58,289 nt of DNA from Bacteroidota bacterium (GTDB lineage Bacteria > Bacteroidota > Ignavibacteria > UBA10030): contig JBBDYD010000136.1 in NCBI GenBank assembly GCA_040901865.1, positions 29,912 to 88,200 on the forward strand, written 5' to 3'. The stretch's first letter is position 1. The number at the start of each line of letters is the position of its first letter. This document shows positions 1-58,289 of this stretch, in pieces. The notes under the pieces were generated by a model. It made no database searches, was not told the origin of the DNA, and saw nothing but the letters and a program-made list of their open reading frames with translations. Both the position numbers and the translations under genes were made by a program.

Positions 1-70
1 GATATTGGATATTGCTGTCATCCGGTAAAAAGAAATATCCAACGCCGAACGTCCAACACCCAATTTCAAA
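1..70. repeat. Truncated copy of a palindromic intergenic repeat element (inverted copy of 56831-56900)
   Basis: Reverse complement of 1-70 matches 56831-56900 at 65 of 70 positions by hand alignment. Internal perfect 9-bp stem TTGGATATT (5-13) / AATATCCAA (34-42). The element runs off the left window edge. Confidence 0.8.
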
Positions 71-90
71 TGAAAAAGTGTGGACAAATC

Positions 91-462
91 CTACCCGTAC
101 CTCTTATCTTCCCTCAGCCCCTCATCCACCGGACGCACCTCGATACTCCCGAACCGCGCCGACGGCCACTTGGAGGCGATGCTGATGGCCTCGTTGAGAT
201 CCCGTGCATTGATCAGGAAGAATCCGCCCAGCGTTTCTTTTGTCTCCGCAAACGGACCGTCCGTAATCGAAAGTTTGCCGCTGCGCACCCGAACCGTGCT
301 GGCTGTTCGGACGCTTTGCAGCGGCTCGGCAGAAATGAGATGACCTTTTTTTTGGAGGTCAGCCACGTAATCCAGAGTTTCCTTTCGAAGGACTTCCCAA
401 TCGGATTTGGACAAAGCATTCAATATGCTTTCTTCCTCGAAAGCCATACAAAGGTATTTCAT
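91..462 (-). CDS. YciI family (DGPF domain) protein
   Basis: 123 aa. ITDGPFAETKE motif typical of YciI/DGPF proteins. AAGGAGA Shine-Dalgarno just upstream of the ATG at 462. Confidence 0.8.
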   Translation of the reverse strand: MKYLCMAFEEESILNALSKSDWEVLRKETLDYVADLQKKGHLISAEPLQSVRTASTVRVRSGKLSITDGPFAETKETLGGFFLINARDLNEAISIASKWPSARFGSIEVRPVDEGLREDKRYG

Positions 463-516
463 TTGTTCTCCTTTGATTCAAAAACCGAAAAACGGCCGGG
501 GCGTCGATGCGTTGAT

Positions 517-903
517 CTACCGCGCCCGCTTTTTCATCCGTACTTCGTTTTCGGACAATCTTGCTTTGACGATTTTTTTGATGAGCGTATCTGGCAGGGG
601 CCTGTCGGGGGTAAACCGGATGGTCGATCCGGAAACATCGAACTTCTTAAACTCCTCTTTGAATTGCGCCTGCAGTTTCCGTGTTGCCGGGAAAATACTG
701 CAGTGGTTCGTGAAGGCCGCAAACGCGATCAGCATTCCATTCTGCTTATAAGTCGGAATCTGGTAACTGATGACCTCTGTCGCTTTTGGTGCTGCCGCCC
801 GGATGCTTTTGCGGAGGTTCTTGAGGGCAGATCGGGCCTCTTTCGGGACGCCGGCAAGGTACTCGTCGACGGTTGCAGGAACGTTTCTCGAGCTCTGTTT
901 CAT
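517..903 (-). CDS. DUF1801 (YdhG-like) domain protein
   Basis: 128 aa. The pattern VDEYL...ISYQIPTYK...FAAFTNHCSIFP resembles the DUF1801 family. ATGA start/stop overlap with the upstream YciI gene. Confidence 0.6.
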   Translation of the reverse strand: MKQSSRNVPATVDEYLAGVPKEARSALKNLRKSIRAAAPKATEVISYQIPTYKQNGMLIAFAAFTNHCSIFPATRKLQAQFKEEFKKFDVSGSTIRFTPDRPLPDTLIKKIVKARLSENEVRMKKRAR

Positions 904-1295
904 CTTTGCGGTTCTCCTTCAGCGATGTGTTTCGAGAGCTCATTGATCTGTTCATCTGCAGGCCGGATCTCCCAGCTTCCGCCCATTTTCACGGAGGGAT
1001 GATTTGACATGAGGCGGATGGCCTGGTCGAGATTCTCTGCCTCGAGGATCATGATTCCGCCCAATTGCTCTTTGGTCTCTGCAAACGGGCCGTCGGTGAT
1101 GGAGACTTTGCCGTTCCGATACCGGATCGTGGTGGCGGTTTTGGAGTTCTGGAGTGCCTCACCGCCTACCATATGCCCGTTCTTGCGCAGTTCGACATCG
1201 TAAACGAGGCACTTCTCGATAAAAGCCTTCTGGTCGGTTTCCGACATTCCATCCCACATTCCTTCTTCAATAAATCCAAGACAGATGTATTTCAT
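900..1295 (-). CDS. YciI family (DGPF domain) protein
   Basis: SITDGPFAETKEQLGG motif. Start placed at internal MKYICLGF (parallel to MKYLCMAF of the 91-462 paralog). The ORF extends to 1340, so the start is uncertain. Confidence 0.75.
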   Translation of the reverse strand: MKYICLGFIEEGMWDGMSETDQKAFIEKCLVYDVELRKNGHMVGGEALQNSKTATTIRYRNGKVSITDGPFAETKEQLGGIMILEAENLDQAIRLMSNHPSVKMGGSWEIRPADEQINELSKHIAEGEPQR

Positions 1296-1453
1296 GAGGG
1301 TCCTTTGCTTCGTCATTCGAAATTCGCCCGCCCCTTCCATGCTTTATTTGGGCCGGGGATATTCGACATTTCTTCTTCGTACTAGCCGAAGTGGTGCAGT
1401 TGTTGTTCGGTCTCCATCCACTCTGATGAAACAATTATTGTTCCCATTTCTTC

Positions 1454-2056
1454 TTAAGCTCCAATAGTACCCGTCTTGACTTTTCCAGCCCGCTTGTAAT
1501 TGGCAAAAATCACACCATTTGGCGTAACCAAACTGTTTATTAATGTAAAGGCCGCAGGAATGGTACCCTCACCAAACAAACGCTTGCCCGCACCGAGCGT
1601 AACTGGGAACGTTTTGAGCCACAGTTCATCGACCAGATCATGTTTGAGTAGTGTCTGAATCAAGTTACCACTGCCGTGAACTTGAATATCAGAACCTTCT
1701 GAATTCTTGAGCTTTTTGATGTCATCGACGCTTTTAAGAAAAACTGAGTTTTGCCAATCTGACTTGTCCATAGTATTACTCATGACATATTTGGTGACAT
1801 CATTGACACCCGGCCAATAGTCTGCATGTTCAGGCCAGTAGGCAGCAAAAATCTCGAATGTTTTCCTGCCCAAAAGAAGATCTGCAGACTTCATTTGTTT
1901 TTCCATGATCTCACCAGCCGCTTTGTCAGCTTCGGCAAAATACGGCGCAGTCCAGCCACCATATTTAAAGCCACCTGACGTATCTTCGTCGGGTCCACCA
2001 GGTGCCTGCATGACCCCGTCTAATGTAATAAATGATAAAACGATTATGTTTCTCAT
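1454..2056 (-). CDS. Dihydrofolate reductase-like (RibD C-terminal domain) protein
   Basis: 200 aa. N-terminus IIVLSFITLDGVMQAPGGP and the C-terminal pattern are typical of the RibD_C/YwjB family. Two hand-counted 60-nt lines gave 24/60 and 21/60 GC, clearly below the neighbours. Confidence 0.7.
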   Translation of the reverse strand: MRNIIVLSFITLDGVMQAPGGPDEDTSGGFKYGGWTAPYFAEADKAAGEIMEKQMKSADLLLGRKTFEIFAAYWPEHADYWPGVNDVTKYVMSNTMDKSDWQNSVFLKSVDDIKKLKNSEGSDIQVHGSGNLIQTLLKHDLVDELWLKTFPVTLGAGKRLFGEGTIPAAFTLINSLVTPNGVIFANYKRAGKVKTGTIGA

Positions 2057-2466
2057 ATTATTTCACTTCCTCTTAATTGGACGTTTCTCTTTACTCTCAT
2101 CCAACCTCCAAGCCAAGTGCACGGCAGTGCCGTGACGGCGAGGAGGATCGGGTACCAATGATGCGGCGTCAGTTCCCAGCTGAAGATGACGCCGGCAGTG
2201 CCTGCGACAGTGCCGACGATCCCGAGGATCACTGCATAACGCATCGGCCGGTCAGGGGCAAGCCACGCGGTGACATATCCTCCGGCAACGGTGTACATAC
2301 AACGATAGACCAGCGCCCAAAAAAGCATGAACCCCGTGTAGGCGGCCGGATCCGTCTGCGGCGGAAAGATCCCGGCCGAGTCAAGAATGAAATCCGTCAC
2401 GACCGACAAAACGACGACCGTGACAAACCCGGCCAGAACAGCTCCAACGCTCTTCAAAGTATGCAT
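2053..2466 (-). CDS. Small integral membrane protein, unknown function
   Basis: About four hydrophobic helices. Start moved to MHTLKS, which is preceded by AGGAGA. 4-bp overlap with the downstream gene. Confidence 0.55.
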   Translation of the reverse strand: MHTLKSVGAVLAGFVTVVVLSVVTDFILDSAGIFPPQTDPAAYTGFMLFWALVYRCMYTVAGGYVTAWLAPDRPMRYAVILGIVGTVAGTAGVIFSWELTPHHWYPILLAVTALPCTWLGGWMRVKRNVQLRGSEII

Positions 2467-2517
2467 TTTATTCTCTCCTGCTGATCGTGACATTGGATTG
2501 TGAAACGTCCAAGGGGT

Positions 2518-3087
2518 TCATGATGATCTTTTGTAATTCAGACAAACAACACCTGAAGGGAAAGTATGGCTTGAGATCAAGGTTACGTGTGATACTTCGT
2601 TGATGTTCCTGAACAACGGAATTCCCCTTCCCAGTAGTATCGGATTGACAAACAGCCAGTACTCGTCGATCAGGTCCAGTTGCATCAGTGAATGTGCCGC
2701 ACCGGGACTGCCAAACATAATGATGTCTTTCCCTTTGCGGTTTTTCAGATCATTGATCTTCTTCAAAAGGTCATTATGGATGATGGTTGTTCGGGGCAAA
2801 CTCCGTCCCTGCAGTGACTTCGACAAGACAACTTTGTCAACATTGTTGTACCAACGCGAATGCTCAACGTCATGCCGGGTGGCATTTGGTTGATCCGCGG
2901 CTGTTGGCCAGTATCCCTCCATCATTTCATAGGTGACGCGGCCGTAAAGTGCCGTATCAGCCGCATTCGTTCGCCGGCCGGCAAAATCAAAGATCTCTTC
3001 CTCGACATGAATCCAATCCATTTCGCCATTTGGTCCCGCCACAAAACCGTCGAGCGACGCGTGCATGAACAAAACAAGTTTTCTCAT
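2518..3087 (-). CDS. Dihydrofolate reductase-like (RibD C-terminal domain) protein
   Basis: 189 aa. MRKLVLFMHASLDGFVAGPNGEMDW... is a typical RibD_C family N-terminus. Confidence 0.7.
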   Translation of the reverse strand: MRKLVLFMHASLDGFVAGPNGEMDWIHVEEEIFDFAGRRTNAADTALYGRVTYEMMEGYWPTAADQPNATRHDVEHSRWYNNVDKVVLSKSLQGRSLPRTTIIHNDLLKKINDLKNRKGKDIIMFGSPGAAHSLMQLDLIDEYWLFVNPILLGRGIPLFRNINEVSHVTLISSHTFPSGVVCLNYKRSS

Positions 3088-3137
3088 TTTTTTATCTCCT
3101 GACCTGCCGAAGAAATGCCCCTAAAGAGGCACCGTGC

Positions 3138-3554
3138 TTAGCTGATCTTCCGGGATTCAAGAGTGTGGAATCGATCTATCGATTCACTTTTGCCGAAATC
3201 CTCGAGTTCGAACAGTTGCCGGACTTCGATCTCGCAATCTCTTCCGTCACCGACAGGGTTGGGGAACCGCTTCGACCAATCCAGCGCTTCCTGCTTCGAA
3301 TTCACTTTGATGATGGTGTAGCCGGCGATGAGTTCTTTTATCTCTGTGAAAGGGCCATCCGTGACAACCCGTTTGGTTCCGGAGTACTTGATTCGCCAAC
3401 CCTTGGAACTTGCCTGAAGACCCGAGGCGTCGACGAGGACGCCGGCTTTTGCCAATTCTTCGTGGTAGGCGGCCATTTCTGCGAAGCGTTTCTCCTCGGG
3501 CATGGCACCCGCTTCTGAATCTTCCGAGGCTTTCACGACGATCATGAATCGCAT
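3138..3554 (-). CDS. YciI family (DGPF domain) protein
   Basis: 138 aa. VTDGPFTEIKELIAGY motif. AGGAGA RBS upstream. Confidence 0.8.
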   Translation of the reverse strand: MRFMIVVKASEDSEAGAMPEEKRFAEMAAYHEELAKAGVLVDASGLQASSKGWRIKYSGTKRVVTDGPFTEIKELIAGYTIIKVNSKQEALDWSKRFPNPVGDGRDCEIEVRQLFELEDFGKSESIDRFHTLESRKIS

Positions 3555-3569
3555 AGGATCATCTCCTGA

Positions 3570-3596
3570 CTGTTTACTGTTCTCTGTTTACTGTTC
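3570..3596. repeat. Direct repeat CTGTTTACTGTTC x2 (14-nt period, two heptads per unit)
   Basis: Identical 13-mers at 3570-3582 and 3584-3596, immediately upstream of the YciI gene RBS on the minus strand. Confidence 0.85.
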
Positions 3597-3791
3597 CTCA
3601 TGAATCTCATGTGCTAAGTTGTCGTTCGCAGGCCGTCAAAATCGACAGCCCAAAGCCTCATTATTTTGTTGATGAAAATCACGAAATTGGATCAAAACAG
3701 GAGAATTCATGGTTTTTTGAAAGGACAATCGATCTAACAAAAGAAAGATGTGAAACCAGGTTGGTGATAGGCTGAGTTCAGACGGAGGGAT

Positions 3792-5048
3792 CTAGTGCTT
3801 CAACCCCGCCATCCTTCCCTCCAAAAACCTCCGCTCCGGCTCCTGCTGTGTAAGGGATAGGGCTTTCTCGTAGGAGGCTCGCGCGTCCGCGGTTTTTCCA
3901 AGCCGGCGACATAATTCCGCTCGTGCAGAATGCGCAAGGTGATAATCAGCCAGGTTACCACGTGCGAAAATGGCATCAATCAGGTCAAGCCCGGCTTGAG
4001 GTCCGTCACGCATCGCTATGGCAACGGCGCGATTAAGATCGATCACAGGCGACGGTTCCGCCTGCAGGAGCAGATCATACAATCCCACAATCTGCACCCA
4101 ATCCGTCTTATCGGCGGTCTCCGCTTCTGCATGAACAGCCGCAATGGCCGCCTGAATTGTGTAAGGCCCAAAACGCCGCGACGCAAGCGCACGTTCAACG
4201 AGACCAATCCCCTCCTTAATTCGCTCACGGTCCCAGAGCCCTCGATCCTGATCCTCAAGCAATATCAGATCTCCGTCAGCCGATGTTCGTGCCGCGCGGC
4301 GTGATTCCTGCAACAACATGAGCCCAAGCAATCCAAGCACCTCCGGTTCGGGGAGCAATTCCGTCAATAACCGTCCAAGGCGGATTGCCTCTTCGGAAAT
4401 ATCCGATCGCGTCAGGGATTGGCCGGATGTTGCAGAATATCCCTCGTTGAAGACCAGGTAAATGACCTGAAGGACCGTGTCGAGACGACCGGGGAGTTCG
4501 GATTGCGACGGTACCTGATACGGAATGCGTGCATCGCGGATTTTCGACTTAGCGCGAACAATGCGTTGGGCGAGCGTGGGCGGAGTCGTCAGGAACGCAC
4601 GGGCGATCTCTTCAGTCGTGAGTCCGCAGACTTCGCGGAGGGTGAGGGCAACACGCGCTTCGGGTGATAACGCCGGGTGACAGCAGGTGAAGATCAGGCG
4701 GAGCTGATCGTCCCCGACGGGATCGTCGATCCGGTCGGCGGGATCTTCGAACTCTGACGCAAGCTGATCGGCAACCGTCTCGAGCGAAGAGTCGAACCGC
4801 GCCCGTCTCCGGATGCCGTCGATGGCTTTGAACCGGCCCGTGGACACCAGCCAGGCACGCGGATTCGCCGGGATGCCTTCGTTGGGCCATTGTTCGGCCG
4901 CAGCGGCAAAGGCGTCATGCAGAGCATCCTCCGCAACGTCAAAGTCGCCCAGGAGGCGGATAAGCGTCGCCAGGATCCGACGTGATTCCGAGGTATACAG
5001 CCGGTCGAGAAGGCTTGCGACATCGCCTGATCCCAAGGGCGTTTCCAT
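3792..5048 (-). CDS. ECF-type RNA polymerase sigma-70 family factor with long C-terminal extension
   Basis: 418 aa. Region 2-like segment LHDAFAAAAEQWP. Region 4-like segment LTLREVCGLTTEEIARAF. A helical C-terminal extension of about 200 aa. This sigma type is classically encoded next to YciI/DGPF genes. Confidence 0.8.
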   Translation of the reverse strand: METPLGSGDVASLLDRLYTSESRRILATLIRLLGDFDVAEDALHDAFAAAAEQWPNEGIPANPRAWLVSTGRFKAIDGIRRRARFDSSLETVADQLASEFEDPADRIDDPVGDDQLRLIFTCCHPALSPEARVALTLREVCGLTTEEIARAFLTTPPTLAQRIVRAKSKIRDARIPYQVPSQSELPGRLDTVLQVIYLVFNEGYSATSGQSLTRSDISEEAIRLGRLLTELLPEPEVLGLLGLMLLQESRRAARTSADGDLILLEDQDRGLWDRERIKEGIGLVERALASRRFGPYTIQAAIAAVHAEAETADKTDWVQIVGLYDLLLQAEPSPVIDLNRAVAIAMRDGPQAGLDLIDAIFARGNLADYHLAHSARAELCRRLGKTADARASYEKALSLTQQEPERRFLEGRMAGLKH

Positions 5049-5182
5049 TCAAAAAAGGGCATTAGTAAGAATGATTCCGAGCAATCTCCTTTGAAAATAG
5101 CTTTATTTCCGCAAAATCAAAAAGCCGTCTTTTTATGAGTTCCTTTTCGCTTGACATTGTAGGATGGGATAACCATTTTAGC

Positions 5183-5196
5183 GATAAAGTTATCGG
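5183..5196. promoter_or_regulatory. Candidate operator palindrome CGATAA-AG-TTATCG
   Basis: 6+6 perfect inverted repeat, 22 nt upstream of the GTG start of the first pectinase gene. No second copy was found elsewhere in the window. Confidence 0.2.
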
Positions 5197-5217
5197 TTAA
5201 GTAAAAATGAGGTTTCA

Positions 5218-6756
5218 GTGCCCTCCCTTTCGAAAAAGTGCCTCGGCCGATACCTTGCCGTCTTGTTCTTCATCTTCATAATAGTCCAGATTCAAGCTCG
5301 TGCGACTCAGTATTTTGTCGCTCCCACCGGAAACGATTTGAACGCTGGAACGATGGATTCTCCGTTTGCCACAATCACAAAAGCTCAGTCGGTCATGGTC
5401 GCCGGTGACACCACCTACGTGCGTGGAGGACTCTACGCGCTTGGTGCTACTATCACATTGAACAAGAGCGGCACGGCGGGGAATCGCCTCAACCTGTTCG
5501 CGTATGCCGGTGAACGCCCAGTCCTTGATTTTTCGCAAATGGTTGTGGGACCAAGCAACAGAGGTATTCGTCTCCAAGGTTGGTACTGGACTATTCGCGG
5601 ACTCGACATCAAGGGTGCCGGTGATAATGGAATGCAGATTGACAACGGAGCTTACAGTGTTGTCGAACATTGCGCATTCTATGAGAATCGAGACACAGGG
5701 TTACAACTCAGCAACGGTGCAGCATACAATGAAATCATCAATTGTGATTCCTACAATAATGCTGACACTGCTCAGGGAAACGCCGACGGGTTTGCTCCGA
5801 AACTGGACGTGGGAACCGGAAATTATTTTTTCGGCTGCCGTGCTTGGAACAACTCCGATGACGGATTTGACGGATATATGCGCGGTGCGGACAGCGTCGT
5901 CACGGTGATGGAAAACTGCTGGATTTTCAGTAACGGATATCTGGCCAACGGCACGGCGAGCAGCGGAAACGGAAATGGGTTCAAGATGGGGGGGATGGAT
6001 TTGCTTACCGACAGTCTGCGTCATAACATAACGCTTATCAATTGTCTCGCCTTTGATAATCGCGTCAAGGGATTCGATCAGAACAACAATCGAGGCTCGA
6101 TGACCCTGCTCAATTGTACGGGCTATCGGAACGGAACGAACTTCTCGATTCCCGGGCCTCTCAAAAGCGGCTCGGTCGCAACTATAACGAACGGGCTGGT
6201 TTTGGGCTCTGCAGGCAGTCTTGCAGCTCATGTCGTCCAAACGACTAACAGCTGGATGCCGCAATTCACTGTGACCAGCGGGGACTTCTTGAATATTGAC
6301 ACTACGGGGGTGCGGGGTCCCAGGCAACCGGACGGGAGCCTCCCCGACTTGGGCTTTATGCACCTTGCCCAGGGGAGCCCGCTCATCAACGCCGGGACTG
6401 ATGTCGGTCATCCGTTCAACGGGAGCGGGCCTGATCTCGGGTGCTTCGAAAGCGATTTCCCGGTGTCAGTGCAGAATCCCCACACGTCTCCCCTCGCCTT
6501 CACCCTTCATCAAAACTACCCGAATCCCTTCAACCCGAACACCACGATCACCTTCAGCATTCTCCAACCCGCAATGACCTCGCTGAAGATCTATGACATT
6601 CTGGGTCGGGAAATGGCCACACTGGTGCATCGGGAACTGACCCCGGGGCCGTACGAATTCATGTGGGACGGACAGGGACACTCGAGCGGAACGTATGTAT
6701 ACAGACTTGTCTCCGGTTCAGATGTGCAATCCAACACCATGACCTTAATGAAGTAA
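5218..6756 (+). CDS. Secreted parallel beta-helix pectate lyase-like protein (PL9-like) with T9SS C-terminal sorting domain
   Basis: Signal peptide. YFVAPTGNDLNAG..SPFATI (DUF1565-like N-terminus). Repeated beta-helix turns with NADGF and NNSDDGFDGY. C-terminus QNYPNPFNPNTTITF...GTYVYRL. GTG start preceded by GAGG. Confidence 0.7.
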   Translation: MPSLSKKCLGRYLAVLFFIFIIVQIQARATQYFVAPTGNDLNAGTMDSPFATITKAQSVMVAGDTTYVRGGLYALGATITLNKSGTAGNRLNLFAYAGERPVLDFSQMVVGPSNRGIRLQGWYWTIRGLDIKGAGDNGMQIDNGAYSVVEHCAFYENRDTGLQLSNGAAYNEIINCDSYNNADTAQGNADGFAPKLDVGTGNYFFGCRAWNNSDDGFDGYMRGADSVVTVMENCWIFSNGYLANGTASSGNGNGFKMGGMDLLTDSLRHNITLINCLAFDNRVKGFDQNNNRGSMTLLNCTGYRNGTNFSIPGPLKSGSVATITNGLVLGSAGSLAAHVVQTTNSWMPQFTVTSGDFLNIDTTGVRGPRQPDGSLPDLGFMHLAQGSPLINAGTDVGHPFNGSGPDLGCFESDFPVSVQNPHTSPLAFTLHQNYPNPFNPNTTITFSILQPAMTSLKIYDILGREMATLVHRELTPGPYEFMWDGQGHSSGTYVYRLVSGSDVQSNTMTLMK

Positions 6757-8141
6757 TGAATCCGCGAAGGACAATATATGTCATCGCTGCGCTGCTTCTT
6801 GGCGGCACTCAAGTTTCCTGTTCTGCCCAGGTTGTGGCGTTTCCCGGCGCGGAGGGATTTGGCCGATATACATCGGGCGGGCGGGGCGGACGCGTGATCG
6901 CGGTGACCAACCTGAACGACAACGGACCCGGGAGTCTGCGCAATGCTTTGAAGGAAAGCGGGCCCCGCACGATCGTCTTCCGCGTCTCCGGAACCATCGC
7001 CTTGAAATCCGATCTCATGATTGACAAGGGCGATGTAACCGTTGCCGGACAGACGGCCCCGGGAGACGGAATCTGCATCAGGGACTACAAGACGCAAGTC
7101 AGCGCAACGAACGTGATTATCCGGTTCCTTCGTTTTCGCCTGGGCGACGAATCGGCCCATCCGGAAGACCCTTTCACAGTGATGGGTTCCAGGAACGTTA
7201 TCATCGATCATTGTTCGATGAGCTGGGGGATCGACGAAAGCGGCTCGTTCTATGACAACGAGGATTTTACGCTCCAATGGTCCATCATCAGCGAAAGCTT
7301 GTACAATTCACATCACCCCAAAGGTCCTCACGGATACGGAGGGATCTGGGGCGGCGCACAGGCTTCGTTCCTGTATAATCTTCTCGCGCATCATTCGAGC
7401 AGGAATCCCCGGTTCAACGGCGATCGGACCGCGAAGGTTCAAGGACGGGAATTCGTCGAGTTCAGAAACAACGCTGTGTACAATTGGGGGTTCAAGTGTG
7501 CCTACGGCGGTGAACGCGGACATCAGGACATCATTGCGAATTACTTCAAGCCCGGACCGGCGTCGGTAAACAACGACCGGTTCCTCGAACCGTGGGACGG
7601 AGACGGCAAGTGGTTTCTCAGCGGCAACGTCGTCGAGGGTTCACCGAACATCGCTTCCGACAACTGGGCCGGCGCAGGGGGTGACTATATCGGGGACGGC
7701 CGTGTTGACACTCCGTTTATTTCAAACGCATCGGCCCGGCCGGCAACGCAGGCGTTTGATGCGATTCTCAGATTCTCCGGTGCGATCCTTCCGCAACGGG
7801 ATGTTGTCGATCAGCGGATCGTGAAAGAGGCCGGAAGCGGGACAGCGACGTTCGGTGGAACATCGTATGCGAAGGACCACAAAGTGAAGTCTCCGCTGCC
7901 GCTCGGGATCATTGATTCTCAGGCGGAAGTCGGCGGATGGCCCGAGCTCAGGAGTGTGGAACCTCCCGTTGATTCGGACGAAGACGGAATTCCGGACGCG
8001 TGGGAATCGGCCAACGGCCTGAATCCCCGGGAAGCCCTCGATGGCAGAGAATTGGCCAAATCCGGTTATTCTCACTTGGAAGTGTACCTGAACAGCCTCG
8101 CCGCCGGAAAGTGGCTCGATCCCACCTCTATTAAAGAGTAA
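6756..8141 (+). CDS. Pectate lyase, PL1 family
   Basis: AFPGAEGFGRYTSGGRGGRVIAVTNLNDNGPGSLR and AGQTAPGDGICI are typical PL1 motifs. Start moved to MNPRR, which is followed by a signal peptide. TAATG overlap with the upstream gene. Confidence 0.85.
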   Translation: MNPRRTIYVIAALLLGGTQVSCSAQVVAFPGAEGFGRYTSGGRGGRVIAVTNLNDNGPGSLRNALKESGPRTIVFRVSGTIALKSDLMIDKGDVTVAGQTAPGDGICIRDYKTQVSATNVIIRFLRFRLGDESAHPEDPFTVMGSRNVIIDHCSMSWGIDESGSFYDNEDFTLQWSIISESLYNSHHPKGPHGYGGIWGGAQASFLYNLLAHHSSRNPRFNGDRTAKVQGREFVEFRNNAVYNWGFKCAYGGERGHQDIIANYFKPGPASVNNDRFLEPWDGDGKWFLSGNVVEGSPNIASDNWAGAGGDYIGDGRVDTPFISNASARPATQAFDAILRFSGAILPQRDVVDQRIVKEAGSGTATFGGTSYAKDHKVKSPLPLGIIDSQAEVGGWPELRSVEPPVDSDEDGIPDAWESANGLNPREALDGRELAKSGYSHLEVYLNSLAAGKWLDPTSIKE

Positions 8142-8147
8142 ACGATC

Positions 8148-9557
8148 ATGAACTGCCGGAAACAATCCATCCTCCCCATTCTCCTCCTGGCGGCAGTGGC
8201 TTTACTCAGCTGTTCTGCCCAAACGGCTTCGACACAAGCGATTGAAGGATGGGCCGCTCTGCCGGGGATCCTGAAATCCATTCAGGCCCCTGTCTTTCCC
8301 GATCGCGATTTCAACATAACGCACTACGGCGCCAAAGGCGACGGGACCGCGGATTGCACCGAAGCGATCAGAAAAGCCATCGATGCGTGCAATGCGGTGG
8401 GCGGCGGAAGGGTGGTCGTGGCGGGCGGTGTATATCTCACGGGGGCGATCCACCTGAAGAGCAACGTCAATCTATACGTGGCAAAGGACGCAACGCTCCG
8501 ATTCAGCACAAACCCTCAACACTATCTTCCCGTTGTCTACACGCGCTGGGAAGGCGTCGAATGCATGAACTACTCTCCGCTGATCTACGCCTACCGGCAG
8601 GAAAATATTGCCGTGACGGGAGAGGGAACGCTCGACGGTCAGGGCTCAACCAGTCATTGGTGGTGGTGGAAGGGTGGAGAGAAGAACGGCTGGAAAAAGG
8701 GGATGCCCCAGCAGAAACGCGACCGGGACTCGCTGTTCGCCATGGGCGAACGCGGCGTGCCGGTGGCACAGAGAGTCTTCGGCGAAGGCCATTATCTCAG
8801 GCCCAGCTTCTTTCAGCCCTACGAGTGCAAAAACATTCTCGTGCAGGGCGTGACCTTCGAAGATTCTCCGATGTGGTTCCTTCATCCCGTGCTCTCCGAA
8901 AACATCTCCGTCCTCAATGTCACCGTCAAAGGCCTGGGCCCCAACAACGACGGATGCAATCCCGAATCTTCAAAGAACGTCCTGATCAAGGGGTGCTATT
9001 TTGACACCGGCGACGACTGCATCGCGATTAAATCCGGCCGCAATGCGGACGGAAGGCGGGTCGGGGTTCCGAGCGAGAACATTGTGATTCAGGATTGCCA
9101 GATGAAAGACGGTCATGGCGGTGTGGTGATGGGAAGCGAGATGTCGGGCGGAGTGAGGAATGTGTATGCCGAACGGTGCACGATGGACAGCCCGAATCTC
9201 GACCGGGCATTGCGCATCAAAACTAATTCCGTCCGGGGCGGATTCGTTGAGAACGTCTTTATGAGAGATGTGGAAGTGGGGGAGGTCGCTCACGCGGTCA
9301 TCAAGATCAACTTCTTTTATGAAGAGGGGGACGCCGGTAAATTTCCCCCGGTCGTTCGGAATATCCACGTGAAGAATGTGAAGAGCAAAAAAAGCCCGTA
9401 CGCGCTTTGGATCAGAACCTATGACCATTCTCCCGCCACGGGGATCTTCATCGAAGATTGCGAATTCGAGAATGTGGCAAATCCGAATGTGATCGAGAAT
9501 GTGAAGGATTTGAAGTTCACCAACGTCCGGATCAACGGCAAGCCGGTGTCGAACTGA
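8148..9557 (+). CDS. Glycoside hydrolase family 28 (polygalacturonase / exo-poly-alpha-galacturonosidase)
   Basis: YGAKGDGTADCTEAIRKAID, NNDGCNPES, GDDCIAIKSG and GHGGVVMGSE are GH28 signature blocks. Signal peptide present. Confidence 0.9.
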   Translation: MNCRKQSILPILLLAAVALLSCSAQTASTQAIEGWAALPGILKSIQAPVFPDRDFNITHYGAKGDGTADCTEAIRKAIDACNAVGGGRVVVAGGVYLTGAIHLKSNVNLYVAKDATLRFSTNPQHYLPVVYTRWEGVECMNYSPLIYAYRQENIAVTGEGTLDGQGSTSHWWWWKGGEKNGWKKGMPQQKRDRDSLFAMGERGVPVAQRVFGEGHYLRPSFFQPYECKNILVQGVTFEDSPMWFLHPVLSENISVLNVTVKGLGPNNDGCNPESSKNVLIKGCYFDTGDDCIAIKSGRNADGRRVGVPSENIVIQDCQMKDGHGGVVMGSEMSGGVRNVYAERCTMDSPNLDRALRIKTNSVRGGFVENVFMRDVEVGEVAHAVIKINFFYEEGDAGKFPPVVRNIHVKNVKSKKSPYALWIRTYDHSPATGIFIEDCEFENVANPNVIENVKDLKFTNVRINGKPVSN

Positions 9558-9576
9558 CCGGCAGAGTATCCTCAAC

Positions 9577-12459
9577 ATGAGCGTTCATAGTCATATCATC
9601 CAGTGCTGCAGCTTTCTTGCCCTGTTCCTGCTGGCCGTAGTCGGGAATCTCTCGGCCCAGACATCAGGCAAGATCTCGGGCACCGTGGCGGACGCGGCAA
9701 CGGGTGAGATACTCCTGGGTGTTAACGTCTTCATTTCCGGGACAACAATCGGCGCCGCCACGGATCTGGAGGGGACGTACTTCATTCTGAACATTCCCCC
9801 CGGGGAATATGATTTGACCGCCTCGATGGTCGGGTACCAGCAGACCGTCATGCGCGGGGTCATTGTGCATGCGGGCAGGACGACCGAAGCAGATTTTCGC
9901 CTTTCCGAAGCGATCCTGGCCATGGATGAAGTCGTGATCCAGGCCGTTCGACCGGATGTCGAAAAAGAGAAGACATCAACGAGTGCCATTATCCGCTTTG
10001 ACGAAGTGCAGTCGCTTCCCGGGATCAGGGATGTCGGCAGTATCCTGTCATTGGCTGCAGACGTCACCGACGGTCATTTCCGGGGCGGCCGTTTAGGGGA
10101 GGAGTACTACACACTTCAGGGAATGGGCATCGTCAACCCTCTGGATAATTCATCGGCGTTCTTGCCGATCATGAGCGGTGTGGAGGAAGTGGAGGTCATC
10201 ACCAGCGGATTCGGGGCGCAATACGGTAACGCCCAATCCGGAGTCGTGAATATCTCTATGAAAGAGGGAAGGATTGACCGGTGGACGACGAGGTTTGAAT
10301 CGCGAACCCGCACTCCCGGCCGAAAGCATTTCGGCCCGAGCGCCTATGATCAGAACGCGAATCTGTACCTCTCACTTCTCCTGAGCGGAGACGTCTGGCT
10401 CAGCGGAGATCCGGGCGCCGATACGCCTCAGCCGTACTACGGAAGCATGGGGTCGGGGCTGACGAGCAGTTATGCGCAAGATACTCTAACGCAGGTTGCT
10501 GTGGCCCAGGCGCTGTGGCGGCAGACGCGCCGCGATCTTGACCGACCGTACGGGTCAGAGCTTGATTACTCTGTGGAGGTTGCCACGGGCGGACCGATCG
10601 CTCCTGGCCTCCGCATGTTCATGGCTCTTCGTACGAATACCGAGTGGCCCGTGTTCCCGGTGGAAAAGCCGGATATTCAATATCAGGCGATGGGAAATGT
10701 TGTGTACGATATCGGTGAAGGAAAGTCCCTTCGGTTCAGCGGCGGACTTACAGAAGAGACAGCAAACGTTTTTCCCGGAGCAAACAGTGTGGGCGGATAT
10801 CAGCGCTGGCTCTGGGACCGGATCACCGGCATCAATTACCGCAAGAGCACCAACGCCCAGATTGGAGTCCGATTCACCCACGCGCTGAGTCAGAGCACGT
10901 TCTATGAATTGAAACTCAACTCACTGTTCACAACCAACAAGGTCGGGGCAACCCCGGTCCCGGGTTTTATTCCCGACTCTCTCAGTTTTGCCTGGCCGAC
11001 GGCCGTCCTCTCGTTTTCGAACAACAACTCTCCCGACGGGATCAATTATCAGGCCGGGTATGACAACTTTAGAACCGAACAGACACGAACCGTCTCATTT
11101 GACGGTTCTCTCACAAGTCAGATCACCAACTCTCATCTGCTAAACGCAGGAATGCAGATCAACGCCTACCTGATCGAAACCTCGAATGTCCTGAATCTTC
11201 GTTCAAACAGATATATCGAACAATACACCGGGACTCCGTTCGAAGGGGCCATCTATTTCCAGGATAAGATGGAATTCGAAGGGCTCATCGCGAATGCAGG
11301 CATTCGGCTCGATGTGTGGAATTCCGGCCGGGAGTACTACACAGATCTTTACACTCCGTTCCTTGCGGCCGATTCTGTCGGTGAATTCCATCCTGAATCT
11401 GCCCCCAAGAAGGAATCCCCCATTATCGGGCGTCTTCAGCCGCGTATCGGTGTGTCCTTCCCGATTTACGAGGGGACCGTGTTCCATCTCAACTATGGCT
11501 CATTCATGCAGCGCCCGTCGTTCCAATACGTGGTTTCTGAACGCGTGGCTCAACTGAACAATAGCCCTGTGATTCTGGGTAATGCCCGCCTCGAGCCGGA
11601 GGTAACCAACAGCTACGACATCGGCGTCATGCAGGCGCTCGGGGATGGTTTTACGCTCGACGTGAGCGGGTACTATAAAGACGTCAAGAATCTCCTTCAG
11701 CAAGCGAACTTCACGGATGACCGGGCCGGGAACCTTGTGAGCTCTTATTTCAACCTGGATTATGCCGACATTCGCGGATTCCGCGTGGCGCTGACGAAAC
11801 GGCGCGGCGATCTGACTGGATCGGTCAATTATCAGTACAGTTATGCGACCGGAAGAAGCGCTACGGCAACGGCGGCAACTCCCGCATTTTACCGCGACAC
11901 CACCGGAGCCGTGACGACGGATCTTGCGAACGTCCCGACGCGGGATATCATTCTCGATTTCGACCGCACGCACAACCTTGTCATCAAACTCGGATACGAA
12001 ACGGAGGATGCGTGGGGGCCGGAAGTGTTCGGATTCCGCCCGTTCTCCAATATGAATATTTCAACGATCTCTTTCGTGCGCAGCGGCCGGCCGTATACAT
12101 CTCCCTCCAACATCAAACTCATCAATGTGCTTCGGACGCCGTGGGAATACAACATGGATCTGCGCATCACCAAGCGAGTGGCGGACTTTTTCGGAGTTTC
12201 GGCGACATTCTACATGGAAGTGTTCAATCTGTTCGACAGCCGGATCCTGAATTATTCCTACATCTTTCAGCGGCCAACGGCCACGAATCCCAATCTCCCT
12301 CTTCAATACTACGAGAGCTATCCCGTCGACGACCGGAACAATGGGATCCGCTACTGGTGGGATAAAGGAAGACAGGGTCCGTTTGCCGTGGATCAGTCAT
12401 TCCTGATCTACAGCAACCAGCCGCGTTCGTACAGCTTCGGAATGGTGATCGAACTGTGA
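9577..12459 (+). CDS. TonB-dependent receptor-like outer membrane protein with N-terminal carboxypeptidase regulatory-like domain
   Basis: 960 aa. Signal peptide. GKISGTV.D..TGE.L.GVNV......GA.TD..G.Y pattern, then a plug-like region and a long beta-barrel ending in an aromatic-rich C-terminus. Confidence 0.8.
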   Translation: MSVHSHIIQCCSFLALFLLAVVGNLSAQTSGKISGTVADAATGEILLGVNVFISGTTIGAATDLEGTYFILNIPPGEYDLTASMVGYQQTVMRGVIVHAGRTTEADFRLSEAILAMDEVVIQAVRPDVEKEKTSTSAIIRFDEVQSLPGIRDVGSILSLAADVTDGHFRGGRLGEEYYTLQGMGIVNPLDNSSAFLPIMSGVEEVEVITSGFGAQYGNAQSGVVNISMKEGRIDRWTTRFESRTRTPGRKHFGPSAYDQNANLYLSLLLSGDVWLSGDPGADTPQPYYGSMGSGLTSSYAQDTLTQVAVAQALWRQTRRDLDRPYGSELDYSVEVATGGPIAPGLRMFMALRTNTEWPVFPVEKPDIQYQAMGNVVYDIGEGKSLRFSGGLTEETANVFPGANSVGGYQRWLWDRITGINYRKSTNAQIGVRFTHALSQSTFYELKLNSLFTTNKVGATPVPGFIPDSLSFAWPTAVLSFSNNNSPDGINYQAGYDNFRTEQTRTVSFDGSLTSQITNSHLLNAGMQINAYLIETSNVLNLRSNRYIEQYTGTPFEGAIYFQDKMEFEGLIANAGIRLDVWNSGREYYTDLYTPFLAADSVGEFHPESAPKKESPIIGRLQPRIGVSFPIYEGTVFHLNYGSFMQRPSFQYVVSERVAQLNNSPVILGNARLEPEVTNSYDIGVMQALGDGFTLDVSGYYKDVKNLLQQANFTDDRAGNLVSSYFNLDYADIRGFRVALTKRRGDLTGSVNYQYSYATGRSATATAATPAFYRDTTGAVTTDLANVPTRDIILDFDRTHNLVIKLGYETEDAWGPEVFGFRPFSNMNISTISFVRSGRPYTSPSNIKLINVLRTPWEYNMDLRITKRVADFFGVSATFYMEVFNLFDSRILNYSYIFQRPTATNPNLPLQYYESYPVDDRNNGIRYWWDKGRQGPFAVDQSFLIYSNQPRSYSFGMVIEL

Positions 12460-14693
12460 GATCTTCAACCATCATACATGCATTGGCGCTTCTGACCCTG
12501 GCTGCTTCCGTGCAGGCGCAGGTCCGCGATTGGCGCGTGCACAGCCGCGGCCTGCTTCATCAAAGCGTTTTTAATACAGGAGAATTGGGAAGAGCGTACA
12601 ATGCCGGCGGGACGATCCAGCAGGGAATCCCCTCCATGGAATATCCCCCCCGGTCATCCATGATCCTCGACAGGACAAACTATCCGGGTCAGCACAATTC
12701 GTTCGGTAGCGGCATCTGGCTCGCCGGTACCAGGCCTGTCATCGGCCGGCAATATGCGTTTTGCGGAGCCGTCTCAGACGCGAGCGGCAATCCGGTGACC
12801 GTGGCGGGGGTGTACGCCAATCCCATCAATCTTCAACGGATCGAAAACTTTCCTGTGCTGTCCAACGGGAACCTGAACCCGTCCTTCAATCCGGACGAGG
12901 CCGAGGAGAAGATCATTGCGCAATGGTCAACGCCGGTCGGCATCACCGTCACGCGCACCAGCCGGGCCTGGAGTTATCCCGGTTATGACAGCTTCATCAT
13001 TTATGAATACGAATTTCAGAACACGACGACGGACACGATCTCAGACTTCTTCGTAACGTTTGCCAATACGTTCGGTCCATCAATGTTTGGTTATCAGCGA
13101 AATCATGGTCAATGGGTGGAAGGTTCGTTCCGCGGACAACCGCCGAGCGGGTTGGGTGATCATTTCTCCCGATTTGATCTTAAGAGATACATGTCCTACA
13201 ACCACGATCGTGAGGGGCTCCCGGATCCGGATTTCTTTGATACCTGGTCAGGTCCCGGCGATCGTGGCGGATTGAACTCACCGCAGGCCGTTGGCCTCGC
13301 GGTGTTACATTACGATTATGCTCATCTGAGCACGAGGAGTCAAACGAGTCAGGTATGGGTCCAGGCGTCTGACAGTGCCGGAATGTGGGATGCCAACGAC
13401 AAAGCGAAACAGCCGTTCATGCTTCGGTATGAGAACGGCAATCTTCCCGCCGCGGCAAAAACCGAATCCTGGATGAATCCTGTTGCACAGAGGAGAACCG
13501 GGATATTTTCGCCCTCGCAAAGTATTACTCCTTCACAGGATTCAACGCGTTTTGTCAATCAATTCGAGCCGGCCTTGTGGGACTATTGGAAGGGTCGTAC
13601 GAAAGGATCTACAAATCTCTCGTGGTGGCAACCGGTGACACGCGGCCTCGGCTTCTACCCGTTCCTTGTGCCGCCCGGCGAGACCGTCCGGTTTACCGTG
13701 GCAGAAGTTGCCGGATACGGTCCGGGTGTTGCCGGAGATCGAGTGTATAAAGACCTCGGCGGCAACGTCCGCGCGGGCGTTGATGCAGGCATCTACTTTA
13801 ATCCCGTTCCGAGCTGGTATGACACGCTTCAGTATGATCACCTTGGAAGCAAGCCGTACATCGGAAGCCGATACTTGCAGGATCATCCTTTGCCCTGGTA
13901 TGTGACTCCCGGCGTTGTGTCCATCCGGGATGTTGCAGACCGGGCCATTCAGGCGTATACGGGTCAGCCGCTCATTAAGTACGATACGTTGCAGTACGAG
14001 CCGATCAATGCCCCGGCGGCAGGCGTGTATAACACGATCCCGATTCCCGTGCCCGCGCCGACGATCCGCATCGAAAATACGCGGGCTGCTGCAAATCAGA
14101 TCGTCTGGGGGCCTCAAGTGGAATCCTTCAGCGCGCCCCGATTAAATGCTCCGTTCAAGCACTATGAAGTGCTGCGAGCACAGCATCCGCTTGGCCCCTG
14201 GGCTGTCATTGACAGTATTCCGCCGCAGGATCCCCGTTACTGGAGGGATTCGGTGTACGTGGTCCTGGATGTGGAAAGCAATCTGGGTGAATTCGTCGCG
14301 TACTCGGTGGTGTCAGTGGATTCTGCCGGCGGACGAAGCGGCATGAGCAACATGGTGCGGCATGAAACGCAGGCTCCGGCGGTGCAGACGCTCGGGAAGG
14401 TGTACGTCGTCCCCAATCCGCTCATAGTCACGAGCGGACTGAGCGGCTCTGATCCTGCCGGCGAGGTAACGGATCGCATCCAGTTCATGGGGCTCCCCAG
14501 CAGATGCACGATTAGAATATTCTCTTACGCGGGTCAGCTCATCAACACGATCGAACATAACCGCGACACGTTCGGCAAACCGTGGTACCAGATCTCTCGC
14601 AACACGCAGGTCGTCGCGTCGGGCGTATACTTTTTTGTTGTCGAAGATGATCAGGGACGAAGGTCCAATGGAAAATTTGTCGTGATTCACTAA
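12456..14693 (+). CDS. Large secreted protein of unknown function with degenerate T9SS/FlgD-Ig-like C-terminal domain
   Basis: 745 aa. Signal peptide ALALLTLAASVQAQ. I recognise no catalytic motif. C-terminus VYVVPNP...CTIRIFSYAGQLI...ASGVYFFVV resembles a sorting-domain beta-sandwich. Translationally coupled (GTGA) to the receptor gene. Confidence 0.6.
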   Translation: MRSSTIIHALALLTLAASVQAQVRDWRVHSRGLLHQSVFNTGELGRAYNAGGTIQQGIPSMEYPPRSSMILDRTNYPGQHNSFGSGIWLAGTRPVIGRQYAFCGAVSDASGNPVTVAGVYANPINLQRIENFPVLSNGNLNPSFNPDEAEEKIIAQWSTPVGITVTRTSRAWSYPGYDSFIIYEYEFQNTTTDTISDFFVTFANTFGPSMFGYQRNHGQWVEGSFRGQPPSGLGDHFSRFDLKRYMSYNHDREGLPDPDFFDTWSGPGDRGGLNSPQAVGLAVLHYDYAHLSTRSQTSQVWVQASDSAGMWDANDKAKQPFMLRYENGNLPAAAKTESWMNPVAQRRTGIFSPSQSITPSQDSTRFVNQFEPALWDYWKGRTKGSTNLSWWQPVTRGLGFYPFLVPPGETVRFTVAEVAGYGPGVAGDRVYKDLGGNVRAGVDAGIYFNPVPSWYDTLQYDHLGSKPYIGSRYLQDHPLPWYVTPGVVSIRDVADRAIQAYTGQPLIKYDTLQYEPINAPAAGVYNTIPIPVPAPTIRIENTRAAANQIVWGPQVESFSAPRLNAPFKHYEVLRAQHPLGPWAVIDSIPPQDPRYWRDSVYVVLDVESNLGEFVAYSVVSVDSAGGRSGMSNMVRHETQAPAVQTLGKVYVVPNPLIVTSGLSGSDPAGEVTDRIQFMGLPSRCTIRIFSYAGQLINTIEHNRDTFGKPWYQISRNTQVVASGVYFFVVEDDQGRRSNGKFVVIH

Positions 14694-14696
14694 ACG

Positions 14697-15764
14697 ATGA
14701 GCCGATCAGCAACATATGCACGGGCAACGAAGGCTGCGAGCATTAGAAGGAAGCTGCTTGCGGTTCTCGTGGGAGTGCTCCTTGCGAGCGCTCCCGCTGT
14801 TGCCCAAAAGGTGGGGAGCACCGCGATGCAGTTCCTTAAGGTGATGCCCAGCGCCCGGGCGACTGCACTTGGCGAAGCGTACAGCGTCTGGGCTTCGGGT
14901 GCGGAGGCGGTTGCCTGGAATCCGGGAGGCGTGGCGCTCGTGCTGAATCACGAAGTCTCGGCGACATACATTGACTGGTTGTTTGATACCCGGCAAGGAG
15001 CTCTTTCGTACGCGCTTTCACTTGGCGACATCGGCGCCCTTGGTCTGCAGGTTCAGTACGTGGACTTCGGCGAGTTCGAGGAAACCACAAATCAGCGTCC
15101 GTTCATCAGCGACCCGGACAACCCGGGGCTCACCGGCAGGACGTTCCGCCCTTTTAGCGCGCTCTTCGGAGTGACCTATGCCCGTTCTCTGACAGACAGG
15201 TTCTCGGTCGGGTTGGGAGTCAAATACGTTCACGAATCTCTCTTTGGCGGTCAAAGCATCAATGCAATGGTTACGCAGGGAGTGTTTGAAAGCGTGAACA
15301 CCTGGGGAAACGGCGTTTTATTCGATTTTGGCATGCGGTATAACACCGGTTATCGGACGATCCATGTGGCGGCCTCGGTGCAGAATTTCGGGGCAGACGT
15401 GACATTTGCCAGGGAATCGAATCCGGTTCCGCTCCTGTTCCGGTTTGGCATCGCGGCCGATCTGATGGGGCCGAATGCGCTTCTTGCAATTGACGAGGGA
15501 AACCGGCTGAGTGCCGCATTCGATATTTTCCATCCCAACGATTATTCCCAGCAGGGTCATGTCGGCGTCGAGTACGAATTTGCTTCGGTCATTGCCCTGC
15601 GGGCCGGATACAAGCTCAACTATGATTTTGAGGGGCTGACCTTCGGAGGCGGAATCAAGCACCAGCTGGCGGGTGTGGGCCTTTCCCTCGATTACAGCTA
15701 TGGTTCCATGGGAACGTATTTGGGCAGCGTTCAGCGCATCAGTATCGGTGCCGTGCTGCCATGA
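14697..15764 (+). CDS. PorV/PorQ-like outer membrane beta-barrel protein
   Basis: 355 aa. Signal peptide. GSTAMQFLKV.PSARATALGEAY...GAEAV.WNPGG is the characteristic N-terminal block of the PorV/PorQ family. Alternating beta-strand pattern throughout. Confidence 0.65.
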   Translation: MSRSATYARATKAASIRRKLLAVLVGVLLASAPAVAQKVGSTAMQFLKVMPSARATALGEAYSVWASGAEAVAWNPGGVALVLNHEVSATYIDWLFDTRQGALSYALSLGDIGALGLQVQYVDFGEFEETTNQRPFISDPDNPGLTGRTFRPFSALFGVTYARSLTDRFSVGLGVKYVHESLFGGQSINAMVTQGVFESVNTWGNGVLFDFGMRYNTGYRTIHVAASVQNFGADVTFARESNPVPLLFRFGIAADLMGPNALLAIDEGNRLSAAFDIFHPNDYSQQGHVGVEYEFASVIALRAGYKLNYDFEGLTFGGGIKHQLAGVGLSLDYSYGSMGTYLGSVQRISIGAVLP

Positions 15765-17245
15765 GAATGAGACCGCGAATGTCCATAGCGATTCCGGTTT
15801 GCCTGCTCACGCTCAGCATCGCTGCGACAGGTTCTCTCAACGCTCAGGGATACAACGGTCCTCTGACGATCCAGGGACTCGAGCAGACGACGATGCACTC
15901 CGTTTCCGCACGGGCAACGGGAGGGATTTCTCTGGGCATCACGAGCGACGTTGGGGCGATGTTTCAGAATCCGGCTTCATTGTATCAGCTTTCCAATCCG
16001 CAAATTTCCGCCGGCGGTTTTCTGCAGGTCAGAAGCCAGAGGCAAACCCAGCACTTTGCGCCTGTCCGATATTATTCCAACTTCAGTCTCCTGATGGAAG
16101 GGTTGACGCACCTCATTCCGGATCCGTCGTCCGGCGGATTCACAGTGCGGGACACGGTGCAACGGCCCTATGACGCCATTCGTCCGAATTGGGCGCGCTC
16201 CGGAAATCACACTGCTCCGCTGCAGGGCCTGCTTGCCGTTCCGTTCACTATCGGGGAGTTCAAGGTGGTGGCGGGAGCCGGAGTCGTGGAGTATGCGAAT
16301 GTGGATCATTTCTATCAGAACAACAATGTTCTCATGCCGGCGCTGTTCCTTCAGCGGCCTCTTCCAACGTTCAGGCCGCCCGACAATGCTCCGATCATCG
16401 CTGATTGGTATCAATACATCCAATCCCGCGAAGGGGCGATCCGCGGGTACGGCGGAGCGGTATCGGCGGGGTGGGATGAGATCGGATTCTCGTTCGGGAT
16501 CAGCGGAATGATCCTCAACGGAAGTTCGGACGACTTCGAGAGTTTGGTGAGCAGAGGCAGGCTGACGTTCTATTCGAATGCCTTTCGCCTGGATTCCGTT
16601 TACAGCCGCACGACGAGCACGGGAACGTCCGACTATGAGGGAGAAGAATTCACGCTCAACGCGGTGTATCTCGGCCGGTTTGTCAGGATTGCAGCAACTG
16701 CCACCCTGCCGATGGAGATCCGGAGAATCTACTCGATGGAAACAAGTACCGATTCGACCGGAATACCGATTGTGACATCGTCGACCGGCAGGGACCGTAT
16801 TCAGATCCCACTCCGGGCAACAGTTTCCCTTGTGCTGATGCCGCGGGAGAATCTCACGCTCGGGCTGGAGTATAAGACCCGGCCGTATGCGTCAGCCGTG
16901 TACCGATCAGCTGCCGGAGTCGAATCGTCCCCGTGGCTTTCGTCGTCGATCGTCCGGATCGGCGCAGAGTATCGTCCGTTGGACTGGCTTTCACTGCGAG
17001 GCGGTCTTCGGGGGCAGTCGGAGGTCTTTCAGCCGGACGGAAATCCGATCGAAGGCGAACCCGTGACGTTCTCGGTTTATACTGCCGGGTTTGGCGTCAA
17101 CTACGCGGGTGTCAGGTTCAATCTTGCGTACGAATATGGAAGAATGAAGTATCAGGACGTCTGGGGAAGTGCCGTGAGCTTCAACAGTTACAGGCGAAAT
17201 ACGGTTGCGGCGAACATTGAGTACGATCTTCCGGTGCTCTGGTGA
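15761..17245 (+). CDS. Outer membrane beta-barrel protein, distantly PorV/FadL-like, unknown function
   Basis: 494 aa. Signal peptide. SARATGGISLG...MFQNPASL echoes the block in the preceding gene. C-terminal aromatic residue. ATGA overlap with the upstream gene. Confidence 0.5.
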   Translation: MRMRPRMSIAIPVCLLTLSIAATGSLNAQGYNGPLTIQGLEQTTMHSVSARATGGISLGITSDVGAMFQNPASLYQLSNPQISAGGFLQVRSQRQTQHFAPVRYYSNFSLLMEGLTHLIPDPSSGGFTVRDTVQRPYDAIRPNWARSGNHTAPLQGLLAVPFTIGEFKVVAGAGVVEYANVDHFYQNNNVLMPALFLQRPLPTFRPPDNAPIIADWYQYIQSREGAIRGYGGAVSAGWDEIGFSFGISGMILNGSSDDFESLVSRGRLTFYSNAFRLDSVYSRTTSTGTSDYEGEEFTLNAVYLGRFVRIAATATLPMEIRRIYSMETSTDSTGIPIVTSSTGRDRIQIPLRATVSLVLMPRENLTLGLEYKTRPYASAVYRSAAGVESSPWLSSSIVRIGAEYRPLDWLSLRGGLRGQSEVFQPDGNPIEGEPVTFSVYTAGFGVNYAGVRFNLAYEYGRMKYQDVWGSAVSFNSYRRNTVAANIEYDLPVLW

Positions 17246-17309
17246 TCCGCCGCATCACAACAAGGATGTCATAATTCAAGATCCATTCACCAACCTCAGG
17301 AGGTGCATC

Positions 17310-19130
17310 ATGAGGACTTTCTACGTTGTTATTCTTCTCACGTGTTCTGTCGCGATGGTCTTCGCCCAGAGTGCGGGAGATTATCGTTCGGTTGCGAGCG
17401 GCAACTGGAGCGTCTCAGGAACCTGGCAGACGTTTAACGGCTCGATCTGGGGCGCGGCAGCATCGCCTCCCACCGGATCCGAAGTGATCACCGTACTAGC
17501 TGCGGACTCGGTGTACGTCGATGTTGCAGTGACGATCACCGACACGCTGAAGCACCAGGGAATCGTTGCCGGAGGAGTGAATCTGACGGTCGGCAACGGC
17601 GGCGTGTACCAGTACGATCGGGATGCCGGGTCACTTCCGGCGGGTACAACCTGGGCAACAGGGTCGACGTACTATGTTACCGGAATTACCGCGACGGCCC
17701 CTGCGAACAGAAATCAGAATTTCTACAACATCGTTCTCAACACCCCAAACATGGCTTCGAATCGGGATCTGGGTTTCGACAGTACCACCGTTTCCGGAAA
17801 TATCACCGTCCTGGCATCGGGAACCGGTTCGATCCGATGGCAAATGGGTGCTCCGCTGGCTGGTGATACAATCATCGCATGGCTTTTCGGTGACATCATC
17901 CAGCAAGGGGGACAATTCTCTTCGAACGGAACAAGCAACGCAAACAGCCATGTTGTGATCCATCACTATGGCAACACGACCGTTACGGGTGGCAATTTCT
18001 CCGTCAGCCGCGGCTCGCAGGGAGGTACCGGCAGCGTGCGATGGTATCTGTACGGCGACTTCTCCATGTCGAATGCAACAACGCAGAATTCGAATGTCTC
18101 CGGGGCGAGGTTCATTTTTGCAGCGCAAGGCACGCAGACACTCGAGCTGGGCAGCGGAAATACGCTCACCGCCTTCCCGATGGAGATCGACAGCGGAACA
18201 ACGGTTGACATGGGGTTGAGCAAGTTACGAGGGAGCGGAAGGTTTGTCGTTCATGACGGGGCATACCTGGCAACAGCGGAACCGGGCGGAATCGACAGTG
18301 CAGTAAGCGTCAGCGGGACTCCGTTCACCTTGAGCAAGAAGGCTGGATACTTTTTCAATGGAGTGGTGAACCAGGTAACGGGGACAAGAATGCCGGATAC
18401 GGTCTCTGTTCTTGTCACTGACAACCCGGACACGCTTACCCTTAGTGACACCGTTGCGGTTACCAACGCACTCATACTGAGGAGCGGTGTGCTGAACAAT
18501 ACTCATCCGTTTACGCTCGGACCCGATGCATCTCTTGGTACCGGTCATGCTAACGGGATTGCCGGCATTGCGGATCAGCTTGTTGTACCGTTTGATCCCT
18601 CCAATGTGACGAGATTCGATTTTGTCGGATTGGCCAACCAGGTGACGAGTGCGGCAATGCCGGATACCATTGTCAACCTGACGATCGATAATCCGGATAC
18701 CGTCTTTCTTTCGCTGGCCACGCATATCACGGGGATTCTCAGACTGAAGGCCGGCATTTTTGATAATACGATCCCATTCACCCTCGGGCCGAGTGCCACC
18801 ATTTCGTATGAAGGCGGTATGCTGAGAATCGCAACCTCGGCAGGAAACGCGGAGAATGTGATTCCGGAATCGTTCTTTGTCGAACAAAACTATCCGAATC
18901 CGTTCAACCCCGCGACGACCATTCGCTACGGAATATCCGAAGCATCCAACGTTTCGGCTGTTGTGTACAACATGCTTGGTCAGAAGGTCACCACCGTGTT
19001 CGAAGGCAGAAAAGAGCCGGGAACGCATCAACTGCGGTTCAACGCTTCCAATCTGCCCTCCGGCGTGTACCTGCTCCGCATCCAGGCCGGAAGCAACTCG
19101 ATGGTCAGGCGGATGGTGTTGATGAAATAG
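17310..19130 (+). CDS. Secreted repeat protein with T9SS C-terminal sorting domain, unknown function
   Basis: Start at MRTFYVV, preceded by AGGAGG. Signal peptide. Two tandem units of about 85-90 aa (NQVT...MPDT...DNPDT...PFTLGP). C-terminus EQNYPNPFNPATTIRY...GVYLLRI. Confidence 0.7.
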   Translation: MRTFYVVILLTCSVAMVFAQSAGDYRSVASGNWSVSGTWQTFNGSIWGAAASPPTGSEVITVLAADSVYVDVAVTITDTLKHQGIVAGGVNLTVGNGGVYQYDRDAGSLPAGTTWATGSTYYVTGITATAPANRNQNFYNIVLNTPNMASNRDLGFDSTTVSGNITVLASGTGSIRWQMGAPLAGDTIIAWLFGDIIQQGGQFSSNGTSNANSHVVIHHYGNTTVTGGNFSVSRGSQGGTGSVRWYLYGDFSMSNATTQNSNVSGARFIFAAQGTQTLELGSGNTLTAFPMEIDSGTTVDMGLSKLRGSGRFVVHDGAYLATAEPGGIDSAVSVSGTPFTLSKKAGYFFNGVVNQVTGTRMPDTVSVLVTDNPDTLTLSDTVAVTNALILRSGVLNNTHPFTLGPDASLGTGHANGIAGIADQLVVPFDPSNVTRFDFVGLANQVTSAAMPDTIVNLTIDNPDTVFLSLATHITGILRLKAGIFDNTIPFTLGPSATISYEGGMLRIATSAGNAENVIPESFFVEQNYPNPFNPATTIRYGISEASNVSAVVYNMLGQKVTTVFEGRKEPGTHQLRFNASNLPSGVYLLRIQAGSNSMVRRMVLMK

Positions 19131-19177
19131 TGAAGAGTGAAGAGTGAAGAGTGAAGAGTAAAGAGTAAAAAGAAAAG
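19129..19177. repeat. Heptanucleotide tandem array (AGTGAAG)4 decaying to AGTAAAG AGTAAAA AGAAAAG
   Basis: Seven consecutive 7-nt units fill the whole intergenic gap between the stop at 19130 and the ATG at 19179. Confidence 0.9.
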
Positions 19178-19178
19178 C

Positions 19179-20393
19179 ATGAAGTGGATTGCCTACATTT
19201 CCCTCGTTGCGTGTGTTGGTTGCGCGCAACAAGGTGTGAAAGATGCTCCCAGCGGGAAGCCGTGGTCCGAACGGATCGCGGCTTCTTTCCTGGCGCGGTA
19301 TCCTGATGCCGTTCCGTATAACGCCGGCAATCCGGAGTTGCGATGGAACTATGAACAGGGATTGATGTTTGTCGGATTCCTCCGTCTCACCGACGCAACT
19401 GGGAACCGGATGTATGCCGATGTTGTCCGCAAGAATCTCGACCTCTATGTGGGAGATGACGGGTCGATCAGAACGTATAAGAAGAGTGACTATAATCTGG
19501 ACATGATCGCATCCGGCAGGGCGTTGTTGAGCACCTACCGAACCACCGGCAATCCAAAGTACCGTGCGGCGGCTGACACGCTGAGAAGCCAGCTGCGGGA
19601 GCAGCCGCGGACAGCGTCCGGCGGATTCTGGCACAAAAAGGTTTATCCGGATCAGATGTGGCTTGACGGGATCTTCATGGCCGAGCCGTTCTACACAGAG
19701 TACTCCGTACTGACGGGCGATACAGCGGCGTTTGCGGACATTGCGCATCAGATCCTGCTCCTTGAGCAGAAAGCGCGGGATTCGAAGACCGGACTGATCT
19801 ACCATGGCTGGGATGAAAGCAAGAATCAGCAATGGGCGAATCCGGAAACCGGCGTCTCTCCGAATATTTGGGGAAGAGCGCTGGGATGGTACGCAATGGG
19901 GATTCTCGATGTGCTTGATTCGTTTCCGGAGAATCACCGGAGCCGCAAGGATCTGATCGCCGTGTTTCAACGGCTTTCAGCCGCATTGATCAATTTTCAG
20001 GATCCCAAAACAGGTTTGTGGCACCAGGTTGTTGATCAACCCGGAAGAGAAGGCAATTATCTCGAGGCCTCAGCATCAGCGATGTTCACGTATGCTCTGG
20101 CAAAGGGGGTGCGGAAAGGATATCTGGACGCAAAATACGAGGCCCATGCACGAAGGGCGTTCAACGGGATTCTTACAGAGTTTGTCACTGAAAACGAACA
20201 GGGGTTGGTCGATCTCCATCATGTGTGTGCTGTTGCGGGATTGGGCGGGAATCCCTATCGAGACGGGAGTTACCAGTACTACGTCGGCGAGCCGAGGCGA
20301 ACGAATGATTTCAAGGGAGTCGGACCGTTCCTCCTGGCAGCAATGGAAATCGAGAAGCTGGATAATAGGAAGGAGAAGTCACCACCTCCATGA
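19179..20393 (+). CDS. Unsaturated rhamnogalacturonyl hydrolase (GH105, YteR/YesR-like)
   Basis: 404 aa. W.YE.G......L...TG, GGFWHKK.YP.QMWLDG.FM and WGRA.GW blocks are typical of GH105/GH88-fold hydrolases. Confidence 0.8.
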   Translation: MKWIAYISLVACVGCAQQGVKDAPSGKPWSERIAASFLARYPDAVPYNAGNPELRWNYEQGLMFVGFLRLTDATGNRMYADVVRKNLDLYVGDDGSIRTYKKSDYNLDMIASGRALLSTYRTTGNPKYRAAADTLRSQLREQPRTASGGFWHKKVYPDQMWLDGIFMAEPFYTEYSVLTGDTAAFADIAHQILLLEQKARDSKTGLIYHGWDESKNQQWANPETGVSPNIWGRALGWYAMGILDVLDSFPENHRSRKDLIAVFQRLSAALINFQDPKTGLWHQVVDQPGREGNYLEASASAMFTYALAKGVRKGYLDAKYEAHARRAFNGILTEFVTENEQGLVDLHHVCAVAGLGGNPYRDGSYQYYVGEPRRTNDFKGVGPFLLAAMEIEKLDNRKEKSPPP

Positions 20394-21475
20394 AGAAACA
20401 ACGGCAGCGCGGGTTTCAGATAACGCTGGATGATATAGCAGAAAAACTCGGTGTTTCAAAAGTCTCAGTCTCAAAGGCACTGCGCGGCCACCCCGACATT
20501 TCCGCCGAAACAGCCTCAAAGATAAAAGAAACCGCACGCAAGCTCGGGTATTCACCAAACTTCATGGCGCGCAATCTTTCCTCCCGGCAGACCAACACCA
20601 TCGGCGTGGTTGTTCCCAAGATCGCACACCACTTTTTTGCCTCCGTCATCGAGGGGATCTACGACGCTGCCCTGCAGAACGGCTACGAGGTCATGCTCAC
20701 CGTGTCGCAGGAGAGTTCAGAGCGGGAGTTGCGGCATGTGAATTCTCTTCTCTCGATGCGGGTGGACGGATTGATCGTCTCCGTTTCCCAGCAGACGCGC
20801 GATTACACCGTGTTTGAGCATATCCGGGATATGGGGATGCCGTTGACCTTCATGGACCGCGTTCCGCCCATCAACGGATTTAACACGGTCGTAGCGGATG
20901 ACCGAGGGGGTGCGTTTGCCGCGACAGAACACATTTTAAATCTGGGATATCGGAAGATTGCGCACCTCGGAGGTTACCAGTATACGAGCATCGGGAAGGA
21001 GCGGGGCAGGGGATTTCTCGATGCAATGAAGAAGCGTGGGGTGAAGGTCCGCAAAGACTGGGTGGTGTACGGCGGATTTGACGAGAGCGAGGGGTACAAG
21101 GGATTCAAGGCGCTGTATGCGACCGGCGAACTGCCCGAAGTGATTTTCGCTGTGACGTTTCCGGTGGCGATTGGAGTTTACCGCGCCGTACAGGAAATGG
21201 GCATGAAGATTCCCGACGACGTCGACATTATTTGCTTCGGCAACAGCGGATTGAATCATCTGTTGTCTCCTTCCATGAGTTACGTGGAACAGCCGACGGC
21301 GGACCTGGGTCGAAGGGCTTTTGAAGTTACGTTGGAGAGCATCAGGAACAAGGGAACCCTTCCGCCGCAACATATCAAACTTCCAACGTCGCTCGTGCTT
21401 AATGAAACATGTACGAAGAAGAGCCAAGGCTCCTCGCGAGCCTGGCTGGGATCGCTGGGAAGGAAAGGGGCGTGA
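20390..21475 (+). CDS. LacI family transcriptional regulator
   Basis: N-terminal HTH ITLDDIAEKLGVSKVSVSKALRG.P.IS.ET...I...A.KLGY.PN..ARNL, followed by a periplasmic-binding-protein-like sugar-binding fold. Confidence 0.9.
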   Translation: MKKQRQRGFQITLDDIAEKLGVSKVSVSKALRGHPDISAETASKIKETARKLGYSPNFMARNLSSRQTNTIGVVVPKIAHHFFASVIEGIYDAALQNGYEVMLTVSQESSERELRHVNSLLSMRVDGLIVSVSQQTRDYTVFEHIRDMGMPLTFMDRVPPINGFNTVVADDRGGAFAATEHILNLGYRKIAHLGGYQYTSIGKERGRGFLDAMKKRGVKVRKDWVVYGGFDESEGYKGFKALYATGELPEVIFAVTFPVAIGVYRAVQEMGMKIPDDVDIICFGNSGLNHLLSPSMSYVEQPTADLGRRAFEVTLESIRNKGTLPPQHIKLPTSLVLNETCTKKSQGSSRAWLGSLGRKGA

Positions 21476-21501
21476 CAGTAGGAGGAGATTGGAAGCCGGA
21501 G

Positions 21502-21571
21502 GTCAGAGGTCAGAAGTCAGAAGTCAGAGGTCAGAAGTCAGAGGTCAGAAGTCAGAGGTCAGAAGTCGGAA
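21502..21571. repeat. Heptanucleotide tandem array (RGTCAGA)10
   Basis: Ten consecutive units of GGTCAGA/AGTCAGA, with the last unit AGTCGGA. Lies between the LacI stop and the receptor start. Confidence 0.95.
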
Positions 21572-21653
21572 ACAAGAGGGTCGATACTGTTACGGACAGC
21601 AGCATGATCCCCGGAGAAGTTTGGAAGTTCTCAACATCGGAATAAAGGACACC

Positions 21654-24641
21654 ATGTCAGGTGTGACACATATGAATGGGTACAGGCTGTTTTGGAGTTT
21701 GATACTGTTCGGAATTCTCAGTCCAACTCCCGCTCAGTCGCAGATCGTCAAGGGAACCGTCAGGGATTCGCTTGACGGAACGACGCTTGTCGGGGCTAAC
21801 GTGTTCGCCCTCGGAACCGCCATCGGCGCCGCGACGGACCGCGAAGGCCAATTCAGGATCAGCGGACTCCCGCCCGGGCCGTATACGATCAGGATCTCGT
21901 ATATGGGATACAGAATGAAAGAGGAATCGGTGATGATCGGGTTGGACGATGTTGTGCTGAATGTTTATCTGCTGCCCGATATCCTGGAATCCGAAGAGGT
22001 CGTGATCACGGCGCAACTCCGGGGCCAGATGGCAGCGATCAATCAACAGATCACATCCAACACGATCGTCAGCATAATTTCGGAAGAGAAGATCAAGGAA
22101 TTGCCGGACGCGAACGCGGCAGAAGCGATCGGTCGGCTGCCGGGTGTCTCGATTCTCCGTGCCGGGGGCGAAGCGAACAAGGTCATTCTGCGGGGACTGG
22201 AGGACAAGTTTACATCATTTACGATCGATGGCATCAAAATTCCCCCCACGGATGCAATAGGCAGGGGTGTGGATCTGAGCATGTTGTCGCAGAGTTCGTT
22301 GTCGGGGGTGGAGCTGTACAAAGCACTAACACCAGACATGGACGGAGACGCGCTGGCGGGAAGCATCAATTTGGTAACGCGAAAAGCTCCGGAGACGAGG
22401 AACATCAAGGCAGACCTGAAGGGCGATTACAACCGTCTTATGCATTCTGCGGGTCAGTACATCCTCTCCCTCCACTACGGCGAGCGGTTTCTTGACAATC
22501 TTCTTGGTGTTCAGGTCACAGGAAATCTCGAGAAGCGAATACGGAGTAATGAGCGGATCAACGTGGACTACGGACAGCAAGACCTGCCGAACTACTTCAT
22601 CGATAATTTCCTCCTTGAGTTTACCGATGAAACGCGGAAACGGGACGGACTCAGCGTTCTGCTGGACCTGAACACACCCGACGATGGTACGATCCGGATC
22701 AGCAACGTCTTCGGAAGGACGCGACGCGATTTTTTTTCGTACATCCGTGATTACCCGTCCAATAACGGAGGCAATGAGGGCGGATTTCCCGCCTACACGT
22801 ATCGCGACAGGGAACTCGAGATACGCACCTTCAACAGTTCGGTGAGCGGAGATAACAACCTCTTCAACTTGTCCGTCAAATGGAGCCTGTCCTTTGCCGA
22901 GTCACAATCGTTCTATCCCTTCGACTATCAGATGATCTTTGTCGAGCCATCTGGTATGAATCCCTCTCCTCAGGTTCAATCGAACCCTGCACAGCTGATA
23001 AACTATGCGGTGAACGATTTTGCAACTTCCGCCCTGAAATGGCAATACTACCGTTCGCAGGACAATTTCGATAAGGAGAGGACCGGGGCCCTGAGTGTTG
23101 CAAAGAAATATTTTTACGGCAAAATGATCTCAGGGGAATTGAAGGTCGGAGGAAAATTCCGTGTGAAAGAGCGGTCCAATGCGCGAAGGGAAGACTTAAC
23201 GCCGTATTACCTCGGTCGATGGCAGACACACGAGGGGATGCCGGACGGGTCGATTGTGCCGAAGGACTTCACCGGAACGGCATTTGAAGAGTGGCTGGAT
23301 GCAGGGGGTGGAGCAGTCGCCCTGAGTTACTTCCTCGCCTCGAATCCCGATAAGAGAAATATTTACGGCTCCTATTCCTTGAATCCCATGCTGATCAGGG
23401 ACCGGCTGCGGCAGTGGTGGGAATTGAACAAAAACGGTATGAATTCAAACGGAACCCAGCTGGAAGTGTGGATTAATCCGCTGATCCGATATGATGATCA
23501 TTTTGTCACGGAGAGGGTGGGAGCGGCCTATGTCATGAATACGCTGAATGTCGGGCAGACATTGACCGTCATCGCCGGATTGCGTCTCGAAAAGGAATTC
23601 AGCGACTATCAATCCACGTTCATGCCAAAACCGGTGGCGGGTTTTCCCGTCCCGGCGACCTCGATCACCGATACAACTTCTTCTTATCAGCAGACGGTTG
23701 CTCTCCCGAATATCAACATCTCATTCAAGCCGTTTGACTTCATGAATCTCCGCCTTGCCGCCTACAAAGCCATCGGGAGGCCCGATTTCAACATGCGGCT
23801 TAATCGGTTCATTGCGGGCCGTCCGGCGGAATCCACGACTCAACACCAGATCTATGTCGGCAACGTGAACCTGAAGACCTCAGAGGCGTGGAATTTTGAA
23901 ATCAACCCGACGTTCATTGACGAATCCTTTGGCCTGATCTCCGTTTCCGCCTACTATAAAGAGATCAGTGACATGTACCACATGCTGAACAATTTCAACA
24001 CCGAAGGTGACGGAATCCTGAACCATTTTGGCATCACCTGGCGGAGTCAACTGGGCACGACAGCCTATAACCTTACGCTCCCGTATAACTCGCCGAAACC
24101 GACAAAGGTATGGGGACTCGAATTCGAACATCAGATGAATTTCACTTTTCTTCCCGAGCCGCTGAACAACTTTATCCTCACCTACAATGCGTCCATCGTC
24201 GGATCGGAGACCTGGTTGTACGGATCCCAGACGATCACGTACTACGACTCGTCGGGCCCTTTTCCTGTGCCGAAAGCGATGAATATCCTGGTGGAACGAA
24301 AACAGAAGCTGGAAGGGATGCCGGAGTTTTTTGGGAATATTGCCTTGGGATATGACCTGGGTGGTTTTTCCGCGCGCGTGTCCGTCTTTCATCAGGGGAA
24401 ACACAATCTATCTTTTTCGGCGAGCGGTCTGAGCGACCGCTTGACAAACGCATTCACGCGGGTCGACCTCGCGCTCAAACAACGATTCCTCGACCACTTT
24501 GTTCTGTATCTGAACGTGAACAATATCACCGATATCGAGGACGGTTCTTCGATCGAAAACCGTGTTTACTCCCGCAACTTGTTCGACCAGAGCGAACAAT
24601 ACGGCTTGACGGCAGATTTTGGCATCACGTTTGAGCTCTAA
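21654..24641 (+). CDS. TonB-dependent receptor with carboxypeptidase regulatory-like N-domain
   Basis: After the signal peptide: IVKGTVRDSLDGTTLVGANVFALGTAIGAATDREGQFRISGLPPGPYTIRISYMGY, then plug (ELPDANAAEAIGRLPGVS) and barrel ending in F. Start placed after the repeat array. ATG 21672 is an alternative start. Confidence 0.85.
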   Translation: MSGVTHMNGYRLFWSLILFGILSPTPAQSQIVKGTVRDSLDGTTLVGANVFALGTAIGAATDREGQFRISGLPPGPYTIRISYMGYRMKEESVMIGLDDVVLNVYLLPDILESEEVVITAQLRGQMAAINQQITSNTIVSIISEEKIKELPDANAAEAIGRLPGVSILRAGGEANKVILRGLEDKFTSFTIDGIKIPPTDAIGRGVDLSMLSQSSLSGVELYKALTPDMDGDALAGSINLVTRKAPETRNIKADLKGDYNRLMHSAGQYILSLHYGERFLDNLLGVQVTGNLEKRIRSNERINVDYGQQDLPNYFIDNFLLEFTDETRKRDGLSVLLDLNTPDDGTIRISNVFGRTRRDFFSYIRDYPSNNGGNEGGFPAYTYRDRELEIRTFNSSVSGDNNLFNLSVKWSLSFAESQSFYPFDYQMIFVEPSGMNPSPQVQSNPAQLINYAVNDFATSALKWQYYRSQDNFDKERTGALSVAKKYFYGKMISGELKVGGKFRVKERSNARREDLTPYYLGRWQTHEGMPDGSIVPKDFTGTAFEEWLDAGGGAVALSYFLASNPDKRNIYGSYSLNPMLIRDRLRQWWELNKNGMNSNGTQLEVWINPLIRYDDHFVTERVGAAYVMNTLNVGQTLTVIAGLRLEKEFSDYQSTFMPKPVAGFPVPATSITDTTSSYQQTVALPNINISFKPFDFMNLRLAAYKAIGRPDFNMRLNRFIAGRPAESTTQHQIYVGNVNLKTSEAWNFEINPTFIDESFGLISVSAYYKEISDMYHMLNNFNTEGDGILNHFGITWRSQLGTTAYNLTLPYNSPKPTKVWGLEFEHQMNFTFLPEPLNNFILTYNASIVGSETWLYGSQTITYYDSSGPFPVPKAMNILVERKQKLEGMPEFFGNIALGYDLGGFSARVSVFHQGKHNLSFSASGLSDRLTNAFTRVDLALKQRFLDHFVLYLNVNNITDIEDGSSIENRVYSRNLFDQSEQYGLTADFGITFEL

Positions 24642-24714
24642 CGTATCGTACTACAATATGCAATTCACTAAATCCACTCACAGGTTTCACCGTCACCATT
24701 ACAGGGAGGTAACT

Positions 24715-26412
24715 ATGAACCTTCGAACAACGGTTCTAGCCTTCGCGTCTGTTCTCCTGTTGTGCGCTTTCGTTACGGCGCAGGAGAGCGTTTTGACGCT
24801 TCTTCCGTACAACGGGCAGCCCTACACATTCATCGATGCCCAATTTGCGGCCGATACGACATTGACCAGTGGGTTATTGGCCAATCGCGTGTACGAACTG
24901 AAGCGCGATTCCCTTTACCTGAGCCGCGCCATCATCACGATTCAGTCCGGGCAGACGCTCCGGATCAGGGGTGCCGTAGGGGCTGGAAAGAGACCCATCA
25001 TCTATCTCTATGATACCGGAACCGGAACCAGTCCCACGCGTCCCCCCGGCAATTTTGCCGTGCTGAACGGCGGAAGCCTTGAATTTAGGAACTTCGCCAT
25101 CGCCGGGTACTACGAGATCGATCCGACGGAAATCGGCGGAGTACAGGGCGGATTGATTAACACGACCGCGGTCTCGCCTTCCATTGTCGTTGACAGCGTC
25201 ATTTTCTCCAATATCAACGGCCAGCACATTCGAACAGGATTCAATATCACTACCGTCAAGGTTACGAATACGATCTTTGCCAATATGGGCGCTCTCTCGA
25301 CATCGAATCTGGGTGCCGGCAAAGGTATTGATTTGCGCGAAGCAACGCTCGATACGCTGATCGTGCAGAATTGCACGTTTGTCAATTATCAGGACCGCGC
25401 AATCAGGCATTACAACTTCAATTTTCCACAAACGGGAACCGGACCGATCATGTACGGTCTGATCGATCATAACACGTTTGTCAACGGGATGGGTTTCCAC
25501 GGTCTGCTTTCGCTGGGGAACGTTGGTACAACCATTTCTGTGACGAACAACCTGTTCGTTGACGGATTCGCGCTCGGCGAGGACTCAACGGACGCGACAC
25601 GGGCGGCGGAGTGGGCGAACACCGGTGAGGTCTATGCGTCCAACGGACAAAACAGGATCACATGGATCTTCTCGGCGCCGAACGACACAACGCAATGGCG
25701 GATCTGGAACAACATGTACGCGATCTCTGATTCGGGCACCGCATTCCTCACGGATTTTGAGTATCCGGTTGGGTCGCCGCTCTCGTGGCACATCAATACC
25801 CGGCTTGACATGCAGGGAATGGATACCACAACCACGTTTCTCCCTGTCACGCTGACCCTTACCAATACTCCGCGCCTCATGACTAACATGATGCGGTGGT
25901 ACGAGGATCCGGCCGGTGGGGGCAGGATCAAGAACCAGACAAACTATGTACTGGCAAGAGATGACTTCGACCGCAGGGTGATCCAGTACTACCGTGATAC
26001 CCTCAGTGCCGCATATTCCACCGGCTCGATCGCCTATACAGGAGCCTTCGGCGGTTACCCGGTTGGTGATTTGAACTGGTTCCCCTCAAAATACACTGAA
26101 TGGAGGAGCGACCCGGTCAGCAATGTACCCCGGACCTCGAACCTCCCGGAATCATTCGTGGTGACCCAGAATTATCCGAACCCATTCAATCCGGGGACCA
26201 CGTTTGACTTCGAGCTTCTGAAACGGGATCAGGTCATTGTCAAAATCTTCGATCTGCTGGGACGTGAACTGGCCACACTCGTGAATGAAGTCAGGGCACC
26301 CGGCCCACACAGGATCACGTGGGATGCTTCCGGATATCCCAGCGGTGTTTATCTTTATAGAATTCAGGTCGGTCAGGACATTCAGACGAAACGAATGACG
26401 CTGATCAAGTAA
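24715..26412 (+). CDS. Secreted parallel beta-helix-like protein with T9SS C-terminal sorting domain, unknown function
   Basis: Start MNLRTTV, preceded by AGGGAGG. Signal peptide. Repeated short turns (V.N.IF.N, IVQNCTFVN, I.HNTFVNG, SVTNNLFVDG). C-terminus TQNYPNPFNPGTTFDF...GVYLYRI. Confidence 0.6.
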   Translation: MNLRTTVLAFASVLLLCAFVTAQESVLTLLPYNGQPYTFIDAQFAADTTLTSGLLANRVYELKRDSLYLSRAIITIQSGQTLRIRGAVGAGKRPIIYLYDTGTGTSPTRPPGNFAVLNGGSLEFRNFAIAGYYEIDPTEIGGVQGGLINTTAVSPSIVVDSVIFSNINGQHIRTGFNITTVKVTNTIFANMGALSTSNLGAGKGIDLREATLDTLIVQNCTFVNYQDRAIRHYNFNFPQTGTGPIMYGLIDHNTFVNGMGFHGLLSLGNVGTTISVTNNLFVDGFALGEDSTDATRAAEWANTGEVYASNGQNRITWIFSAPNDTTQWRIWNNMYAISDSGTAFLTDFEYPVGSPLSWHINTRLDMQGMDTTTTFLPVTLTLTNTPRLMTNMMRWYEDPAGGGRIKNQTNYVLARDDFDRRVIQYYRDTLSAAYSTGSIAYTGAFGGYPVGDLNWFPSKYTEWRSDPVSNVPRTSNLPESFVVTQNYPNPFNPGTTFDFELLKRDQVIVKIFDLLGRELATLVNEVRAPGPHRITWDASGYPSGVYLYRIQVGQDIQTKRMTLIK

Positions 26413-26517
26413 GGACGATACAACTTCTGCGTCGGCCGGGGGTCGAACCTCCGGCCGGTGCAGATGTATTCTGATGCATACGTGTACAGTTCTTCCTATT
26501 TTGAACAAAGAGTAATA

Positions 26518-27732
26518 ATGACGATGGGGCTCAACATGTTCTTCCGCATCCTTGCCTGTTGCCTCGCTACAACCGCAGCACGGGGACAGGAACTCGAAAT
26601 CCTTGTAACGAATCCGTACAATGTCCGTCGAGCGAACGAACCCGTTGTCGTTCCCTACGTGGAGATTCAAAAGAATGTACCAACGGACCTCGCCAGGAAA
26701 CTCCGGCTCCTGGACGAAAGCAACCGGTCCATGGCATTTCAAGTGGACGATCTGGATGGAAACGGTTCACCGGACGAATTTGTGTTTGTAGCAGACTTTG
26801 CCCCAAATCAGGACCGGCGATTCGTGTTAACGTCCGGTGCCGATTCGCTCGCGCTTCCCGCGGGTCCATTCCGGACGGATGTTGCAAACTTCAAGCGGAT
26901 CGGAGGAGTTTCCGTGTCTGTGGACGATGACGACGGGCCGGGAACATTGCGGAGTCAGGGTCAATATCCGTTCGACGGTGTCGGATGGGAATCGGAGGTT
27001 ATCGGTTACCGTCTCTATCTGGATGAACGGAATGCGGTTGACATTCAGGCGAAGAAAATTCCCGGACTTCATTGGGCGTACATCGGCAATACGGGAGTGA
27101 ACTATCAGTTGGATGCGTATTGGGGGATGGATCCGCTCCATGTCGGCGGGGCCCTGGGGATCGGGGGAATGGGGTTCTGGATCAAAGACGCTGTGAATCA
27201 TCCGATGAGGCTTGATCGCCGTCGCTGCCGCGTCATTGCACGCGGGCCTGTTCGCGCCGTTGCACGCGTGGACTATGACGGCTGGGATATCGGAGGGGAA
27301 AAAGTTGATGTCACATCGTTGTTCGTCATCTATGGCGGAGATCGAATGACCGAGCACCGCGTGATGCTTCGGTCCGCCGCACCGAGAACGATCGCCGTCG
27401 GTATCGTAAAACATGCACACGCACGGGCCTCCTGGGATCCGGCCGCAGCGACCATGTTCACGGTTGGGGCACAATCGAGAACGAACGACTCGCTCCTGAT
27501 GGCGCTTACGTTCGATCCGGCCGCCGTTGTCAGGAAGACAGAAGACAAAGCGAATCACCTTGTATTGCTTCGCCTCGATAAGAACACGACGCTGAGATAT
27601 TTCATCTCGGCTTACTGGCAGGGCGAAACCGGGACAATGCTGAGCGAGTCCGGAACGAAGGATCTCCTGCAGACTATGAGGCGAAGATTGACCGAACCGC
27701 TTAACGTGCGGTTCATGAAACCACGACCATGA
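26518..27732 (+). CDS. DUF4861 domain protein
   Basis: Signal peptide. The GVGWESEVIGYRLYLDERNAVDIQAKK block matches my recollection of the DUF4861 family, which is commonly found in pectin and hexuronate loci. Confidence 0.6.
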   Translation: MTMGLNMFFRILACCLATTAARGQELEILVTNPYNVRRANEPVVVPYVEIQKNVPTDLARKLRLLDESNRSMAFQVDDLDGNGSPDEFVFVADFAPNQDRRFVLTSGADSLALPAGPFRTDVANFKRIGGVSVSVDDDDGPGTLRSQGQYPFDGVGWESEVIGYRLYLDERNAVDIQAKKIPGLHWAYIGNTGVNYQLDAYWGMDPLHVGGALGIGGMGFWIKDAVNHPMRLDRRRCRVIARGPVRAVARVDYDGWDIGGEKVDVTSLFVIYGGDRMTEHRVMLRSAAPRTIAVGIVKHAHARASWDPAAATMFTVGAQSRTNDSLLMALTFDPAAVVRKTEDKANHLVLLRLDKNTTLRYFISAYWQGETGTMLSESGTKDLLQTMRRRLTEPLNVRFMKPRP

Positions 27733-29198
27733 GCACACTATTCATTCATGAAGATATTCTGCTGGAAAACGGACGGGCAAAAGAACTCTATCATTCGGTT
27801 GCCAAGTCTCTTCCGATCATTGACTATCATTGTCACATTTCACCCAAAGACATAGCGGAGGACAGGCGGTTCCGCAACCTGACCGAGATCTGGCTTGCCG
27901 GCGACCATTACAAATGGCGGGCGATGCGGACCTGCGGCGTAAATGAACGCTTTATCACCGGAGGGGCGTCCGATTGGGAGAAATTCGAACAATGGGCGGA
28001 GACGGTTCCAAAGACGCTGCGCAATCCCCTCTATCATTGGACCCATTTTGAGCTGAAGAGGCCCTTCGGCATCGCCGATCGTCTTCTGAATCCCGAAACG
28101 GCAAAGAGCATCTGGCAAGAGTGCAACGCAATGCTTGGCACCCCGGAGTTTTCCACGCGCGGGATTCAGAAACAAATGAATGTCGAGATTGTCTGCACGA
28201 CCGACGATCCCGTCGATTCGCTCGAGGAACACAAGCAAATACGGGCGGCTCGTGAATTTCCGGTCCGAGTATACCCCTGTTTCCGCCCTGACAAGGCGAT
28301 GACGCCGGAGGATCCGAAACTCTTCCGGCAGTACGTCGGATTGCTCGAAGAGGCGGTGCGCGGGGATATTCGGACGTTCGATGATTACATCACGGCTCTG
28401 CGAAAACGCCACGAATACTTTCACCGTGCGGAATGCCGACTTTCGGACCACGGGCTGGAAACCGTCTATGCCGAGTCGTACACCGATCGGGATGTGAAGG
28501 CGATCTTCAGGAAACTGCGCCTAGGGCGGAAGATCACATCGCTTGAAGCCCTTAAATTCCGGTCCGCCATGCTGTACGAACTTGCCGTCATGGATTGGGA
28601 ACAGGGATGGACCCAGCAGTTTCACCTGGGCGCCCTGCGCAATACGAACGCAAGGGCCCACAGGGTCAACGGTCCCGACACCGGATACGACTCGATCGGC
28701 GATTTTGAGCAGGCGAGGCCCCTCGCCCGGTTTCTCAATCGGCTCGAATCGGAAGAGAAGCTCACGAAAACGATCCTCTATAATCTTAATCCTCGTGACA
28801 ACGAACTCTTTGCCTCCATGATCGGCAATTTCCAGGACGGCTCCGTTCCGGGGAAACTGCAGTACGGATCCGCATGGTGGTTCCTGGACCAGGCGGACGG
28901 CATGACCCGGCAGATCGATGCCCTTTCCAACATGGGCATTCTGAGCCAGTTTATCGGAATGCTGACGGATTCGCGAAGTCTGCTGTCGTATCCGAGGCAC
29001 GAGTACTTCCGGCGGCTCCTTTGCAACATCCTCGGCGGCGAAATGGAACGGGGATTGATCCCGAACGACTTGAACCTCGTCGGCGCGATGGTCCGAGACA
29101 TTTGCTACTTCAACGCAAAGCGCTATTTCAATTTTCCGGAACTTGAACACTCGGCGAGTAGTTCTGAACAACCGCGGCGGGTAGCCGCAACCTCATGA
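27729..29198 (+). CDS. uxaC: Glucuronate isomerase
   Basis: 489 aa. PIIDYHCHISPKDIAED..F.NLTEIWL.GDHYKWRAMR..GV is the canonical UxaC N-terminus. Confidence 0.92.
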   Translation: MSTLFIHEDILLENGRAKELYHSVAKSLPIIDYHCHISPKDIAEDRRFRNLTEIWLAGDHYKWRAMRTCGVNERFITGGASDWEKFEQWAETVPKTLRNPLYHWTHFELKRPFGIADRLLNPETAKSIWQECNAMLGTPEFSTRGIQKQMNVEIVCTTDDPVDSLEEHKQIRAAREFPVRVYPCFRPDKAMTPEDPKLFRQYVGLLEEAVRGDIRTFDDYITALRKRHEYFHRAECRLSDHGLETVYAESYTDRDVKAIFRKLRLGRKITSLEALKFRSAMLYELAVMDWEQGWTQQFHLGALRNTNARAHRVNGPDTGYDSIGDFEQARPLARFLNRLESEEKLTKTILYNLNPRDNELFASMIGNFQDGSVPGKLQYGSAWWFLDQADGMTRQIDALSNMGILSQFIGMLTDSRSLLSYPRHEYFRRLLCNILGGEMERGLIPNDLNLVGAMVRDICYFNAKRYFNFPELEHSASSSEQPRRVAATS

Positions 29199-29947
29199 AT
29201 CTCTTCGACCTCAAAGGAAAAACCGCCGTTGTCACAGGCGCCAGCACCGGACTCGGCCGCGCGATGACGCTCGCGCTTGCAGCGTCGGGCGCCGACATTC
29301 TTCTTGTTGACCACTCGAAGAAAGAAGAAACGGCCCGTGAAGTAAGAACCCTGGGCCGCAAGGCAGTTGCGATGGAGGCAGATCTTGCGCGCATGGATTC
29401 GGCAGAGAAGATCGTGGGGAAGGCGATCGTCGAATTCGGAAAGGTCGACATTCTGGTGAACAACGCCGGGATTATCCGCAGGGCTCCAGCGCTGGAATTC
29501 TCTGAACAGGATTGGGATGATGTTCTGGCTGTGAATGCGAAATCGGTTTTCTTTCTGGCCCAGGCGGCCGCGCGTGATATGATGAAGCGGAAATCCGGGA
29601 AGATCATCAACGTTGCATCCCTGCTTTCGTTTCAGGGAGGTATTCTGGTGCCGTCCTATGCTGCGAGCAAAGGCGCTGTCGCACAGCTTACCAAGTCCCT
29701 CGCCAACGAATTGGCCGCGTATGGCATCACGGTAAACGCGATCGCTCCCGGCTATATGGAAACCAACAATACAAAGGCGCTCCGGGAGGATCCGGTTCGC
29801 TCAAAGTCCATCCTCGAACGCATTCCCGCGGGGCGATGGGGCGTCCCTGATGATCTGGGCGGCGCGGTGGTGTTTCTTGCCTCGTCCGCGTCAGACTATG
29901 TCAACGGCCATGTGCTGGTGGTTGACGGCGGATGGATGGCCCGGTAA
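29195..29947 (+). CDS. kduD: 2-dehydro-3-deoxy-D-gluconate 5-dehydrogenase
   Basis: 250 aa SDR. Long collinear identity with E. coli KduD as I recall it (DILVNNAG.IRR..ALEFSE.DWDDV, KIIN.AS.LSFQGGI.VPSY.ASK, RIPAGRWG.P.DL.G..VFLASSASDYVNG....VDGGW.AR). Confidence 0.9.
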   Translation: MNLFDLKGKTAVVTGASTGLGRAMTLALAASGADILLVDHSKKEETAREVRTLGRKAVAMEADLARMDSAEKIVGKAIVEFGKVDILVNNAGIIRRAPALEFSEQDWDDVLAVNAKSVFFLAQAAARDMMKRKSGKIINVASLLSFQGGILVPSYAASKGAVAQLTKSLANELAAYGITVNAIAPGYMETNNTKALREDPVRSKSILERIPAGRWGVPDDLGGAVVFLASSASDYVNGHVLVVDGGWMAR

Positions 29948-29970
29948 CACACTTAACTCAGGACACGTCA

Positions 29971-30804
29971 ATGGAAGTCCGATATCTCCCGAATCAGGAA
30001 GCGTATAAAAGTCTGGAGACCGAGGAATTACGTCGGTCGTTTGTCATGGAAACGTTGTTCCAGCCGAATGCGGTCTCGATGGTGTATTTCGAGACAGACC
30101 GGTCGATCGTCGGCGGTGTGCTGCCGGGTGACGCTCCGTTAAAGCTTCTGCCCACGCGGCAGGAAATGGCATCGGACTATTTTACGGAACGAAGGGAAGT
30201 CGGCATTGTGAATGTCGGCGGCAATGCGGTCGTGCGTGTTGACGATCACGATCACACGCTGCATGGCAACGATATGCTCTACGTCGGGCGTGGAAAAAAG
30301 AAGATCGAATTTCGCAGTCAGGACAATAAGACCCCCGCCGCGCTGTATTTTGTTTCCTATCCGGCCCATGTCGATTATCCCGATACGCTCGTCCAGCACA
30401 GCGAGGCCGAAAAAGTGACCATCGGGTCCGCGGAAGGAGCCAACAAGAGGACGATCAACAAGTACATTCATACGGGCGGCATCAAAAGCTGTCAGCTCGT
30501 GATGGGACTGACGCAGCTGGAATCGGGAAGCATCTGGAACACCATGCCGGCGCATACGCATCAGCGCCGTTCCGAGGTCTATCTGTATTACGCCCTCGGG
30601 CCCGACGATCTGGTGGTTCACCTGATGGGAACGCCGCGGGAAACGCGCAACATTATTCTACGCGATCGACAGGCGGTGATCTCCCCGAGCTGGTCGGTGC
30701 ATTGCGGGGCCGGTACGCGCAACTATTCGTTCGTCTGGGCCATGGGCGGAGAAAACCAGGAGTTCTCCGACATGGATGGCGTACCGATGCCGTCGCTGCT
30801 GTAA
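29971..30804 (+). CDS. kduI: 5-dehydro-4-deoxy-D-glucuronate isomerase
   Basis: 277 aa. RRTINKY, WNTMP.HTH.RR.EVY.Y, AVISPSWS.H.G.GT..Y.F.W.M.GENQ.F.DMD match KduI. Start at MEVRY, preceded by AGGA. Confidence 0.9.
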   Translation: MEVRYLPNQEAYKSLETEELRRSFVMETLFQPNAVSMVYFETDRSIVGGVLPGDAPLKLLPTRQEMASDYFTERREVGIVNVGGNAVVRVDDHDHTLHGNDMLYVGRGKKKIEFRSQDNKTPAALYFVSYPAHVDYPDTLVQHSEAEKVTIGSAEGANKRTINKYIHTGGIKSCQLVMGLTQLESGSIWNTMPAHTHQRRSEVYLYYALGPDDLVVHLMGTPRETRNIILRDRQAVISPSWSVHCGAGTRNYSFVWAMGGENQEFSDMDGVPMPSLL

Positions 30805-30837
30805 GTGATCTCCTGAAGAACTGAAAGAACTCTGGCA

Positions 30838-32139
30838 ATGAAACTGGAACAGTATTCAATAGGAATAGGTGACCGTTTTGGAATGGAATGTGTCGCTCAG
30901 CTCCGCGCGCTTCAAATGGCGGAGTCGCACGGAGTGTCCGTCGTTCCCGTTTGGAACAAATCGAACCGCGAGCACACGATCATCGGAACGATCCCCGGTG
31001 ACGCGCGCCGGGCAGCCGATGTAGCGGTACAATCGTGCGGGTGGACGGCATCCTATTACGTGGACGCCGATCATATCGGCCTAGCGACGGTGGAGAAGTT
31101 CCTTGAGCCGAGTAATTTTTTCACCATCGACGTGGCTGATTTCATCGAAAAACAGGCTTCTGCCGATGTCCTCTCTTCGTTTGTCAAGGACATGAGCCGC
31201 TTTCGGGGTTCGCGGGCCATTCCGGGTGTTGAACGCCCTTTGAGCGTCAGTGACGAATTCCTGGCTGCTGTCGCCGCAAAGTACGCGCTTGCTGTCCGGG
31301 AGGCCGGCAAGGTGTACCGGTTCATAGCTGAACGAAAGGGAGCAGACAATTTCATTGCGGAGATCTCCTGTGACGAAACCAATACCCCGCAGTCACCGGC
31401 GGAACTGTTCTTCATTCTGGCCGCCGTGGCAAAGGAAGGCGTGCCGATCCAGACGATCGCACCGAAGTTCAGCGGATCGTTCCTGAAAGGCGTGGATTAT
31501 GTCGGCGAGCTTCGCCAGTTCAGGCAGGAATTCGAAGACGACCTGGCCGTCGTGGCGCATGCCAGGAGCGTGTTCGATCTTCCGAAGAACCTAAAACTGA
31601 GCATTCATTCCGGAAGCGATAAGTTTTCCTTATACCCCATCATGCACGCGGCGATGAAGAAGTTCGATGCCGGTCTTCACCTGAAGACCGCCGGAACGAC
31701 CTGGCTGGAAGAAGTCATCGGCCTTGGCTCTGCTGGGGGTGACGGGCTTCTCTTTGCAAAGGAAATTTACGCCGAAGCGGTCAAACGCTTCGACGAGCTT
31801 GCGAAGCCATACGCGACGGTCATTCACGTCGATCGGAATGCACTTCCCGACCCGGCCACCGTTGCCCGCTGGAGCCCGACGGAGTTTTCAGAGGCCCTGA
31901 CGCACGATCAAGGCTGCCCGCGCTTCGATGGACAATTCCGCCAGCTCATTCACATTGCCTTCCGGCTTGCGGCGGAGAGGGGAGAACGCTTCCGGGATCT
32001 TCTCCGATTACACCGGGAATCGATCGAAGCGAATGTGACTGGGAATCTCTTCGACCGGCATATCCTTCCATTGTTCCTCGGGGCAACCGCAAAGGACGAA
32101 CGCCTGACAGCTGCAGCAAATCCGGCCGCGACGATATGA
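30838..32139 (+). CDS. uxaE: Tagaturonate/fructuronate epimerase (UxaE family)
   Basis: The GIGDRFG, VDADHI, SCDETNTPQSP, SIHSGSDKFSLYP and HLKTAGTTWLEEV blocks parallel those of Thermotoga maritima UxaE as I recall them. Confidence 0.7.
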   Translation: MKLEQYSIGIGDRFGMECVAQLRALQMAESHGVSVVPVWNKSNREHTIIGTIPGDARRAADVAVQSCGWTASYYVDADHIGLATVEKFLEPSNFFTIDVADFIEKQASADVLSSFVKDMSRFRGSRAIPGVERPLSVSDEFLAAVAAKYALAVREAGKVYRFIAERKGADNFIAEISCDETNTPQSPAELFFILAAVAKEGVPIQTIAPKFSGSFLKGVDYVGELRQFRQEFEDDLAVVAHARSVFDLPKNLKLSIHSGSDKFSLYPIMHAAMKKFDAGLHLKTAGTTWLEEVIGLGSAGGDGLLFAKEIYAEAVKRFDELAKPYATVIHVDRNALPDPATVARWSPTEFSEALTHDQGCPRFDGQFRQLIHIAFRLAAERGERFRDLLRLHRESIEANVTGNLFDRHILPLFLGATAKDERLTAAANPAATI

Positions 32140-33149
32140 TGGGCCATTCACACGCGGGCCGGCTCCAATCAACCCTCCTTCGGCATTCTGTCATTGCATT
32201 GATACTGCTCGTTACCGGACCGGCATGCCGGGGCGTGACCGAGGTGACAGTGCTGAAACTCGCCCACGGACTGGACCGGACCCATCCCGTCCATGTCTCC
32301 ATGGAGCACATGGCCCGGCTTGTTCAGGAACGATCGGTGGGAAGGATGCGCATTGACATCTACCCGAGCGGCCAGCTCGGCACCGAACGCGAATGCCTTG
32401 AGCTTGTCCAGATCGGGAGTCTTGCAATGACAAAGGTCTCTTCAAGCGTCCTGGAAGGATTTGCCCCGTCGTTCAAGGTGTTCAGCCTGCCGTACTTGTT
32501 TCGGGACGAGGAGCATCGGTTCAGGGTCCTGGACGGTGAGATCGGTCAGCGCCTGTTGATGGAAACCGAGCCGTTCCGGCTCCTGGGACTGGTATACCTT
32601 GATGCCGGGAGCCGAAGTTTCTACTCGAAAGACAAGCCGATCCTCACACCGGAAGATCTCCGGGGAATGAAGATACGCGTGCAGGAAAGCGCCACCTCGA
32701 TGAAGATGATCCAGGCGCTCGGCGGGTCCGCCACGCCGATCGCGTGGGGCGAGCTCTACACGGCTCTTCAACAAGGTGTTGTCGACGGCGCCGAGAATAA
32801 TCCCCCGTCGTTCTACACGTCACGTCATTATGAGGTCTGCAAATTCTATTCGTTGAACGAACATACGGCAGTTCCTGATGTCATGATCATCAGTACCGTT
32901 GTTTGGAATTCGCTCACTCCCGAGGAGCAGGGGATTCTACGGCAGGCGGCGAGTGACGCGAAAGAAGTACAAAAAATCCGATGGCGGGAAGCGTCTGCTG
33001 AAGCACTGGCAAGGGTCCAAGAGGCCGGCGTGACCATCTATCATCCTGATCGGACTCTCTTTGCAGAGAAGGTCCGCCCGATGGTCGAGCAATTCAAATC
33101 GGAACCGGCAGTCTACGATCTGATCCTGAAGATCAGAGGTGCACAATGA
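32136..33149 (+). CDS. TRAP transporter substrate-binding protein (DctP family)
   Basis: 337 aa. Signal or lipoprotein-like N-terminus. LKLAH......HP.H......A..V.E.S.G.M.I.IYP..QLG.E and GAENN motifs. Confidence 0.85.
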   Translation: MMGHSHAGRLQSTLLRHSVIALILLVTGPACRGVTEVTVLKLAHGLDRTHPVHVSMEHMARLVQERSVGRMRIDIYPSGQLGTERECLELVQIGSLAMTKVSSSVLEGFAPSFKVFSLPYLFRDEEHRFRVLDGEIGQRLLMETEPFRLLGLVYLDAGSRSFYSKDKPILTPEDLRGMKIRVQESATSMKMIQALGGSATPIAWGELYTALQQGVVDGAENNPPSFYTSRHYEVCKFYSLNEHTAVPDVMIISTVVWNSLTPEEQGILRQAASDAKEVQKIRWREASAEALARVQEAGVTIYHPDRTLFAEKVRPMVEQFKSEPAVYDLILKIRGAQ

Positions 33150-33649
33150 CCCTTGAACGTGTTCGCTCCTCGGTCGACAAGGCAGTTGAGTGGATGCTGA
33201 TTGTCGTATTTGCGACGATGACACTCAACGTGCTCTGGCAGGTATTCACACGGTTTGTACTTGGTGATCCGAGTTCCTATACCGAGGAACTTGCCCGCTA
33301 CCTCCTTGTCTGGTTGGGGTTGCTCGGCGGCGCCTATGCTGTCGGCAAGAAGATGCATCTCGCCATCGACATTGTTCCAACTCTCGTCAAAGGTCGTCGC
33401 CGGCACATGCTCGAGATATTCATTCAATCTTCCATTTTTGTGTTTGCTATCGGCATTGTGCTGTTGGGTGGACTGAACCTCGTCGGATTGACATTGACGC
33501 TGCGGCAGGTTTCCGCGGCCCTTCAGATTCAGCTCGGATATGTCTATCTTGTTCTTCCGGTCAGCGGAGTTCTGATGATGTTTTATTCGGGAACGTACAT
33601 TCTTGAAAGCATTGGGGCCCTCAGGGAGGACCGGCATGGAATGGATTGA
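33146..33649 (+). CDS. TRAP transporter small permease (DctQ family)
   Basis: 167 aa with four hydrophobic helices. W.EEL.RYL.VW...LG...A motif. Lies between the DctP and DctM genes. Confidence 0.85.
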   Translation: MTLERVRSSVDKAVEWMLIVVFATMTLNVLWQVFTRFVLGDPSSYTEELARYLLVWLGLLGGAYAVGKKMHLAIDIVPTLVKGRRRHMLEIFIQSSIFVFAIGIVLLGGLNLVGLTLTLRQVSAALQIQLGYVYLVLPVSGVLMMFYSGTYILESIGALREDRHGMD

Positions 33650-34934
33650 AGTGATTGTCCTGGTTGGCGTCTTCGGCATGCTGATCTCGGCCGGTGTTCC
33701 GATATCGTTCTGCATCGGAATTGCGACCGCGGTCACCATGCTGGTGACGATCATGCCGATGCCTGCCGTTACGACCGTGGCGCAGAGAATGGCAACGGGG
33801 TTGGACAGCTTTGCACTGCTCGCGATCCCGTTCTTTATATTGTCGGGACAATTGATGAACAGAGGGGGAATAGCCCGGCGCCTTATCGAATTTGCAAAAG
33901 TGCTCGTGGGAATGCTCCCCGGTGGTCTGGCCTTTGTCAATATCATGGCAAATATGTTGTTCGGATCGATTTCCGGTTCTGCCGTCGCGGCAGCTTCGGC
34001 CATTGGCGGATTTATGACGCCGTTGATGGATAAGGAGGGATACGACCGCGATTTCAGCGCTGCTGTGAATATTTCCTCGGCGACAACTGGTTTGCTCATC
34101 CCCCCGAGTAATGTTCTAATCGTCTATTCCCTGGCGAGCGGCGGGGTTTCCATCGCCGCGCTGTTTCTCGCAGGCTATATTCCGGGCATTCTCCTTGGAA
34201 TCATGCTCATGAGCGTTGCAGCAGTAATCGCAATTCGCCGAAAGTATCCGGTGGGAGGATTCGTTCCCGTGCGAGAGGCGCTGTTGAAGCTCTTTGATGC
34301 GGTCCCCAGCCTCTTGCTTGTCGTCATCGTCATGGGAGGTATTGTCCTCGGATATTTCACCGCAACGGAGGCATCAGCCATCGCCGTCCTGTACACCTTT
34401 GTTCTCTCCGTGATCGTCTACCGCGAGGTCAAGGTCTCGGAACTTCCGGGAATCCTGCTCTCTGCCGCGTCCACGACAGCCATCGTCATGCTCCTGATCG
34501 GAACTTCCATGGGAATGTCCTGGATCCTGGCCTATACGAACATTCCGCAAAATGTGAGCGCCGCCCTGTTGGGGCTCACGGATAACAAGATCATGATCCT
34601 GCTGATCATCAATCTGATTCTGCTGACCGTCGGAACGTTCATGGACATGACGCCGGCCGTGCTTATTTTTACGCCGATCTTCCTTCCCGTTGCCGTGGGT
34701 CTGGGTATTGACCCGGTTCATTTCGGTATTATCATCGTATTCAATCTCTGTATCGGGCTTTGCACCCCGCCCGTCGGAAGCGTGCTGTTCGTGGGTGCGG
34801 GAATCGCCAATATCACCATCGCAAAGATCATTCGACCGCTCATGCCGATGTTTCTTGCGATGATCGTTTCGCTGCTTATCGTCACCTATGTACCGGATAT
34901 TTCATTATTCGTTCCGAGATTGTTCGGATTCTAA
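33636..34934 (+). CDS. TRAP transporter large permease (DctM family)
   Basis: About 432 aa polytopic membrane protein. Start at MEWIEV, overlapping the dctQ end. Typical DctM blocks (LLAIPFFILSG.LM..GG...RL). Confidence 0.88.
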   Translation: MEWIEVIVLVGVFGMLISAGVPISFCIGIATAVTMLVTIMPMPAVTTVAQRMATGLDSFALLAIPFFILSGQLMNRGGIARRLIEFAKVLVGMLPGGLAFVNIMANMLFGSISGSAVAAASAIGGFMTPLMDKEGYDRDFSAAVNISSATTGLLIPPSNVLIVYSLASGGVSIAALFLAGYIPGILLGIMLMSVAAVIAIRRKYPVGGFVPVREALLKLFDAVPSLLLVVIVMGGIVLGYFTATEASAIAVLYTFVLSVIVYREVKVSELPGILLSAASTTAIVMLLIGTSMGMSWILAYTNIPQNVSAALLGLTDNKIMILLIINLILLTVGTFMDMTPAVLIFTPIFLPVAVGLGIDPVHFGIIIVFNLCIGLCTPPVGSVLFVGAGIANITIAKIIRPLMPMFLAMIVSLLIVTYVPDISLFVPRLFGF

Positions 34935-34952
34935 AAACATCGGGTATCAATC

Positions 34953-35780
34953 GTGAAGCCAATTGGAGAATCGTACGATTTCTCAAACCGCACCGTGGTG
35001 ATCACCGGCGGTACGGGTGTCCTGGGCCGCTCAATGGCTCTGTCACTTTCAGCCTGCGGAGCAAATGTTGCAGTGATTTCGAGAAACCCTTCGAAAGCAT
35101 CAGACCTTCTTGAGCAGGCAAAAAAGACCCGCGGGACGATGAAGGCCTTCGGGGCGGACGTTGTGGACAAGAAGGGCCTTGAGAAGGCGAACGCGGACAT
35201 CCTTGAAGCATTTGGGAAGATCGACTGCCTGATCAATGCAGCTGGGGGCAACAGCCCCATGGCCACGACCAATAACGATCGATCCTTCTTTCAGTTAAGC
35301 GAGCAGGGCCTGCGGGATGTTTCCGATCTCAACCTGCTCGGCACAATCCTGCCCTGCCAGGTGTTCGGTAAGGTGATGGCCGATAACAAAGAAGGCGTGA
35401 TCTTGAATGTGACGTCGGTTGCCGGTCTGCGCCCGCTGACTCGCGTTGCCGGGTACGCGGCCGCCAAAGCGGCGGTCAGTAATTTCACCCGATGGCTCGC
35501 CGTCACCATGGCGCAGGAGTTTTCTCCTGCCATTCGGGTCAATGCCCTGGCTCCCGGATTCTTTCTCACCGAGCAGAATCGGTTTCTACTGACCGATGAA
35601 AAAACGGGAGCGCTCACGGAGCGCGGCCAAAAAATCATCGCCCATACCCCCATGGGACGCTTTGGAAAGCCCGAAGACCTCAACGGCGCCGTTCTCTGGC
35701 TGCTTTCACCAGCATCCGAGTTCGTCACCGGAATTGTGGTGTTTGTCGATGGGGGATTCTCAGCGTATTCAGGCGTCTGA
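34953..35780 (+). CDS. SDR-type D-mannonate oxidoreductase / fructuronate reductase-like
   Basis: 275 aa. TGGTGVLG Rossmann motif, catalytic YAAAK, and the FFLTEQNR loop typical of the SDR UxuB/YjmF-like group. GTG start. Confidence 0.65.
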   Translation: MKPIGESYDFSNRTVVITGGTGVLGRSMALSLSACGANVAVISRNPSKASDLLEQAKKTRGTMKAFGADVVDKKGLEKANADILEAFGKIDCLINAAGGNSPMATTNNDRSFFQLSEQGLRDVSDLNLLGTILPCQVFGKVMADNKEGVILNVTSVAGLRPLTRVAGYAAAKAAVSNFTRWLAVTMAQEFSPAIRVNALAPGFFLTEQNRFLLTDEKTGALTERGQKIIAHTPMGRFGKPEDLNGAVLWLLSPASEFVTGIVVFVDGGFSAYSGV

Positions 35781-35787
35781 TGTCGTT

Positions 35788-36957
35788 ATGCTTAAACAAA
35801 AGCCCGTCATCGTTGTCAACCGCAGCACACCCTTCGCAGCGGAGGTTTTCGCGCATCTCGGTGAAGTGATCGCCCTCGAATCCGCCGAGGTGACGAACAA
35901 GACTGTCCGGGACGCCGATATTCTCATTGTCCGTTCGGAAACCAAAGTCGACAAAACGCTGCTCGAAGGCAGCCGGGTTCGGTTTGTCGGAACCGTCACG
36001 ATCGGAACGGACCACATCGATCGCAGCTACCTGAATTCCAAAGGCATCACCTTCGCCAGCGCTCCGGGCAGTAATGCCAATTCGGTTGCAGAATACGTCG
36101 TAGCCGGACTGCTCACATGGGTCGGCCGGACAGGTCAATCGCTGAAGGGAAAGACGATCGGCATCGTCGGGGTCGGGAACGTAGGGAGCAAAGTGGTGAA
36201 CGTCGTGCTAGCGCTCGGGATGATCCCCCTTCTGAATGATCCGCCGCGGGCCCGGAAGGAATCCGAATCATCCTTTCTTCCGCTCGACGAACTGATGAAT
36301 GCCGATTTCATCACACTGCACGTTCCGCTGGCAACGAGCGGGGATGACGCCACCCTTCATTTGTTCGACAAGCAGCAAATAGGCAAAATGAAGCGCGGGT
36401 CGGTGCTCATCAACACTTCGCGGGGAGCTGTTGTTGAGACTGCCGCACTGCAGAATGCACTTGCCTCCACTCACCTTTCAACCGCCATCCTCGATGTTTG
36501 GGAACACGAACCCGTCATCAACAAGGAACTCCTTGATCGCGTTATGCTCGGTACGCCGCATATCGCCGGCTATTCCCTGGACGGCAAACTAAACGCGCTG
36601 AAAATGGTGTACGAGGACGTTTGCAATTTTTTGGACGTTCAACCGGATTGGTCTGTGGATGCCGGCGCCCCGGAAGGGTCATCCCGCCTTCAGTTGCCTG
36701 CTCATCTGAAGAACGAGATGGCGTTGGCGTTTGCTGTCCGACAAGCGTATGATATTGAACTCGATGATTCCCTGTTGCGGGAAGCATCCGCGATTACCGA
36801 TGGCCGTCCGGGGGAACATTTTATGAACCTGCGGGCCGAGTATCGCATCAGGCGCGAATTTGGCAATTTTGAGGTCCAACTTTATCAGGTCGGGCCTGGT
36901 GCCGTCCTCCAACAACTTGGATTCAGGACGCTCGTACAGGAGACAGCGCGGCTGTGA
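35788..36957 (+). CDS. D-isomer-specific 2-hydroxyacid dehydrogenase, PdxB (4-phosphoerythronate dehydrogenase)-like
   Basis: 389 aa. GIVGVGNVGSKV NAD motif. PdxB-like N-terminal catalytic domain and an extra C-terminal domain. Start placed at the first ATG after the upstream stop. Confidence 0.65.
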   Translation: MLKQKPVIVVNRSTPFAAEVFAHLGEVIALESAEVTNKTVRDADILIVRSETKVDKTLLEGSRVRFVGTVTIGTDHIDRSYLNSKGITFASAPGSNANSVAEYVVAGLLTWVGRTGQSLKGKTIGIVGVGNVGSKVVNVVLALGMIPLLNDPPRARKESESSFLPLDELMNADFITLHVPLATSGDDATLHLFDKQQIGKMKRGSVLINTSRGAVVETAALQNALASTHLSTAILDVWEHEPVINKELLDRVMLGTPHIAGYSLDGKLNALKMVYEDVCNFLDVQPDWSVDAGAPEGSSRLQLPAHLKNEMALAFAVRQAYDIELDDSLLREASAITDGRPGEHFMNLRAEYRIRREFGNFEVQLYQVGPGAVLQQLGFRTLVQETARL

Positions 36958-38222
36958 GTACGATCGGAAAAGGGTCAGCAGAACAAGCGCTTTCAGATTC
37001 TGAGATCAGGGAGATCTGCTCCCTGGCCTTCTCAGCCCCGGTCTTTGAAGGAAAACGGGTTCTCGTTCTTATTCCGGACCACACCCGCCATGCGCGCATT
37101 GACCTGTTCTTTCACATTATCTGTGATCTCCTGATCAAGCGAACGAAGTCGCTGGATTTTCTTATTGCCACCGGCACGCATGCCGATATGGAGCCGGAGA
37201 GGATCTATCGGCATGTAGGGATCACGCAGGCCGAGCATCGGTCGAAGTTCGCGACTGTCCGTTTCTTCAATCATGAGCACCAAAACCCTGCTGCCCTGGC
37301 GGCGATCGGCACAATCCCTGCGGATGAAATCGAACAGGTCACCCGCGGAGTCTTTGCGGAGCCGCTGGAGATCACGGTCAACCGGAAGGTCCTCGAATAT
37401 GATCACGTGATCATCGTTTCGCCGGTTGTACCGCATGAAGCGATGGGGTTCGCAGGTGGAAACAAGTATTTTTTCCCCGGAATTGCAGGACTGAAAGTCA
37501 TTGAGACGTTCCACTGGCTCGGTGCCATACTCACCAATCCGGCTGTCAACGGCGTCAAAGACACGCCCACGCGGCGGCTGATCGAGCGAGCCGCTGAATT
37601 CATATCGACGCCTCGCACCTGTCTGGCGTTTGCCGTCGACGAACGCAACAACCCCCGGTGTTTATTCATCGGAGATCCGAAAGGAGCATGGTCCCGCGCT
37701 GCGGATTATTCTGCAAGCCTTCACATCAGCTATGTCGACAAACCGTATGAAACGGTGCTTGCGATCACCCCGGACCTTTATGAAGAAGTATGGGTGGGAG
37801 GAAAGGCGATGTACAAACTCGAACCAATCGTCGCCGACGGGGGAGAGGTGATTATTTACGGACCGCAGATCAAACAGATCTCGTTTGTCCATGAAAACGA
37901 CATTCGGCGAATCGGCTACCATGTCGTGGAGTATTTCACGAAGCAATGGGAGCGATTCAAGCATGAGCCGAAACTGATCCTGGCGCATTCGACGAACGTT
38001 CGGGGGATCGGAACATTTGCAGACGGGGTCGAGAGGCCTCGCATTAATGTCACGCTTGCCACATCCATTTCGGAGGAGATCTGCAAAAAGGTCAACCTTG
38101 GTTTTCGTGACTATCGCACAATCGACCTTAAGGCGTGGCGGTCAAAGAAGGATAAGAACACGATGGTTGTGGAGAATGCGGGGCAGAATTTATTTCGATT
38201 AAAGAACGGTCAAACACACTGA
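36954..38222 (+). CDS. LarA-like (DUF2088) nickel-pincer-nucleotide-dependent 2-hydroxyacid racemase/epimerase homolog
   Basis: 422 aa. ATGTH (His76) and PHEAMGFAGGNKYFFPGIAGLKVIETFH, with His161, Lys171 and His187 spaced 10 and 16 residues apart. This is the same spacing as His174/Lys184/His200 of L. plantarum LarA. GTGA overlap with the upstream gene. Confidence 0.75.
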   Translation: MSTIGKGSAEQALSDSEIREICSLAFSAPVFEGKRVLVLIPDHTRHARIDLFFHIICDLLIKRTKSLDFLIATGTHADMEPERIYRHVGITQAEHRSKFATVRFFNHEHQNPAALAAIGTIPADEIEQVTRGVFAEPLEITVNRKVLEYDHVIIVSPVVPHEAMGFAGGNKYFFPGIAGLKVIETFHWLGAILTNPAVNGVKDTPTRRLIERAAEFISTPRTCLAFAVDERNNPRCLFIGDPKGAWSRAADYSASLHISYVDKPYETVLAITPDLYEEVWVGGKAMYKLEPIVADGGEVIIYGPQIKQISFVHENDIRRIGYHVVEYFTKQWERFKHEPKLILAHSTNVRGIGTFADGVERPRINVTLATSISEEICKKVNLGFRDYRTIDLKAWRSKKDKNTMVVENAGQNLFRLKNGQTH

Positions 38223-38261
38223 CCGGGCGGTTTTCGACGACTGATTTCTAAAGGAGCTATA

Positions 38262-39344
38262 ATGAGTAACGATCTGAAGATCCCAAGTACCGGAGCCCTT
38301 GATTTTGTTTCTCTGGGAGCTCTTGTCCACCGTCTGGATCCCGGGATCATACCGTTCCGCAAGGCAAGTTCCTGTTCGATTCACGTCAGTGGAGGCGAAT
38401 TCAACGCGGCGGCGAACCTCGCAGACTGCTTTCGAATGAACACAGGGATCGCAACCGCCATGGTTGATTATCCGATCGGTGATCTGATTGCCGAACGGGT
38501 GCGGGCAATGGGAGTGAAGCCGTTCTACAAGCATTTCAAGCACAATGGCGTGACCGGGCCGAACATGGCGACGGTGTATAGCGACCGAGGGCATGGTGTT
38601 CGGGGTCCTGTGGTGTTTTACAACCGAAGCAACGAAGCGGCGGCGCAGTTGAAACCGGGTGATTTCGACTGGAAAACCATATTCGCGGGTGGTGTGCGAT
38701 GGTTTCACAGCGGCGGGATCTTCGCGGCCCTGTCGGAATCAACGGGCGAAGTGATCGTTGAGGGCATGAAGGCGGCCAAGAAGGCCGGTGCGATCGTGAG
38801 CTTCGATCTCAACTTCCGCGAAAAACTCTGGAACCTTTGGGGCGGACAGAAAAAAGCCGTGGAAGTGATAGCGAAAATCGTGGAACATTGTGACGTGCTC
38901 GTGGGAAACGAGGAGGATCTGCAAAAAGGCCTCGGCATTGCCGGGCCCGAAGTGGAAGCGAAATCCAAACTCGATCCCGGCACGTTCTTCGGGATGATTG
39001 GCAAAGTGACGGCAAAATATCCGCAGGTCAAAGTCGTAGCGACAACTTTGCGGGAAGTGCACTTGACGAATCATCACAGCTGGAGTGCCGTGGCCTGGGT
39101 TGACGGGAAAACCTATTCAGCACCTACCGCAGAACTCGACGTCATAGACCGGGTCGGCGGAGGAGACGGATTTGCGAGCGGATTCTTCTACGGCTTGCTG
39201 GCTGGAGAATCCCCGGAAGAAGCAGTGAAACTCGGATGGGCGCACGGAGCACTTCTCACCACGTTTCCCGGCGACACAACAATGTCCACCGTCGAACAAG
39301 TCCGCGCCTTTGCAAAAGGCGGCTCTGCGAGAATACAGAGGTAG
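38262..39344 (+). CDS. kdgK: PfkB family sugar kinase, probable 2-dehydro-3-deoxygluconokinase
   Basis: 360 aa. GGEFN.A, a C-terminal DRVGGGDGFASGF ATP/anion-hole motif, and the hexuronate operon context. Confidence 0.7.
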   Translation: MSNDLKIPSTGALDFVSLGALVHRLDPGIIPFRKASSCSIHVSGGEFNAAANLADCFRMNTGIATAMVDYPIGDLIAERVRAMGVKPFYKHFKHNGVTGPNMATVYSDRGHGVRGPVVFYNRSNEAAAQLKPGDFDWKTIFAGGVRWFHSGGIFAALSESTGEVIVEGMKAAKKAGAIVSFDLNFREKLWNLWGGQKKAVEVIAKIVEHCDVLVGNEEDLQKGLGIAGPEVEAKSKLDPGTFFGMIGKVTAKYPQVKVVATTLREVHLTNHHSWSAVAWVDGKTYSAPTAELDVIDRVGGGDGFASGFFYGLLAGESPEEAVKLGWAHGALLTTFPGDTTMSTVEQVRAFAKGGSARIQR

Positions 39345-39346
39345 GA

Positions 39347-39460
39347 TTGGTGTAAGGTAATAGTTACTAGTTATTAGGTATTGGTGGATTGCTGTTCACC
39401 GTTTACCGTTCACGGTTTACTATTCACTACTCTTCACTCTTTACTCTTCACCCTTCACCA
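39347..39460. repeat. Two-armed heptanucleotide array (about 16 units)
   Basis: AGGTAAT AGTTACT AGTTATT AGGTATT ... CACCGTT TACCGTT CACGGTT TACTATT CACTACT CTTCACT CTTTACT CTTCACC CTTCACC. The right arm is the reverse complement of the AGTGAAG/AGTAAAG family seen at 19129. Confidence 0.9.
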
Positions 39461-39473
39461 TTGAGATACTCAT

Positions 39474-40928
39474 ATGCCCTCAAAAGCTGACATAGGCCTG
39501 GTAGGACTCGCCGTCATGGGAGAAAACCTCGTCTTGAACATGGAAAGCCGTGGATTCACGGTTGCTGTTTTCAATCGTACTGTCGATAAAGTCAATCAGT
39601 TCGTTCAGGGAAGGGGAAAAGGAAAGAACGTCATCGGAGCCAAATCAATTCCTGAACTTGTACAATCCCTTAAAAAACCCCGCAAGATCATGCTGATGGT
39701 CAAAGCGGGAAAACCCGTGGACGACCTCATTGGTCAGCTTCTGCCGCATCTCGAACAAGGGGATATTGTGATCGATGGGGGAAACTCACATTTCCCCGAT
39801 ACCATTCGCAGAACAAAATACCTCGAAGAGAAAGGGATGTTATTCATCGGTACCGGAGTTTCAGGCGGCGAAGAAGGGGCCTTACGCGGTCCTTCGATCA
39901 TGCCGGGAGGTTCGTCGGCCGCGTGGCCGCATGTAAAGCCCATCTTCCAATCCATTGCCGCAAAGGTGGAGGACGGAACCCCGTGCTGCGACTGGGTTGG
40001 TGAAAACGGGGCGGGACATTTTGTGAAGATGGTGCACAACGGAATCGAGTACGGTGACATGCAGCTCATTTGCGAGGCCTATCAGATCATGAAGGAGCTG
40101 CTGGGGATGAACGCGGGTGAAATGCATGAAGTCTTCAAACAGTGGAATACGGGTGATCTGGACAGCTATCTGATCGAGATCACACGCGACATCCTGGCGC
40201 ACAAAGATGATGACGGCAGTGCTCTTGTTGACAAGATCCTCGATACTGCGGGACAGAAAGGAACGGGGAAATGGACGAGTGTCTCGGCGCTGGATCTTGG
40301 AATCCCGTTGACGCTGATCAGCGAAGCCGTGTACGCACGGTGCCTCTCGGCAATGAAAACTGAACGTGTTGCGGCTGCCAAAGTGCTGAACGGCCCGAAA
40401 CCGGTGTTCACCGGTGACCGCGCGACTTTCCTGCGGGATCTGGAACATGCTCTCTATGCGTCGAAGATCGTCTCGTACGCTCAGGGGTTCACGCTGCTTC
40501 GCTCAGCGGCGGCTGAGTTCAAGTGGGACTTGAAGTATGGTTCCATCGCACTGATGTGGCGGGGCGGATGCATCATTCGGTCGGCATTTCTCGGCAAGAT
40601 CAAGGAGGCATTCGACAGAAATCCCGATCTGGCGAACGTTCTGCTCGATTCATTCTTCAGGCAGAAGATCGAGGAGTCTCAGGCGGCATGGCGGAGGGTG
40701 ATCGCGGCGGCAGTTCTCAACGGTATCTGGATCCCGGCGTTCTCCACAGCGTTGAATTACTTCGACGGGTACAGAAATGCCCGCCTTCCGGCAAACCTGT
40801 TGCAGGCTCAGCGCGATTACTTCGGCGCTCATCAGTACGAACGGATAGATAAGCCTGTCGGGGAATTTTTCCACACGAATTGGACGGGTCGCGGCGGAGA
40901 AACGGCTTCAACGGCGTACGTGGCCTGA
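39474..40928 (+). CDS. gnd: 6-phosphogluconate dehydrogenase (decarboxylating)
   Basis: 484 aa. IGLVGLAVMGENL.LN..S.GF, DGGNS.F.DT.RR, GTGVSGGEEGA..GPS.MPGG and HFVKMVHNGIEYGDMQLI are canonical Gnd blocks. Confidence 0.93.
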   Translation: MPSKADIGLVGLAVMGENLVLNMESRGFTVAVFNRTVDKVNQFVQGRGKGKNVIGAKSIPELVQSLKKPRKIMLMVKAGKPVDDLIGQLLPHLEQGDIVIDGGNSHFPDTIRRTKYLEEKGMLFIGTGVSGGEEGALRGPSIMPGGSSAAWPHVKPIFQSIAAKVEDGTPCCDWVGENGAGHFVKMVHNGIEYGDMQLICEAYQIMKELLGMNAGEMHEVFKQWNTGDLDSYLIEITRDILAHKDDDGSALVDKILDTAGQKGTGKWTSVSALDLGIPLTLISEAVYARCLSAMKTERVAAAKVLNGPKPVFTGDRATFLRDLEHALYASKIVSYAQGFTLLRSAAAEFKWDLKYGSIALMWRGGCIIRSAFLGKIKEAFDRNPDLANVLLDSFFRQKIEESQAAWRRVIAAAVLNGIWIPAFSTALNYFDGYRNARLPANLLQAQRDYFGAHQYERIDKPVGEFFHTNWTGRGGETASTAYVA

Positions 40929-40952
40929 GGGGATCAAGTTTGATTCAATTCG

Positions 40953-40973
40953 TCCCGCCAAACAGAGGCGGGA
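40953..40973 (+). terminator. Hairpin downstream of gnd (TCCCGCC-N7-GGCGGGA)
   Basis: Perfect 7-bp GC-rich stem, 25 nt after the gnd stop. There is no clear U-tract, so terminator function is uncertain. Confidence 0.4.
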
Positions 40974-40990
40974 TCTCCGCTTCGCTCCGA

Positions 40991-41027
40991 CAATTCGACA
41001 TTTGACATTCGACATTCGAAATTCACC
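40991..41027. repeat. Heptanucleotide tandem array (ACATTCG-like, about 5 units)
   Basis: CAATTCG ACATTTG ACATTCG ACATTCG AAATTCA, between the convergent gene ends of gnd and the 41030-41455 gene. Confidence 0.85.
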
Positions 41028-41029
41028 GA

Positions 41030-41455
41030 CTATCTCTTGAGCTCCGCCACGGTGAGACTTTCCACTTCGAGGTGCGGATGGGAGATGGCTTCCTTGATTG
41101 TCCGCAAACGGGTCTCGGAAAACCACTGAACATCCAGCCCGTTCAGTTCCGCCACAAGCTTGAGCCAATCTTCTTCCGACTGATGGATCTCATTGTCTGA
41201 AAAAGCCAGTACGAGGCCATCCTGCACAAACTTCGTTGCAAGGTCTTTGGACGAGAACTTCGGGGGCTGATCCCTGACATGTTCATTCTCCAAAATTCCC
41301 TTGATGGCTTGATCGCAGAACTCTTCCTCAAACCCCAACGCTTTTCCGATCCGCTTCATGAGTTGAACTTCCGATTCAGTGACCTTGCGGTCCTTTCTGA
41401 TGAGCAGAAGAAGTCCCTTGAAATAACTGCTGGCGTCGATAGCGGAGATGTTCAT
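41030..41455 (-). CDS. Small cytoplasmic protein, possibly TerB-like fold
   Basis: 141 aa, helical. Two repeated segments with E.E...L..I...LG. The family assignment is tentative. Confidence 0.35.
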   Translation of the reverse strand: MNISAIDASSYFKGLLLLIRKDRKVTESEVQLMKRIGKALGFEEEFCDQAIKGILENEHVRDQPPKFSSKDLATKFVQDGLVLAFSDNEIHQSEEDWLKLVAELNGLDVQWFSETRLRTIKEAISHPHLEVESLTVAELKR

Positions 41456-41493
41456 AATTGATGCTCTCTAATATGATGGTGGTGAGAAAACAT

Positions 41494-42066
41494 TCATGGA
41501 TGCGATCTTGTGTAGCCATCGGTCATGGTACCAGAAGCCGATGTTTGCAGAGTATTCGTACACTGCACACAAAACGATGAGGACTTCAAATCGACTTCTT
41601 CGACACCGCTCGACGAGTGCATGACACATTCGAAGTCTCTGCAATGTACAAGGCCGAACGCATGACCGAGTTCATGCACGGCTTCCTTGATCATCCGCTC
41701 CTCGAAACGCCGCGGATTTGCCGGCAGGCCGTAAAGAGTGTCATCGAGGCGAAACGTCGATATGATAGCGGCCTTGCCGTCAAGCTGGGCTTCACCAAAC
41801 ACATAGGTAAGCACCGGAATATACAAGTCCTCCTCTGTCACGGCAAGTACTTTGCCGCGATGCGATGAAAACATCCGAACGAGGCTTGAAAGCAGGAGCG
41901 TTGAATAATACTGGTTTCTGGAGGGGTCGAACGCGAAGGCGGGATCGATGCGGTTCGACGTGTCCCTGACGACGGGCATGGAGAAGGATTCATTGATCCC
42001 CGTGGTTACGGCGAAAAGGTGCCCGGCGGGAACGGAGCCTATGGGTACCACCATGATGGAAGCCAT
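41494..42066 (-). CDS. Archaemetzincin-like zinc metallopeptidase (M54 family)
   Basis: HELGHAFGLVHCRDFECVM...CVQC fits the archaemetzincin signature HEXXHXXGX3CX4CXM...CXXC. Confidence 0.75.
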   Translation of the reverse strand: MASIMVVPIGSVPAGHLFAVTTGINESFSMPVVRDTSNRIDPAFAFDPSRNQYYSTLLLSSLVRMFSSHRGKVLAVTEEDLYIPVLTYVFGEAQLDGKAAIISTFRLDDTLYGLPANPRRFEERMIKEAVHELGHAFGLVHCRDFECVMHSSSGVEEVDLKSSSFCVQCTNTLQTSASGTMTDGYTRSHP

Positions 42067-42069
42067 GGA

Positions 42070-43434
42070 TCACGGTTTCTTCAAACCAAACTTCGCGATT
42101 TTGTTATAGAGGGTCACCCGGTCGATATCCAGCATCTCCGCGGACCTCGTGATGTTCCATCCGTTGCGGTGCAGGATATTCTCGATGTGAACCTTCTCGA
42201 TCGCTTCCAGCGTGTCCCCGTTCGGCGCGGCATGGGTCTGGGCGAGCTGAAATGGCAGGTCTGTCGACTTGATGGAAGGGGGCTTTGCCAGCACCATGGC
42301 CCGCTCAATGACATTCTCCAGTTCCCGCACGTTGCCGGGCCATGGATAGCGGATAATCAGATCCAGCGCGGCCGCATCGATCTCCTTCACCGGTTTGTTC
42401 ATGATCGTCGAGTACTTCTGCACAAAATGTTGAACCAGTGGAGGTATGTCCGACCGGCGCTCCCGCAGCGGTGGCAACGACACGGTGAACACATTCAGCC
42501 GGTAGTACAAATCCTCCCGGAACGCTCCTTCCTTCACGGCTTGCTCCAGGTCCCGGTTGGTTGCGCAAATTACTCTGAAATCACTCTTGATCGGCTCGCT
42601 TCCTCCCACTCGAGTGAATTGGTGGCTCTCGATCACGCGCAAGAGCTGAACCTGCATCTTGGGTGTGATCGTGCCGATCTCGTCGAGAAAAATCGTCCCA
42701 CCATCCGCAAGTTCGAATTTTCCCTTTCTCTTGTACTGAGCTCCGGTGAAGGCGCCCTTTTCGTGGCCAAAGAGCTCGCTCTCCAGAAGGCTCTCCGGTA
42801 CCGCTCCGCAATTCACTGGAATCAACGGAAAATATCTCCGGTTGCTGTTGATATGGATCGTGCGCGCGATCAATTCCTTCCCCGTGCCGCTCTCCCCGCG
42901 GATCATGACGGTCGTGTCGGTTTGCGCAACGCTTGTGGCGAGTTCCACCACTTTTTTTATCTGTGGACTTTCACCAATCAGGTCATCGGGTGTCAGGAGT
43001 GTGGAAAGATGTTCCCGCAGACGGACATTCTCCTTGGAAAGGTTCTTGTGCCGAAGAGCGTTCTGAACGAGATGCGATAGATGATCGGGATCGACCGGCT
43101 TCGTGACATAGTCGAACGCTCCCTCTTTCAGGGACTGGACCGCGCTTTCCACAGAGGCAAACGCGGTGATCATGATGATAGCAGCGGCCTTATCGATTTC
43201 GTGAATCCGCTTCTGAAGCTCAAGTCCGCTCATGCCGGGCATTTTGATGTCGAGGAGAATAACGTCCCAGGGGCCCTTATCCAGAAGCTTGAGAGCGCCG
43301 GCCGCATTCTCCGCGGCTTCAACACGGTAACCGTCCTGGCGGAACCATTTGGTTAAGGAATCCCTGACGACAAATTCGTCGTCGACAATGAGAATTCCGG
43401 ATCGGTTGTTTGAGTTCGTTTCCATAGCGGTCAT
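42070..43434 (-). CDS. Sigma-54-dependent response regulator (NtrC family)
   Basis: Receiver domain (ILIVDDE...DVILLDIKMPG). AAA+ domain with GESGTGKE and the GAFTGA loop (EKGAFTGA). C-terminal Fis-type HTH. Confidence 0.92.
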   Translation of the reverse strand: MTAMETNSNNRSGILIVDDEFVVRDSLTKWFRQDGYRVEAAENAAGALKLLDKGPWDVILLDIKMPGMSGLELQKRIHEIDKAAAIIMITAFASVESAVQSLKEGAFDYVTKPVDPDHLSHLVQNALRHKNLSKENVRLREHLSTLLTPDDLIGESPQIKKVVELATSVAQTDTTVMIRGESGTGKELIARTIHINSNRRYFPLIPVNCGAVPESLLESELFGHEKGAFTGAQYKRKGKFELADGGTIFLDEIGTITPKMQVQLLRVIESHQFTRVGGSEPIKSDFRVICATNRDLEQAVKEGAFREDLYYRLNVFTVSLPPLRERRSDIPPLVQHFVQKYSTIMNKPVKEIDAAALDLIIRYPWPGNVRELENVIERAMVLAKPPSIKSTDLPFQLAQTHAAPNGDTLEAIEKVHIENILHRNGWNITRSAEMLDIDRVTLYNKIAKFGLKKP

Positions 43435-45068
43435 CCAGTCTGTTCAACGTGATCTGGTGCTTGTGCGACAGGCGGTTCAAGAGGGGTCGGAAAAATGATC
43501 GAGAAGGTCGTCCCCTCGTTTCGTTTCGATTGTACGTCGATGGTCCCGCCGTAACGCTGAACGATTCCGTGCACAACTGCCAACCCCAGCCCGGTACCCT
43601 TCCCCTGATCTTTGGTCGTAAAGAACGGTTCAAAGATCCGCGGAATGTCCTCTTCGTTAATTCCGCACCCTGTGTCACGCACTATCAATTCGATCCCGTT
43701 CTGCGCGTTCCTAAAAACAACGCTCAGATCCCCGCCTTCGGGCATTGCCTCGACTGCATTCATCATGAGGGCAAGCAGGGCCTGCTCGATTTGGGCGGCG
43801 TCACAGATCATAACCACCGGACGTTCGCTGAGTTTCACCACAAGGCGAATGGAGTTCATTTTCAGATGGTGGTCGATGAGCTTCAGACTTCGCTGAACAA
43901 TTGCCCGGAGGTCCTCTTCTTTTTGCACCCCCACACGCTGCTTCGAGAACAAGAGGAGGTTCGTAACAATCGCCCCGCAGCGTGCGGTCTCGTCGGCAAT
44001 TAACGTCAGCTCTTCATGAACCTCCGCCGCGGCCTCCGGTGAAAGCGCGATGCCGGCTGTGATTTTCTTTCGAAGGAGTTTCGCATACGTCAGGACGCCC
44101 TCGAGCGGATTATTCAGCTCATGAGCGACGGTTGCCGCGAGTTGACCAAGGGAAGCCATCTTTTCCACGTGAATCATATTTTGCTGTGCCCTGCGCAGTT
44201 CGTCCGTTTTGGCGGCGACCCGGAATTCGAGCGTCTCAGTCCATTCGTCGATTTCCTTCCGTGCCCGTTGCAGTTCACCCGTCATCTGATTGAAGGATTG
44301 AGCGAGCGCTCCGACTTCATCGGTGGAGCGGACCGGGATGCGATGAGCAAGATTTCCTCTCATAATCTCTGCGGTTCCCAGCGTGAGCTGACGTGTCGGG
44401 ATGTTGACCATGAGCCAGATGAAAATGCCTGTGATGGAACTGACCGCTGCCACCAGAAACAGAGCAAGGAGGATTTGTTCCTGCGTTGTTTCTGCCATTG
44501 CCGCTTCAACATCGGTGAGCGGAAGCATCACATCAAGGACGCCCAGAACCGTCTGGTCCGCATCGTGGGCATGGCAGTCCGCCGTTGAGCATGAAGTTTC
44601 GTTGTAGATCGGTGTGATCATTCCGAGGACACCGTGGCCACGGGGAGATTGAAATACGCGGGTGAGTTCCGTGAGATTGAGCGAGCTTGGCGGCAGGTCC
44701 GATCCGTGACAGACGTTGCATGCCTCAGCATTCATATCCACAACACTGCCAACCTGGGAACTGTCGGTCGAAAATGAAATCACGCCCTGCTTGTTGTAGA
44801 TCCTGATCGTCTCAATGCCCGGCTCGTTTCCAATGGTCTTGATGATCTGATAAATGTCTTCGCGGCGATTCAGAAGCATACTGTAGTGCGTCGAGCGCTT
44901 GATCACATCGCTCGTACGCGCCGCCGTTTTGACAGCGATGCTCATGTGGCGGTTCGTCTGCCACCCGACGTTCAGTGTCGTGAAAAGGGCAGTTCCGGCA
45001 ACCATCACGGAAAGGACGATGACAAAAAGGCGAAAGCCGAGAAGTTTGGTGAAGTTCATGCTCAACAT
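43431..45068 (-). CDS. Sensor histidine kinase with periplasmic domain carrying two c-type heme-attachment motifs
   Basis: TM1, a periplasmic segment of about 160 aa, then TM2-HAMP-HisKA (VAHELNNPL)-HATPase. CNVCH is encoded at 44706-44720 and CSTADCH at 44571-44591, both between the two TM helices. Confidence 0.85.
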   Translation of the reverse strand: MLSMNFTKLLGFRLFVIVLSVMVAGTALFTTLNVGWQTNRHMSIAVKTAARTSDVIKRSTHYSMLLNRREDIYQIIKTIGNEPGIETIRIYNKQGVISFSTDSSQVGSVVDMNAEACNVCHGSDLPPSSLNLTELTRVFQSPRGHGVLGMITPIYNETSCSTADCHAHDADQTVLGVLDVMLPLTDVEAAMAETTQEQILLALFLVAAVSSITGIFIWLMVNIPTRQLTLGTAEIMRGNLAHRIPVRSTDEVGALAQSFNQMTGELQRARKEIDEWTETLEFRVAAKTDELRRAQQNMIHVEKMASLGQLAATVAHELNNPLEGVLTYAKLLRKKITAGIALSPEAAAEVHEELTLIADETARCGAIVTNLLLFSKQRVGVQKEEDLRAIVQRSLKLIDHHLKMNSIRLVVKLSERPVVMICDAAQIEQALLALMMNAVEAMPEGGDLSVVFRNAQNGIELIVRDTGCGINEEDIPRIFEPFFTTKDQGKGTGLGLAVVHGIVQRYGGTIDVQSKRNEGTTFSIIFPTPLEPPVAQAPDHVEQTG

Positions 45069-45092
45069 GGTTTTGGGAACATACCCTTTAGG

Positions 45093-45108
45093 GTCAATTC
45101 CTGTGCCA
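45093..45108 (-). promoter_or_regulatory. Candidate sigma-54 promoter (TGGCAC-AGGAA-TTGAC)
   Basis: The minus strand reads TGGCACAGGAATTGAC about 25 nt upstream of the kinase ATG. The -24 element is perfect. The -12 element is GA instead of GC. Confidence 0.3.
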
Positions 45109-45228
45109 TTTGAGGCGGGGGAAAAGGGGCGTAATCAGGCGGGTTGAGCAAGTAAGCGGACGCAGAATCTCATTTCTGGCAAATATTCCAACTCCTGAAA
45201 ATCGGAATGATTGCCATCGCGGCGCTTC

Positions 45229-46002
45229 CTAGTTCCTGAGAGGAATAAACAGCCGCGCCAGCAGGGCGAAAGCGGCAGGGCCGACCATTTCGAATGGTGA
45301 GCGAATGGGGAATCCGCCGTCCAATGCGCTCGGGCCGATGTCGGGCCGGGAGTGCAGACGTGAAGAAATCTCGTCCTTTAGTCTTAGAAGTTCTCGTGCG
45401 ACTGATTGTGCATTTTCGGACGCAGATCTCCCCTCAGAGAACTTTCCGCTGCTCGCATCAACAAATGCCTTGACAACCCACCCCCGGGTATAGGGCTTAT
45501 CCGCCAACAGAGCCGGATTGGTTGCGAGCTCCTGGTTATACTGAATAACGGTTCCATCGAAAGGCGATGAGATGCCGATGGTACCCTCATCATGCACCAG
45601 CCAACAGCAGGGTGAGTGGCGCACGAGGTGCGTGGGATGATGGGGGAGAACGATCGCAGCAAGCGGTCCGACAAGTGATGCAGCAACATGGTCGAGGCCG
45701 ATGGTGATCGAGGTATCGTCTTCATGCCGGATCCAGAGATGGCCGGAAACATACGTTCGGTCTCCCGGAAATTGCAACGGATCAAACGAAGAGAAATACC
45801 GATCGAGCGCAGTAACGGTCATGTCGGGTAGCGGATCGATCGCCGCGACATTGCTCACATTGGCGTCAAACACAGGGCGGCGCATGATGGCGTCAAAGGC
45901 GCATTCATCACACCGAAACTCCATGTCGCAAAGTTTGCAGGCCACCACTCCCGCGTCCATCCAGATGCACCGCGAGGGCTGATCCGTGTGTTTTGTTGTC
46001 AT
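45229..46002 (-). CDS. Cys-rich N-terminal domain fused to a GcvH-fold (glycine cleavage H-like) domain, unknown function
   Basis: Start at ATG 46002, preceded by GAGGAG. N-terminus CIWMDAGVVACKLCDMEFRCDECAFD. The central segment GHLWIRHEDD.SITIGLDHVAA...SSPFDGTVIQYN resembles GcvH. My hand alignment places Glu at the lipoyl-Lys position. Confidence 0.6.
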   Translation of the reverse strand: MTTKHTDQPSRCIWMDAGVVACKLCDMEFRCDECAFDAIMRRPVFDANVSNVAAIDPLPDMTVTALDRYFSSFDPLQFPGDRTYVSGHLWIRHEDDTSITIGLDHVAASLVGPLAAIVLPHHPTHLVRHSPCCWLVHDEGTIGISSPFDGTVIQYNQELATNPALLADKPYTRGWVVKAFVDASSGKFSEGRSASENAQSVARELLRLKDEISSRLHSRPDIGPSALDGGFPIRSPFEMVGPAAFALLARLFIPLRN

Positions 46003-46029
46003 GGCATGCTCCTCATTCAACGGACAAAT

Positions 46030-47211
46030 CTATTTAAGTGCTTCATGGTACGACACGACATCGTATTGCGGAACGTCTTTCGGAGTCGGCTCGTCGGTCG
46101 CGTGCTCAAAAATCGGAAGGTGCTTCACTGCGAGCCGAAACGCTGCGAATCCCAACGCGATGACCATCAGCGTCACGGAAACTTCCATCCAGGACGGGAA
46201 ATAGTTCATCCCCGAATATCGTTCAAGAGCTGTGACGCTCAAATTCATGCGGTTCATGATGAATCCAAGCACGACGAGCAGCGAAATCGCAAAGAGCCCG
46301 GTCCGGGTTTGCCGGATTCGTTTGATCGAAATAAGCGTGATAGGAACCGCCACGCCGAGGAGGATCTCGCTCAGATAAAGCACGGACTCGGTATTGAACG
46401 TCAGCAAATACGGCATCAGCTGATAGGCCATGATGTCCTGGACCTTCAGCACCAGATACACGGCAAGAGCCACACCGCTTACCTTGGCAAGCTGGCTGAG
46501 GATCGGAACCTCGATCTCGCGCTTGAAGGCCCTGAAGCTCAGGAATGACTCAATCGTGACCATGGCAGGCCCCACCGCAACCGCCGTCAGGAAAAAGAGA
46601 TACGGGAGACTTGAAGAATACCAAAGCGGATACACCTTCTCGGGAACAATCAGAAAAAGTGATCCGAGAGATGATTGGTGGAGGGATGAAAGAATCACAC
46701 CGAGGATCACAAGGGGAATCGAGATCGCGTGAATGGCTTTCTTTGCCCAGCCCATGTTCAGCCGTTCAAAGACGACAGGGCTGAACTCGAGGGCGAGCAC
46801 CGTGGAGTAGAGCATCACGCACCACCCGACCTCGAACATCACTGACTTCGGATTCCACATGATGATCGGGTGCCAGACGTTCCAGGGCTTTCCCAGGTCA
46901 TACATCAATGCGAAAACGACAAGGATGTACCCGAGGAATGCCGTCAGGACGGCGGGGCGAAGAATCGGCTTGTAGCGGTCGAGATTGAAGATGTACACCG
47001 ATGCCGCGACGACAAATCCGCCGGCGGCCAGTCCCACTCCGCACAGAATGTCAAATCCGATCCAGAGCCCCCAGGGGAACGCGTCGCTCAGATTGGTTGA
47101 AGCTCCGAGGCCCTGGGTGAATCGAATGAATGTCGAAACGAGGCCGGCCGAAACAATGATCCAGAAGGTGGTTCCCCAAAAGGTAAACCGTGGGAGTCGT
47201 AAGGCGCGCAT
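46030..47211 (-). CDS. NrfD/PsrC family polytopic membrane protein (quinone-interacting subunit)
   Basis: 393 aa with about 10 predicted hydrophobic helices. W.WPI..Y.F-like N-terminal segments (AFPWGLWIGFDILCGVGLAAGG) typical of NrfD/PsrC/HybB/DsrP proteins. Adjacent to the 4Fe-4S subunit gene. Confidence 0.8.
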   Translation of the reverse strand: MRALRLPRFTFWGTTFWIIVSAGLVSTFIRFTQGLGASTNLSDAFPWGLWIGFDILCGVGLAAGGFVVAASVYIFNLDRYKPILRPAVLTAFLGYILVVFALMYDLGKPWNVWHPIIMWNPKSVMFEVGWCVMLYSTVLALEFSPVVFERLNMGWAKKAIHAISIPLVILGVILSSLHQSSLGSLFLIVPEKVYPLWYSSSLPYLFFLTAVAVGPAMVTIESFLSFRAFKREIEVPILSQLAKVSGVALAVYLVLKVQDIMAYQLMPYLLTFNTESVLYLSEILLGVAVPITLISIKRIRQTRTGLFAISLLVVLGFIMNRMNLSVTALERYSGMNYFPSWMEVSVTLMVIALGFAAFRLAVKHLPIFEHATDEPTPKDVPQYDVVSYHEALK

Positions 47212-47223
47212 GAAATTCCTCCG

Positions 47224-48012
47224 TTATTCAGATAATTGATTGTGACCGTTCTTGCCGTTTTGCCGCTCCTGCAGCTTGAGCAACGCGGCTTCGTATGCCT
47301 GTACCTCTGTTCGCCTGTTCGTGATCCACCAAATACCGGCGAGTAATGTGCTGCCCCAGAAAACGTAGTTGGGGATTTTCGAGAGAATCGCCCATGTAAG
47401 CGTGGGAAGTGGATGATCCGGCAGATTGGTTTTCATGCCGAGCTGTTCGAACGGTTTCGGTGAAAGGAAAATCACCGACGTGCCGCCTGCTTCCTTGACT
47501 CCATAGATGTGGTTCTCATACATTCCGGGATCGGCCGCGATCCTGTTCTTTGCCTCCAGGATCAATTCATCGAGCGGGCCAAAGATACGCGCCTCTGTGG
47601 GGCATGATTCCACGCATGCCGGCTTCTCGCCCTTCTTGATCCGATCGTAGCACATGTCGCATTTTCGGACTTCCGGATTCAAACTATGCCACTGGTATGT
47701 CGGAACATCAAACGGGCATGCCTGGAGGCAATACCGGCAGCCCATGCATTTGTCCGCGTCGTAAATCACCGGCCCCTCGGGCGTTTTTTCGAATGCCCCG
47801 ACCGGACAGACGGAAGCGCAGGTGGGTTCGGCACAGTGCATGCATTGAACAGGGACGTAAACGTCGTCAACCTGCCGCACGGCCGTGTTGCGAATCTCCG
47901 ACAGCTTATGGACGTCGGAGGTAGGGTTGCCCCAGCGCTCCGAGCAGGCTTCTTCGCATGCGTAACAACCCACACATCGTGTGATGTCGATGAGAATTCC
48001 GTGGCGGGTCAT
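47224..48012 (-). CDS. NrfC/PsrB/HybA-like four-cluster [4Fe-4S] protein with C-terminal TM helix and no visible Tat signal
   Basis: Cys groups CVGCYACEEAC, CMHCAEPTCASVCP, CMGCRYCLQACP and CDMC...CVESCP. C-terminal hydrophobic helix LLAGIWWI. The N-terminus MTRHGILIDITRC lacks a twin-arginine leader. Confidence 0.85.
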   Translation of the reverse strand: MTRHGILIDITRCVGCYACEEACSERWGNPTSDVHKLSEIRNTAVRQVDDVYVPVQCMHCAEPTCASVCPVGAFEKTPEGPVIYDADKCMGCRYCLQACPFDVPTYQWHSLNPEVRKCDMCYDRIKKGEKPACVESCPTEARIFGPLDELILEAKNRIAADPGMYENHIYGVKEAGGTSVIFLSPKPFEQLGMKTNLPDHPLPTLTWAILSKIPNYVFWGSTLLAGIWWITNRRTEVQAYEAALLKLQERQNGKNGHNQLSE

Positions 48013-48713
48013 TGTCGGGACTCCTTACGATCCGGGGTTTCCGATGACAGAATGAACGAGCGATTGAACTGATCCCAAGCCTTGTCGTCCGTCAAACGGA
48101 GAACACCAGCGACGGGAACACCGCCGTCTGCGAGCGTGACCCCGGCCGGAAGTGCGTTGCTGCGGGAAGTATACTCGGCAATAAATTCTTTGAACCTGCG
48201 GATTTCACCGCGAAGCCAATGTGACGCCGCGCCGGCAATGGCGGACGAGGGAAGTTCGGCGGCCAGATTCGCGGGTTCCATGACGGCAATCCAACCCGAT
48301 CCATAGGGGTCGGCATTGATGCCGGAAGCGTCTTCCAGAACTTCTTCATTCAATTCCAGCAATGTCCCCGTGAGCGGAGCCGGAATCGTCAGCATGCGTT
48401 CGCCCTGGCGAAGTGTTACCAGGGGGTCGCCCTTGCGGACGGTGCTGCCGACCGGTTGCGGAGAAATACCGTCAAACGATCCGACGAGCTTTTGCACGAA
48501 GTCATCCAGGCCGATCCGGGTTTTTCCGGAGGCAAGGACCTCGATCCAGGCATGCCCCTTGCTGAGGAAAAATCCCTTTGGAATAACGAATCGATCGAGA
48601 AGCAACGGAGTTCGGATCGGGACCGTTGCCTGATGTTTTCGGGCAGCACGCTGCACGAAGAAGTCGATGACAACGAATGTTATGATTGTGAGGAGAACGA
48701 AGAGAGCAACCAT
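48009..48713 (-). CDS. Membrane-anchored GcvH-fold protein, unknown function
   Basis: Start at MVALFVLL, preceded by GGAGG. One N-terminal TM helix followed by basic residues. The GHAWIEV...GKTRIGLDDFVQKLVG...PAPLTGTLLELNE segment is GcvH-like, with Glu at the expected lipoyl-Lys position by hand alignment. Confidence 0.6.
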   Translation of the reverse strand: MVALFVLLTIITFVVIDFFVQRAARKHQATVPIRTPLLLDRFVIPKGFFLSKGHAWIEVLASGKTRIGLDDFVQKLVGSFDGISPQPVGSTVRKGDPLVTLRQGERMLTIPAPLTGTLLELNEEVLEDASGINADPYGSGWIAVMEPANLAAELPSSAIAGAASHWLRGEIRRFKEFIAEYTSRSNALPAGVTLADGGVPVAGVLRLTDDKAWDQFNRSFILSSETPDRKESRQ

Positions 48714-48781
48714 GATAACCTCCGGTGTTTCACTTGTGCCTTGTTGAGCGTCGTTTGAACCTCTGATGTACCCGGAATATC

Positions 48782-48797
48782 TCCAAGAACCGTGCCA
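48782..48797 (-). promoter_or_regulatory. Candidate sigma-54 promoter (TGGCAC-GGTTC-TTGGA)
   Basis: The minus strand reads CTGGCACGGTTCTTGGAG about 70-85 nt upstream of the ATG at 48713. The -24 TGGCACG is perfect. The -12 element is GG instead of GC. Confidence 0.35.
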
Positions 48798-49031
48798 GCC
48801 TCTAAAGGGATGGTCTATTTGGTGCAAGCGTAAACCGTTGATATGCTGAAACTTGGGGGGGAGAAATCAAGAGACCAGAAGACCGCTAGCTCTGATAAGG
48901 AGTGATCGTTGAAGATTTCAGCGCAGAAAGCATGGAAAAGGCGGGAATTCTCTACAGGGCAATGAGATGGGGAGTGTTGAAAGAATGAACGGTCGTTGAG
49001 GTATTATTCAACGGTTAGGGGGCTCTGAACG

Positions 49032-49055
49032 AAAAAAAACCCCGCAAATGCGGGG
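49032..49055 (-). terminator. Rho-independent terminator of the lipoprotein gene
   Basis: The minus strand reads CCCCGC-ATTT-GCGGGG followed by TTTTTTTT, about 30 nt after the stop at 49087. Confidence 0.8.
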
Positions 49056-49086
49056 CCTTCTGAGTGACTCGAATTCTTCCTGTTTG

Positions 49087-49767
49087 TCAGGTGCAAACAG
49101 CCGTAGCTCCTTCGCCCGTCCATGTCGCATGATATCCCGTTTCAACCCATGCGCTTCCACTCCACATGGACTCAGTGATTTCCCCTGAACCATTGGGATT
49201 GGCGATGAGGATAATCCGTGTATCCGCCGTTCCGCCGGAAAAGTTGTCAATAGTGGCTTCAGTAGCCCCCGATGAGAGCGTTTGCCAGGAGATATTCATC
49301 GATGGGGTCTGGGAAGAAGGGTCAGAATCGTCGTAGATTGTCAGAGCACCTGATTTTCCATCCGAACTCGAATTTCCCTCGAGCAATTTCCAATCGGAAT
49401 ACGTCTGTTGCGACGATGTATCGGTTCCGTTCCATAGGAGCAGCCACTGAATACTGTCGTTCGACTGGCGCTGCGAAGTCAGTGTAAGGGTCGTCCCATT
49501 CAGCGGGAACTGCGATGTCCAGACTCCGTTGATATTCTGACCGGGGAGCAATCCAAGAATTGAAGCGGATTGAAGCAAGGACTTAATCGAACTCACGTAG
49601 GCATACGCTGGGCCGCCGCATGTATCTGTTGCCTGAGCGGGGGCTGTGAGGGCAAACGTCGGAAATTTCGGTTGTGTTTCAGTCGGTTCTGTGGACTTTT
49701 TTGAGCATCCTGTAAAGACACTTCCCGTCAATACTATGACGACTAACAATCGTTTGGACGTCAACAT
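49087..49767 (-). CDS. Lipoprotein of unknown function
   Basis: Start MLTSKRLLVVIVLTGSVFTGC (lipobox), preceded by GAGGAG. Ser/Thr-rich mature part. No motif recognised. Confidence 0.55.
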   Translation of the reverse strand: MLTSKRLLVVIVLTGSVFTGCSKKSTEPTETQPKFPTFALTAPAQATDTCGGPAYAYVSSIKSLLQSASILGLLPGQNINGVWTSQFPLNGTTLTLTSQRQSNDSIQWLLLWNGTDTSSQQTYSDWKLLEGNSSSDGKSGALTIYDDSDPSSQTPSMNISWQTLSSGATEATIDNFSGGTADTRIILIANPNGSGEITESMWSGSAWVETGYHATWTGEGATAVCT

Positions 49768-49889
49768 TAGAACTACTCCTCGTTTGATGAATGGATGAAT
49801 ATGGTCGCTTAATAAATATACAAAAAGAAGAGGTTCTTTGGAACGAAGAGACACTGGCCTTCCTTTTGTAATCCGTGTTTTCCTTGAGT

Positions 49890-49950
49890 TTGACGATAAT
49901 TTTTGGTACTCTATAAATTCAAAAAGCTCCCCGGGCGGGAGCTTTTCTTT
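49890..49950 (+). promoter_or_regulatory. Sigma-70-like promoter followed by a terminator-shaped leader hairpin
   Basis: TTGACG (49890-49895), a 16-17 nt spacer, then TATAAAT. Next comes AGCTCCC-CGGGC-GGGAGCT (49925-49943) followed by TTTCTTTT, ending 5 nt before the ATG at 49956. Confidence 0.35.
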
Positions 49951-49955
49951 TAAAG

Positions 49956-50627
49956 ATGGCCGTGGAATTTCTCCCTCTCTTCCCCATATTGCTCTTTTCC
50001 GTCATTATTCATGAGATTTCGCATGGATGGATGGCGTTGAAACTCGGTGACCCGACTGCGCGGGACCTCGGCCGGTTAACGCTCAATCCCATTCCCCATA
50101 TCGACCCGATCGGATCCATTCTTGTTCCGGCTATTTCGCTCCTGTCAACCGGCACGGTGTTTATCGCATGGGCGAAGCCGGTGCCCATCAATCCAATGAA
50201 TTTCCGGGACATTCGCCGGGACGATATCCTCGTTTCCGTCGTCGGCCCGATCTCCAATCTGATCCTGGCTCTGGCCTGTGCGCTCTTGTATGTCGTGGTT
50301 GAAAGTTCGTTCGGCCCGCTGAACTCCATGCCGGACGGATCCGCCCGGGAGATCGTATTGTTCTTTTTAAAGATGTTTTCGTTTGGGATCAGCATGAACA
50401 TTTTTCTCGCTGTTTTCAATCTCCTCCCGGTTCCGCCGCTGGATGGATCGCATGTCGTTGCGTCACTCCTTCCACCGAAAGCCGGGGAGCGCTACCGACA
50501 GGTGGGATTTGCAGGGATCTTCATCATCCTGGTCCTCATGAACATCCCGTTCTTTCGGGATTCCGTAATCGGCATAGTCCGGGCAATCGAATTACCGTAT
50601 AACCTGCTCATTGAGGCTTTGCTCTGA
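49956..50627 (+). CDS. Site-2 protease family (M50) zinc metalloprotease
   Basis: 223 aa polytopic protein with HEISHG (HExxH) in the first TM region and NLLPVPPLDG downstream. Confidence 0.85.
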   Translation: MAVEFLPLFPILLFSVIIHEISHGWMALKLGDPTARDLGRLTLNPIPHIDPIGSILVPAISLLSTGTVFIAWAKPVPINPMNFRDIRRDDILVSVVGPISNLILALACALLYVVVESSFGPLNSMPDGSAREIVLFFLKMFSFGISMNIFLAVFNLLPVPPLDGSHVVASLLPPKAGERYRQVGFAGIFIILVLMNIPFFRDSVIGIVRAIELPYNLLIEALL

Positions 50628-50630
50628 CCC

Positions 50631-51674
50631 ATGGACCGCAAGATTTTGATTCTGGCCGAGAGGAAATTCAGTCCCCTCAAATCAAAAACCGCCAACGGTG
50701 CCATTATCTACCTCCGCAACGAAGTCGTGGCAGTTATTGACAGTACCAAAGCCGGTACAACGGCTCAGGATGTGCTCGGGTACGGCGGAGCCATCCCGGT
50801 TGTCAAAGACCTGGCTGAAGGACTCCGGTTCGGACCGACTCATTTGCTGATTGGTATTGCTCCCCCGGGAGGCAGGCTGCCGGAGGACTGGAGGCAAATC
50901 CTTAGCAAAGCCATCACACAAAAACTCCACATTCTCAACGGATTGCACACGATTCTCTCAGACGATGGCGAACTGTCTTCACTTGCCCGACAGTATGGCG
51001 CGGAGATTACCGATTACCGCAAAATTCCGCCTGAAGCCGAGGTTGTTTCAATGGGATCGTGGCGGACTCGGAAGGCAAAGACGGTGCTCACGGTCGGATC
51101 GGATTGCAACATCGGGAAAATGACCACGATGCTTGAAGTCCAGAAGGAGTTTCTGAAACGAGGGCTTAAGTCGGATTTTGTTGCTACGGGTCAAACCGGA
51201 ATGCTGATCCGCGGAAGAGGAATTGCTGTTGATTCGATCATCAGTGATTATATTGCAGGATGCATTGAACGGGAAATCGACCGGTCGGAAACGGAAGGAT
51301 ACGACTATGTGTTTGTGGAAGGGCAGGGGGCGCTGTCGCACATGGGGTATTCGGGCGTCACCTTGGGACTTCTGCACGGCACCATGCCCGATGCGATGAT
51401 TCTTTGTCACCAGCCGACCCGCGTCACGGATGACTATGGACTTCCGTTGCCCGATCTTAAACACCTTGTGGCCCTTCACGAAAATTTGGTGACATTGTTC
51501 CGGCCGACCAAAGTCGTCGGTATCGGACTGAATTCCATCGGGCTGAGTGACGAAGAATCCCTGAAGGCGGCCGCCGTGATTGAGAGAGAGACGGGGCTTC
51601 CGGCAGTGGACACGCTTCGGTTCGGCGGCGGAAAACTTACTGATGCTCTGATTCACCACTTTACGACAAGCTGA
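50631..51674 (+). CDS. DUF1611 domain protein
   Basis: 347 aa. The N-terminal Rossmann-like part and the GSDCNIGKMTT P-loop-like block match my recollection of DUF1611. Confidence 0.6.
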   Translation: MDRKILILAERKFSPLKSKTANGAIIYLRNEVVAVIDSTKAGTTAQDVLGYGGAIPVVKDLAEGLRFGPTHLLIGIAPPGGRLPEDWRQILSKAITQKLHILNGLHTILSDDGELSSLARQYGAEITDYRKIPPEAEVVSMGSWRTRKAKTVLTVGSDCNIGKMTTMLEVQKEFLKRGLKSDFVATGQTGMLIRGRGIAVDSIISDYIAGCIEREIDRSETEGYDYVFVEGQGALSHMGYSGVTLGLLHGTMPDAMILCHQPTRVTDDYGLPLPDLKHLVALHENLVTLFRPTKVVGIGLNSIGLSDEESLKAAAVIERETGLPAVDTLRFGGGKLTDALIHHFTTS

Positions 51675-51677
51675 CGA

Positions 51678-52943
51678 ATGGATTGTTTCGCATACAAGAA
51701 TAACGAACTGCATTGTGAGGATGTGCCTCTTACAGAACTTCAAAAGGAGTTTGGCAGTCCTCTGTACGTGTACAGCTTGTCACAACTCGTCGCGAACTAT
51801 CAGGCCGTTGACGCAGTCGTTGCCGATCTTGACCACGTCACCTGCTATGCTCTCAAGGCAAATGCGAATCATTACCTTCTGAAAGTACTGGCGGAACATG
51901 GCGCCGGCGCAGATGTGGTATCAGCCGGGGAATTATATCTTGCTCTGAAGGCCGGATTCTCTCCGGAGAAGATTGTGTTTGCAGGAGTTGGAAAACGCGA
52001 AGATGAAATCGAGTATGCCCTAAAGGAAGGCATATTCTGTTTTAATGCCGAGTCCGAGCAGGAGCTCCAGTTGATTTCCCTGGCAGCCCTCCGGCTTCAA
52101 AAGAAAGCACGCGTTGCGTTGAGAATTAATCCGGACATCGATGCCGAAAGCCATCCGTACATTTCCACCGGCCTCAAACAACACAAGTTTGGCATTCCGG
52201 CTGATCGTGCAATGGAGGCATTCAAGTTCGCCGTCTCGTTGTCGAACCTTGAAGTCTCGGGTGTGCACATTCACATCGGATCTCAGATCACAAAGATCGA
52301 GCCGTTTGTTGCAGCCGCGTCATTCCTCGTTCGATTTGTCCGGGAACTCCGCCAGCAGGGAATTCCCATCACCCACGTGGACATCGGGGGTGGATTTGGA
52401 ACCCGGTATGTGAACGCGCTGTCGCATGAAGGTCTCCCGGTCGAAGAGGGCGATCAAGCGGAGGTCCAGTCTCCGGAGGAATCGCTCCGTGCCATGGCGC
52501 CGGCCCTCAAGGAGACCGGCTGTTCGGTTTGGCTCGAACCGGGGCGGGCGATCATTGCCAATGCAGGGATCTTGTTGACCCAAGTGCTGTATGTGAAGGA
52601 AAATGGGACTAAGAAGTTCATTATTGTCGATGCAGGGATGAATGATTTGTTGCGCCCAAGTTTGTATAATGCCTATCACCAGATTGTTCCGGTCAAGCTG
52701 GAGACTTACGAGCATGAACGGGTGGATGTGGTGGGGCCGGTGTGTGAGACAGGAGATTTCTTCGCGCGCGACCGCATGGTCTCGAAACTCAAGCCGCAGG
52801 AACTGCTGGCGATCCTCACGACGGGGGCGTACGGGTTTGTGAATGCATCAAACTATAATGCCCGTCCCCGGCCGGCGGAAGTTCTGGTGAACGGTGATCG
52901 CGTGCGCGTGATTCGCCCGAGGCAAACGCTGGAAGAACTCTGA
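51678..52943 (+). CDS. lysA: Diaminopimelate decarboxylase
   Basis: 421 aa. YALKAN, HIGSQI, GGG.G, EPGR and CE.GD blocks of the PLP-dependent group IV decarboxylases. Confidence 0.9.
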   Translation: MDCFAYKNNELHCEDVPLTELQKEFGSPLYVYSLSQLVANYQAVDAVVADLDHVTCYALKANANHYLLKVLAEHGAGADVVSAGELYLALKAGFSPEKIVFAGVGKREDEIEYALKEGIFCFNAESEQELQLISLAALRLQKKARVALRINPDIDAESHPYISTGLKQHKFGIPADRAMEAFKFAVSLSNLEVSGVHIHIGSQITKIEPFVAAASFLVRFVRELRQQGIPITHVDIGGGFGTRYVNALSHEGLPVEEGDQAEVQSPEESLRAMAPALKETGCSVWLEPGRAIIANAGILLTQVLYVKENGTKKFIIVDAGMNDLLRPSLYNAYHQIVPVKLETYEHERVDVVGPVCETGDFFARDRMVSKLKPQELLAILTTGAYGFVNASNYNARPRPAEVLVNGDRVRVIRPRQTLEEL

Positions 52944-52958
52944 TTCCCGAGGAGTCAA

Positions 52959-53951
52959 ATGAAGCTGCATGATATTGCCATCGTGGGCGCCACCGGTCTC
53001 GTCGGCCGAACCATGGTGCGCGTGTTGATGGAGCGCAAGTTCCCCGTGGACCGCCTTGTGCTCCTGGCTTCGGAGCGATCCGTGGGGAAGGAGCTGGATT
53101 TCAACGGAACGGCAGTCCCGGTTCAGGTCCTTGCCCCGGATAAATTCCGCCACATTGAATATGCACTATTTTCCGCAGGCGCGATGGTCAGCAAGGAGTA
53201 CGCCCCCATGGCTGTCCGGTCGGGAGCGGTGGTGATCGACAACAGCAGCGCATTCAGGATGGAGGACGATGTCCCATTGATTGTCCCCGAAGTGAATCGC
53301 CGCCAGGCATTTAAACACAAAGGAATTATTGCCAATCCCAATTGTTCCACCATTCAACTCGTTGTCGCCCTCAAACCGCTTCATGACCGTTTCAAAATCA
53401 GGCGCGTCGTCGTGTCCACATATCAATCCGTGACCGGCGCCGGACAGCAGGGCGTGGACCAGCTCCGGGAAGAACTTGCACAGCGCGTGCCCGCGACAAT
53501 GAAATTTCAGCACCGTATCGCGTTCAACACTTTGCCTCACATCGACCTCTTTTTTGATGACGGGTATTCGAAAGAGGAATACAAAATGATCAACGAGACT
53601 TCGAAAATCATGGGCGAGAAAATCAAGCTGACGGCCACATGCGTGCGAGTGCCGGCTATTGGCGGTCACGGTGAATCGATCAACATCGAATTCCAAAAGA
53701 AATCATCCGTTGAGGAAATTCGTGAGGTCCTTCGTACTGCACCGGGAATTGTTGTTCAGGACGACCCCAAAACAGGCGTCTATCCCATGCCGATCACGGC
53801 GGAGGGAAAAGACGATGTGTTTGTTGGAAGGATCCGTAAGGATGATTCGGTGCCGAGCGGAGTGAATCTGTGGATTGTGGCGGACAACGTGCGGAAGGGA
53901 GCAGCGACGAATGCGGTGCAGATTGCTGAAGTGCTGGCATTGGGGAAATAG
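52959..53951 (+). CDS. asd: Aspartate-semialdehyde dehydrogenase
   Basis: 330 aa. VGATG.VG, NPNCSTI (catalytic Cys) and VRVP...GH blocks. Confidence 0.92.
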   Translation: MKLHDIAIVGATGLVGRTMVRVLMERKFPVDRLVLLASERSVGKELDFNGTAVPVQVLAPDKFRHIEYALFSAGAMVSKEYAPMAVRSGAVVIDNSSAFRMEDDVPLIVPEVNRRQAFKHKGIIANPNCSTIQLVVALKPLHDRFKIRRVVVSTYQSVTGAGQQGVDQLREELAQRVPATMKFQHRIAFNTLPHIDLFFDDGYSKEEYKMINETSKIMGEKIKLTATCVRVPAIGGHGESINIEFQKKSSVEEIREVLRTAPGIVVQDDPKTGVYPMPITAEGKDDVFVGRIRKDDSVPSGVNLWIVADNVRKGAATNAVQIAEVLALGK

Positions 53952-54083
53952 TGAAGGGTAAAGGGTGAAGAGTGAAGAGTGAGAAAGGCCGTAAGAAGTG
54001 AAAAGTGAAATGTGAAACGTGAAAAGTTGTTGAGCCGGGTTCTGCATCATTTCACATTTCACATCTTACATTTTACTGGAGTG
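53951..54083. repeat. Heptanucleotide array arranged as inverted arms (GTGAARN units, then ATTTCAC units)
   Basis: About 19 phased 7-nt units. Perfect 13-bp inverted repeat GTGAAATGTGAAA (54005-54017) / TTTCACATTTCAC (54050-54062). Confidence 0.9.
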
Positions 54084-54104
54084 CTTTGAAACGAGGTAAA
54101 TGCC

Positions 54105-54977
54105 ATGAGACAAATATTGCTTTACATATTGATTGCTCTGTTTGCAATTGCCGGTTGCGGTAAGGGAAAGCCATCCACCGAACTCGTGACCTTTCAGGTT
54201 CGTGGTGTCGTGGTTTCGGTGAATCTGGAAAAACAGCGAATTGTCCTGGACCATGAGGAGATTCCGAATTACATGAAAGCCATGACCATGCCGTTCAAGG
54301 TCAAGGATTCCACGCTCCTCGCGAAAGTTCAGCCGGGAGATACGGTTGAGGGCGTTCTTGCGGTTTCCCGAACGGAAAGCTGGCTTGAGTCGTTGACTGT
54401 TGTCGGATCAGGTGAAGAGCCGGAATCGGCATCTTCCGCGGCTGATAATATCTTTCGGCGCATCTACAAGGTTGGCAGTCGCATTCCGGAGTATTCCTTC
54501 GTCAATCAGGAGGGAAAACGGGTGAAACTCAGCGATTTCCGGGGGAAGGCCATTGCGATCACGTTCATCTATTCCCGCTGCCCGCTTCCGGATTTTTGCA
54601 TACAAATGAGCAACCACTTTGCCCGGGTTCAACGATCCCTGAAGAAAGAACCCCTGCTTGCCAACAAGTGGCACCTCCTGACGATCAGCTTTGATCCCGA
54701 ATTCGACAAGCCGGCTGTTCTCAAGAGGTACGGCAAGGCGTACGACGCCGATTTTTCCACGTGGGATTTTGTAACCGACAGTCTCAGTACCATCAGAGAG
54801 CTGGCTGACGGATTGGAACTTGTGATGGAAGACGATGAGGGGGGATTGATTGCGCACAATCTTCGCACGGCGGTGATCGATCCGCACGGAATCCTGGTGC
54901 AAGTGTATAAAGGAAACGAATGGACGGCACAGGAACTTGAAGATGCCATTCGGGCAGCCATTGTGAAAGCCGGTTAA
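54105..54977 (+). CDS. SCO1/SenC family copper chaperone with N-terminal CusF-like domain
   Basis: Lipoprotein signal (IAGCG). CusF-like segment VVSVNLEKQRIVLDHEEIP.YM.AMTMPF. Thioredoxin-fold CPLPDFC (CxxxC) motif. Confidence 0.8.
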   Translation: MRQILLYILIALFAIAGCGKGKPSTELVTFQVRGVVVSVNLEKQRIVLDHEEIPNYMKAMTMPFKVKDSTLLAKVQPGDTVEGVLAVSRTESWLESLTVVGSGEEPESASSAADNIFRRIYKVGSRIPEYSFVNQEGKRVKLSDFRGKAIAITFIYSRCPLPDFCIQMSNHFARVQRSLKKEPLLANKWHLLTISFDPEFDKPAVLKRYGKAYDADFSTWDFVTDSLSTIRELADGLELVMEDDEGGLIAHNLRTAVIDPHGILVQVYKGNEWTAQELEDAIRAAIVKAG

Positions 54978-54979
54978 TA

Positions 54980-56815
54980 GTGAAAAAAGACTTCCGACAA
55001 CGGATCAAAGAGGGCCCCATTCTGTGTGACGGAGCCATGGGGACACTCCTCGATCTGTACGAATATCCCGATCTCCCGCACGAAATCCAGAACATCCGTA
55101 ATCCTGAAATCGTTGAGCGCATTCACCGCGAATATATCGAGGCCGGAGCGGAGATCATTCAAACCAACACGTTTTCGGGGAACCGGCTCAGACTCGCGCA
55201 GTTCCATTTTGAAGACCAGGTCCGCGAAATAAACAAGGCAGGGGTGGAAATCGCCCGACGGGCGGCTGGTGACGGCGTCTATGTTGCGGGGTCCGTAGGG
55301 CCTACCGGGAAGCTCCTTGAGCCGATCGGCAAGTTGAAGATCGCCGATGCGCGTGAAGTGTTCCGCGAACAGATCGCGATCCTGGTTGATGCCGGTATTG
55401 ATGTGCTCATGTTGGAGACATTTGTTAGTCTCACCGAACTTGATGCAGCACTCGATGCGGTGAGGGATCTTAAGGTAAAGATTCCGGTTGTTGCCCAGAA
55501 GGCGTTTCCGGAGGACGGAGCGATTCTCTCGGGCACGTTTCCGGTTGAAGTGGCAGAACATATGATCAGCCGCGGCGTGGATGTGGTTGGTGCGAATTGC
55601 ACCGTGGGTCCTCAGCGCATGTTCAGCATCATCCGCAACATGTACAAAGACGGCGTGTTCATGAGTGCCCAGCCCGCCGCCGGTATTCCCACTCTGCTCG
55701 ATGGACGATCGATCTACCATACATCACCGGAATACCTTGCCCAATACGCACGCGAACTTCTGCAGGCAGGTGTGACCATCATCGGAGCGTGCTGTGGGTC
55801 CACACCGGCACATATCCGTGCCATGAAGCGTGTCATGGATGAATTCACCGGAACTCCTTCCGCGATCCGTCCGCCGTCCGTGCGGGAGCGAAAGGCCGAG
55901 AGCCCGAAGCCTCCGGTACTTGAACCGGGCGGCCATTCCTGGTCGGCGTTTGCCGGTAATATCGGAAAGAAATTCCTGACGACCGTCGAGCTCGATATTC
56001 CGCGGGGTCTCGACATGTCTTCGTTGATCGAGGGTGCGCGATATCTGCGCAGTTACGGCATTGATGCTATAAACATCACCGACGGGGCGCGGGCACGCCT
56101 GCGCCTGAGCCCGATCGCCATCAGCTACCAGATCCAGTCTCAGGTCGGCATCGAAGCGATGACGCATCTTGCAACCCGGGACCGGAACATGATCAGCCTG
56201 CAAAGCGAGCTGATGAGCGCGCATACCTTTGGTCTCCGCAACATCCTCGCCATCACGGGCGATCCCACGAGCATCGGCGATTACCCACAGGCAACGTCTG
56301 TGTTCGATATAGATTCTTCGGGCCTTATCCGGGCGGCGAAATCCATGAACGAAGGCAAGGATCTCATGGGCAACACCATCGAGGCAAGGACCTCGTTTCT
56401 TGTGGCATGCGCTGCCAACCCCATGGCCGATAACATGGATAAGGAAATCGCCAAAATGGAAAAGAAGGCCGCCGCCGGCGTTGATATCGTTTTCACCCAG
56501 CCGATCTACGAACTCCGCACGCTTGAACAGTTCCTGAAACGAATCGAATCGTGGAAGCTTCCGGTGATGGTGGGTGTTTTACCCCTGAGAGGTTTCAAGC
56601 ACGCCGAATTTTTGCATAATGAGATTCCCGGAATGATCATTCCCGAATCAATTCGCGAAAAACTCCGCAATGCCGGCGACCGGGCTTCTACAATAGGAGT
56701 GGAAAGCGCCATCGATTTTTTGCGGAAGGCAAAACCGATGGTCGCGGGCGCCTATCTCATGCCTCCCTTCAAGAAGTACGACATGGTGCCACAGATTATG
56801 GAAGCGATCGGGTAA
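54980..56815 (+). CDS. Bifunctional homocysteine S-methyltransferase / methylenetetrahydrofolate reductase (YitJ-like)
   Basis: 611 aa. N-terminal Hcy-binding domain (DGAMGT, NCTVGP, GACCGSTP) fused to a MetF-like TIM barrel (ITDGARA, ITGDP). GTG start. Confidence 0.85.
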   Translation: MKKDFRQRIKEGPILCDGAMGTLLDLYEYPDLPHEIQNIRNPEIVERIHREYIEAGAEIIQTNTFSGNRLRLAQFHFEDQVREINKAGVEIARRAAGDGVYVAGSVGPTGKLLEPIGKLKIADAREVFREQIAILVDAGIDVLMLETFVSLTELDAALDAVRDLKVKIPVVAQKAFPEDGAILSGTFPVEVAEHMISRGVDVVGANCTVGPQRMFSIIRNMYKDGVFMSAQPAAGIPTLLDGRSIYHTSPEYLAQYARELLQAGVTIIGACCGSTPAHIRAMKRVMDEFTGTPSAIRPPSVRERKAESPKPPVLEPGGHSWSAFAGNIGKKFLTTVELDIPRGLDMSSLIEGARYLRSYGIDAINITDGARARLRLSPIAISYQIQSQVGIEAMTHLATRDRNMISLQSELMSAHTFGLRNILAITGDPTSIGDYPQATSVFDIDSSGLIRAAKSMNEGKDLMGNTIEARTSFLVACAANPMADNMDKEIAKMEKKAAAGVDIVFTQPIYELRTLEQFLKRIESWKLPVMVGVLPLRGFKHAEFLHNEIPGMIIPESIREKLRNAGDRASTIGVESAIDFLRKAKPMVAGAYLMPPFKKYDMVPQIMEAIG

Positions 56816-56817
56816 AA

Positions 56818-56966
56818 GTAGGAAACCAAATTCGAAATTGGGTGTTGGATGTTCGGCGTTGGATATTTCTTTTTACTGGATAGCAGCAATATCCAATATC
56901 GAACGTCCAACGGTAGGAAACCAAATTCGACATTGGGAGTTGGGCATTCGGCGTTGGATATTTCTT
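56818..56966. repeat. Tandem pair of an intergenic element with a 95-nt period; the first copy contains a long imperfect palindrome
   Basis: GTAGGAAACCAAATTCGA.ATTGGG.GTTGG..TTCGGCGTTGGATATTTCTTT occurs at 56818 and again at 56913. The first copy folds TGTTGGATGTTCGGCGTTGGATATT against AATATCCAATATCGAACGTCCAACGG. 7-nt phasing (GTTGGAT GTTCGGC GTTGGAT). More heptads (CAATTCG CAATCCG) follow at about 57051-57080. Confidence 0.85.
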
Positions 56967-57153
56967 TCCGTCTCAATCCGTTCTTTTTCTGTCCTTTTCC
57001 GTTCCTATCCGTGTTCCATTATCAAGTTTCATCAATCCGTTCAGGATTCCCAATTTCGCAATTCGCAATCCGAATTCCACCTTGATTTTTCCCCAACTCT
57101 TCTGTACCATGCCATCAAGTTCTTTGCTGTGAATTTCTTTGCTCCTTCGAGGG

Positions 57154-58289
57154 ATGACCATTCGCACCGTTTCGTCTTCCCCATTCTATCTCCTCCCCCT
57201 TGTATCTCTCCTCCTCCATACGGGTTGCGATAACCGGATTTTTACCGGGAAACGTGAAGCACGAGGTGTCTGGATGTCGCGCTTCGAATACGCCGTCGAT
57301 TCCGCCCGGGTCAATCCGTCCGTTGCGAAAGCGATTATCAGGAATGTTTTTGAACGTGCCCGAAAGGCGCGGTTGAACATGGTGTTCTTCCAGGTCCGGG
57401 GGAACGCAGACGCTTTCTATAACTCGACGCTTGAGCCATGGTCGGCGATGTTGAGCGGATCGCTTGGACAGGATCCCGGCTGGGATCCCCTTGCGTTTGC
57501 TGTTGAAGAGGCCCACCGGCTTGGGTTGGAACTGCACGCCTGGATCAACGCGTTTCCGGTTTGGCGCGGTCCGGGTTTCCCGCAAGAAACAACCCCGAGA
57601 CCCGTGGTGCTCGCACATCCTGATTGGATTGTCTGCGACAGCACGGGAAGCCCGATGCCTCTCACTCAGAATGGCTATGCGTGGGGCACTCCGGGGAACC
57701 CTGCAATGAGAGAACATATCATCAATGTGGTGAAGGAAATCGTCGGGCAGTACGACGTGGATGGCGTTCATTTCGACTACGTGCGCTATCCCGAGGGTTC
57801 CAGGGTTCACGGGTTTTCACGGGATTCCGTGAGTGTTGCGCGCTTCCAAAGTCTTAAATCGAATCCCGCACAGCTGCCTTGGGAATACTGGCAGCGTGAA
57901 CAGATAAACGACTTTATCGCCGGCGCATACGATACCATTATCAGCATGAAACACTGGATCAAAGTCTCCGCGGCTGTGATCGGCAAATATGACGGTTCGG
58001 GGTGGACCTCGTATCATGCCGTGTTTCAGGACCCGTATCGCTGGATGGAACTTGAAAAAATCGACTTTATTGTTCCAATGGTGTATTGGCAACGTTCGCA
58101 TCCGACTCATCCATTTGTACCGCTGATTGCACAATGGCACGACAGGGTTGCGCACAAACGACAAGTACTTCCGGGACTCTCCACCGGTCTGCAACATAAA
58201 TTCGGATGGCGTGAGCTTTCGGCGCAAATTCACGCGGTCCGGAAGCAGGGACTTCCCGGAGTCGTGTTCTTTGCCTCGGGCGGATTGGA
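57154..58289 (+). CDS. DUF187 / GHL10-type (YngK-like) glycoside hydrolase-like lipoprotein, 3' partial
   Basis: This open frame is absent from the ORF track because it runs off the window. MTIRTVSSSPFYLLPLVSLLLHTGC lipobox, then ARGVWMSRFEY...NMVFFQVRGNADAFY.S.LEPWS...HAWINAF...VDGVHFDYVRYP, typical of DUF187. Confidence 0.7.
   Translation, partial: MTIRTVSSSPFYLLPLVSLLLHTGCDNRIFTGKREARGVWMSRFEYAVDSARVNPSVAKAIIRNVFERARKARLNMVFFQVRGNADAFYNSTLEPWSAMLSGSLGQDPGWDPLAFAVEEAHRLGLELHAWINAFPVWRGPGFPQETTPRPVVLAHPDWIVCDSTGSPMPLTQNGYAWGTPGNPAMREHIINVVKEIVGQYDVDGVHFDYVRYPEGSRVHGFSRDSVSVARFQSLKSNPAQLPWEYWQREQINDFIAGAYDTIISMKHWIKVSAAVIGKYDGSGWTSYHAVFQDPYRWMELEKIDFIVPMVYWQRSHPTHPFVPLIAQWHDRVAHKRQVLPGLSTGLQHKFGWRELSAQIHAVRKQGLPGVVFFASGGL

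Follow-up and report, generated by a model that had tools for sequence, protein, structure and literature searches.

Among the relatives of LarA, the lactate racemase of Lactiplantibacillus plantarum, the closest described counterparts of the locus reported here are the GntE enzymes, which depend on the nickel-pincer cofactor (NPN). GntE2 of T. maritima (LarAH20, structure 4NAR) has been assayed as an NPN-dependent D-gluconate/D-mannonate 2-epimerase, and the same study covers GntE1 (LarAH19) of Corynebacterium glutamicum and gives the roles of the active-site residues in LarA, Mar2 and GntE2 (PMC7583248). The specificity signature of the GntEs consists of E, V, A and H at the positions of LarA F175/F176/W358/T359 (PMC11770544). 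GntE1, GntE2 and LarAH15 epimerise free mannonate/gluconate, with a kcat of about 200 per s for GntE2, and for free D-mannonate the Km of the three assayed GntEs is high (9.4-120 mM). A sister subfamily, LarAH18, is described in NCBIfam (NF052594) as a nickel-dependent putative hexonate epimerase. At the level of pathways the nearest parallel is Lactobacillus suebicus, which likewise brings mannonate to 6-phosphogluconate without a dehydratase and then uses Gnd; its step order is known from extracts only, in which mannonate was converted only with ATP and via 6-phosphomannonate, and the genes, that of the epimerase included, are not assigned (PMC6978723). We here analyse a LarA homologue of a mesophilic Ignavibacteria-like bacterium, encoded in a stretch of 58,289 nucleotides (the window). 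The gene probably encodes a functional NPN enzyme of the GntE branch, a C2 epimerase that interconverts D-mannonate and D-gluconate.

The open reading frame of the LarA homologue begins with a GTG that shares four nucleotides (GTGA) with the stop of the upstream gene. The gene and the codons of its active site are located as follows.

36954..38222, + strand: LarA-superfamily gene of 422 aa with GTG start, predicted GntE-type NPN-dependent hexonate 2-epimerase
37077..37088, + strand: codons Asp42 to Arg45 (PDHTR), corresponding to LarA Asp72 (catalytic) and Arg75 (NPN-binding) by the 5huq profile alignment and alignment A1, with roles from PMC7583248
37179..37181, + strand: codon His76 (ATGTH), corresponding to the catalytic His108 of LarA by profile alignment and A1
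37434..37442, + strand: codons His161 (catalytic His174 of LarA) and Glu162-Ala163 (specificity 'loop', E-V/S/A in GntEs) by the alignments, signature from PMC11770544 and PMC7583248
37464..37466, + strand: codon Lys171, corresponding to the NPN-tethering Lys184 of LarA by phmmer, profile and A1
37512..37514, + strand: codon His187, corresponding to the Ni ligand His200 of LarA by phmmer, profile and A1
37803..37805, + strand: codon Lys284 (WVGGK), corresponding to the catalytic Lys298 of LarA by profile and A1, with Gly before Lys as in GntE2 (G286-K287; PMC7583248)
37983..37988, + strand: codons Ala344-His345 (LAHSTNVRG), supplying the A and H of the GntE specificity signature; the AH..NVRG stretch is also present in 4NAR

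The earlier note on this DNA had read from the translation a complete nickel-pincer cofactor and catalytic residue set of four residues, and all four are present: His76 lies in ATGTH, and His161, Lys171 and His187 lie in PHEAMGFAGGNKYFFPGIAGLKVIETFH. The spacings of 10 (His161-Lys171) and 16 (Lys171-His187), which it had matched to LarA His174/Lys184/His200, are borne out by the translation and by a phmmer comparison with L. plantarum LarA (8ezf/5huq), where H161/K171/H187 fall on the HFFAGFSGGRK...H stretch together with H174/K184/H200. A 17-sequence profile compared with 5huq aligned the entire N-terminal domain and helix 11; it upheld the proposed equivalence of H76 and H108 and added D42=D72, R45=R75 and K284=K298, so that alignment software brings the residues into line with the active site of LarA. 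D42, R45, H76, H161, K171, H187 and K284 are all invariant in the 17 homologues of A1, which are 39-82% identical to the query. The match goes beyond chance because the protein also hits Pfam Lar_N (PF09861; 79.7 bits, cut-off 23.3, E 2.3e-22) and 4NAR (phmmer, E 5.5e-68).

Retention of these residues is informative, since cofactor or catalytic residues have been lost in several proteins that represent 50% clusters within this branch (P0130, P0141, P0165, P0228). Such degenerate members would be the natural company of a DUF2088 relic without catalysis or without cofactor, or of an NPN binder with another purpose, but this identity is very improbable for a full-length protein with a confident predicted fold, an invariant residue set, a conserved operon position and cofactor genes in its genome (below). 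In-frame stops were seen inside the matches of five relatives, and in both of the two checked the terminal stop had been read through by the aligner, so that these two orthologues are intact as well.

GntE2 is the best match both by sequence and by structure. In the phmmer search of the PDB the structure that ranks after 4NAR is a LarA apoprotein at E 2.3e-09, and the 17-sequence profile matches 4NAR with E 2.4e-96. The AF2 model (pLDDT 90.3, pTM 0.89) gives 4NAR as the best Foldseek hit at TM 0.89 with 34% identity; the hits 4NAR, 9EIA, 2YJG and 5HUQ span TM 0.72-0.89, and the LarA structures rank after 4NAR at TM 0.72-0.77. The NPN-binding and catalytic residues are common to both proteins, and the predicted pocket resembles that of GntE2 in the E after the second His, the G-K in helix 11 and the AH..NVRG in helix 14. 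At the signature sites the LarA homologue has E162, A163, A344 and H345, accompanied by G283-K284 and N348 as in GntE2. The second of these positions is usually Val; it is Ala here but Ser in GntE2, and V, S, A, I and M all occur among the representatives. LarA of L. plantarum (5HUQ, TM 0.72) shares the fold and the seven residues, therefore the same proton-coupled hydride-transfer chemistry is to be expected, whereas identity in the structural alignment is 16% and the bulky LarA pocket F175/F176/W358 is replaced by E/A/A, which would suit a polyhydroxy acid.

In a quick maximum-likelihood tree, several deep forks of which are weakly supported, the LarA homologue falls inside the GntE branch, together with a GntE1-type actinobacterial clade that contains Corynebacterium fragments and a GntE2-type Thermotogae clade, and a LarA paralogue of its own genome is a distant outgroup. 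GntE2 was represented in the tree by P0174 (E 1.3e-170 to 4NAR) and GntE1 by Brachybacterium and Corynebacterium loci; judged from these proxies GntE1 is the phylogenetically nearer assayed group, in the same sub-branch. The actinobacterial clade is 39-46% identical to the LarA homologue, and representatives on the GntE1 side have the same signature residues; the actinobacterial loci compared, in contrast to the present one, have no uxuB, pdxB or pfkB beside the gene.

Lactate racemase as the identity of the protein was rejected, as it reaches 61.7 of the 460 bits required by the LarA equivalog model NF033504 and is far nearer to 4NAR/GntE2. Among NCBIfam models it is matched best, over its full length, by the LarAH18 model NF052594, with 169.7 bits where 500 are required; the proxies of GntE1 type and GntE2 type have comparably low scores on that model (162 and 191 bits), and in the NCBIfam scan no equivalog model covers the GntE branch, the LarA homologue included. 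LarAH18 is a sister subfamily and not the family of the LarA homologue. A true LarAH18 protein (669.9 bits on NF052594, 27% identical to the LarA homologue) occupies the same operon slot in a related genome, in the order kdgK-larAH-pdxB-gnd-uxaE, suggesting that it has the same role. The LarA homologue is a member of the already characterised GntE branch and not one of unknown specificity.

The genome, 93% complete, contains all three genes for the cofactor above curated cut-offs: larB (NF033503) at 270.1 bits against 175, larE (TIGR00268) at 319.3 bits against 150, and larC (PF01969) at 446.1 bits, the assembled reading frame of the last running off the contig end. LarE has the motifs SGGxDS and CxxC...C of the [4Fe-4S] type (type according to PMC9283937). 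The near-canonical LarA paralogue mentioned above (453.6 bits) is encoded separately, on contig C79. Residues, predicted fold and lar genes together favour the view, put forward in the earlier note, of an NPN-dependent racemase or epimerase over a degenerate DUF2088 protein, and sequence and model comparisons sharpen it to a putative GntE type. By homology to LarA and GntE, NPN would be made by LarB, LarE and LarC, and Lys171, Arg45 and His187, the last as Ni ligand, would hold it in the enzyme. His76 and His161 would take turns as acid and base while the C2 hydride moves to the pyridinium C4 of NPN, leaving a transient 2-keto acid, and the hydride would then go back to the opposite face of the keto acid.

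The gene context points to hexuronate catabolism, in line with the sugar-acid context named in the earlier note. The operon reads uxaC-kduD-kduI-uxaE-TRAP-uxuB-pdxB-larAH-pfkB-gnd and is syntenic in five related loci; beside the LarA homologue it comprises the following genes.

27729..29198, + strand: uxaC, uronate isomerase (Pfam UxaC, 660.2 bits)
29195..30804, + strand: kduD-like SDR and kduI, the unsaturated-uronate branch to KDG (profile scans)
30838..32139, + strand: UxaE-family tagaturonate/fructuronate epimerase (Pfam UxaE, 186.4 bits)
32136..34934, + strand: TRAP transporter DctP-DctQ-DctM (profile scans)
34953..35780, + strand: UxuB-type SDR, D-mannonate oxidoreductase (fructuronate reductase; NCBIfam PRK08277, 353.9 bits against a cut-off of 281)
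35788..36957, + strand: putative PdxB orthologue of the 4-phosphoerythronate dehydrogenase type with DUF3410 (Pfam, NCBIfam, PDB 3oet), ATG at 35788
38262..39344, + strand: PfkB-family sugar-acid kinase, a KdgK paralogue and candidate gluconate or mannonate 6-kinase (Pfam PfkB; PDB 2afb, KDG kinase, E 1.4e-46)
39474..40928, + strand: gnd, decarboxylating 6-phosphogluconate dehydrogenase (TIGR00873, 780.3 bits)

Judging from this operon, hexuronates would enter through the TRAP system and be isomerised by UxaC, after which UxaE would channel them to fructuronate and the UxuB-type SDR would reduce this to D-mannonate. As no mannonate dehydratase UxuA was found in the 93%-complete genome, mannonate would be epimerised to gluconate, which the adjacent PfkB-family kinase would convert to 6-phosphogluconate and Gnd to ribulose-5-phosphate. 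Most likely, then, mannonate from pectin is converted to gluconate by the GntE-type enzyme and so made available to the pentose-phosphate pathway. Gene contexts of other members were established by tblastn of the proteins of the window against their loci and by Pfam/NCBIfam scans of clustered unknown neighbours. A UxuB-type SDR lies near LarAH in 45 of the 90 loci of the clade and Gnd in 44. The GntE2-type loci of Thermotogae and Atribacterota have uxaE, a UxuB-type SDR and gnd beside larAH in common with the present operon. The likeness to GntE2 and its host has its limits: pdxB and the gene of a PfkB-family kinase belong to the present operon, whereas gntK, for a gluconate kinase, adjoins gntE in T. 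maritima according to PMC6978723, and the host is here a mesophile with TRAP uptake.

The kinase step of this scheme rests on the PfkB paralogue, the best structural relative of which is the KDG kinase 2afb, because the genome search yielded no canonical gluconate kinase (the P-loop GntK is absent and no FGGY protein matches above the gntK cut-off). A second KdgK paralogue adjoins Eda on contig C79; this pair would serve the KDG branch and thereby free the paralogue of the window for a hexonate step. In 14 loci a PFK-family gene stands beside LarAH and never together with PfkB. It was considered as an alternative hexonate kinase and discarded; it belongs, above cut-off, to the PPi-phosphofructokinase subfamily PRK14072, and for this reason the exclusivity was not counted as evidence.

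The same genes would also accommodate the same chemistry in reversed order, the PfkB kinase phosphorylating D-mannonate first and the LarA homologue acting as a 6-phosphomannonate 2-epimerase that yields 6-phosphogluconate for Gnd. This order is what the L. suebicus extracts displayed (in the literature searched, PMC6978723 was the only paper to mention 6-phosphomannonate), and it would be in keeping with LarAH being flanked by a sugar-acid kinase and gnd in a genome with no canonical gluconokinase found. Given Km values of 9.4-120 mM, mannonate in its free form is perhaps not the physiological substrate of the GntEs, and towards the far end of the pocket in the prediction a basic residue is common (R350 here, K/R in 17 of 26 other representatives). 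We nevertheless consider the reversed order rather unlikely: the assayed enzymes epimerise the free acids, GntE2 with a kcat of about 200 per s, a phosphorylated substrate has been reported for no LarA homologue, and 'phospho' occurs nowhere in PMC11770544. Equally tentative is the corollary that the widespread GntE-type clade beside a KdgK-derived PfkB and gnd, in genomes that have no recognisable gluconokinase, represents the 6-phosphomannonate 2-epimerase of the L. suebicus route, with the PfkB paralogue as its missing mannonate kinase; if true, phosphorylated sugar acids would be the physiological substrates of one nickel-pincer branch, and the millimolar Km of the GntEs for free mannonate would be explained.

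Current pipelines would label the gene 'nickel-dependent lactate racemase' or 'lactate racemase domain-containing protein', as its homologues are labelled. Epimerisation of free mannonate by a GntE-type enzyme would instead explain how an Ignavibacteria-like pectin degrader in which no mannonate dehydratase was detected catabolises hexuronates, namely via 6-phosphogluconate into the pentose-phosphate pathway. This dehydratase-free route appears widespread, with at least 591 genomes matched in a species-representative collection. Nickel-pincer enzymology itself is left unchanged, the enzyme type GntE being already known and the gene a further member.

The gene upstream of the epimerase gave rise to a further claim, that the racemase or epimerase is coupled to a 2-hydroxyacid dehydrogenase. 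In terms of position this stands, given that the end of pdxB and the start codon of larAH overlap by four nucleotides. PdxB, moreover, is directly 5' of LarAH in 13 of the 76 loci with enough upstream sequence, in several phyla, and in all nine LarAH-positive relatives (40 searched). Such proximity could mean that the two enzymes act jointly on another 2-hydroxy acid, for example by C2 epimerisation of a phosphorylated tetronate, 4-phosphothreonate becoming 4-phosphoerythronate, or of a different sugar acid, ahead of oxidation by the dehydrogenase. The dehydrogenase, to go by its sequence, looks like an ordinary PdxB orthologue: it has Pfam 2-Hacid_dh_C, 2-Hacid_dh and the dimerisation domain DUF3410, matches PDB 3oet along its entire length, DUF3410 included, with E 1.2e-78, and scores 418.4 bits against a cut-off of 434 on the NCBIfam PdxB model NF001309. 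It is the sole strong PdxB of a PdxJ-positive, PdxS-negative genome, and five other genomes likewise have a single strong match and the same PdxJ/PdxS pattern. Fifteen relatives without LarAH also possess PdxB, there adjoining gnd or uxuB. These distributions speak against a specialised paralogue, and direct biochemical coupling of epimerase and dehydrogenase is unsupported, since the neighbour is ordinary-looking and the only copy of its genome. As PdxB is missing from the surroundings of LarAH in 77 of the 90 loci, while a UxuB-type SDR and Gnd each occur in about half, and the specificity residues fit GntE, joint action is improbable. The placement of pdxB in the operon nonetheless recurs across loci.

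The LarA homologue (LarAH) lies on the plus strand at 36954-38222 as one open frame of 422 aa, and its GTG start codon is interlocked with the TGA that ends the preceding gene, as GTGA. The motifs quoted in the earlier note, ATGTH, whose last residue is His76, and PHEAMGFAGGNKYFFPGIAGLKVIETFH, which contains His161, Lys171 and His187, are found in the translation, and both phmmer and profile alignment concur with its view that these residues are in register with the LarA active site. By phmmer, His161/Lys171/His187 correspond to the His174/Lys184/His200 stretch of L. plantarum LarA. A profile made from alignment A1, whose 17 homologues share 39-82% identity with the query, aligns query residues 20-301 to LarA 50-315, so that His76 matches His108, Asp42 and Arg45 (PDHTR) match Asp72 and Arg75, and Lys284 (WVGGK) matches Lys298. 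In LarA, Mar2 and GntE2, the set binding the nickel-pincer nucleotide (NPN) is R75, K184 and H200, and the catalytic set is D72, H108, H174 and K298 (PMC7583248). All seven equivalents (D42, R45, H76, H161, K171, H187, and K284) are invariant across A1, and their retention is not trivial, because several members of this branch, taken as representatives of clusters at 50% identity, have lost them: P0130, P0141, P0165 and P0228 are substituted at the Lys tether, Ni-ligand His or catalytic His/Lys positions, and are candidates for degenerate or re-purposed LarA homologues.

The window protein is a member of the LarA superfamily and is predicted to work like LarA, showing all the defining features that could be tested; the same is true of the features that define the GntE group of D-gluconate/D-mannonate 2-epimerases. 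Among solved structures 4NAR comes closest (E 5.5e-68 by sequence and 2.4e-96 with the profile; next structure 2.3e-09), which is T. maritima GntE2 (LarAH20); this enzyme and C. glutamicum GntE1 (LarAH19) have been shown to be NPN-dependent D-gluconate/D-mannonate 2-epimerases (PMC7583248), and LarAH15 was added as a third GntE (PMC11770544). An AlphaFold2 model built from A1 (mean pLDDT 90.3, pTM 0.89) also has 4NAR as its top Foldseek match in the PDB (E 2.5e-43, TM 0.89), followed by the LarA-family structures 9EIA, 2YJG, 5HUQ, 6C1W and 8EZH (TM 0.71-0.77) and, at TM about 0.55, by two Mar2 apoproteins in an open conformation (7S91 and 6D6Z); no other PDB structure matched convincingly. At the positions of the GntE signature, E, V, A and H at LarA F175, F176, W358 and T359 (PMC11770544), the window protein has E162, A163, A344 and H345, and branch members differ in the residue at the second position (V, S, A, I, M). 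G283-K284 and N348 (NVRG) further match G286-K287 and N348 of GntE2.

Lactate racemase identity was rejected (NF033504, 61.7 bits; cut-off 460), as was membership of the LarAH18 equivalog NF052594 (“putative hexonate epimerase”), which is the best NCBIfam match but reaches 169.7 bits where the cut-off is 500. Proxies of the GntE1 and GntE2 types also fall far below the NF052594 cut-off, and the GntE branch has no NCBIfam model of its own. In a quick maximum-likelihood tree, rooted for reading on the LarA of the same genome and poorly resolved at its deep forks, the window protein groups, with good support, with homologues from phyla that include Bacteroidota, Myxococcota, Nitrospirota and Elusimicrobiota. 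This clade is nested in a branch that also contains two reference groups: actinobacterial sequences taken as GntE1 type, with which Corynebacterium fragments share 65-93% identity, and a Thermotogae/Atribacterota clade taken as GntE2 type, represented by the proxy P0174 (E 1.3e-170 to 4NAR). One 2030-aa protein, P0137, carries a GntE-like domain at residues 1104-1544 (40% identical); it may have arisen by fusion or be a multidomain protein of a eukaryote.

Missing cofactor biosynthesis genes would have counted against the active enzyme proposed in the earlier note, but larB (NF033503, 270 bits; cut-off 175), larC (PF01969, 446 bits) and larE (TIGR00268, 319 bits; cut-off 150) are all present in the source genome, a 93%-complete assembly of 3.0 Mb in 220 contigs. 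The larC frame runs past the end of contig C60, which is an assembly cut, and larC was also present in each of five other genomes with this LarAH clade. LarE (contig C171, L002 1483-2322) has an SGGxDS PP-loop and a CxxC...C motif. These place it with the non-sacrificial LarE that depends on a [4Fe-4S] cluster, as in T. maritima (PMC9283937), rather than with the single-Cys L. plantarum type.

LarAH belongs to a co-directional, tightly spaced cluster within a pectin-utilisation region that also has TonB-dependent receptors, GH88 and a LacI-type regulator.

Genes of the hexuronate cluster
27729-29198, plus strand, uxaC
29195-29947, plus strand, kduD-like SDR
29932-30804, plus strand, kduI
30838-32139, plus strand, uxaE-family epimerase
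32136-34934, plus strand, TRAP dctPQM
34953-35780, plus strand, uxuB-type D-mannonate oxidoreductase
35788-36957, plus strand, pdxB
36954-38222, plus strand, LarA homologue
38262-39344, plus strand, PfkB kinase
39474-40928, plus strand, gnd

Synteny of the uxuB-pdxB-larAH-pfkB-gnd block is kept in five related Ignavibacteria/Bacteroidota loci, and among 90 loci of the clade, which come from many phyla, the genes near LarAH include a UxuB-type SDR in 45, Gnd in 44 and a PfkB-type kinase in 19. The GntE2-type loci of Thermotogae and Atribacterota have the order uxaE-uxuB-gnd-larAH, matching the module of T. maritima, whose GntE was originally proposed from gene context, as cited in PMC7583248 and PMC6978723. 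Neither UxuA (mannonate dehydratase), a P-loop gluconokinase nor an FGGY match at the gntK cut-off was found in the 93%-complete assembly. We infer the chemistry and substrate of LarAH from homology and context: mannonate made by UxuB would have no dehydratase to take it and would be epimerised at C2 by the GntE-type enzyme, with NPN shuttling the hydride and His76 and His161 serving as acid and base; the adjacent PfkB paralogue would then phosphorylate the product, and 6-phosphogluconate would reach Gnd. The reversed order, in which mannonate is phosphorylated first and the window enzyme epimerises 6-phosphomannonate, seems unlikely to us; in its favour, L. suebicus extracts phosphorylate mannonate and then epimerise 6-phosphomannonate, with the genes unassigned (PMC6978723), and the assayed GntEs have a Km of 9.4-120 mM for free mannonate. 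The papers searched gave no later mention of 6-phosphomannonate. Published work already covers the enzyme type, its cofactor and the shunt from hexuronates to the pentose-phosphate pathway, and the GntE-type assignment is a correct and useful annotation.

The PfkB kinase beside LarAH (window; L032-L037, L044, L056, L062, L084) shows 74-86% identity between loci of Ignavibacteria, Myxococcota, Bacteroidota and Chloroflexota, above the 45-63% of LarAH in the same loci, which suggests that the kinase is either under strong constraint or was recently transferred. A second KdgK paralogue, which forms a pair with Eda on contig C79 (pair at 1118-2928), can serve the KduI/KduD branch. In other phyla (L038-L040, L045, L055, L060 and others) the LarAH-gnd cluster contains a HAD_2 hydrolase of about 298 aa (28/90 loci); a PRK14072-subfamily PPi-phosphofructokinase is found in 14/90 loci, never alongside a PfkB kinase, and a transketolase in one. 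The source genome yielded no close homologue of the hydrolase or the phosphofructokinase.

The dehydrogenase upstream has the domains 2-Hacid_dh, 2-Hacid_dh_C and DUF3410, scores 418 bits against NF001309 (cut-off 434) and matches the Salmonella PdxB structure 3oet at E 1.2e-78, and is predicted to be a full-length PdxB orthologue. It is the sole PdxB-like gene in the genome, where PdxJ is present and PdxS was not found; the same combination occurs in five genomes of other lineages with PdxB directly upstream of LarAH. A pdxB set in this kind of operon was noted in the window and in L036, L045, L047, L055, L057, L060, L077, L082 and L122-L125; of the 76 loci that extend far enough upstream, 13, spread over several phyla, have it directly upstream of LarAH. 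LarAH is patchy in the lineage, being found in 9 of 40 relatives (G006-G045) and lacking in the same-genus genome, consistent with an accessory, possibly mobile, catabolic module. PdxB is adjacent in all nine. It is also present in 15 relatives without LarAH, and follows uxuB in one of these (G010) and is followed by gnd in another (G006). The coupling to a 2-hydroxyacid dehydrogenase put forward earlier is borne out in position, by the GTGA overlap, and a direct biochemical coupling is not supported. PdxB is thus tied to the operon, especially gnd, rather than to the epimerase, and most simply remains a 4-phosphoerythronate dehydrogenase. Since 4-phosphoerythronate inhibits 6-phosphogluconate dehydrogenase (PMC6449344), we speculate that PdxB, or the HAD hydrolase, beside gnd could protect Gnd flux. 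In G024 (L125), a further one of the 15 relatives, the order is kdgK-LarAH18-pdxB-gnd-uxaE. Its LarA homologue (6186-7457) scores 669.9 bits with NF052594, which makes it a genuine member of that family, and shares only 27% identity with the window protein; related genomes thus use one or the other of two LarA subfamilies in a single operon.

The source genome has a second LarA homologue on contig C79 (L025 7789-9072, minus strand), a putative near-canonical lactate racemase (NF033504, 453.6 bits; cut-off 460) that is only 26% identical to the window protein over 206 residues. Its surroundings form a fucose/rhamnose cluster, with a bifunctional rhamnulose-1-phosphate aldolase/dehydrogenase on one side, a rhamnulokinase on the other and L-fucose isomerase adjoining, a placement consistent with racemisation of lactaldehyde-derived lactate.

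Follow-up and report, generated by a model that had tools for sequence, protein, structure and literature searches.

Seven minus-strand genes in the window, the whole 58,289-nucleotide stretch of DNA analysed here, co-travel across phyla, with sigma54-type boxes before the first of them and before a kinase gene. Four encode two GcvH-fold proteins (G1 and G2), an Fe-S protein (FeS) and a membrane subunit (NrfD), and we infer, tentatively but as the most plausible reading, that their overall function is that of a redox-regulated HybAB/HmcBC-type electron-transfer module with two new cytoplasmic accessory subunits. The preliminary description of this DNA had proposed four packed minus-strand genes, G1 (48009..48713), FeS (47224..48012), NrfD (46030..47211) and G2 (45229..46002), and ORF and Pfam searches bear out both these limits and the typing. 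The stop codon of G1 and the start codon of FeS share an ATGA (48009-48012), while gaps of 12 nt and 27 nt separate FeS from NrfD and NrfD from G2, respectively. This tight packing, together with a conserved sigma54-type -24/-12 box upstream, backs the proposal of a single operon. The box, TGGCACGGTTCTTGG (48783..48797, minus strand), is 70 nt ahead of the start codon of G1 and has one mismatch to TGGCAC-N5-TTGC; loci L001 and L004 carry an exact TGGCAC-N5-TTG in the same place, and a match of at least 8/10 is found upstream of G1 in 43 of 80 loci, against 7 of 80 control windows. Because the box falls within a longer TTG-started ORF, the ATG at 48713 is the likely start of G1, and a GGAGG is located 6 nt ahead of it. 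Farther upstream, a GC-rich hairpin with a T-run (49031..49060, minus strand), read directly from the sequence and not among the elements listed by a consensus scan, ends a lipoprotein-like gene and marks the 5' boundary of the transcription unit.

The cluster comes from about 400 species-level genomes of uncultured organisms, mostly Ignavibacteria, Kryptoniota and other Bacteroidota. Neighbourhood conservation had been named as a check on the grouping, and the four genes do co-occur: the order G1-FeS-NrfD-G2-kinase-sigma54 regulator-archaemetzincin is complete in 46 of 56 informative loci. Since dozens of genomes whose proteins are 35-60% identical share this order, the conserved arrangement is far beyond chance. 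G2 is present alongside G1 in 55 of the 56 loci and the archaemetzincin gene is kept in 50; in most lineages, FeS-NrfD is placed precisely between G1 and G2. Four loci that retain G1, G2, kinase, regulator and archaemetzincin are missing FeS-NrfD, suggesting that G1 and G2 are able to work without an adjoining NrfCD pair. Conversely, G1-FeS-NrfD-G2 occurs with no kinase, regulator or archaemetzincin gene nearby in L067, L071, L073, L082 and the minus-strand cluster of L094. We found no characterised equivalent of the four-gene set, in line with what had been stated at the outset.

Downstream of the operon, a sensor histidine kinase (43431..45068, minus strand) is predicted by Pfam to contain a TM helix, a periplasmic domain, a second TM helix, and HAMP, HisKA and HATPase domains. 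Its periplasmic domain carries CxxCH and Cx4CH haem motifs that are conserved in 16 aligned orthologues. The next gene encodes an NtrC-type response regulator (42070..43434, minus strand; REC, sigma54 AAA+ and HTH_8 domains; Pfam Sigma54_activat, 4e-72), confirming the haem-sensor kinase and sigma54 activator pair of the preliminary description. A second sigma54-type box, TGGCACAGGAATTGA (45094..45108, minus strand; one mismatch), lies just upstream of the kinase gene; the box is kept at this place in L001 and L004, and strict or relaxed matches precede the kinase gene in 20 of 57 loci. The domains, together with -24/-12 boxes predicted at the target genes, are those of an NtrC-type two-component system. 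Co-oriented after the regulator is an archaemetzincin gene (Peptidase_M54; 41494..42066, minus strand; Pfam 1e-24), whose product scores 87.6 bits against a threshold of 24.4 and holds the motif HExxHxxGxxxC...CxxC as HELGHAFGLVHC...CVQC.

FeS is a four-[4Fe-4S]-type ferredoxin-like protein that matches Pfam Fer4_11 (1e-25) and PDB 1kqf_B (1e-27). Its 16 cysteines form four CxxCxxCxxxC-type groups (13/16/19/23, 57/60/65/69, 89/92/95/99 and 118/121/133/137), providing sites for four [4Fe-4S] clusters. Apart from the first ~35 residues of E. coli HybA, which it lacks, the protein is colinear with HybA, and its C-terminal TM anchor aligns with the HybA anchor and is followed by a strongly basic, cytoplasmic-type tail with a conserved juxtamembrane W-I-T-N-R-R. 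FeS scores below the NCBIfam equivalog cut-offs for HmcB (NF045715; 256.5 against 420) and HybA (NF008134; 194.3 against 263). The ORF is already maximal and begins 12 residues ahead of the first Cys, leaving no space for a Tat leader; nor is there an RR leader in about 65 related loci, most of which have merely 12-35 open codons ahead of the first CxxCxxC. The earlier view that FeS lacks a signal peptide of the twin-arginine type therefore holds, and FeS is a HybA/HmcB-type four-cluster wire with a canonical C-tail anchor and no Tat leader. The genome of L094 encodes leaderless and Tat-leader HybA-like paralogues side by side, indicating that the loss of the leader looks purposeful. No gene for a Tat-leader partner is found in the window or in almost any of 80 related loci, an FdnG-like gene near L082 being an exception, which counts against the HybAB/HmcBC-type reading with its need for FeS export. 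Leaderless C-tail Fe-S proteins can hitchhike through Tat (bioRxiv 10.1101/2023.11.02.564894).

NrfD is predicted to contain 10 TM helices with both termini facing the cytoplasm. It matches Pfam NrfD (PF03916, 7e-22) with 78.8 bits against a gathering threshold of 25.8, and stays below the NCBIfam equivalog cut-offs for HmcC (NF045714; 342.3 against 550) and HybB (NF008133; 299.8 against 450). Its alignment with E. coli HybB is colinear with the same charge pattern, counting 20 K+R on the cytoplasmic side against 5 on the periplasmic side, and across 62 orthologues the periplasmic loops are more conserved (0.76) than the cytoplasmic ones (0.53). In L074 and L085, an 11th helix connects the NrfD C-terminus with a fused multihaem cytochrome c domain. 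Such a domain has to lie in the periplasm, so the orientation in these fusions is canonical. NrfD is thus a HybB/HmcC-type quinone-interacting subunit in canonical orientation, its quinone and Fe-S face periplasmic. Other variants of the cluster include a tetrahaem gene with a Sec signal inside it (L068), a Tat-leader FeS-NrfD-cytochrome c3 sister module adjoining G1-type genes (L015, L093 and L094), and the Tat-leader FdnG-like gene adjoining L082, where an FdhE-like gene is also present. The preliminary description had held that no catalytic partner is encoded here. The window has no catalytic or cytochrome subunit gene, nor do most related loci, but the claim needs tempering in view of L015, L068, L074 and L085, which have c-type cytochromes, and of L082 with its FdnG-like gene.

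We weighed on which side of the membrane the module works. A rival reading develops the earlier suggestion of a cytoplasm-facing module: FeS, having no leader, would remain on the cytoplasmic side beside G1 and G2, as in SoeABC, and the Cys4 head of G2 would feed electrons into FeS, to pass through NrfD to quinone or in the other direction. Its placement of G1 and G2 stands (see below), FeS is leaderless with no Tat partner encoded nearby, the Tat-leader paralogue in the same genome makes the leaderless state a distinct trait, and deltaproteobacterial relatives of G2 adjoin cytoplasmic NAD(P)-linked FDH-like enzymes. The SoeABC sulfite:quinone oxidoreductase, with a leaderless Fe-S and an NrfD-family subunit, is a proposed N-side complex and offers a precedent (PMC8076601). 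However, SoeC is presumed inverted and has a molybdopterin subunit as its partner, whereas NrfD here is not inverted, as its charge pattern, its colinearity with HybB and the periplasmic cytochrome fusions indicate, and an ORF and Pfam survey found no molybdopterin gene in the window. The most constrained face of NrfD is the periplasmic one, and the quinone site of the family is described as P-side, too distant from an N-side Fe-S subunit (PMC8076601). FeS opposes this reading as well, since the strongly basic segment after its HybA-like anchor would put the tail on the cytoplasmic and the domain on the periplasmic side. We consider a cytoplasm-facing module rather unlikely, though it is the best surviving alternative.

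The HybAB/HmcBC-type reading is further informed by known complexes. With HybA of E. coli hydrogenase-2, FeS shares the four Cys groups, the C-terminal TM anchor and the basic tail, and HybB and NrfD have 10 helices and the motifs GLG..L..FPWG.WI.FD, HQSS.GSL and YFP.W in common; in contrast to hydrogenase-2, there are no hydrogenase genes, FeS lacks a Tat leader, and the pair is flanked by two GcvH-fold genes. Desulfovibrio HmcB and HmcC give the best NCBIfam scores for FeS (256) and NrfD (342), both below cut-off, and the likeness to Hmc and Nhc extends to the lineage variants with a fused or adjacent multihaem cytochrome c, comparable to HmcA and NhcA. Unlike Hmc, the window holds no cytochrome subunit, HmcE/HmcF-type cytochrome b or HdrD module, and HmcB has the Tat leader that FeS lacks. 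FdnH (with FdnG) and the Fe-S subunit that accompanies periplasmic FeFe hydrogenase resemble FeS: they carry a C-terminal anchor, lack a signal peptide and are expected to be periplasmic. Such subunits, however, are always encoded next to a Tat-leader partner, of which ~70 loci of the present cluster show none apart from the FdnG-like gene near L082.

G1 is predicted to contain an N-terminal TM helix (N-out), a GcvH-fold domain (Pfam GCV_H, 1e-19) and, at the C-terminus, a helical extension whose DGG loop is invariant; its AF2 model has a pLDDT of 84 and a Foldseek TM of 0.91-0.94 against GcvH. The N-terminal MVA is nearly invariant, as are F5/V6 in a 25-sequence subset. A basic stretch directly follows the N-terminal helix, and relatives have a receiver domain inserted after the same helix, both in support of the earlier suggestion that the GcvH-fold domain of G1 is cytoplasmic. 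G2, which is located in the cytoplasm, combines a Cys-rich head with a GcvH-fold domain (GCV_H, 1e-15) and a DGG C-terminal extension like that of G1, and is a paralogue of G1 (hhalign probability 99.95 over 185 columns). The head had been described as CX9CX2CX5CX2C; a Cys head is indeed present, but C22 is not conserved in the family alignment, so the ligand set is Cys4 (C12-x12-C25-x5-C31-x2-C34). In the AF2 model of G2, the core reaches pLDDT >90 and the head stays <50.

Both proteins have the GcvH fold, as Pfam matches and Foldseek (TM 0.85-0.94, rmsd 1.2-2.7 A) show, and both fall short of the GcvH equivalogs TIGR00527 and NF002270 (G1 62/48 bits, G2 55/55 bits; cut-offs 117/116). HMMER alignments to solved GcvH structures place Glu in the lipoyl-Lys column of both. 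Among 108 G1 relatives this column is occupied by G (53), E (16), N (8), D (8) and K (just 8), and in FCB-type G2 sequences by E/D. The proposed loss of the lipoyl Lys is thereby upheld and, judged from these alignments, G1 and G2 cannot be classical lipoyl carriers. They share their fold with GcvH, LbpA and GcvH-L of the SirTM/macrodomain system, but differ from them in the missing lipoyl Lys, a hairpin tip that is not conserved, the added TM helix of G1 and Cys4 head of G2, and the family-specific C-terminal DGG-loop extension of both. The N-terminal barrel-sandwich domains of NqrA and RnfC are cofactor-less, lipoyl-like, structural parts of membrane redox complexes, and several TM-REC-GcvH relatives also match Pfam NQRA (PF05896); homology of G1 and G2 to these domains is no nearer than a common fold class. 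A macro-domain gene comes after the REC-GcvH genes in sister clusters L093 and L094.

The GcvH-like domain also serves as a response-regulator output domain in REC-GCV_H and TM-REC-GCV_H proteins, more than 120 of them above 58% identity, which always adjoin NrfCD modules in the loci examined. The Cys4 domain of G2 has 989 relatives, some within response regulators (REC proteins) and a cytoplasmic kinase. These fusions of the GcvH-like domain and the Cys4 head to receiver and kinase domains point to a putative regulatory or adaptor role for G1 and G2, not a catalytic one.

Such fusions would also suit a different arrangement, in which G1 and G2 serve the haem kinase and sigma54 regulator as accessory or connector proteins, FeS-NrfD is mere cargo under the same regulation, and the four proteins form no complex. 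The genes for G1, G2, the kinase, the regulator and the archaemetzincin make up the most invariant core, and the four loci lacking FeS-NrfD keep it; at L047, a locus without NrfD, the G1 N-terminal helix is still conserved. However, the five clusters lacking nearby regulatory genes, the overlap of G1 stop and FeS start, the placement of FeS-NrfD exactly between G1 and G2 and the NrfCD modules beside REC-GcvH genes all speak against it, and we regard it as unlikely. That G1 and G2 are instead maturation, escort or insertion factors for FeS, like FdhE/HybE-type chaperones, standing in for the absent Tat leader or keeping FeS ready for assembly into the membrane, is very improbable: the leaderless state co-occurs with both, some redox-enzyme maturation proteins typically have Cys-rich heads like that of G2, among them FdhE, for which L082 has a similar gene, and the W-I-T-N-R-R tail could be a docking site, but G1 also stands beside a Tat-leader FeS (L015), both occur without FeS, their domains are common to response regulators so that signalling fits better, and we know of no chaperone with a GcvH-like fold.

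In the preferred electron-transfer reading, the kinase would sense the periplasmic redox state or a ligand via its two c-type haems and phosphorylate the NtrC-type regulator, which, acting at sigma54 promoters, would turn on both its own operon and that of G1-FeS-NrfD-G2. FeS and NrfD would carry electrons between the menaquinone pool and c-type cytochromes of the periplasm, as in HmcBC, NhcBC and HybAB. From synteny and translational coupling only, we infer that G1 and G2 may associate physically with FeS-NrfD: G1 would use its N-terminal helix to dock next to NrfD and the tail of FeS, G2 would bind by its Cys4 metal or redox module, and from the cytoplasmic face the two might tune or report on the complex, with no catalysis of their own. 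The weakest step is the passage of FeS to the periplasmic side, for which we assume either hitchhiking with a Tat substrate encoded at an unlinked site or a route not yet described.

A wider meaning, which we think improbable as a whole, joins two propositions. Lipoate-free GcvH-fold proteins, comprising G1, G2 and their REC-fused relatives, would form a new class of subunits on the cytoplasmic side that let two-component signalling control NrfD-type respiratory complexes directly, and the uniformly leaderless HybA-like subunit would reach the periplasmic face with neither an N-terminal Tat leader nor a co-encoded carrier, the candidate routes being the conserved C-tail, where the juxtamembrane NRR motif lies, or assistance by G1 and G2.

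We located the four minus-strand genes of the preliminary description in the window, and their profile assignments (GCV_H, 4Fe-4S and NrfD) held in Pfam searches. G1 (48009-48713), a TM-anchored GcvH-fold protein, matches GCV_H; FeS (47224-48012), a four-cluster Fe-S protein, matches Fer4_11 and related models; the membrane subunit NrfD (46030-47211) matches NrfD; and G2 (45229-46002), a Cys-rich GcvH-fold protein, again matches GCV_H. G1 and FeS overlap at their stop and start codons, and the remaining gaps are 12 and 27 nt. The previously noted histidine kinase (43431-45068) and NtrC-type sigma54 activator (42070-43434) genes lie downstream of G2 on the same strand, and a co-oriented minus-strand gene 3' of the regulator encodes an archaemetzincin (41494-42066; Peptidase_M54; HELGHAFGLVHC...CVQC). 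G1 starts at the ATG at 48713, with GGAGG 6 nt 5' of it. A longer, TTG-started G1 ORF (to 48827) was rejected because a sigma54 box would fall inside it and all orthologues begin MVALF. Downstream of the archaemetzincin, a 141-residue TerB-like protein (41030-41455, minus strand; Pfam TerB, 3.5e-6) is kept only in L012, the closest relative examined. Just upstream of the cluster, a lipoprotein-like ORF (49087-49854, minus strand; ..LTGSVFTGCSKK..) terminates in a GC hairpin and T-run; it has no match in Pfam or NCBIfam, and weak relatives lie upstream of G1 in loci L010, L013-L015 and L020. The rest of the window (9577-12459; 21321-24641 and 35596-40928, both plus strand) is ordinary for Bacteroidota/Ignavibacteria and holds no respiratory genes, with SusC/TonB-type receptors (CarboxypepD_reg and Plug), a 2-hydroxyacid dehydrogenase, a Lar_N protein, a PfkB kinase and a 6-phosphogluconate dehydrogenase-like ORF.

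The gene set is conserved well beyond this contig. Close relatives of G2 are few (22 matches, against 136 for G1), and a scan in which one genome stood for each species recovered 397 genomes with a G1 relative. The best 80 of these are all metagenome-assembled; their labels are mostly Bacteroidota, Ignavibacteria or Kryptoniota, and the others include Blastocatellia, Calditrichota, Poribacteria and further groups. The colinear order G1-FeS-NrfD-G2-kinase-regulator-M54 recurs across the gene neighbourhoods. Among the 56 loci with enough DNA, 46 contain all seven genes, confirming the co-occurrence of the four genes first described; G2 accompanies G1 in 55, and FeS and NrfD are the only genes absent in four. 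The archaemetzincin occupies the same position in 50 of the 56, including L004 and L006-L008, and accompanies the cluster in different phyla, a conserved bacterial context given here for the first time for an archaemetzincin. All-against-all clustering of the ORFs from the 80 loci revealed no further universally conserved neighbour, a catalytic subunit included, and only lineage-specific DeoC, phosphoesterase and BNR genes formed extra clusters. A conserved extra neighbour was thus rejected, and the absence of a catalytic subunit, already remarked in the window, extends to most of these loci. Tandem pairs of TM-anchored G1 paralogues lie 5' of FeS-NrfD in some lineages: L074 (9249-9926 and 9992-10720), which has no recognisable G2, and L067 (5148-5792 and 5850-6533), which has G2 3' of NrfD.

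When aligned with HMMER to solved GcvH chains, both G1 (..RQGERML..) and G2 (..VHDEGTI..) have Glu at the lipoyl-Lys column, as had been read by hand. This column is mixed in 108 G1 relatives (G in 53, E in 16, and N, D and K in eight each; the next column is R in 67 and K in 39) and is E or D in the G2 clade, while AF2 models of G1 and G2 superpose on GcvH (TM 0.85-0.94). The fold is therefore that of GcvH, without conservation of classical lipoylation; the two proteins share the fold and fell outside GcvH itself when membership was tested. Their families are paralogous (hhalign probability 99.95%, E 1e-38, 185 columns), and the match takes in a helical C-terminal extension in which an L-x-D-G-G loop is invariant. 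That this flexible loop of G1/G2 is an archaemetzincin target is conceivable, as pure speculation. The Cys motif first proposed for G2 needed correction: the conserved metal-type ligands of this Cys4 head are C12, C25, C31 and C34, and C22 is not conserved. AF2 pLDDT is below 50 for the head, and no fold could be assigned. In G1, MVA is nearly invariant, as are F5/V6 in a 25-sequence subset; the helix starts directly at the N-terminus and is followed by a basic stretch. Abundant G1 relatives have the architecture TM-REC-GCV_H, with a receiver domain inserted after the same helix, which places the GcvH-like domain of G1 in the cytoplasm. G2 lacks a signal peptide, and cytoplasmic proteins share its Cys4 head.

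The preliminary description suggested that the whole module may face the cytoplasm. The domains of G1 and G2 fit this model, and the membrane subunit does not. NrfD can be aligned over its full length with E. coli HybB, the membrane protein of hydrogenase-2; its predicted cytoplasmic segments contain 20 K+R and the periplasmic ones 5; and in L074 and L085 the NrfD gene is extended, by way of an 11th helix, by a cytochrome c domain (tri-haem or ~10-haem) whose maturation is possible only in the periplasm. On these grounds an inverted NrfD was rejected in favour of the canonical orientation. Loop conservation over 62 orthologues agrees with this, being much higher on the periplasmic (0.76) than on the cytoplasmic side (0.53).

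The placement of FeS is less clear-cut. It contains 16 Cys in four groups and is colinear with HybA, down to the C-terminal helix and the basic tail behind it (W-I-T-N-R-R..), a layout with the tail on the cytoplasmic side of the membrane and the Fe-S domain on the periplasmic side. This HybA architecture probably speaks against the cytoplasm-facing model for FeS too, and we lean towards a periplasmic Fe-S domain. FeS was, however, correctly described as having no twin-arginine leader: its ORF is maximal, starting 12 residues before the first cluster motif, and ~65 orthologous loci mostly have just 12-35 open codons before CxxCxxC and no twin arginine, so a hidden Tat leader or longer ORF was rejected. 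C-tail Fe-S proteins that lack a leader are expected to be carried across as hitchhikers by a Tat-leader partner encoded next to them (bioRxiv 10.1101/2023.11.02.564894). No Tat-leader or multihaem ORF, and no other visible export route for FeS, was found in the window or in nearly all related loci. FeS thus presents a targeting paradox, a HybA-like architecture with no export route seen. Since L094 has leaderless and Tat-leader HybA-like paralogues side by side, the leaderless state is a specific trait of the G1/G2-linked version. In one lineage (L082, 8801-12055), G1-FeS-NrfD-G2 is followed by mobA-like, fdhD-like and fdhE-like genes and then a Tat-leader FdnG-like gene (MSISRRGFFKMAG...), whose product is a candidate carrier on which FeS could hitchhike in that genome.

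The relatives of G1 and G2 bear on their role. A profile of the Cys4 head, which no Pfam or NCBIfam model covers, found 989 representative proteins, with one to four copies before GCV_H, two copies C-terminal in response regulators or N-terminal in a soluble histidine kinase, and stand-alone peptides. The GcvH-like domain, too, occurs joined to receiver domains, and both G2 domain types are therefore modules of signalling proteins. GcvH-like domains are also repeatedly tied to NrfCD modules. In L015, L093 and L094, a sister system (Tat-leader FeS - NrfD - cytochrome c3 - dihaem kinase - REC-GCV_H - TM-REC-GCV_H) adjoins a G1 gene or an entire G1-FeS-NrfD-G2 cluster. A macro-domain gene lies directly 3' of its REC-GCV_H/TM-REC-GCV_H genes in L093 (11203-11724) and L094 (11285-11806), resembling the GcvH-L/SirTM/macrodomain ADP-ribosylation operon of Firmicutes. 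The G2 family accompanies other redox enzymes too, since distant deltaproteobacterial relatives (L003, L090, L092; 8001-8909 and downstream), of 302 residues with two Cys4 heads and the lipoyl-column Lys retained, always lie 5' of an FDH-like fusion (Fer2_4-Fer4_20-Pyr_redox_2-Molybdopterin; Fer2, FAD/NAD(P)-binding and molybdopterin domains). L090 and L092 have this fusion gene in two pieces, with a selenocysteine codon as the possible break point. Nearby are MoaE, an AIRS-domain gene, possibly SelD, and an ABC transporter with a PBP_like_2 binding protein, whose ligand is possibly tungstate or molybdate; L003 has a TGGCAC-N5-TTG box upstream.

Together, the signalling fusions and the repeated NrfCD link make it more likely that G1 and G2 are regulatory or adaptor subunits in the cytoplasm than that they act as catalysts or carriers. 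Three rival readings are less likely: the cytoplasm-facing module; a purely signalling function for G1 and G2, which would also account for the fusions; and, least likely, a part for them in maturation or escort, which the fusions fit less well.

One sigma54-type box is found 70 nt 5' of G1 (48783-48797) and another immediately ahead of the kinase gene (45094-45108); both recur at matching positions in L001 and L004. A strict pattern matched only 13 of 80 loci, and a scored match was therefore used; a score of at least 8/10 was reached upstream of G1 in 43 of 80 loci and in 7 of 80 control windows. A terminator and promoter consensus scan gave nothing above shuffles, and a Desulfovibrio sigma54 regulome paper contained no match to this system. 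CxxCH and Cx4CH motifs are conserved in the kinase's periplasmic domain. The kinase may sense periplasmic redox state or a ligand, and the NtrC-type regulator would switch on both sigma54 promoters.

NCBIfam ranks HmcB and then HybA for FeS, and HmcC and then HybB for NrfD, with all four scores below the curated cut-offs. FeS-NrfD differs from HybAB and from the Desulfovibrio cytochrome c:quinone modules HmcBC/NhcBC in score, leader and partner genes; by analogy, its working may be similar. FeS and NrfD would then form a HybAB/HmcBC-like link from periplasmic c-type cytochromes to menaquinone, with G1 and G2 capping the cytoplasmic side to modulate or report on the complex. We found no paper, solved structure or curated family describing the gene set, in agreement with the earlier impression that no characterised system has it: a PDB sequence search with NrfD gave no match at E<=0.01, and literature searches on GcvH with NrfD, GcvH-like proteins with quinone/membrane, and archaemetzincin with sigma54/kinase returned nothing relevant.

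Anaerobic respiration makes wide use of NrfD-type modules as building blocks. To our knowledge, in every one described the Fe-S subunit is exported by Tat and a catalytic or cytochrome partner sits at the periphery. The variant described here departs from this pattern on both counts and brings in two cytoplasmic proteins that resemble lipoyl carriers; it is conserved in ~400 species-level genomes, from uncultured Ignavibacteria, Kryptoniota, other Bacteroidota, Blastocatellia and further groups. The analysis also defines two uncharacterised modules, the Cys4 domain (~1000 relatives) and the GcvH-plus-DGG extension. Leaderless export of FeS, if it occurs, would amount to a new mode of targeting; if its Fe-S domain is instead cytoplasmic, the accepted architecture of the NrfD family would need revising. 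If G1 and G2 regulate the complex, they would provide a new, direct link from two-component signalling to a respiratory complex.
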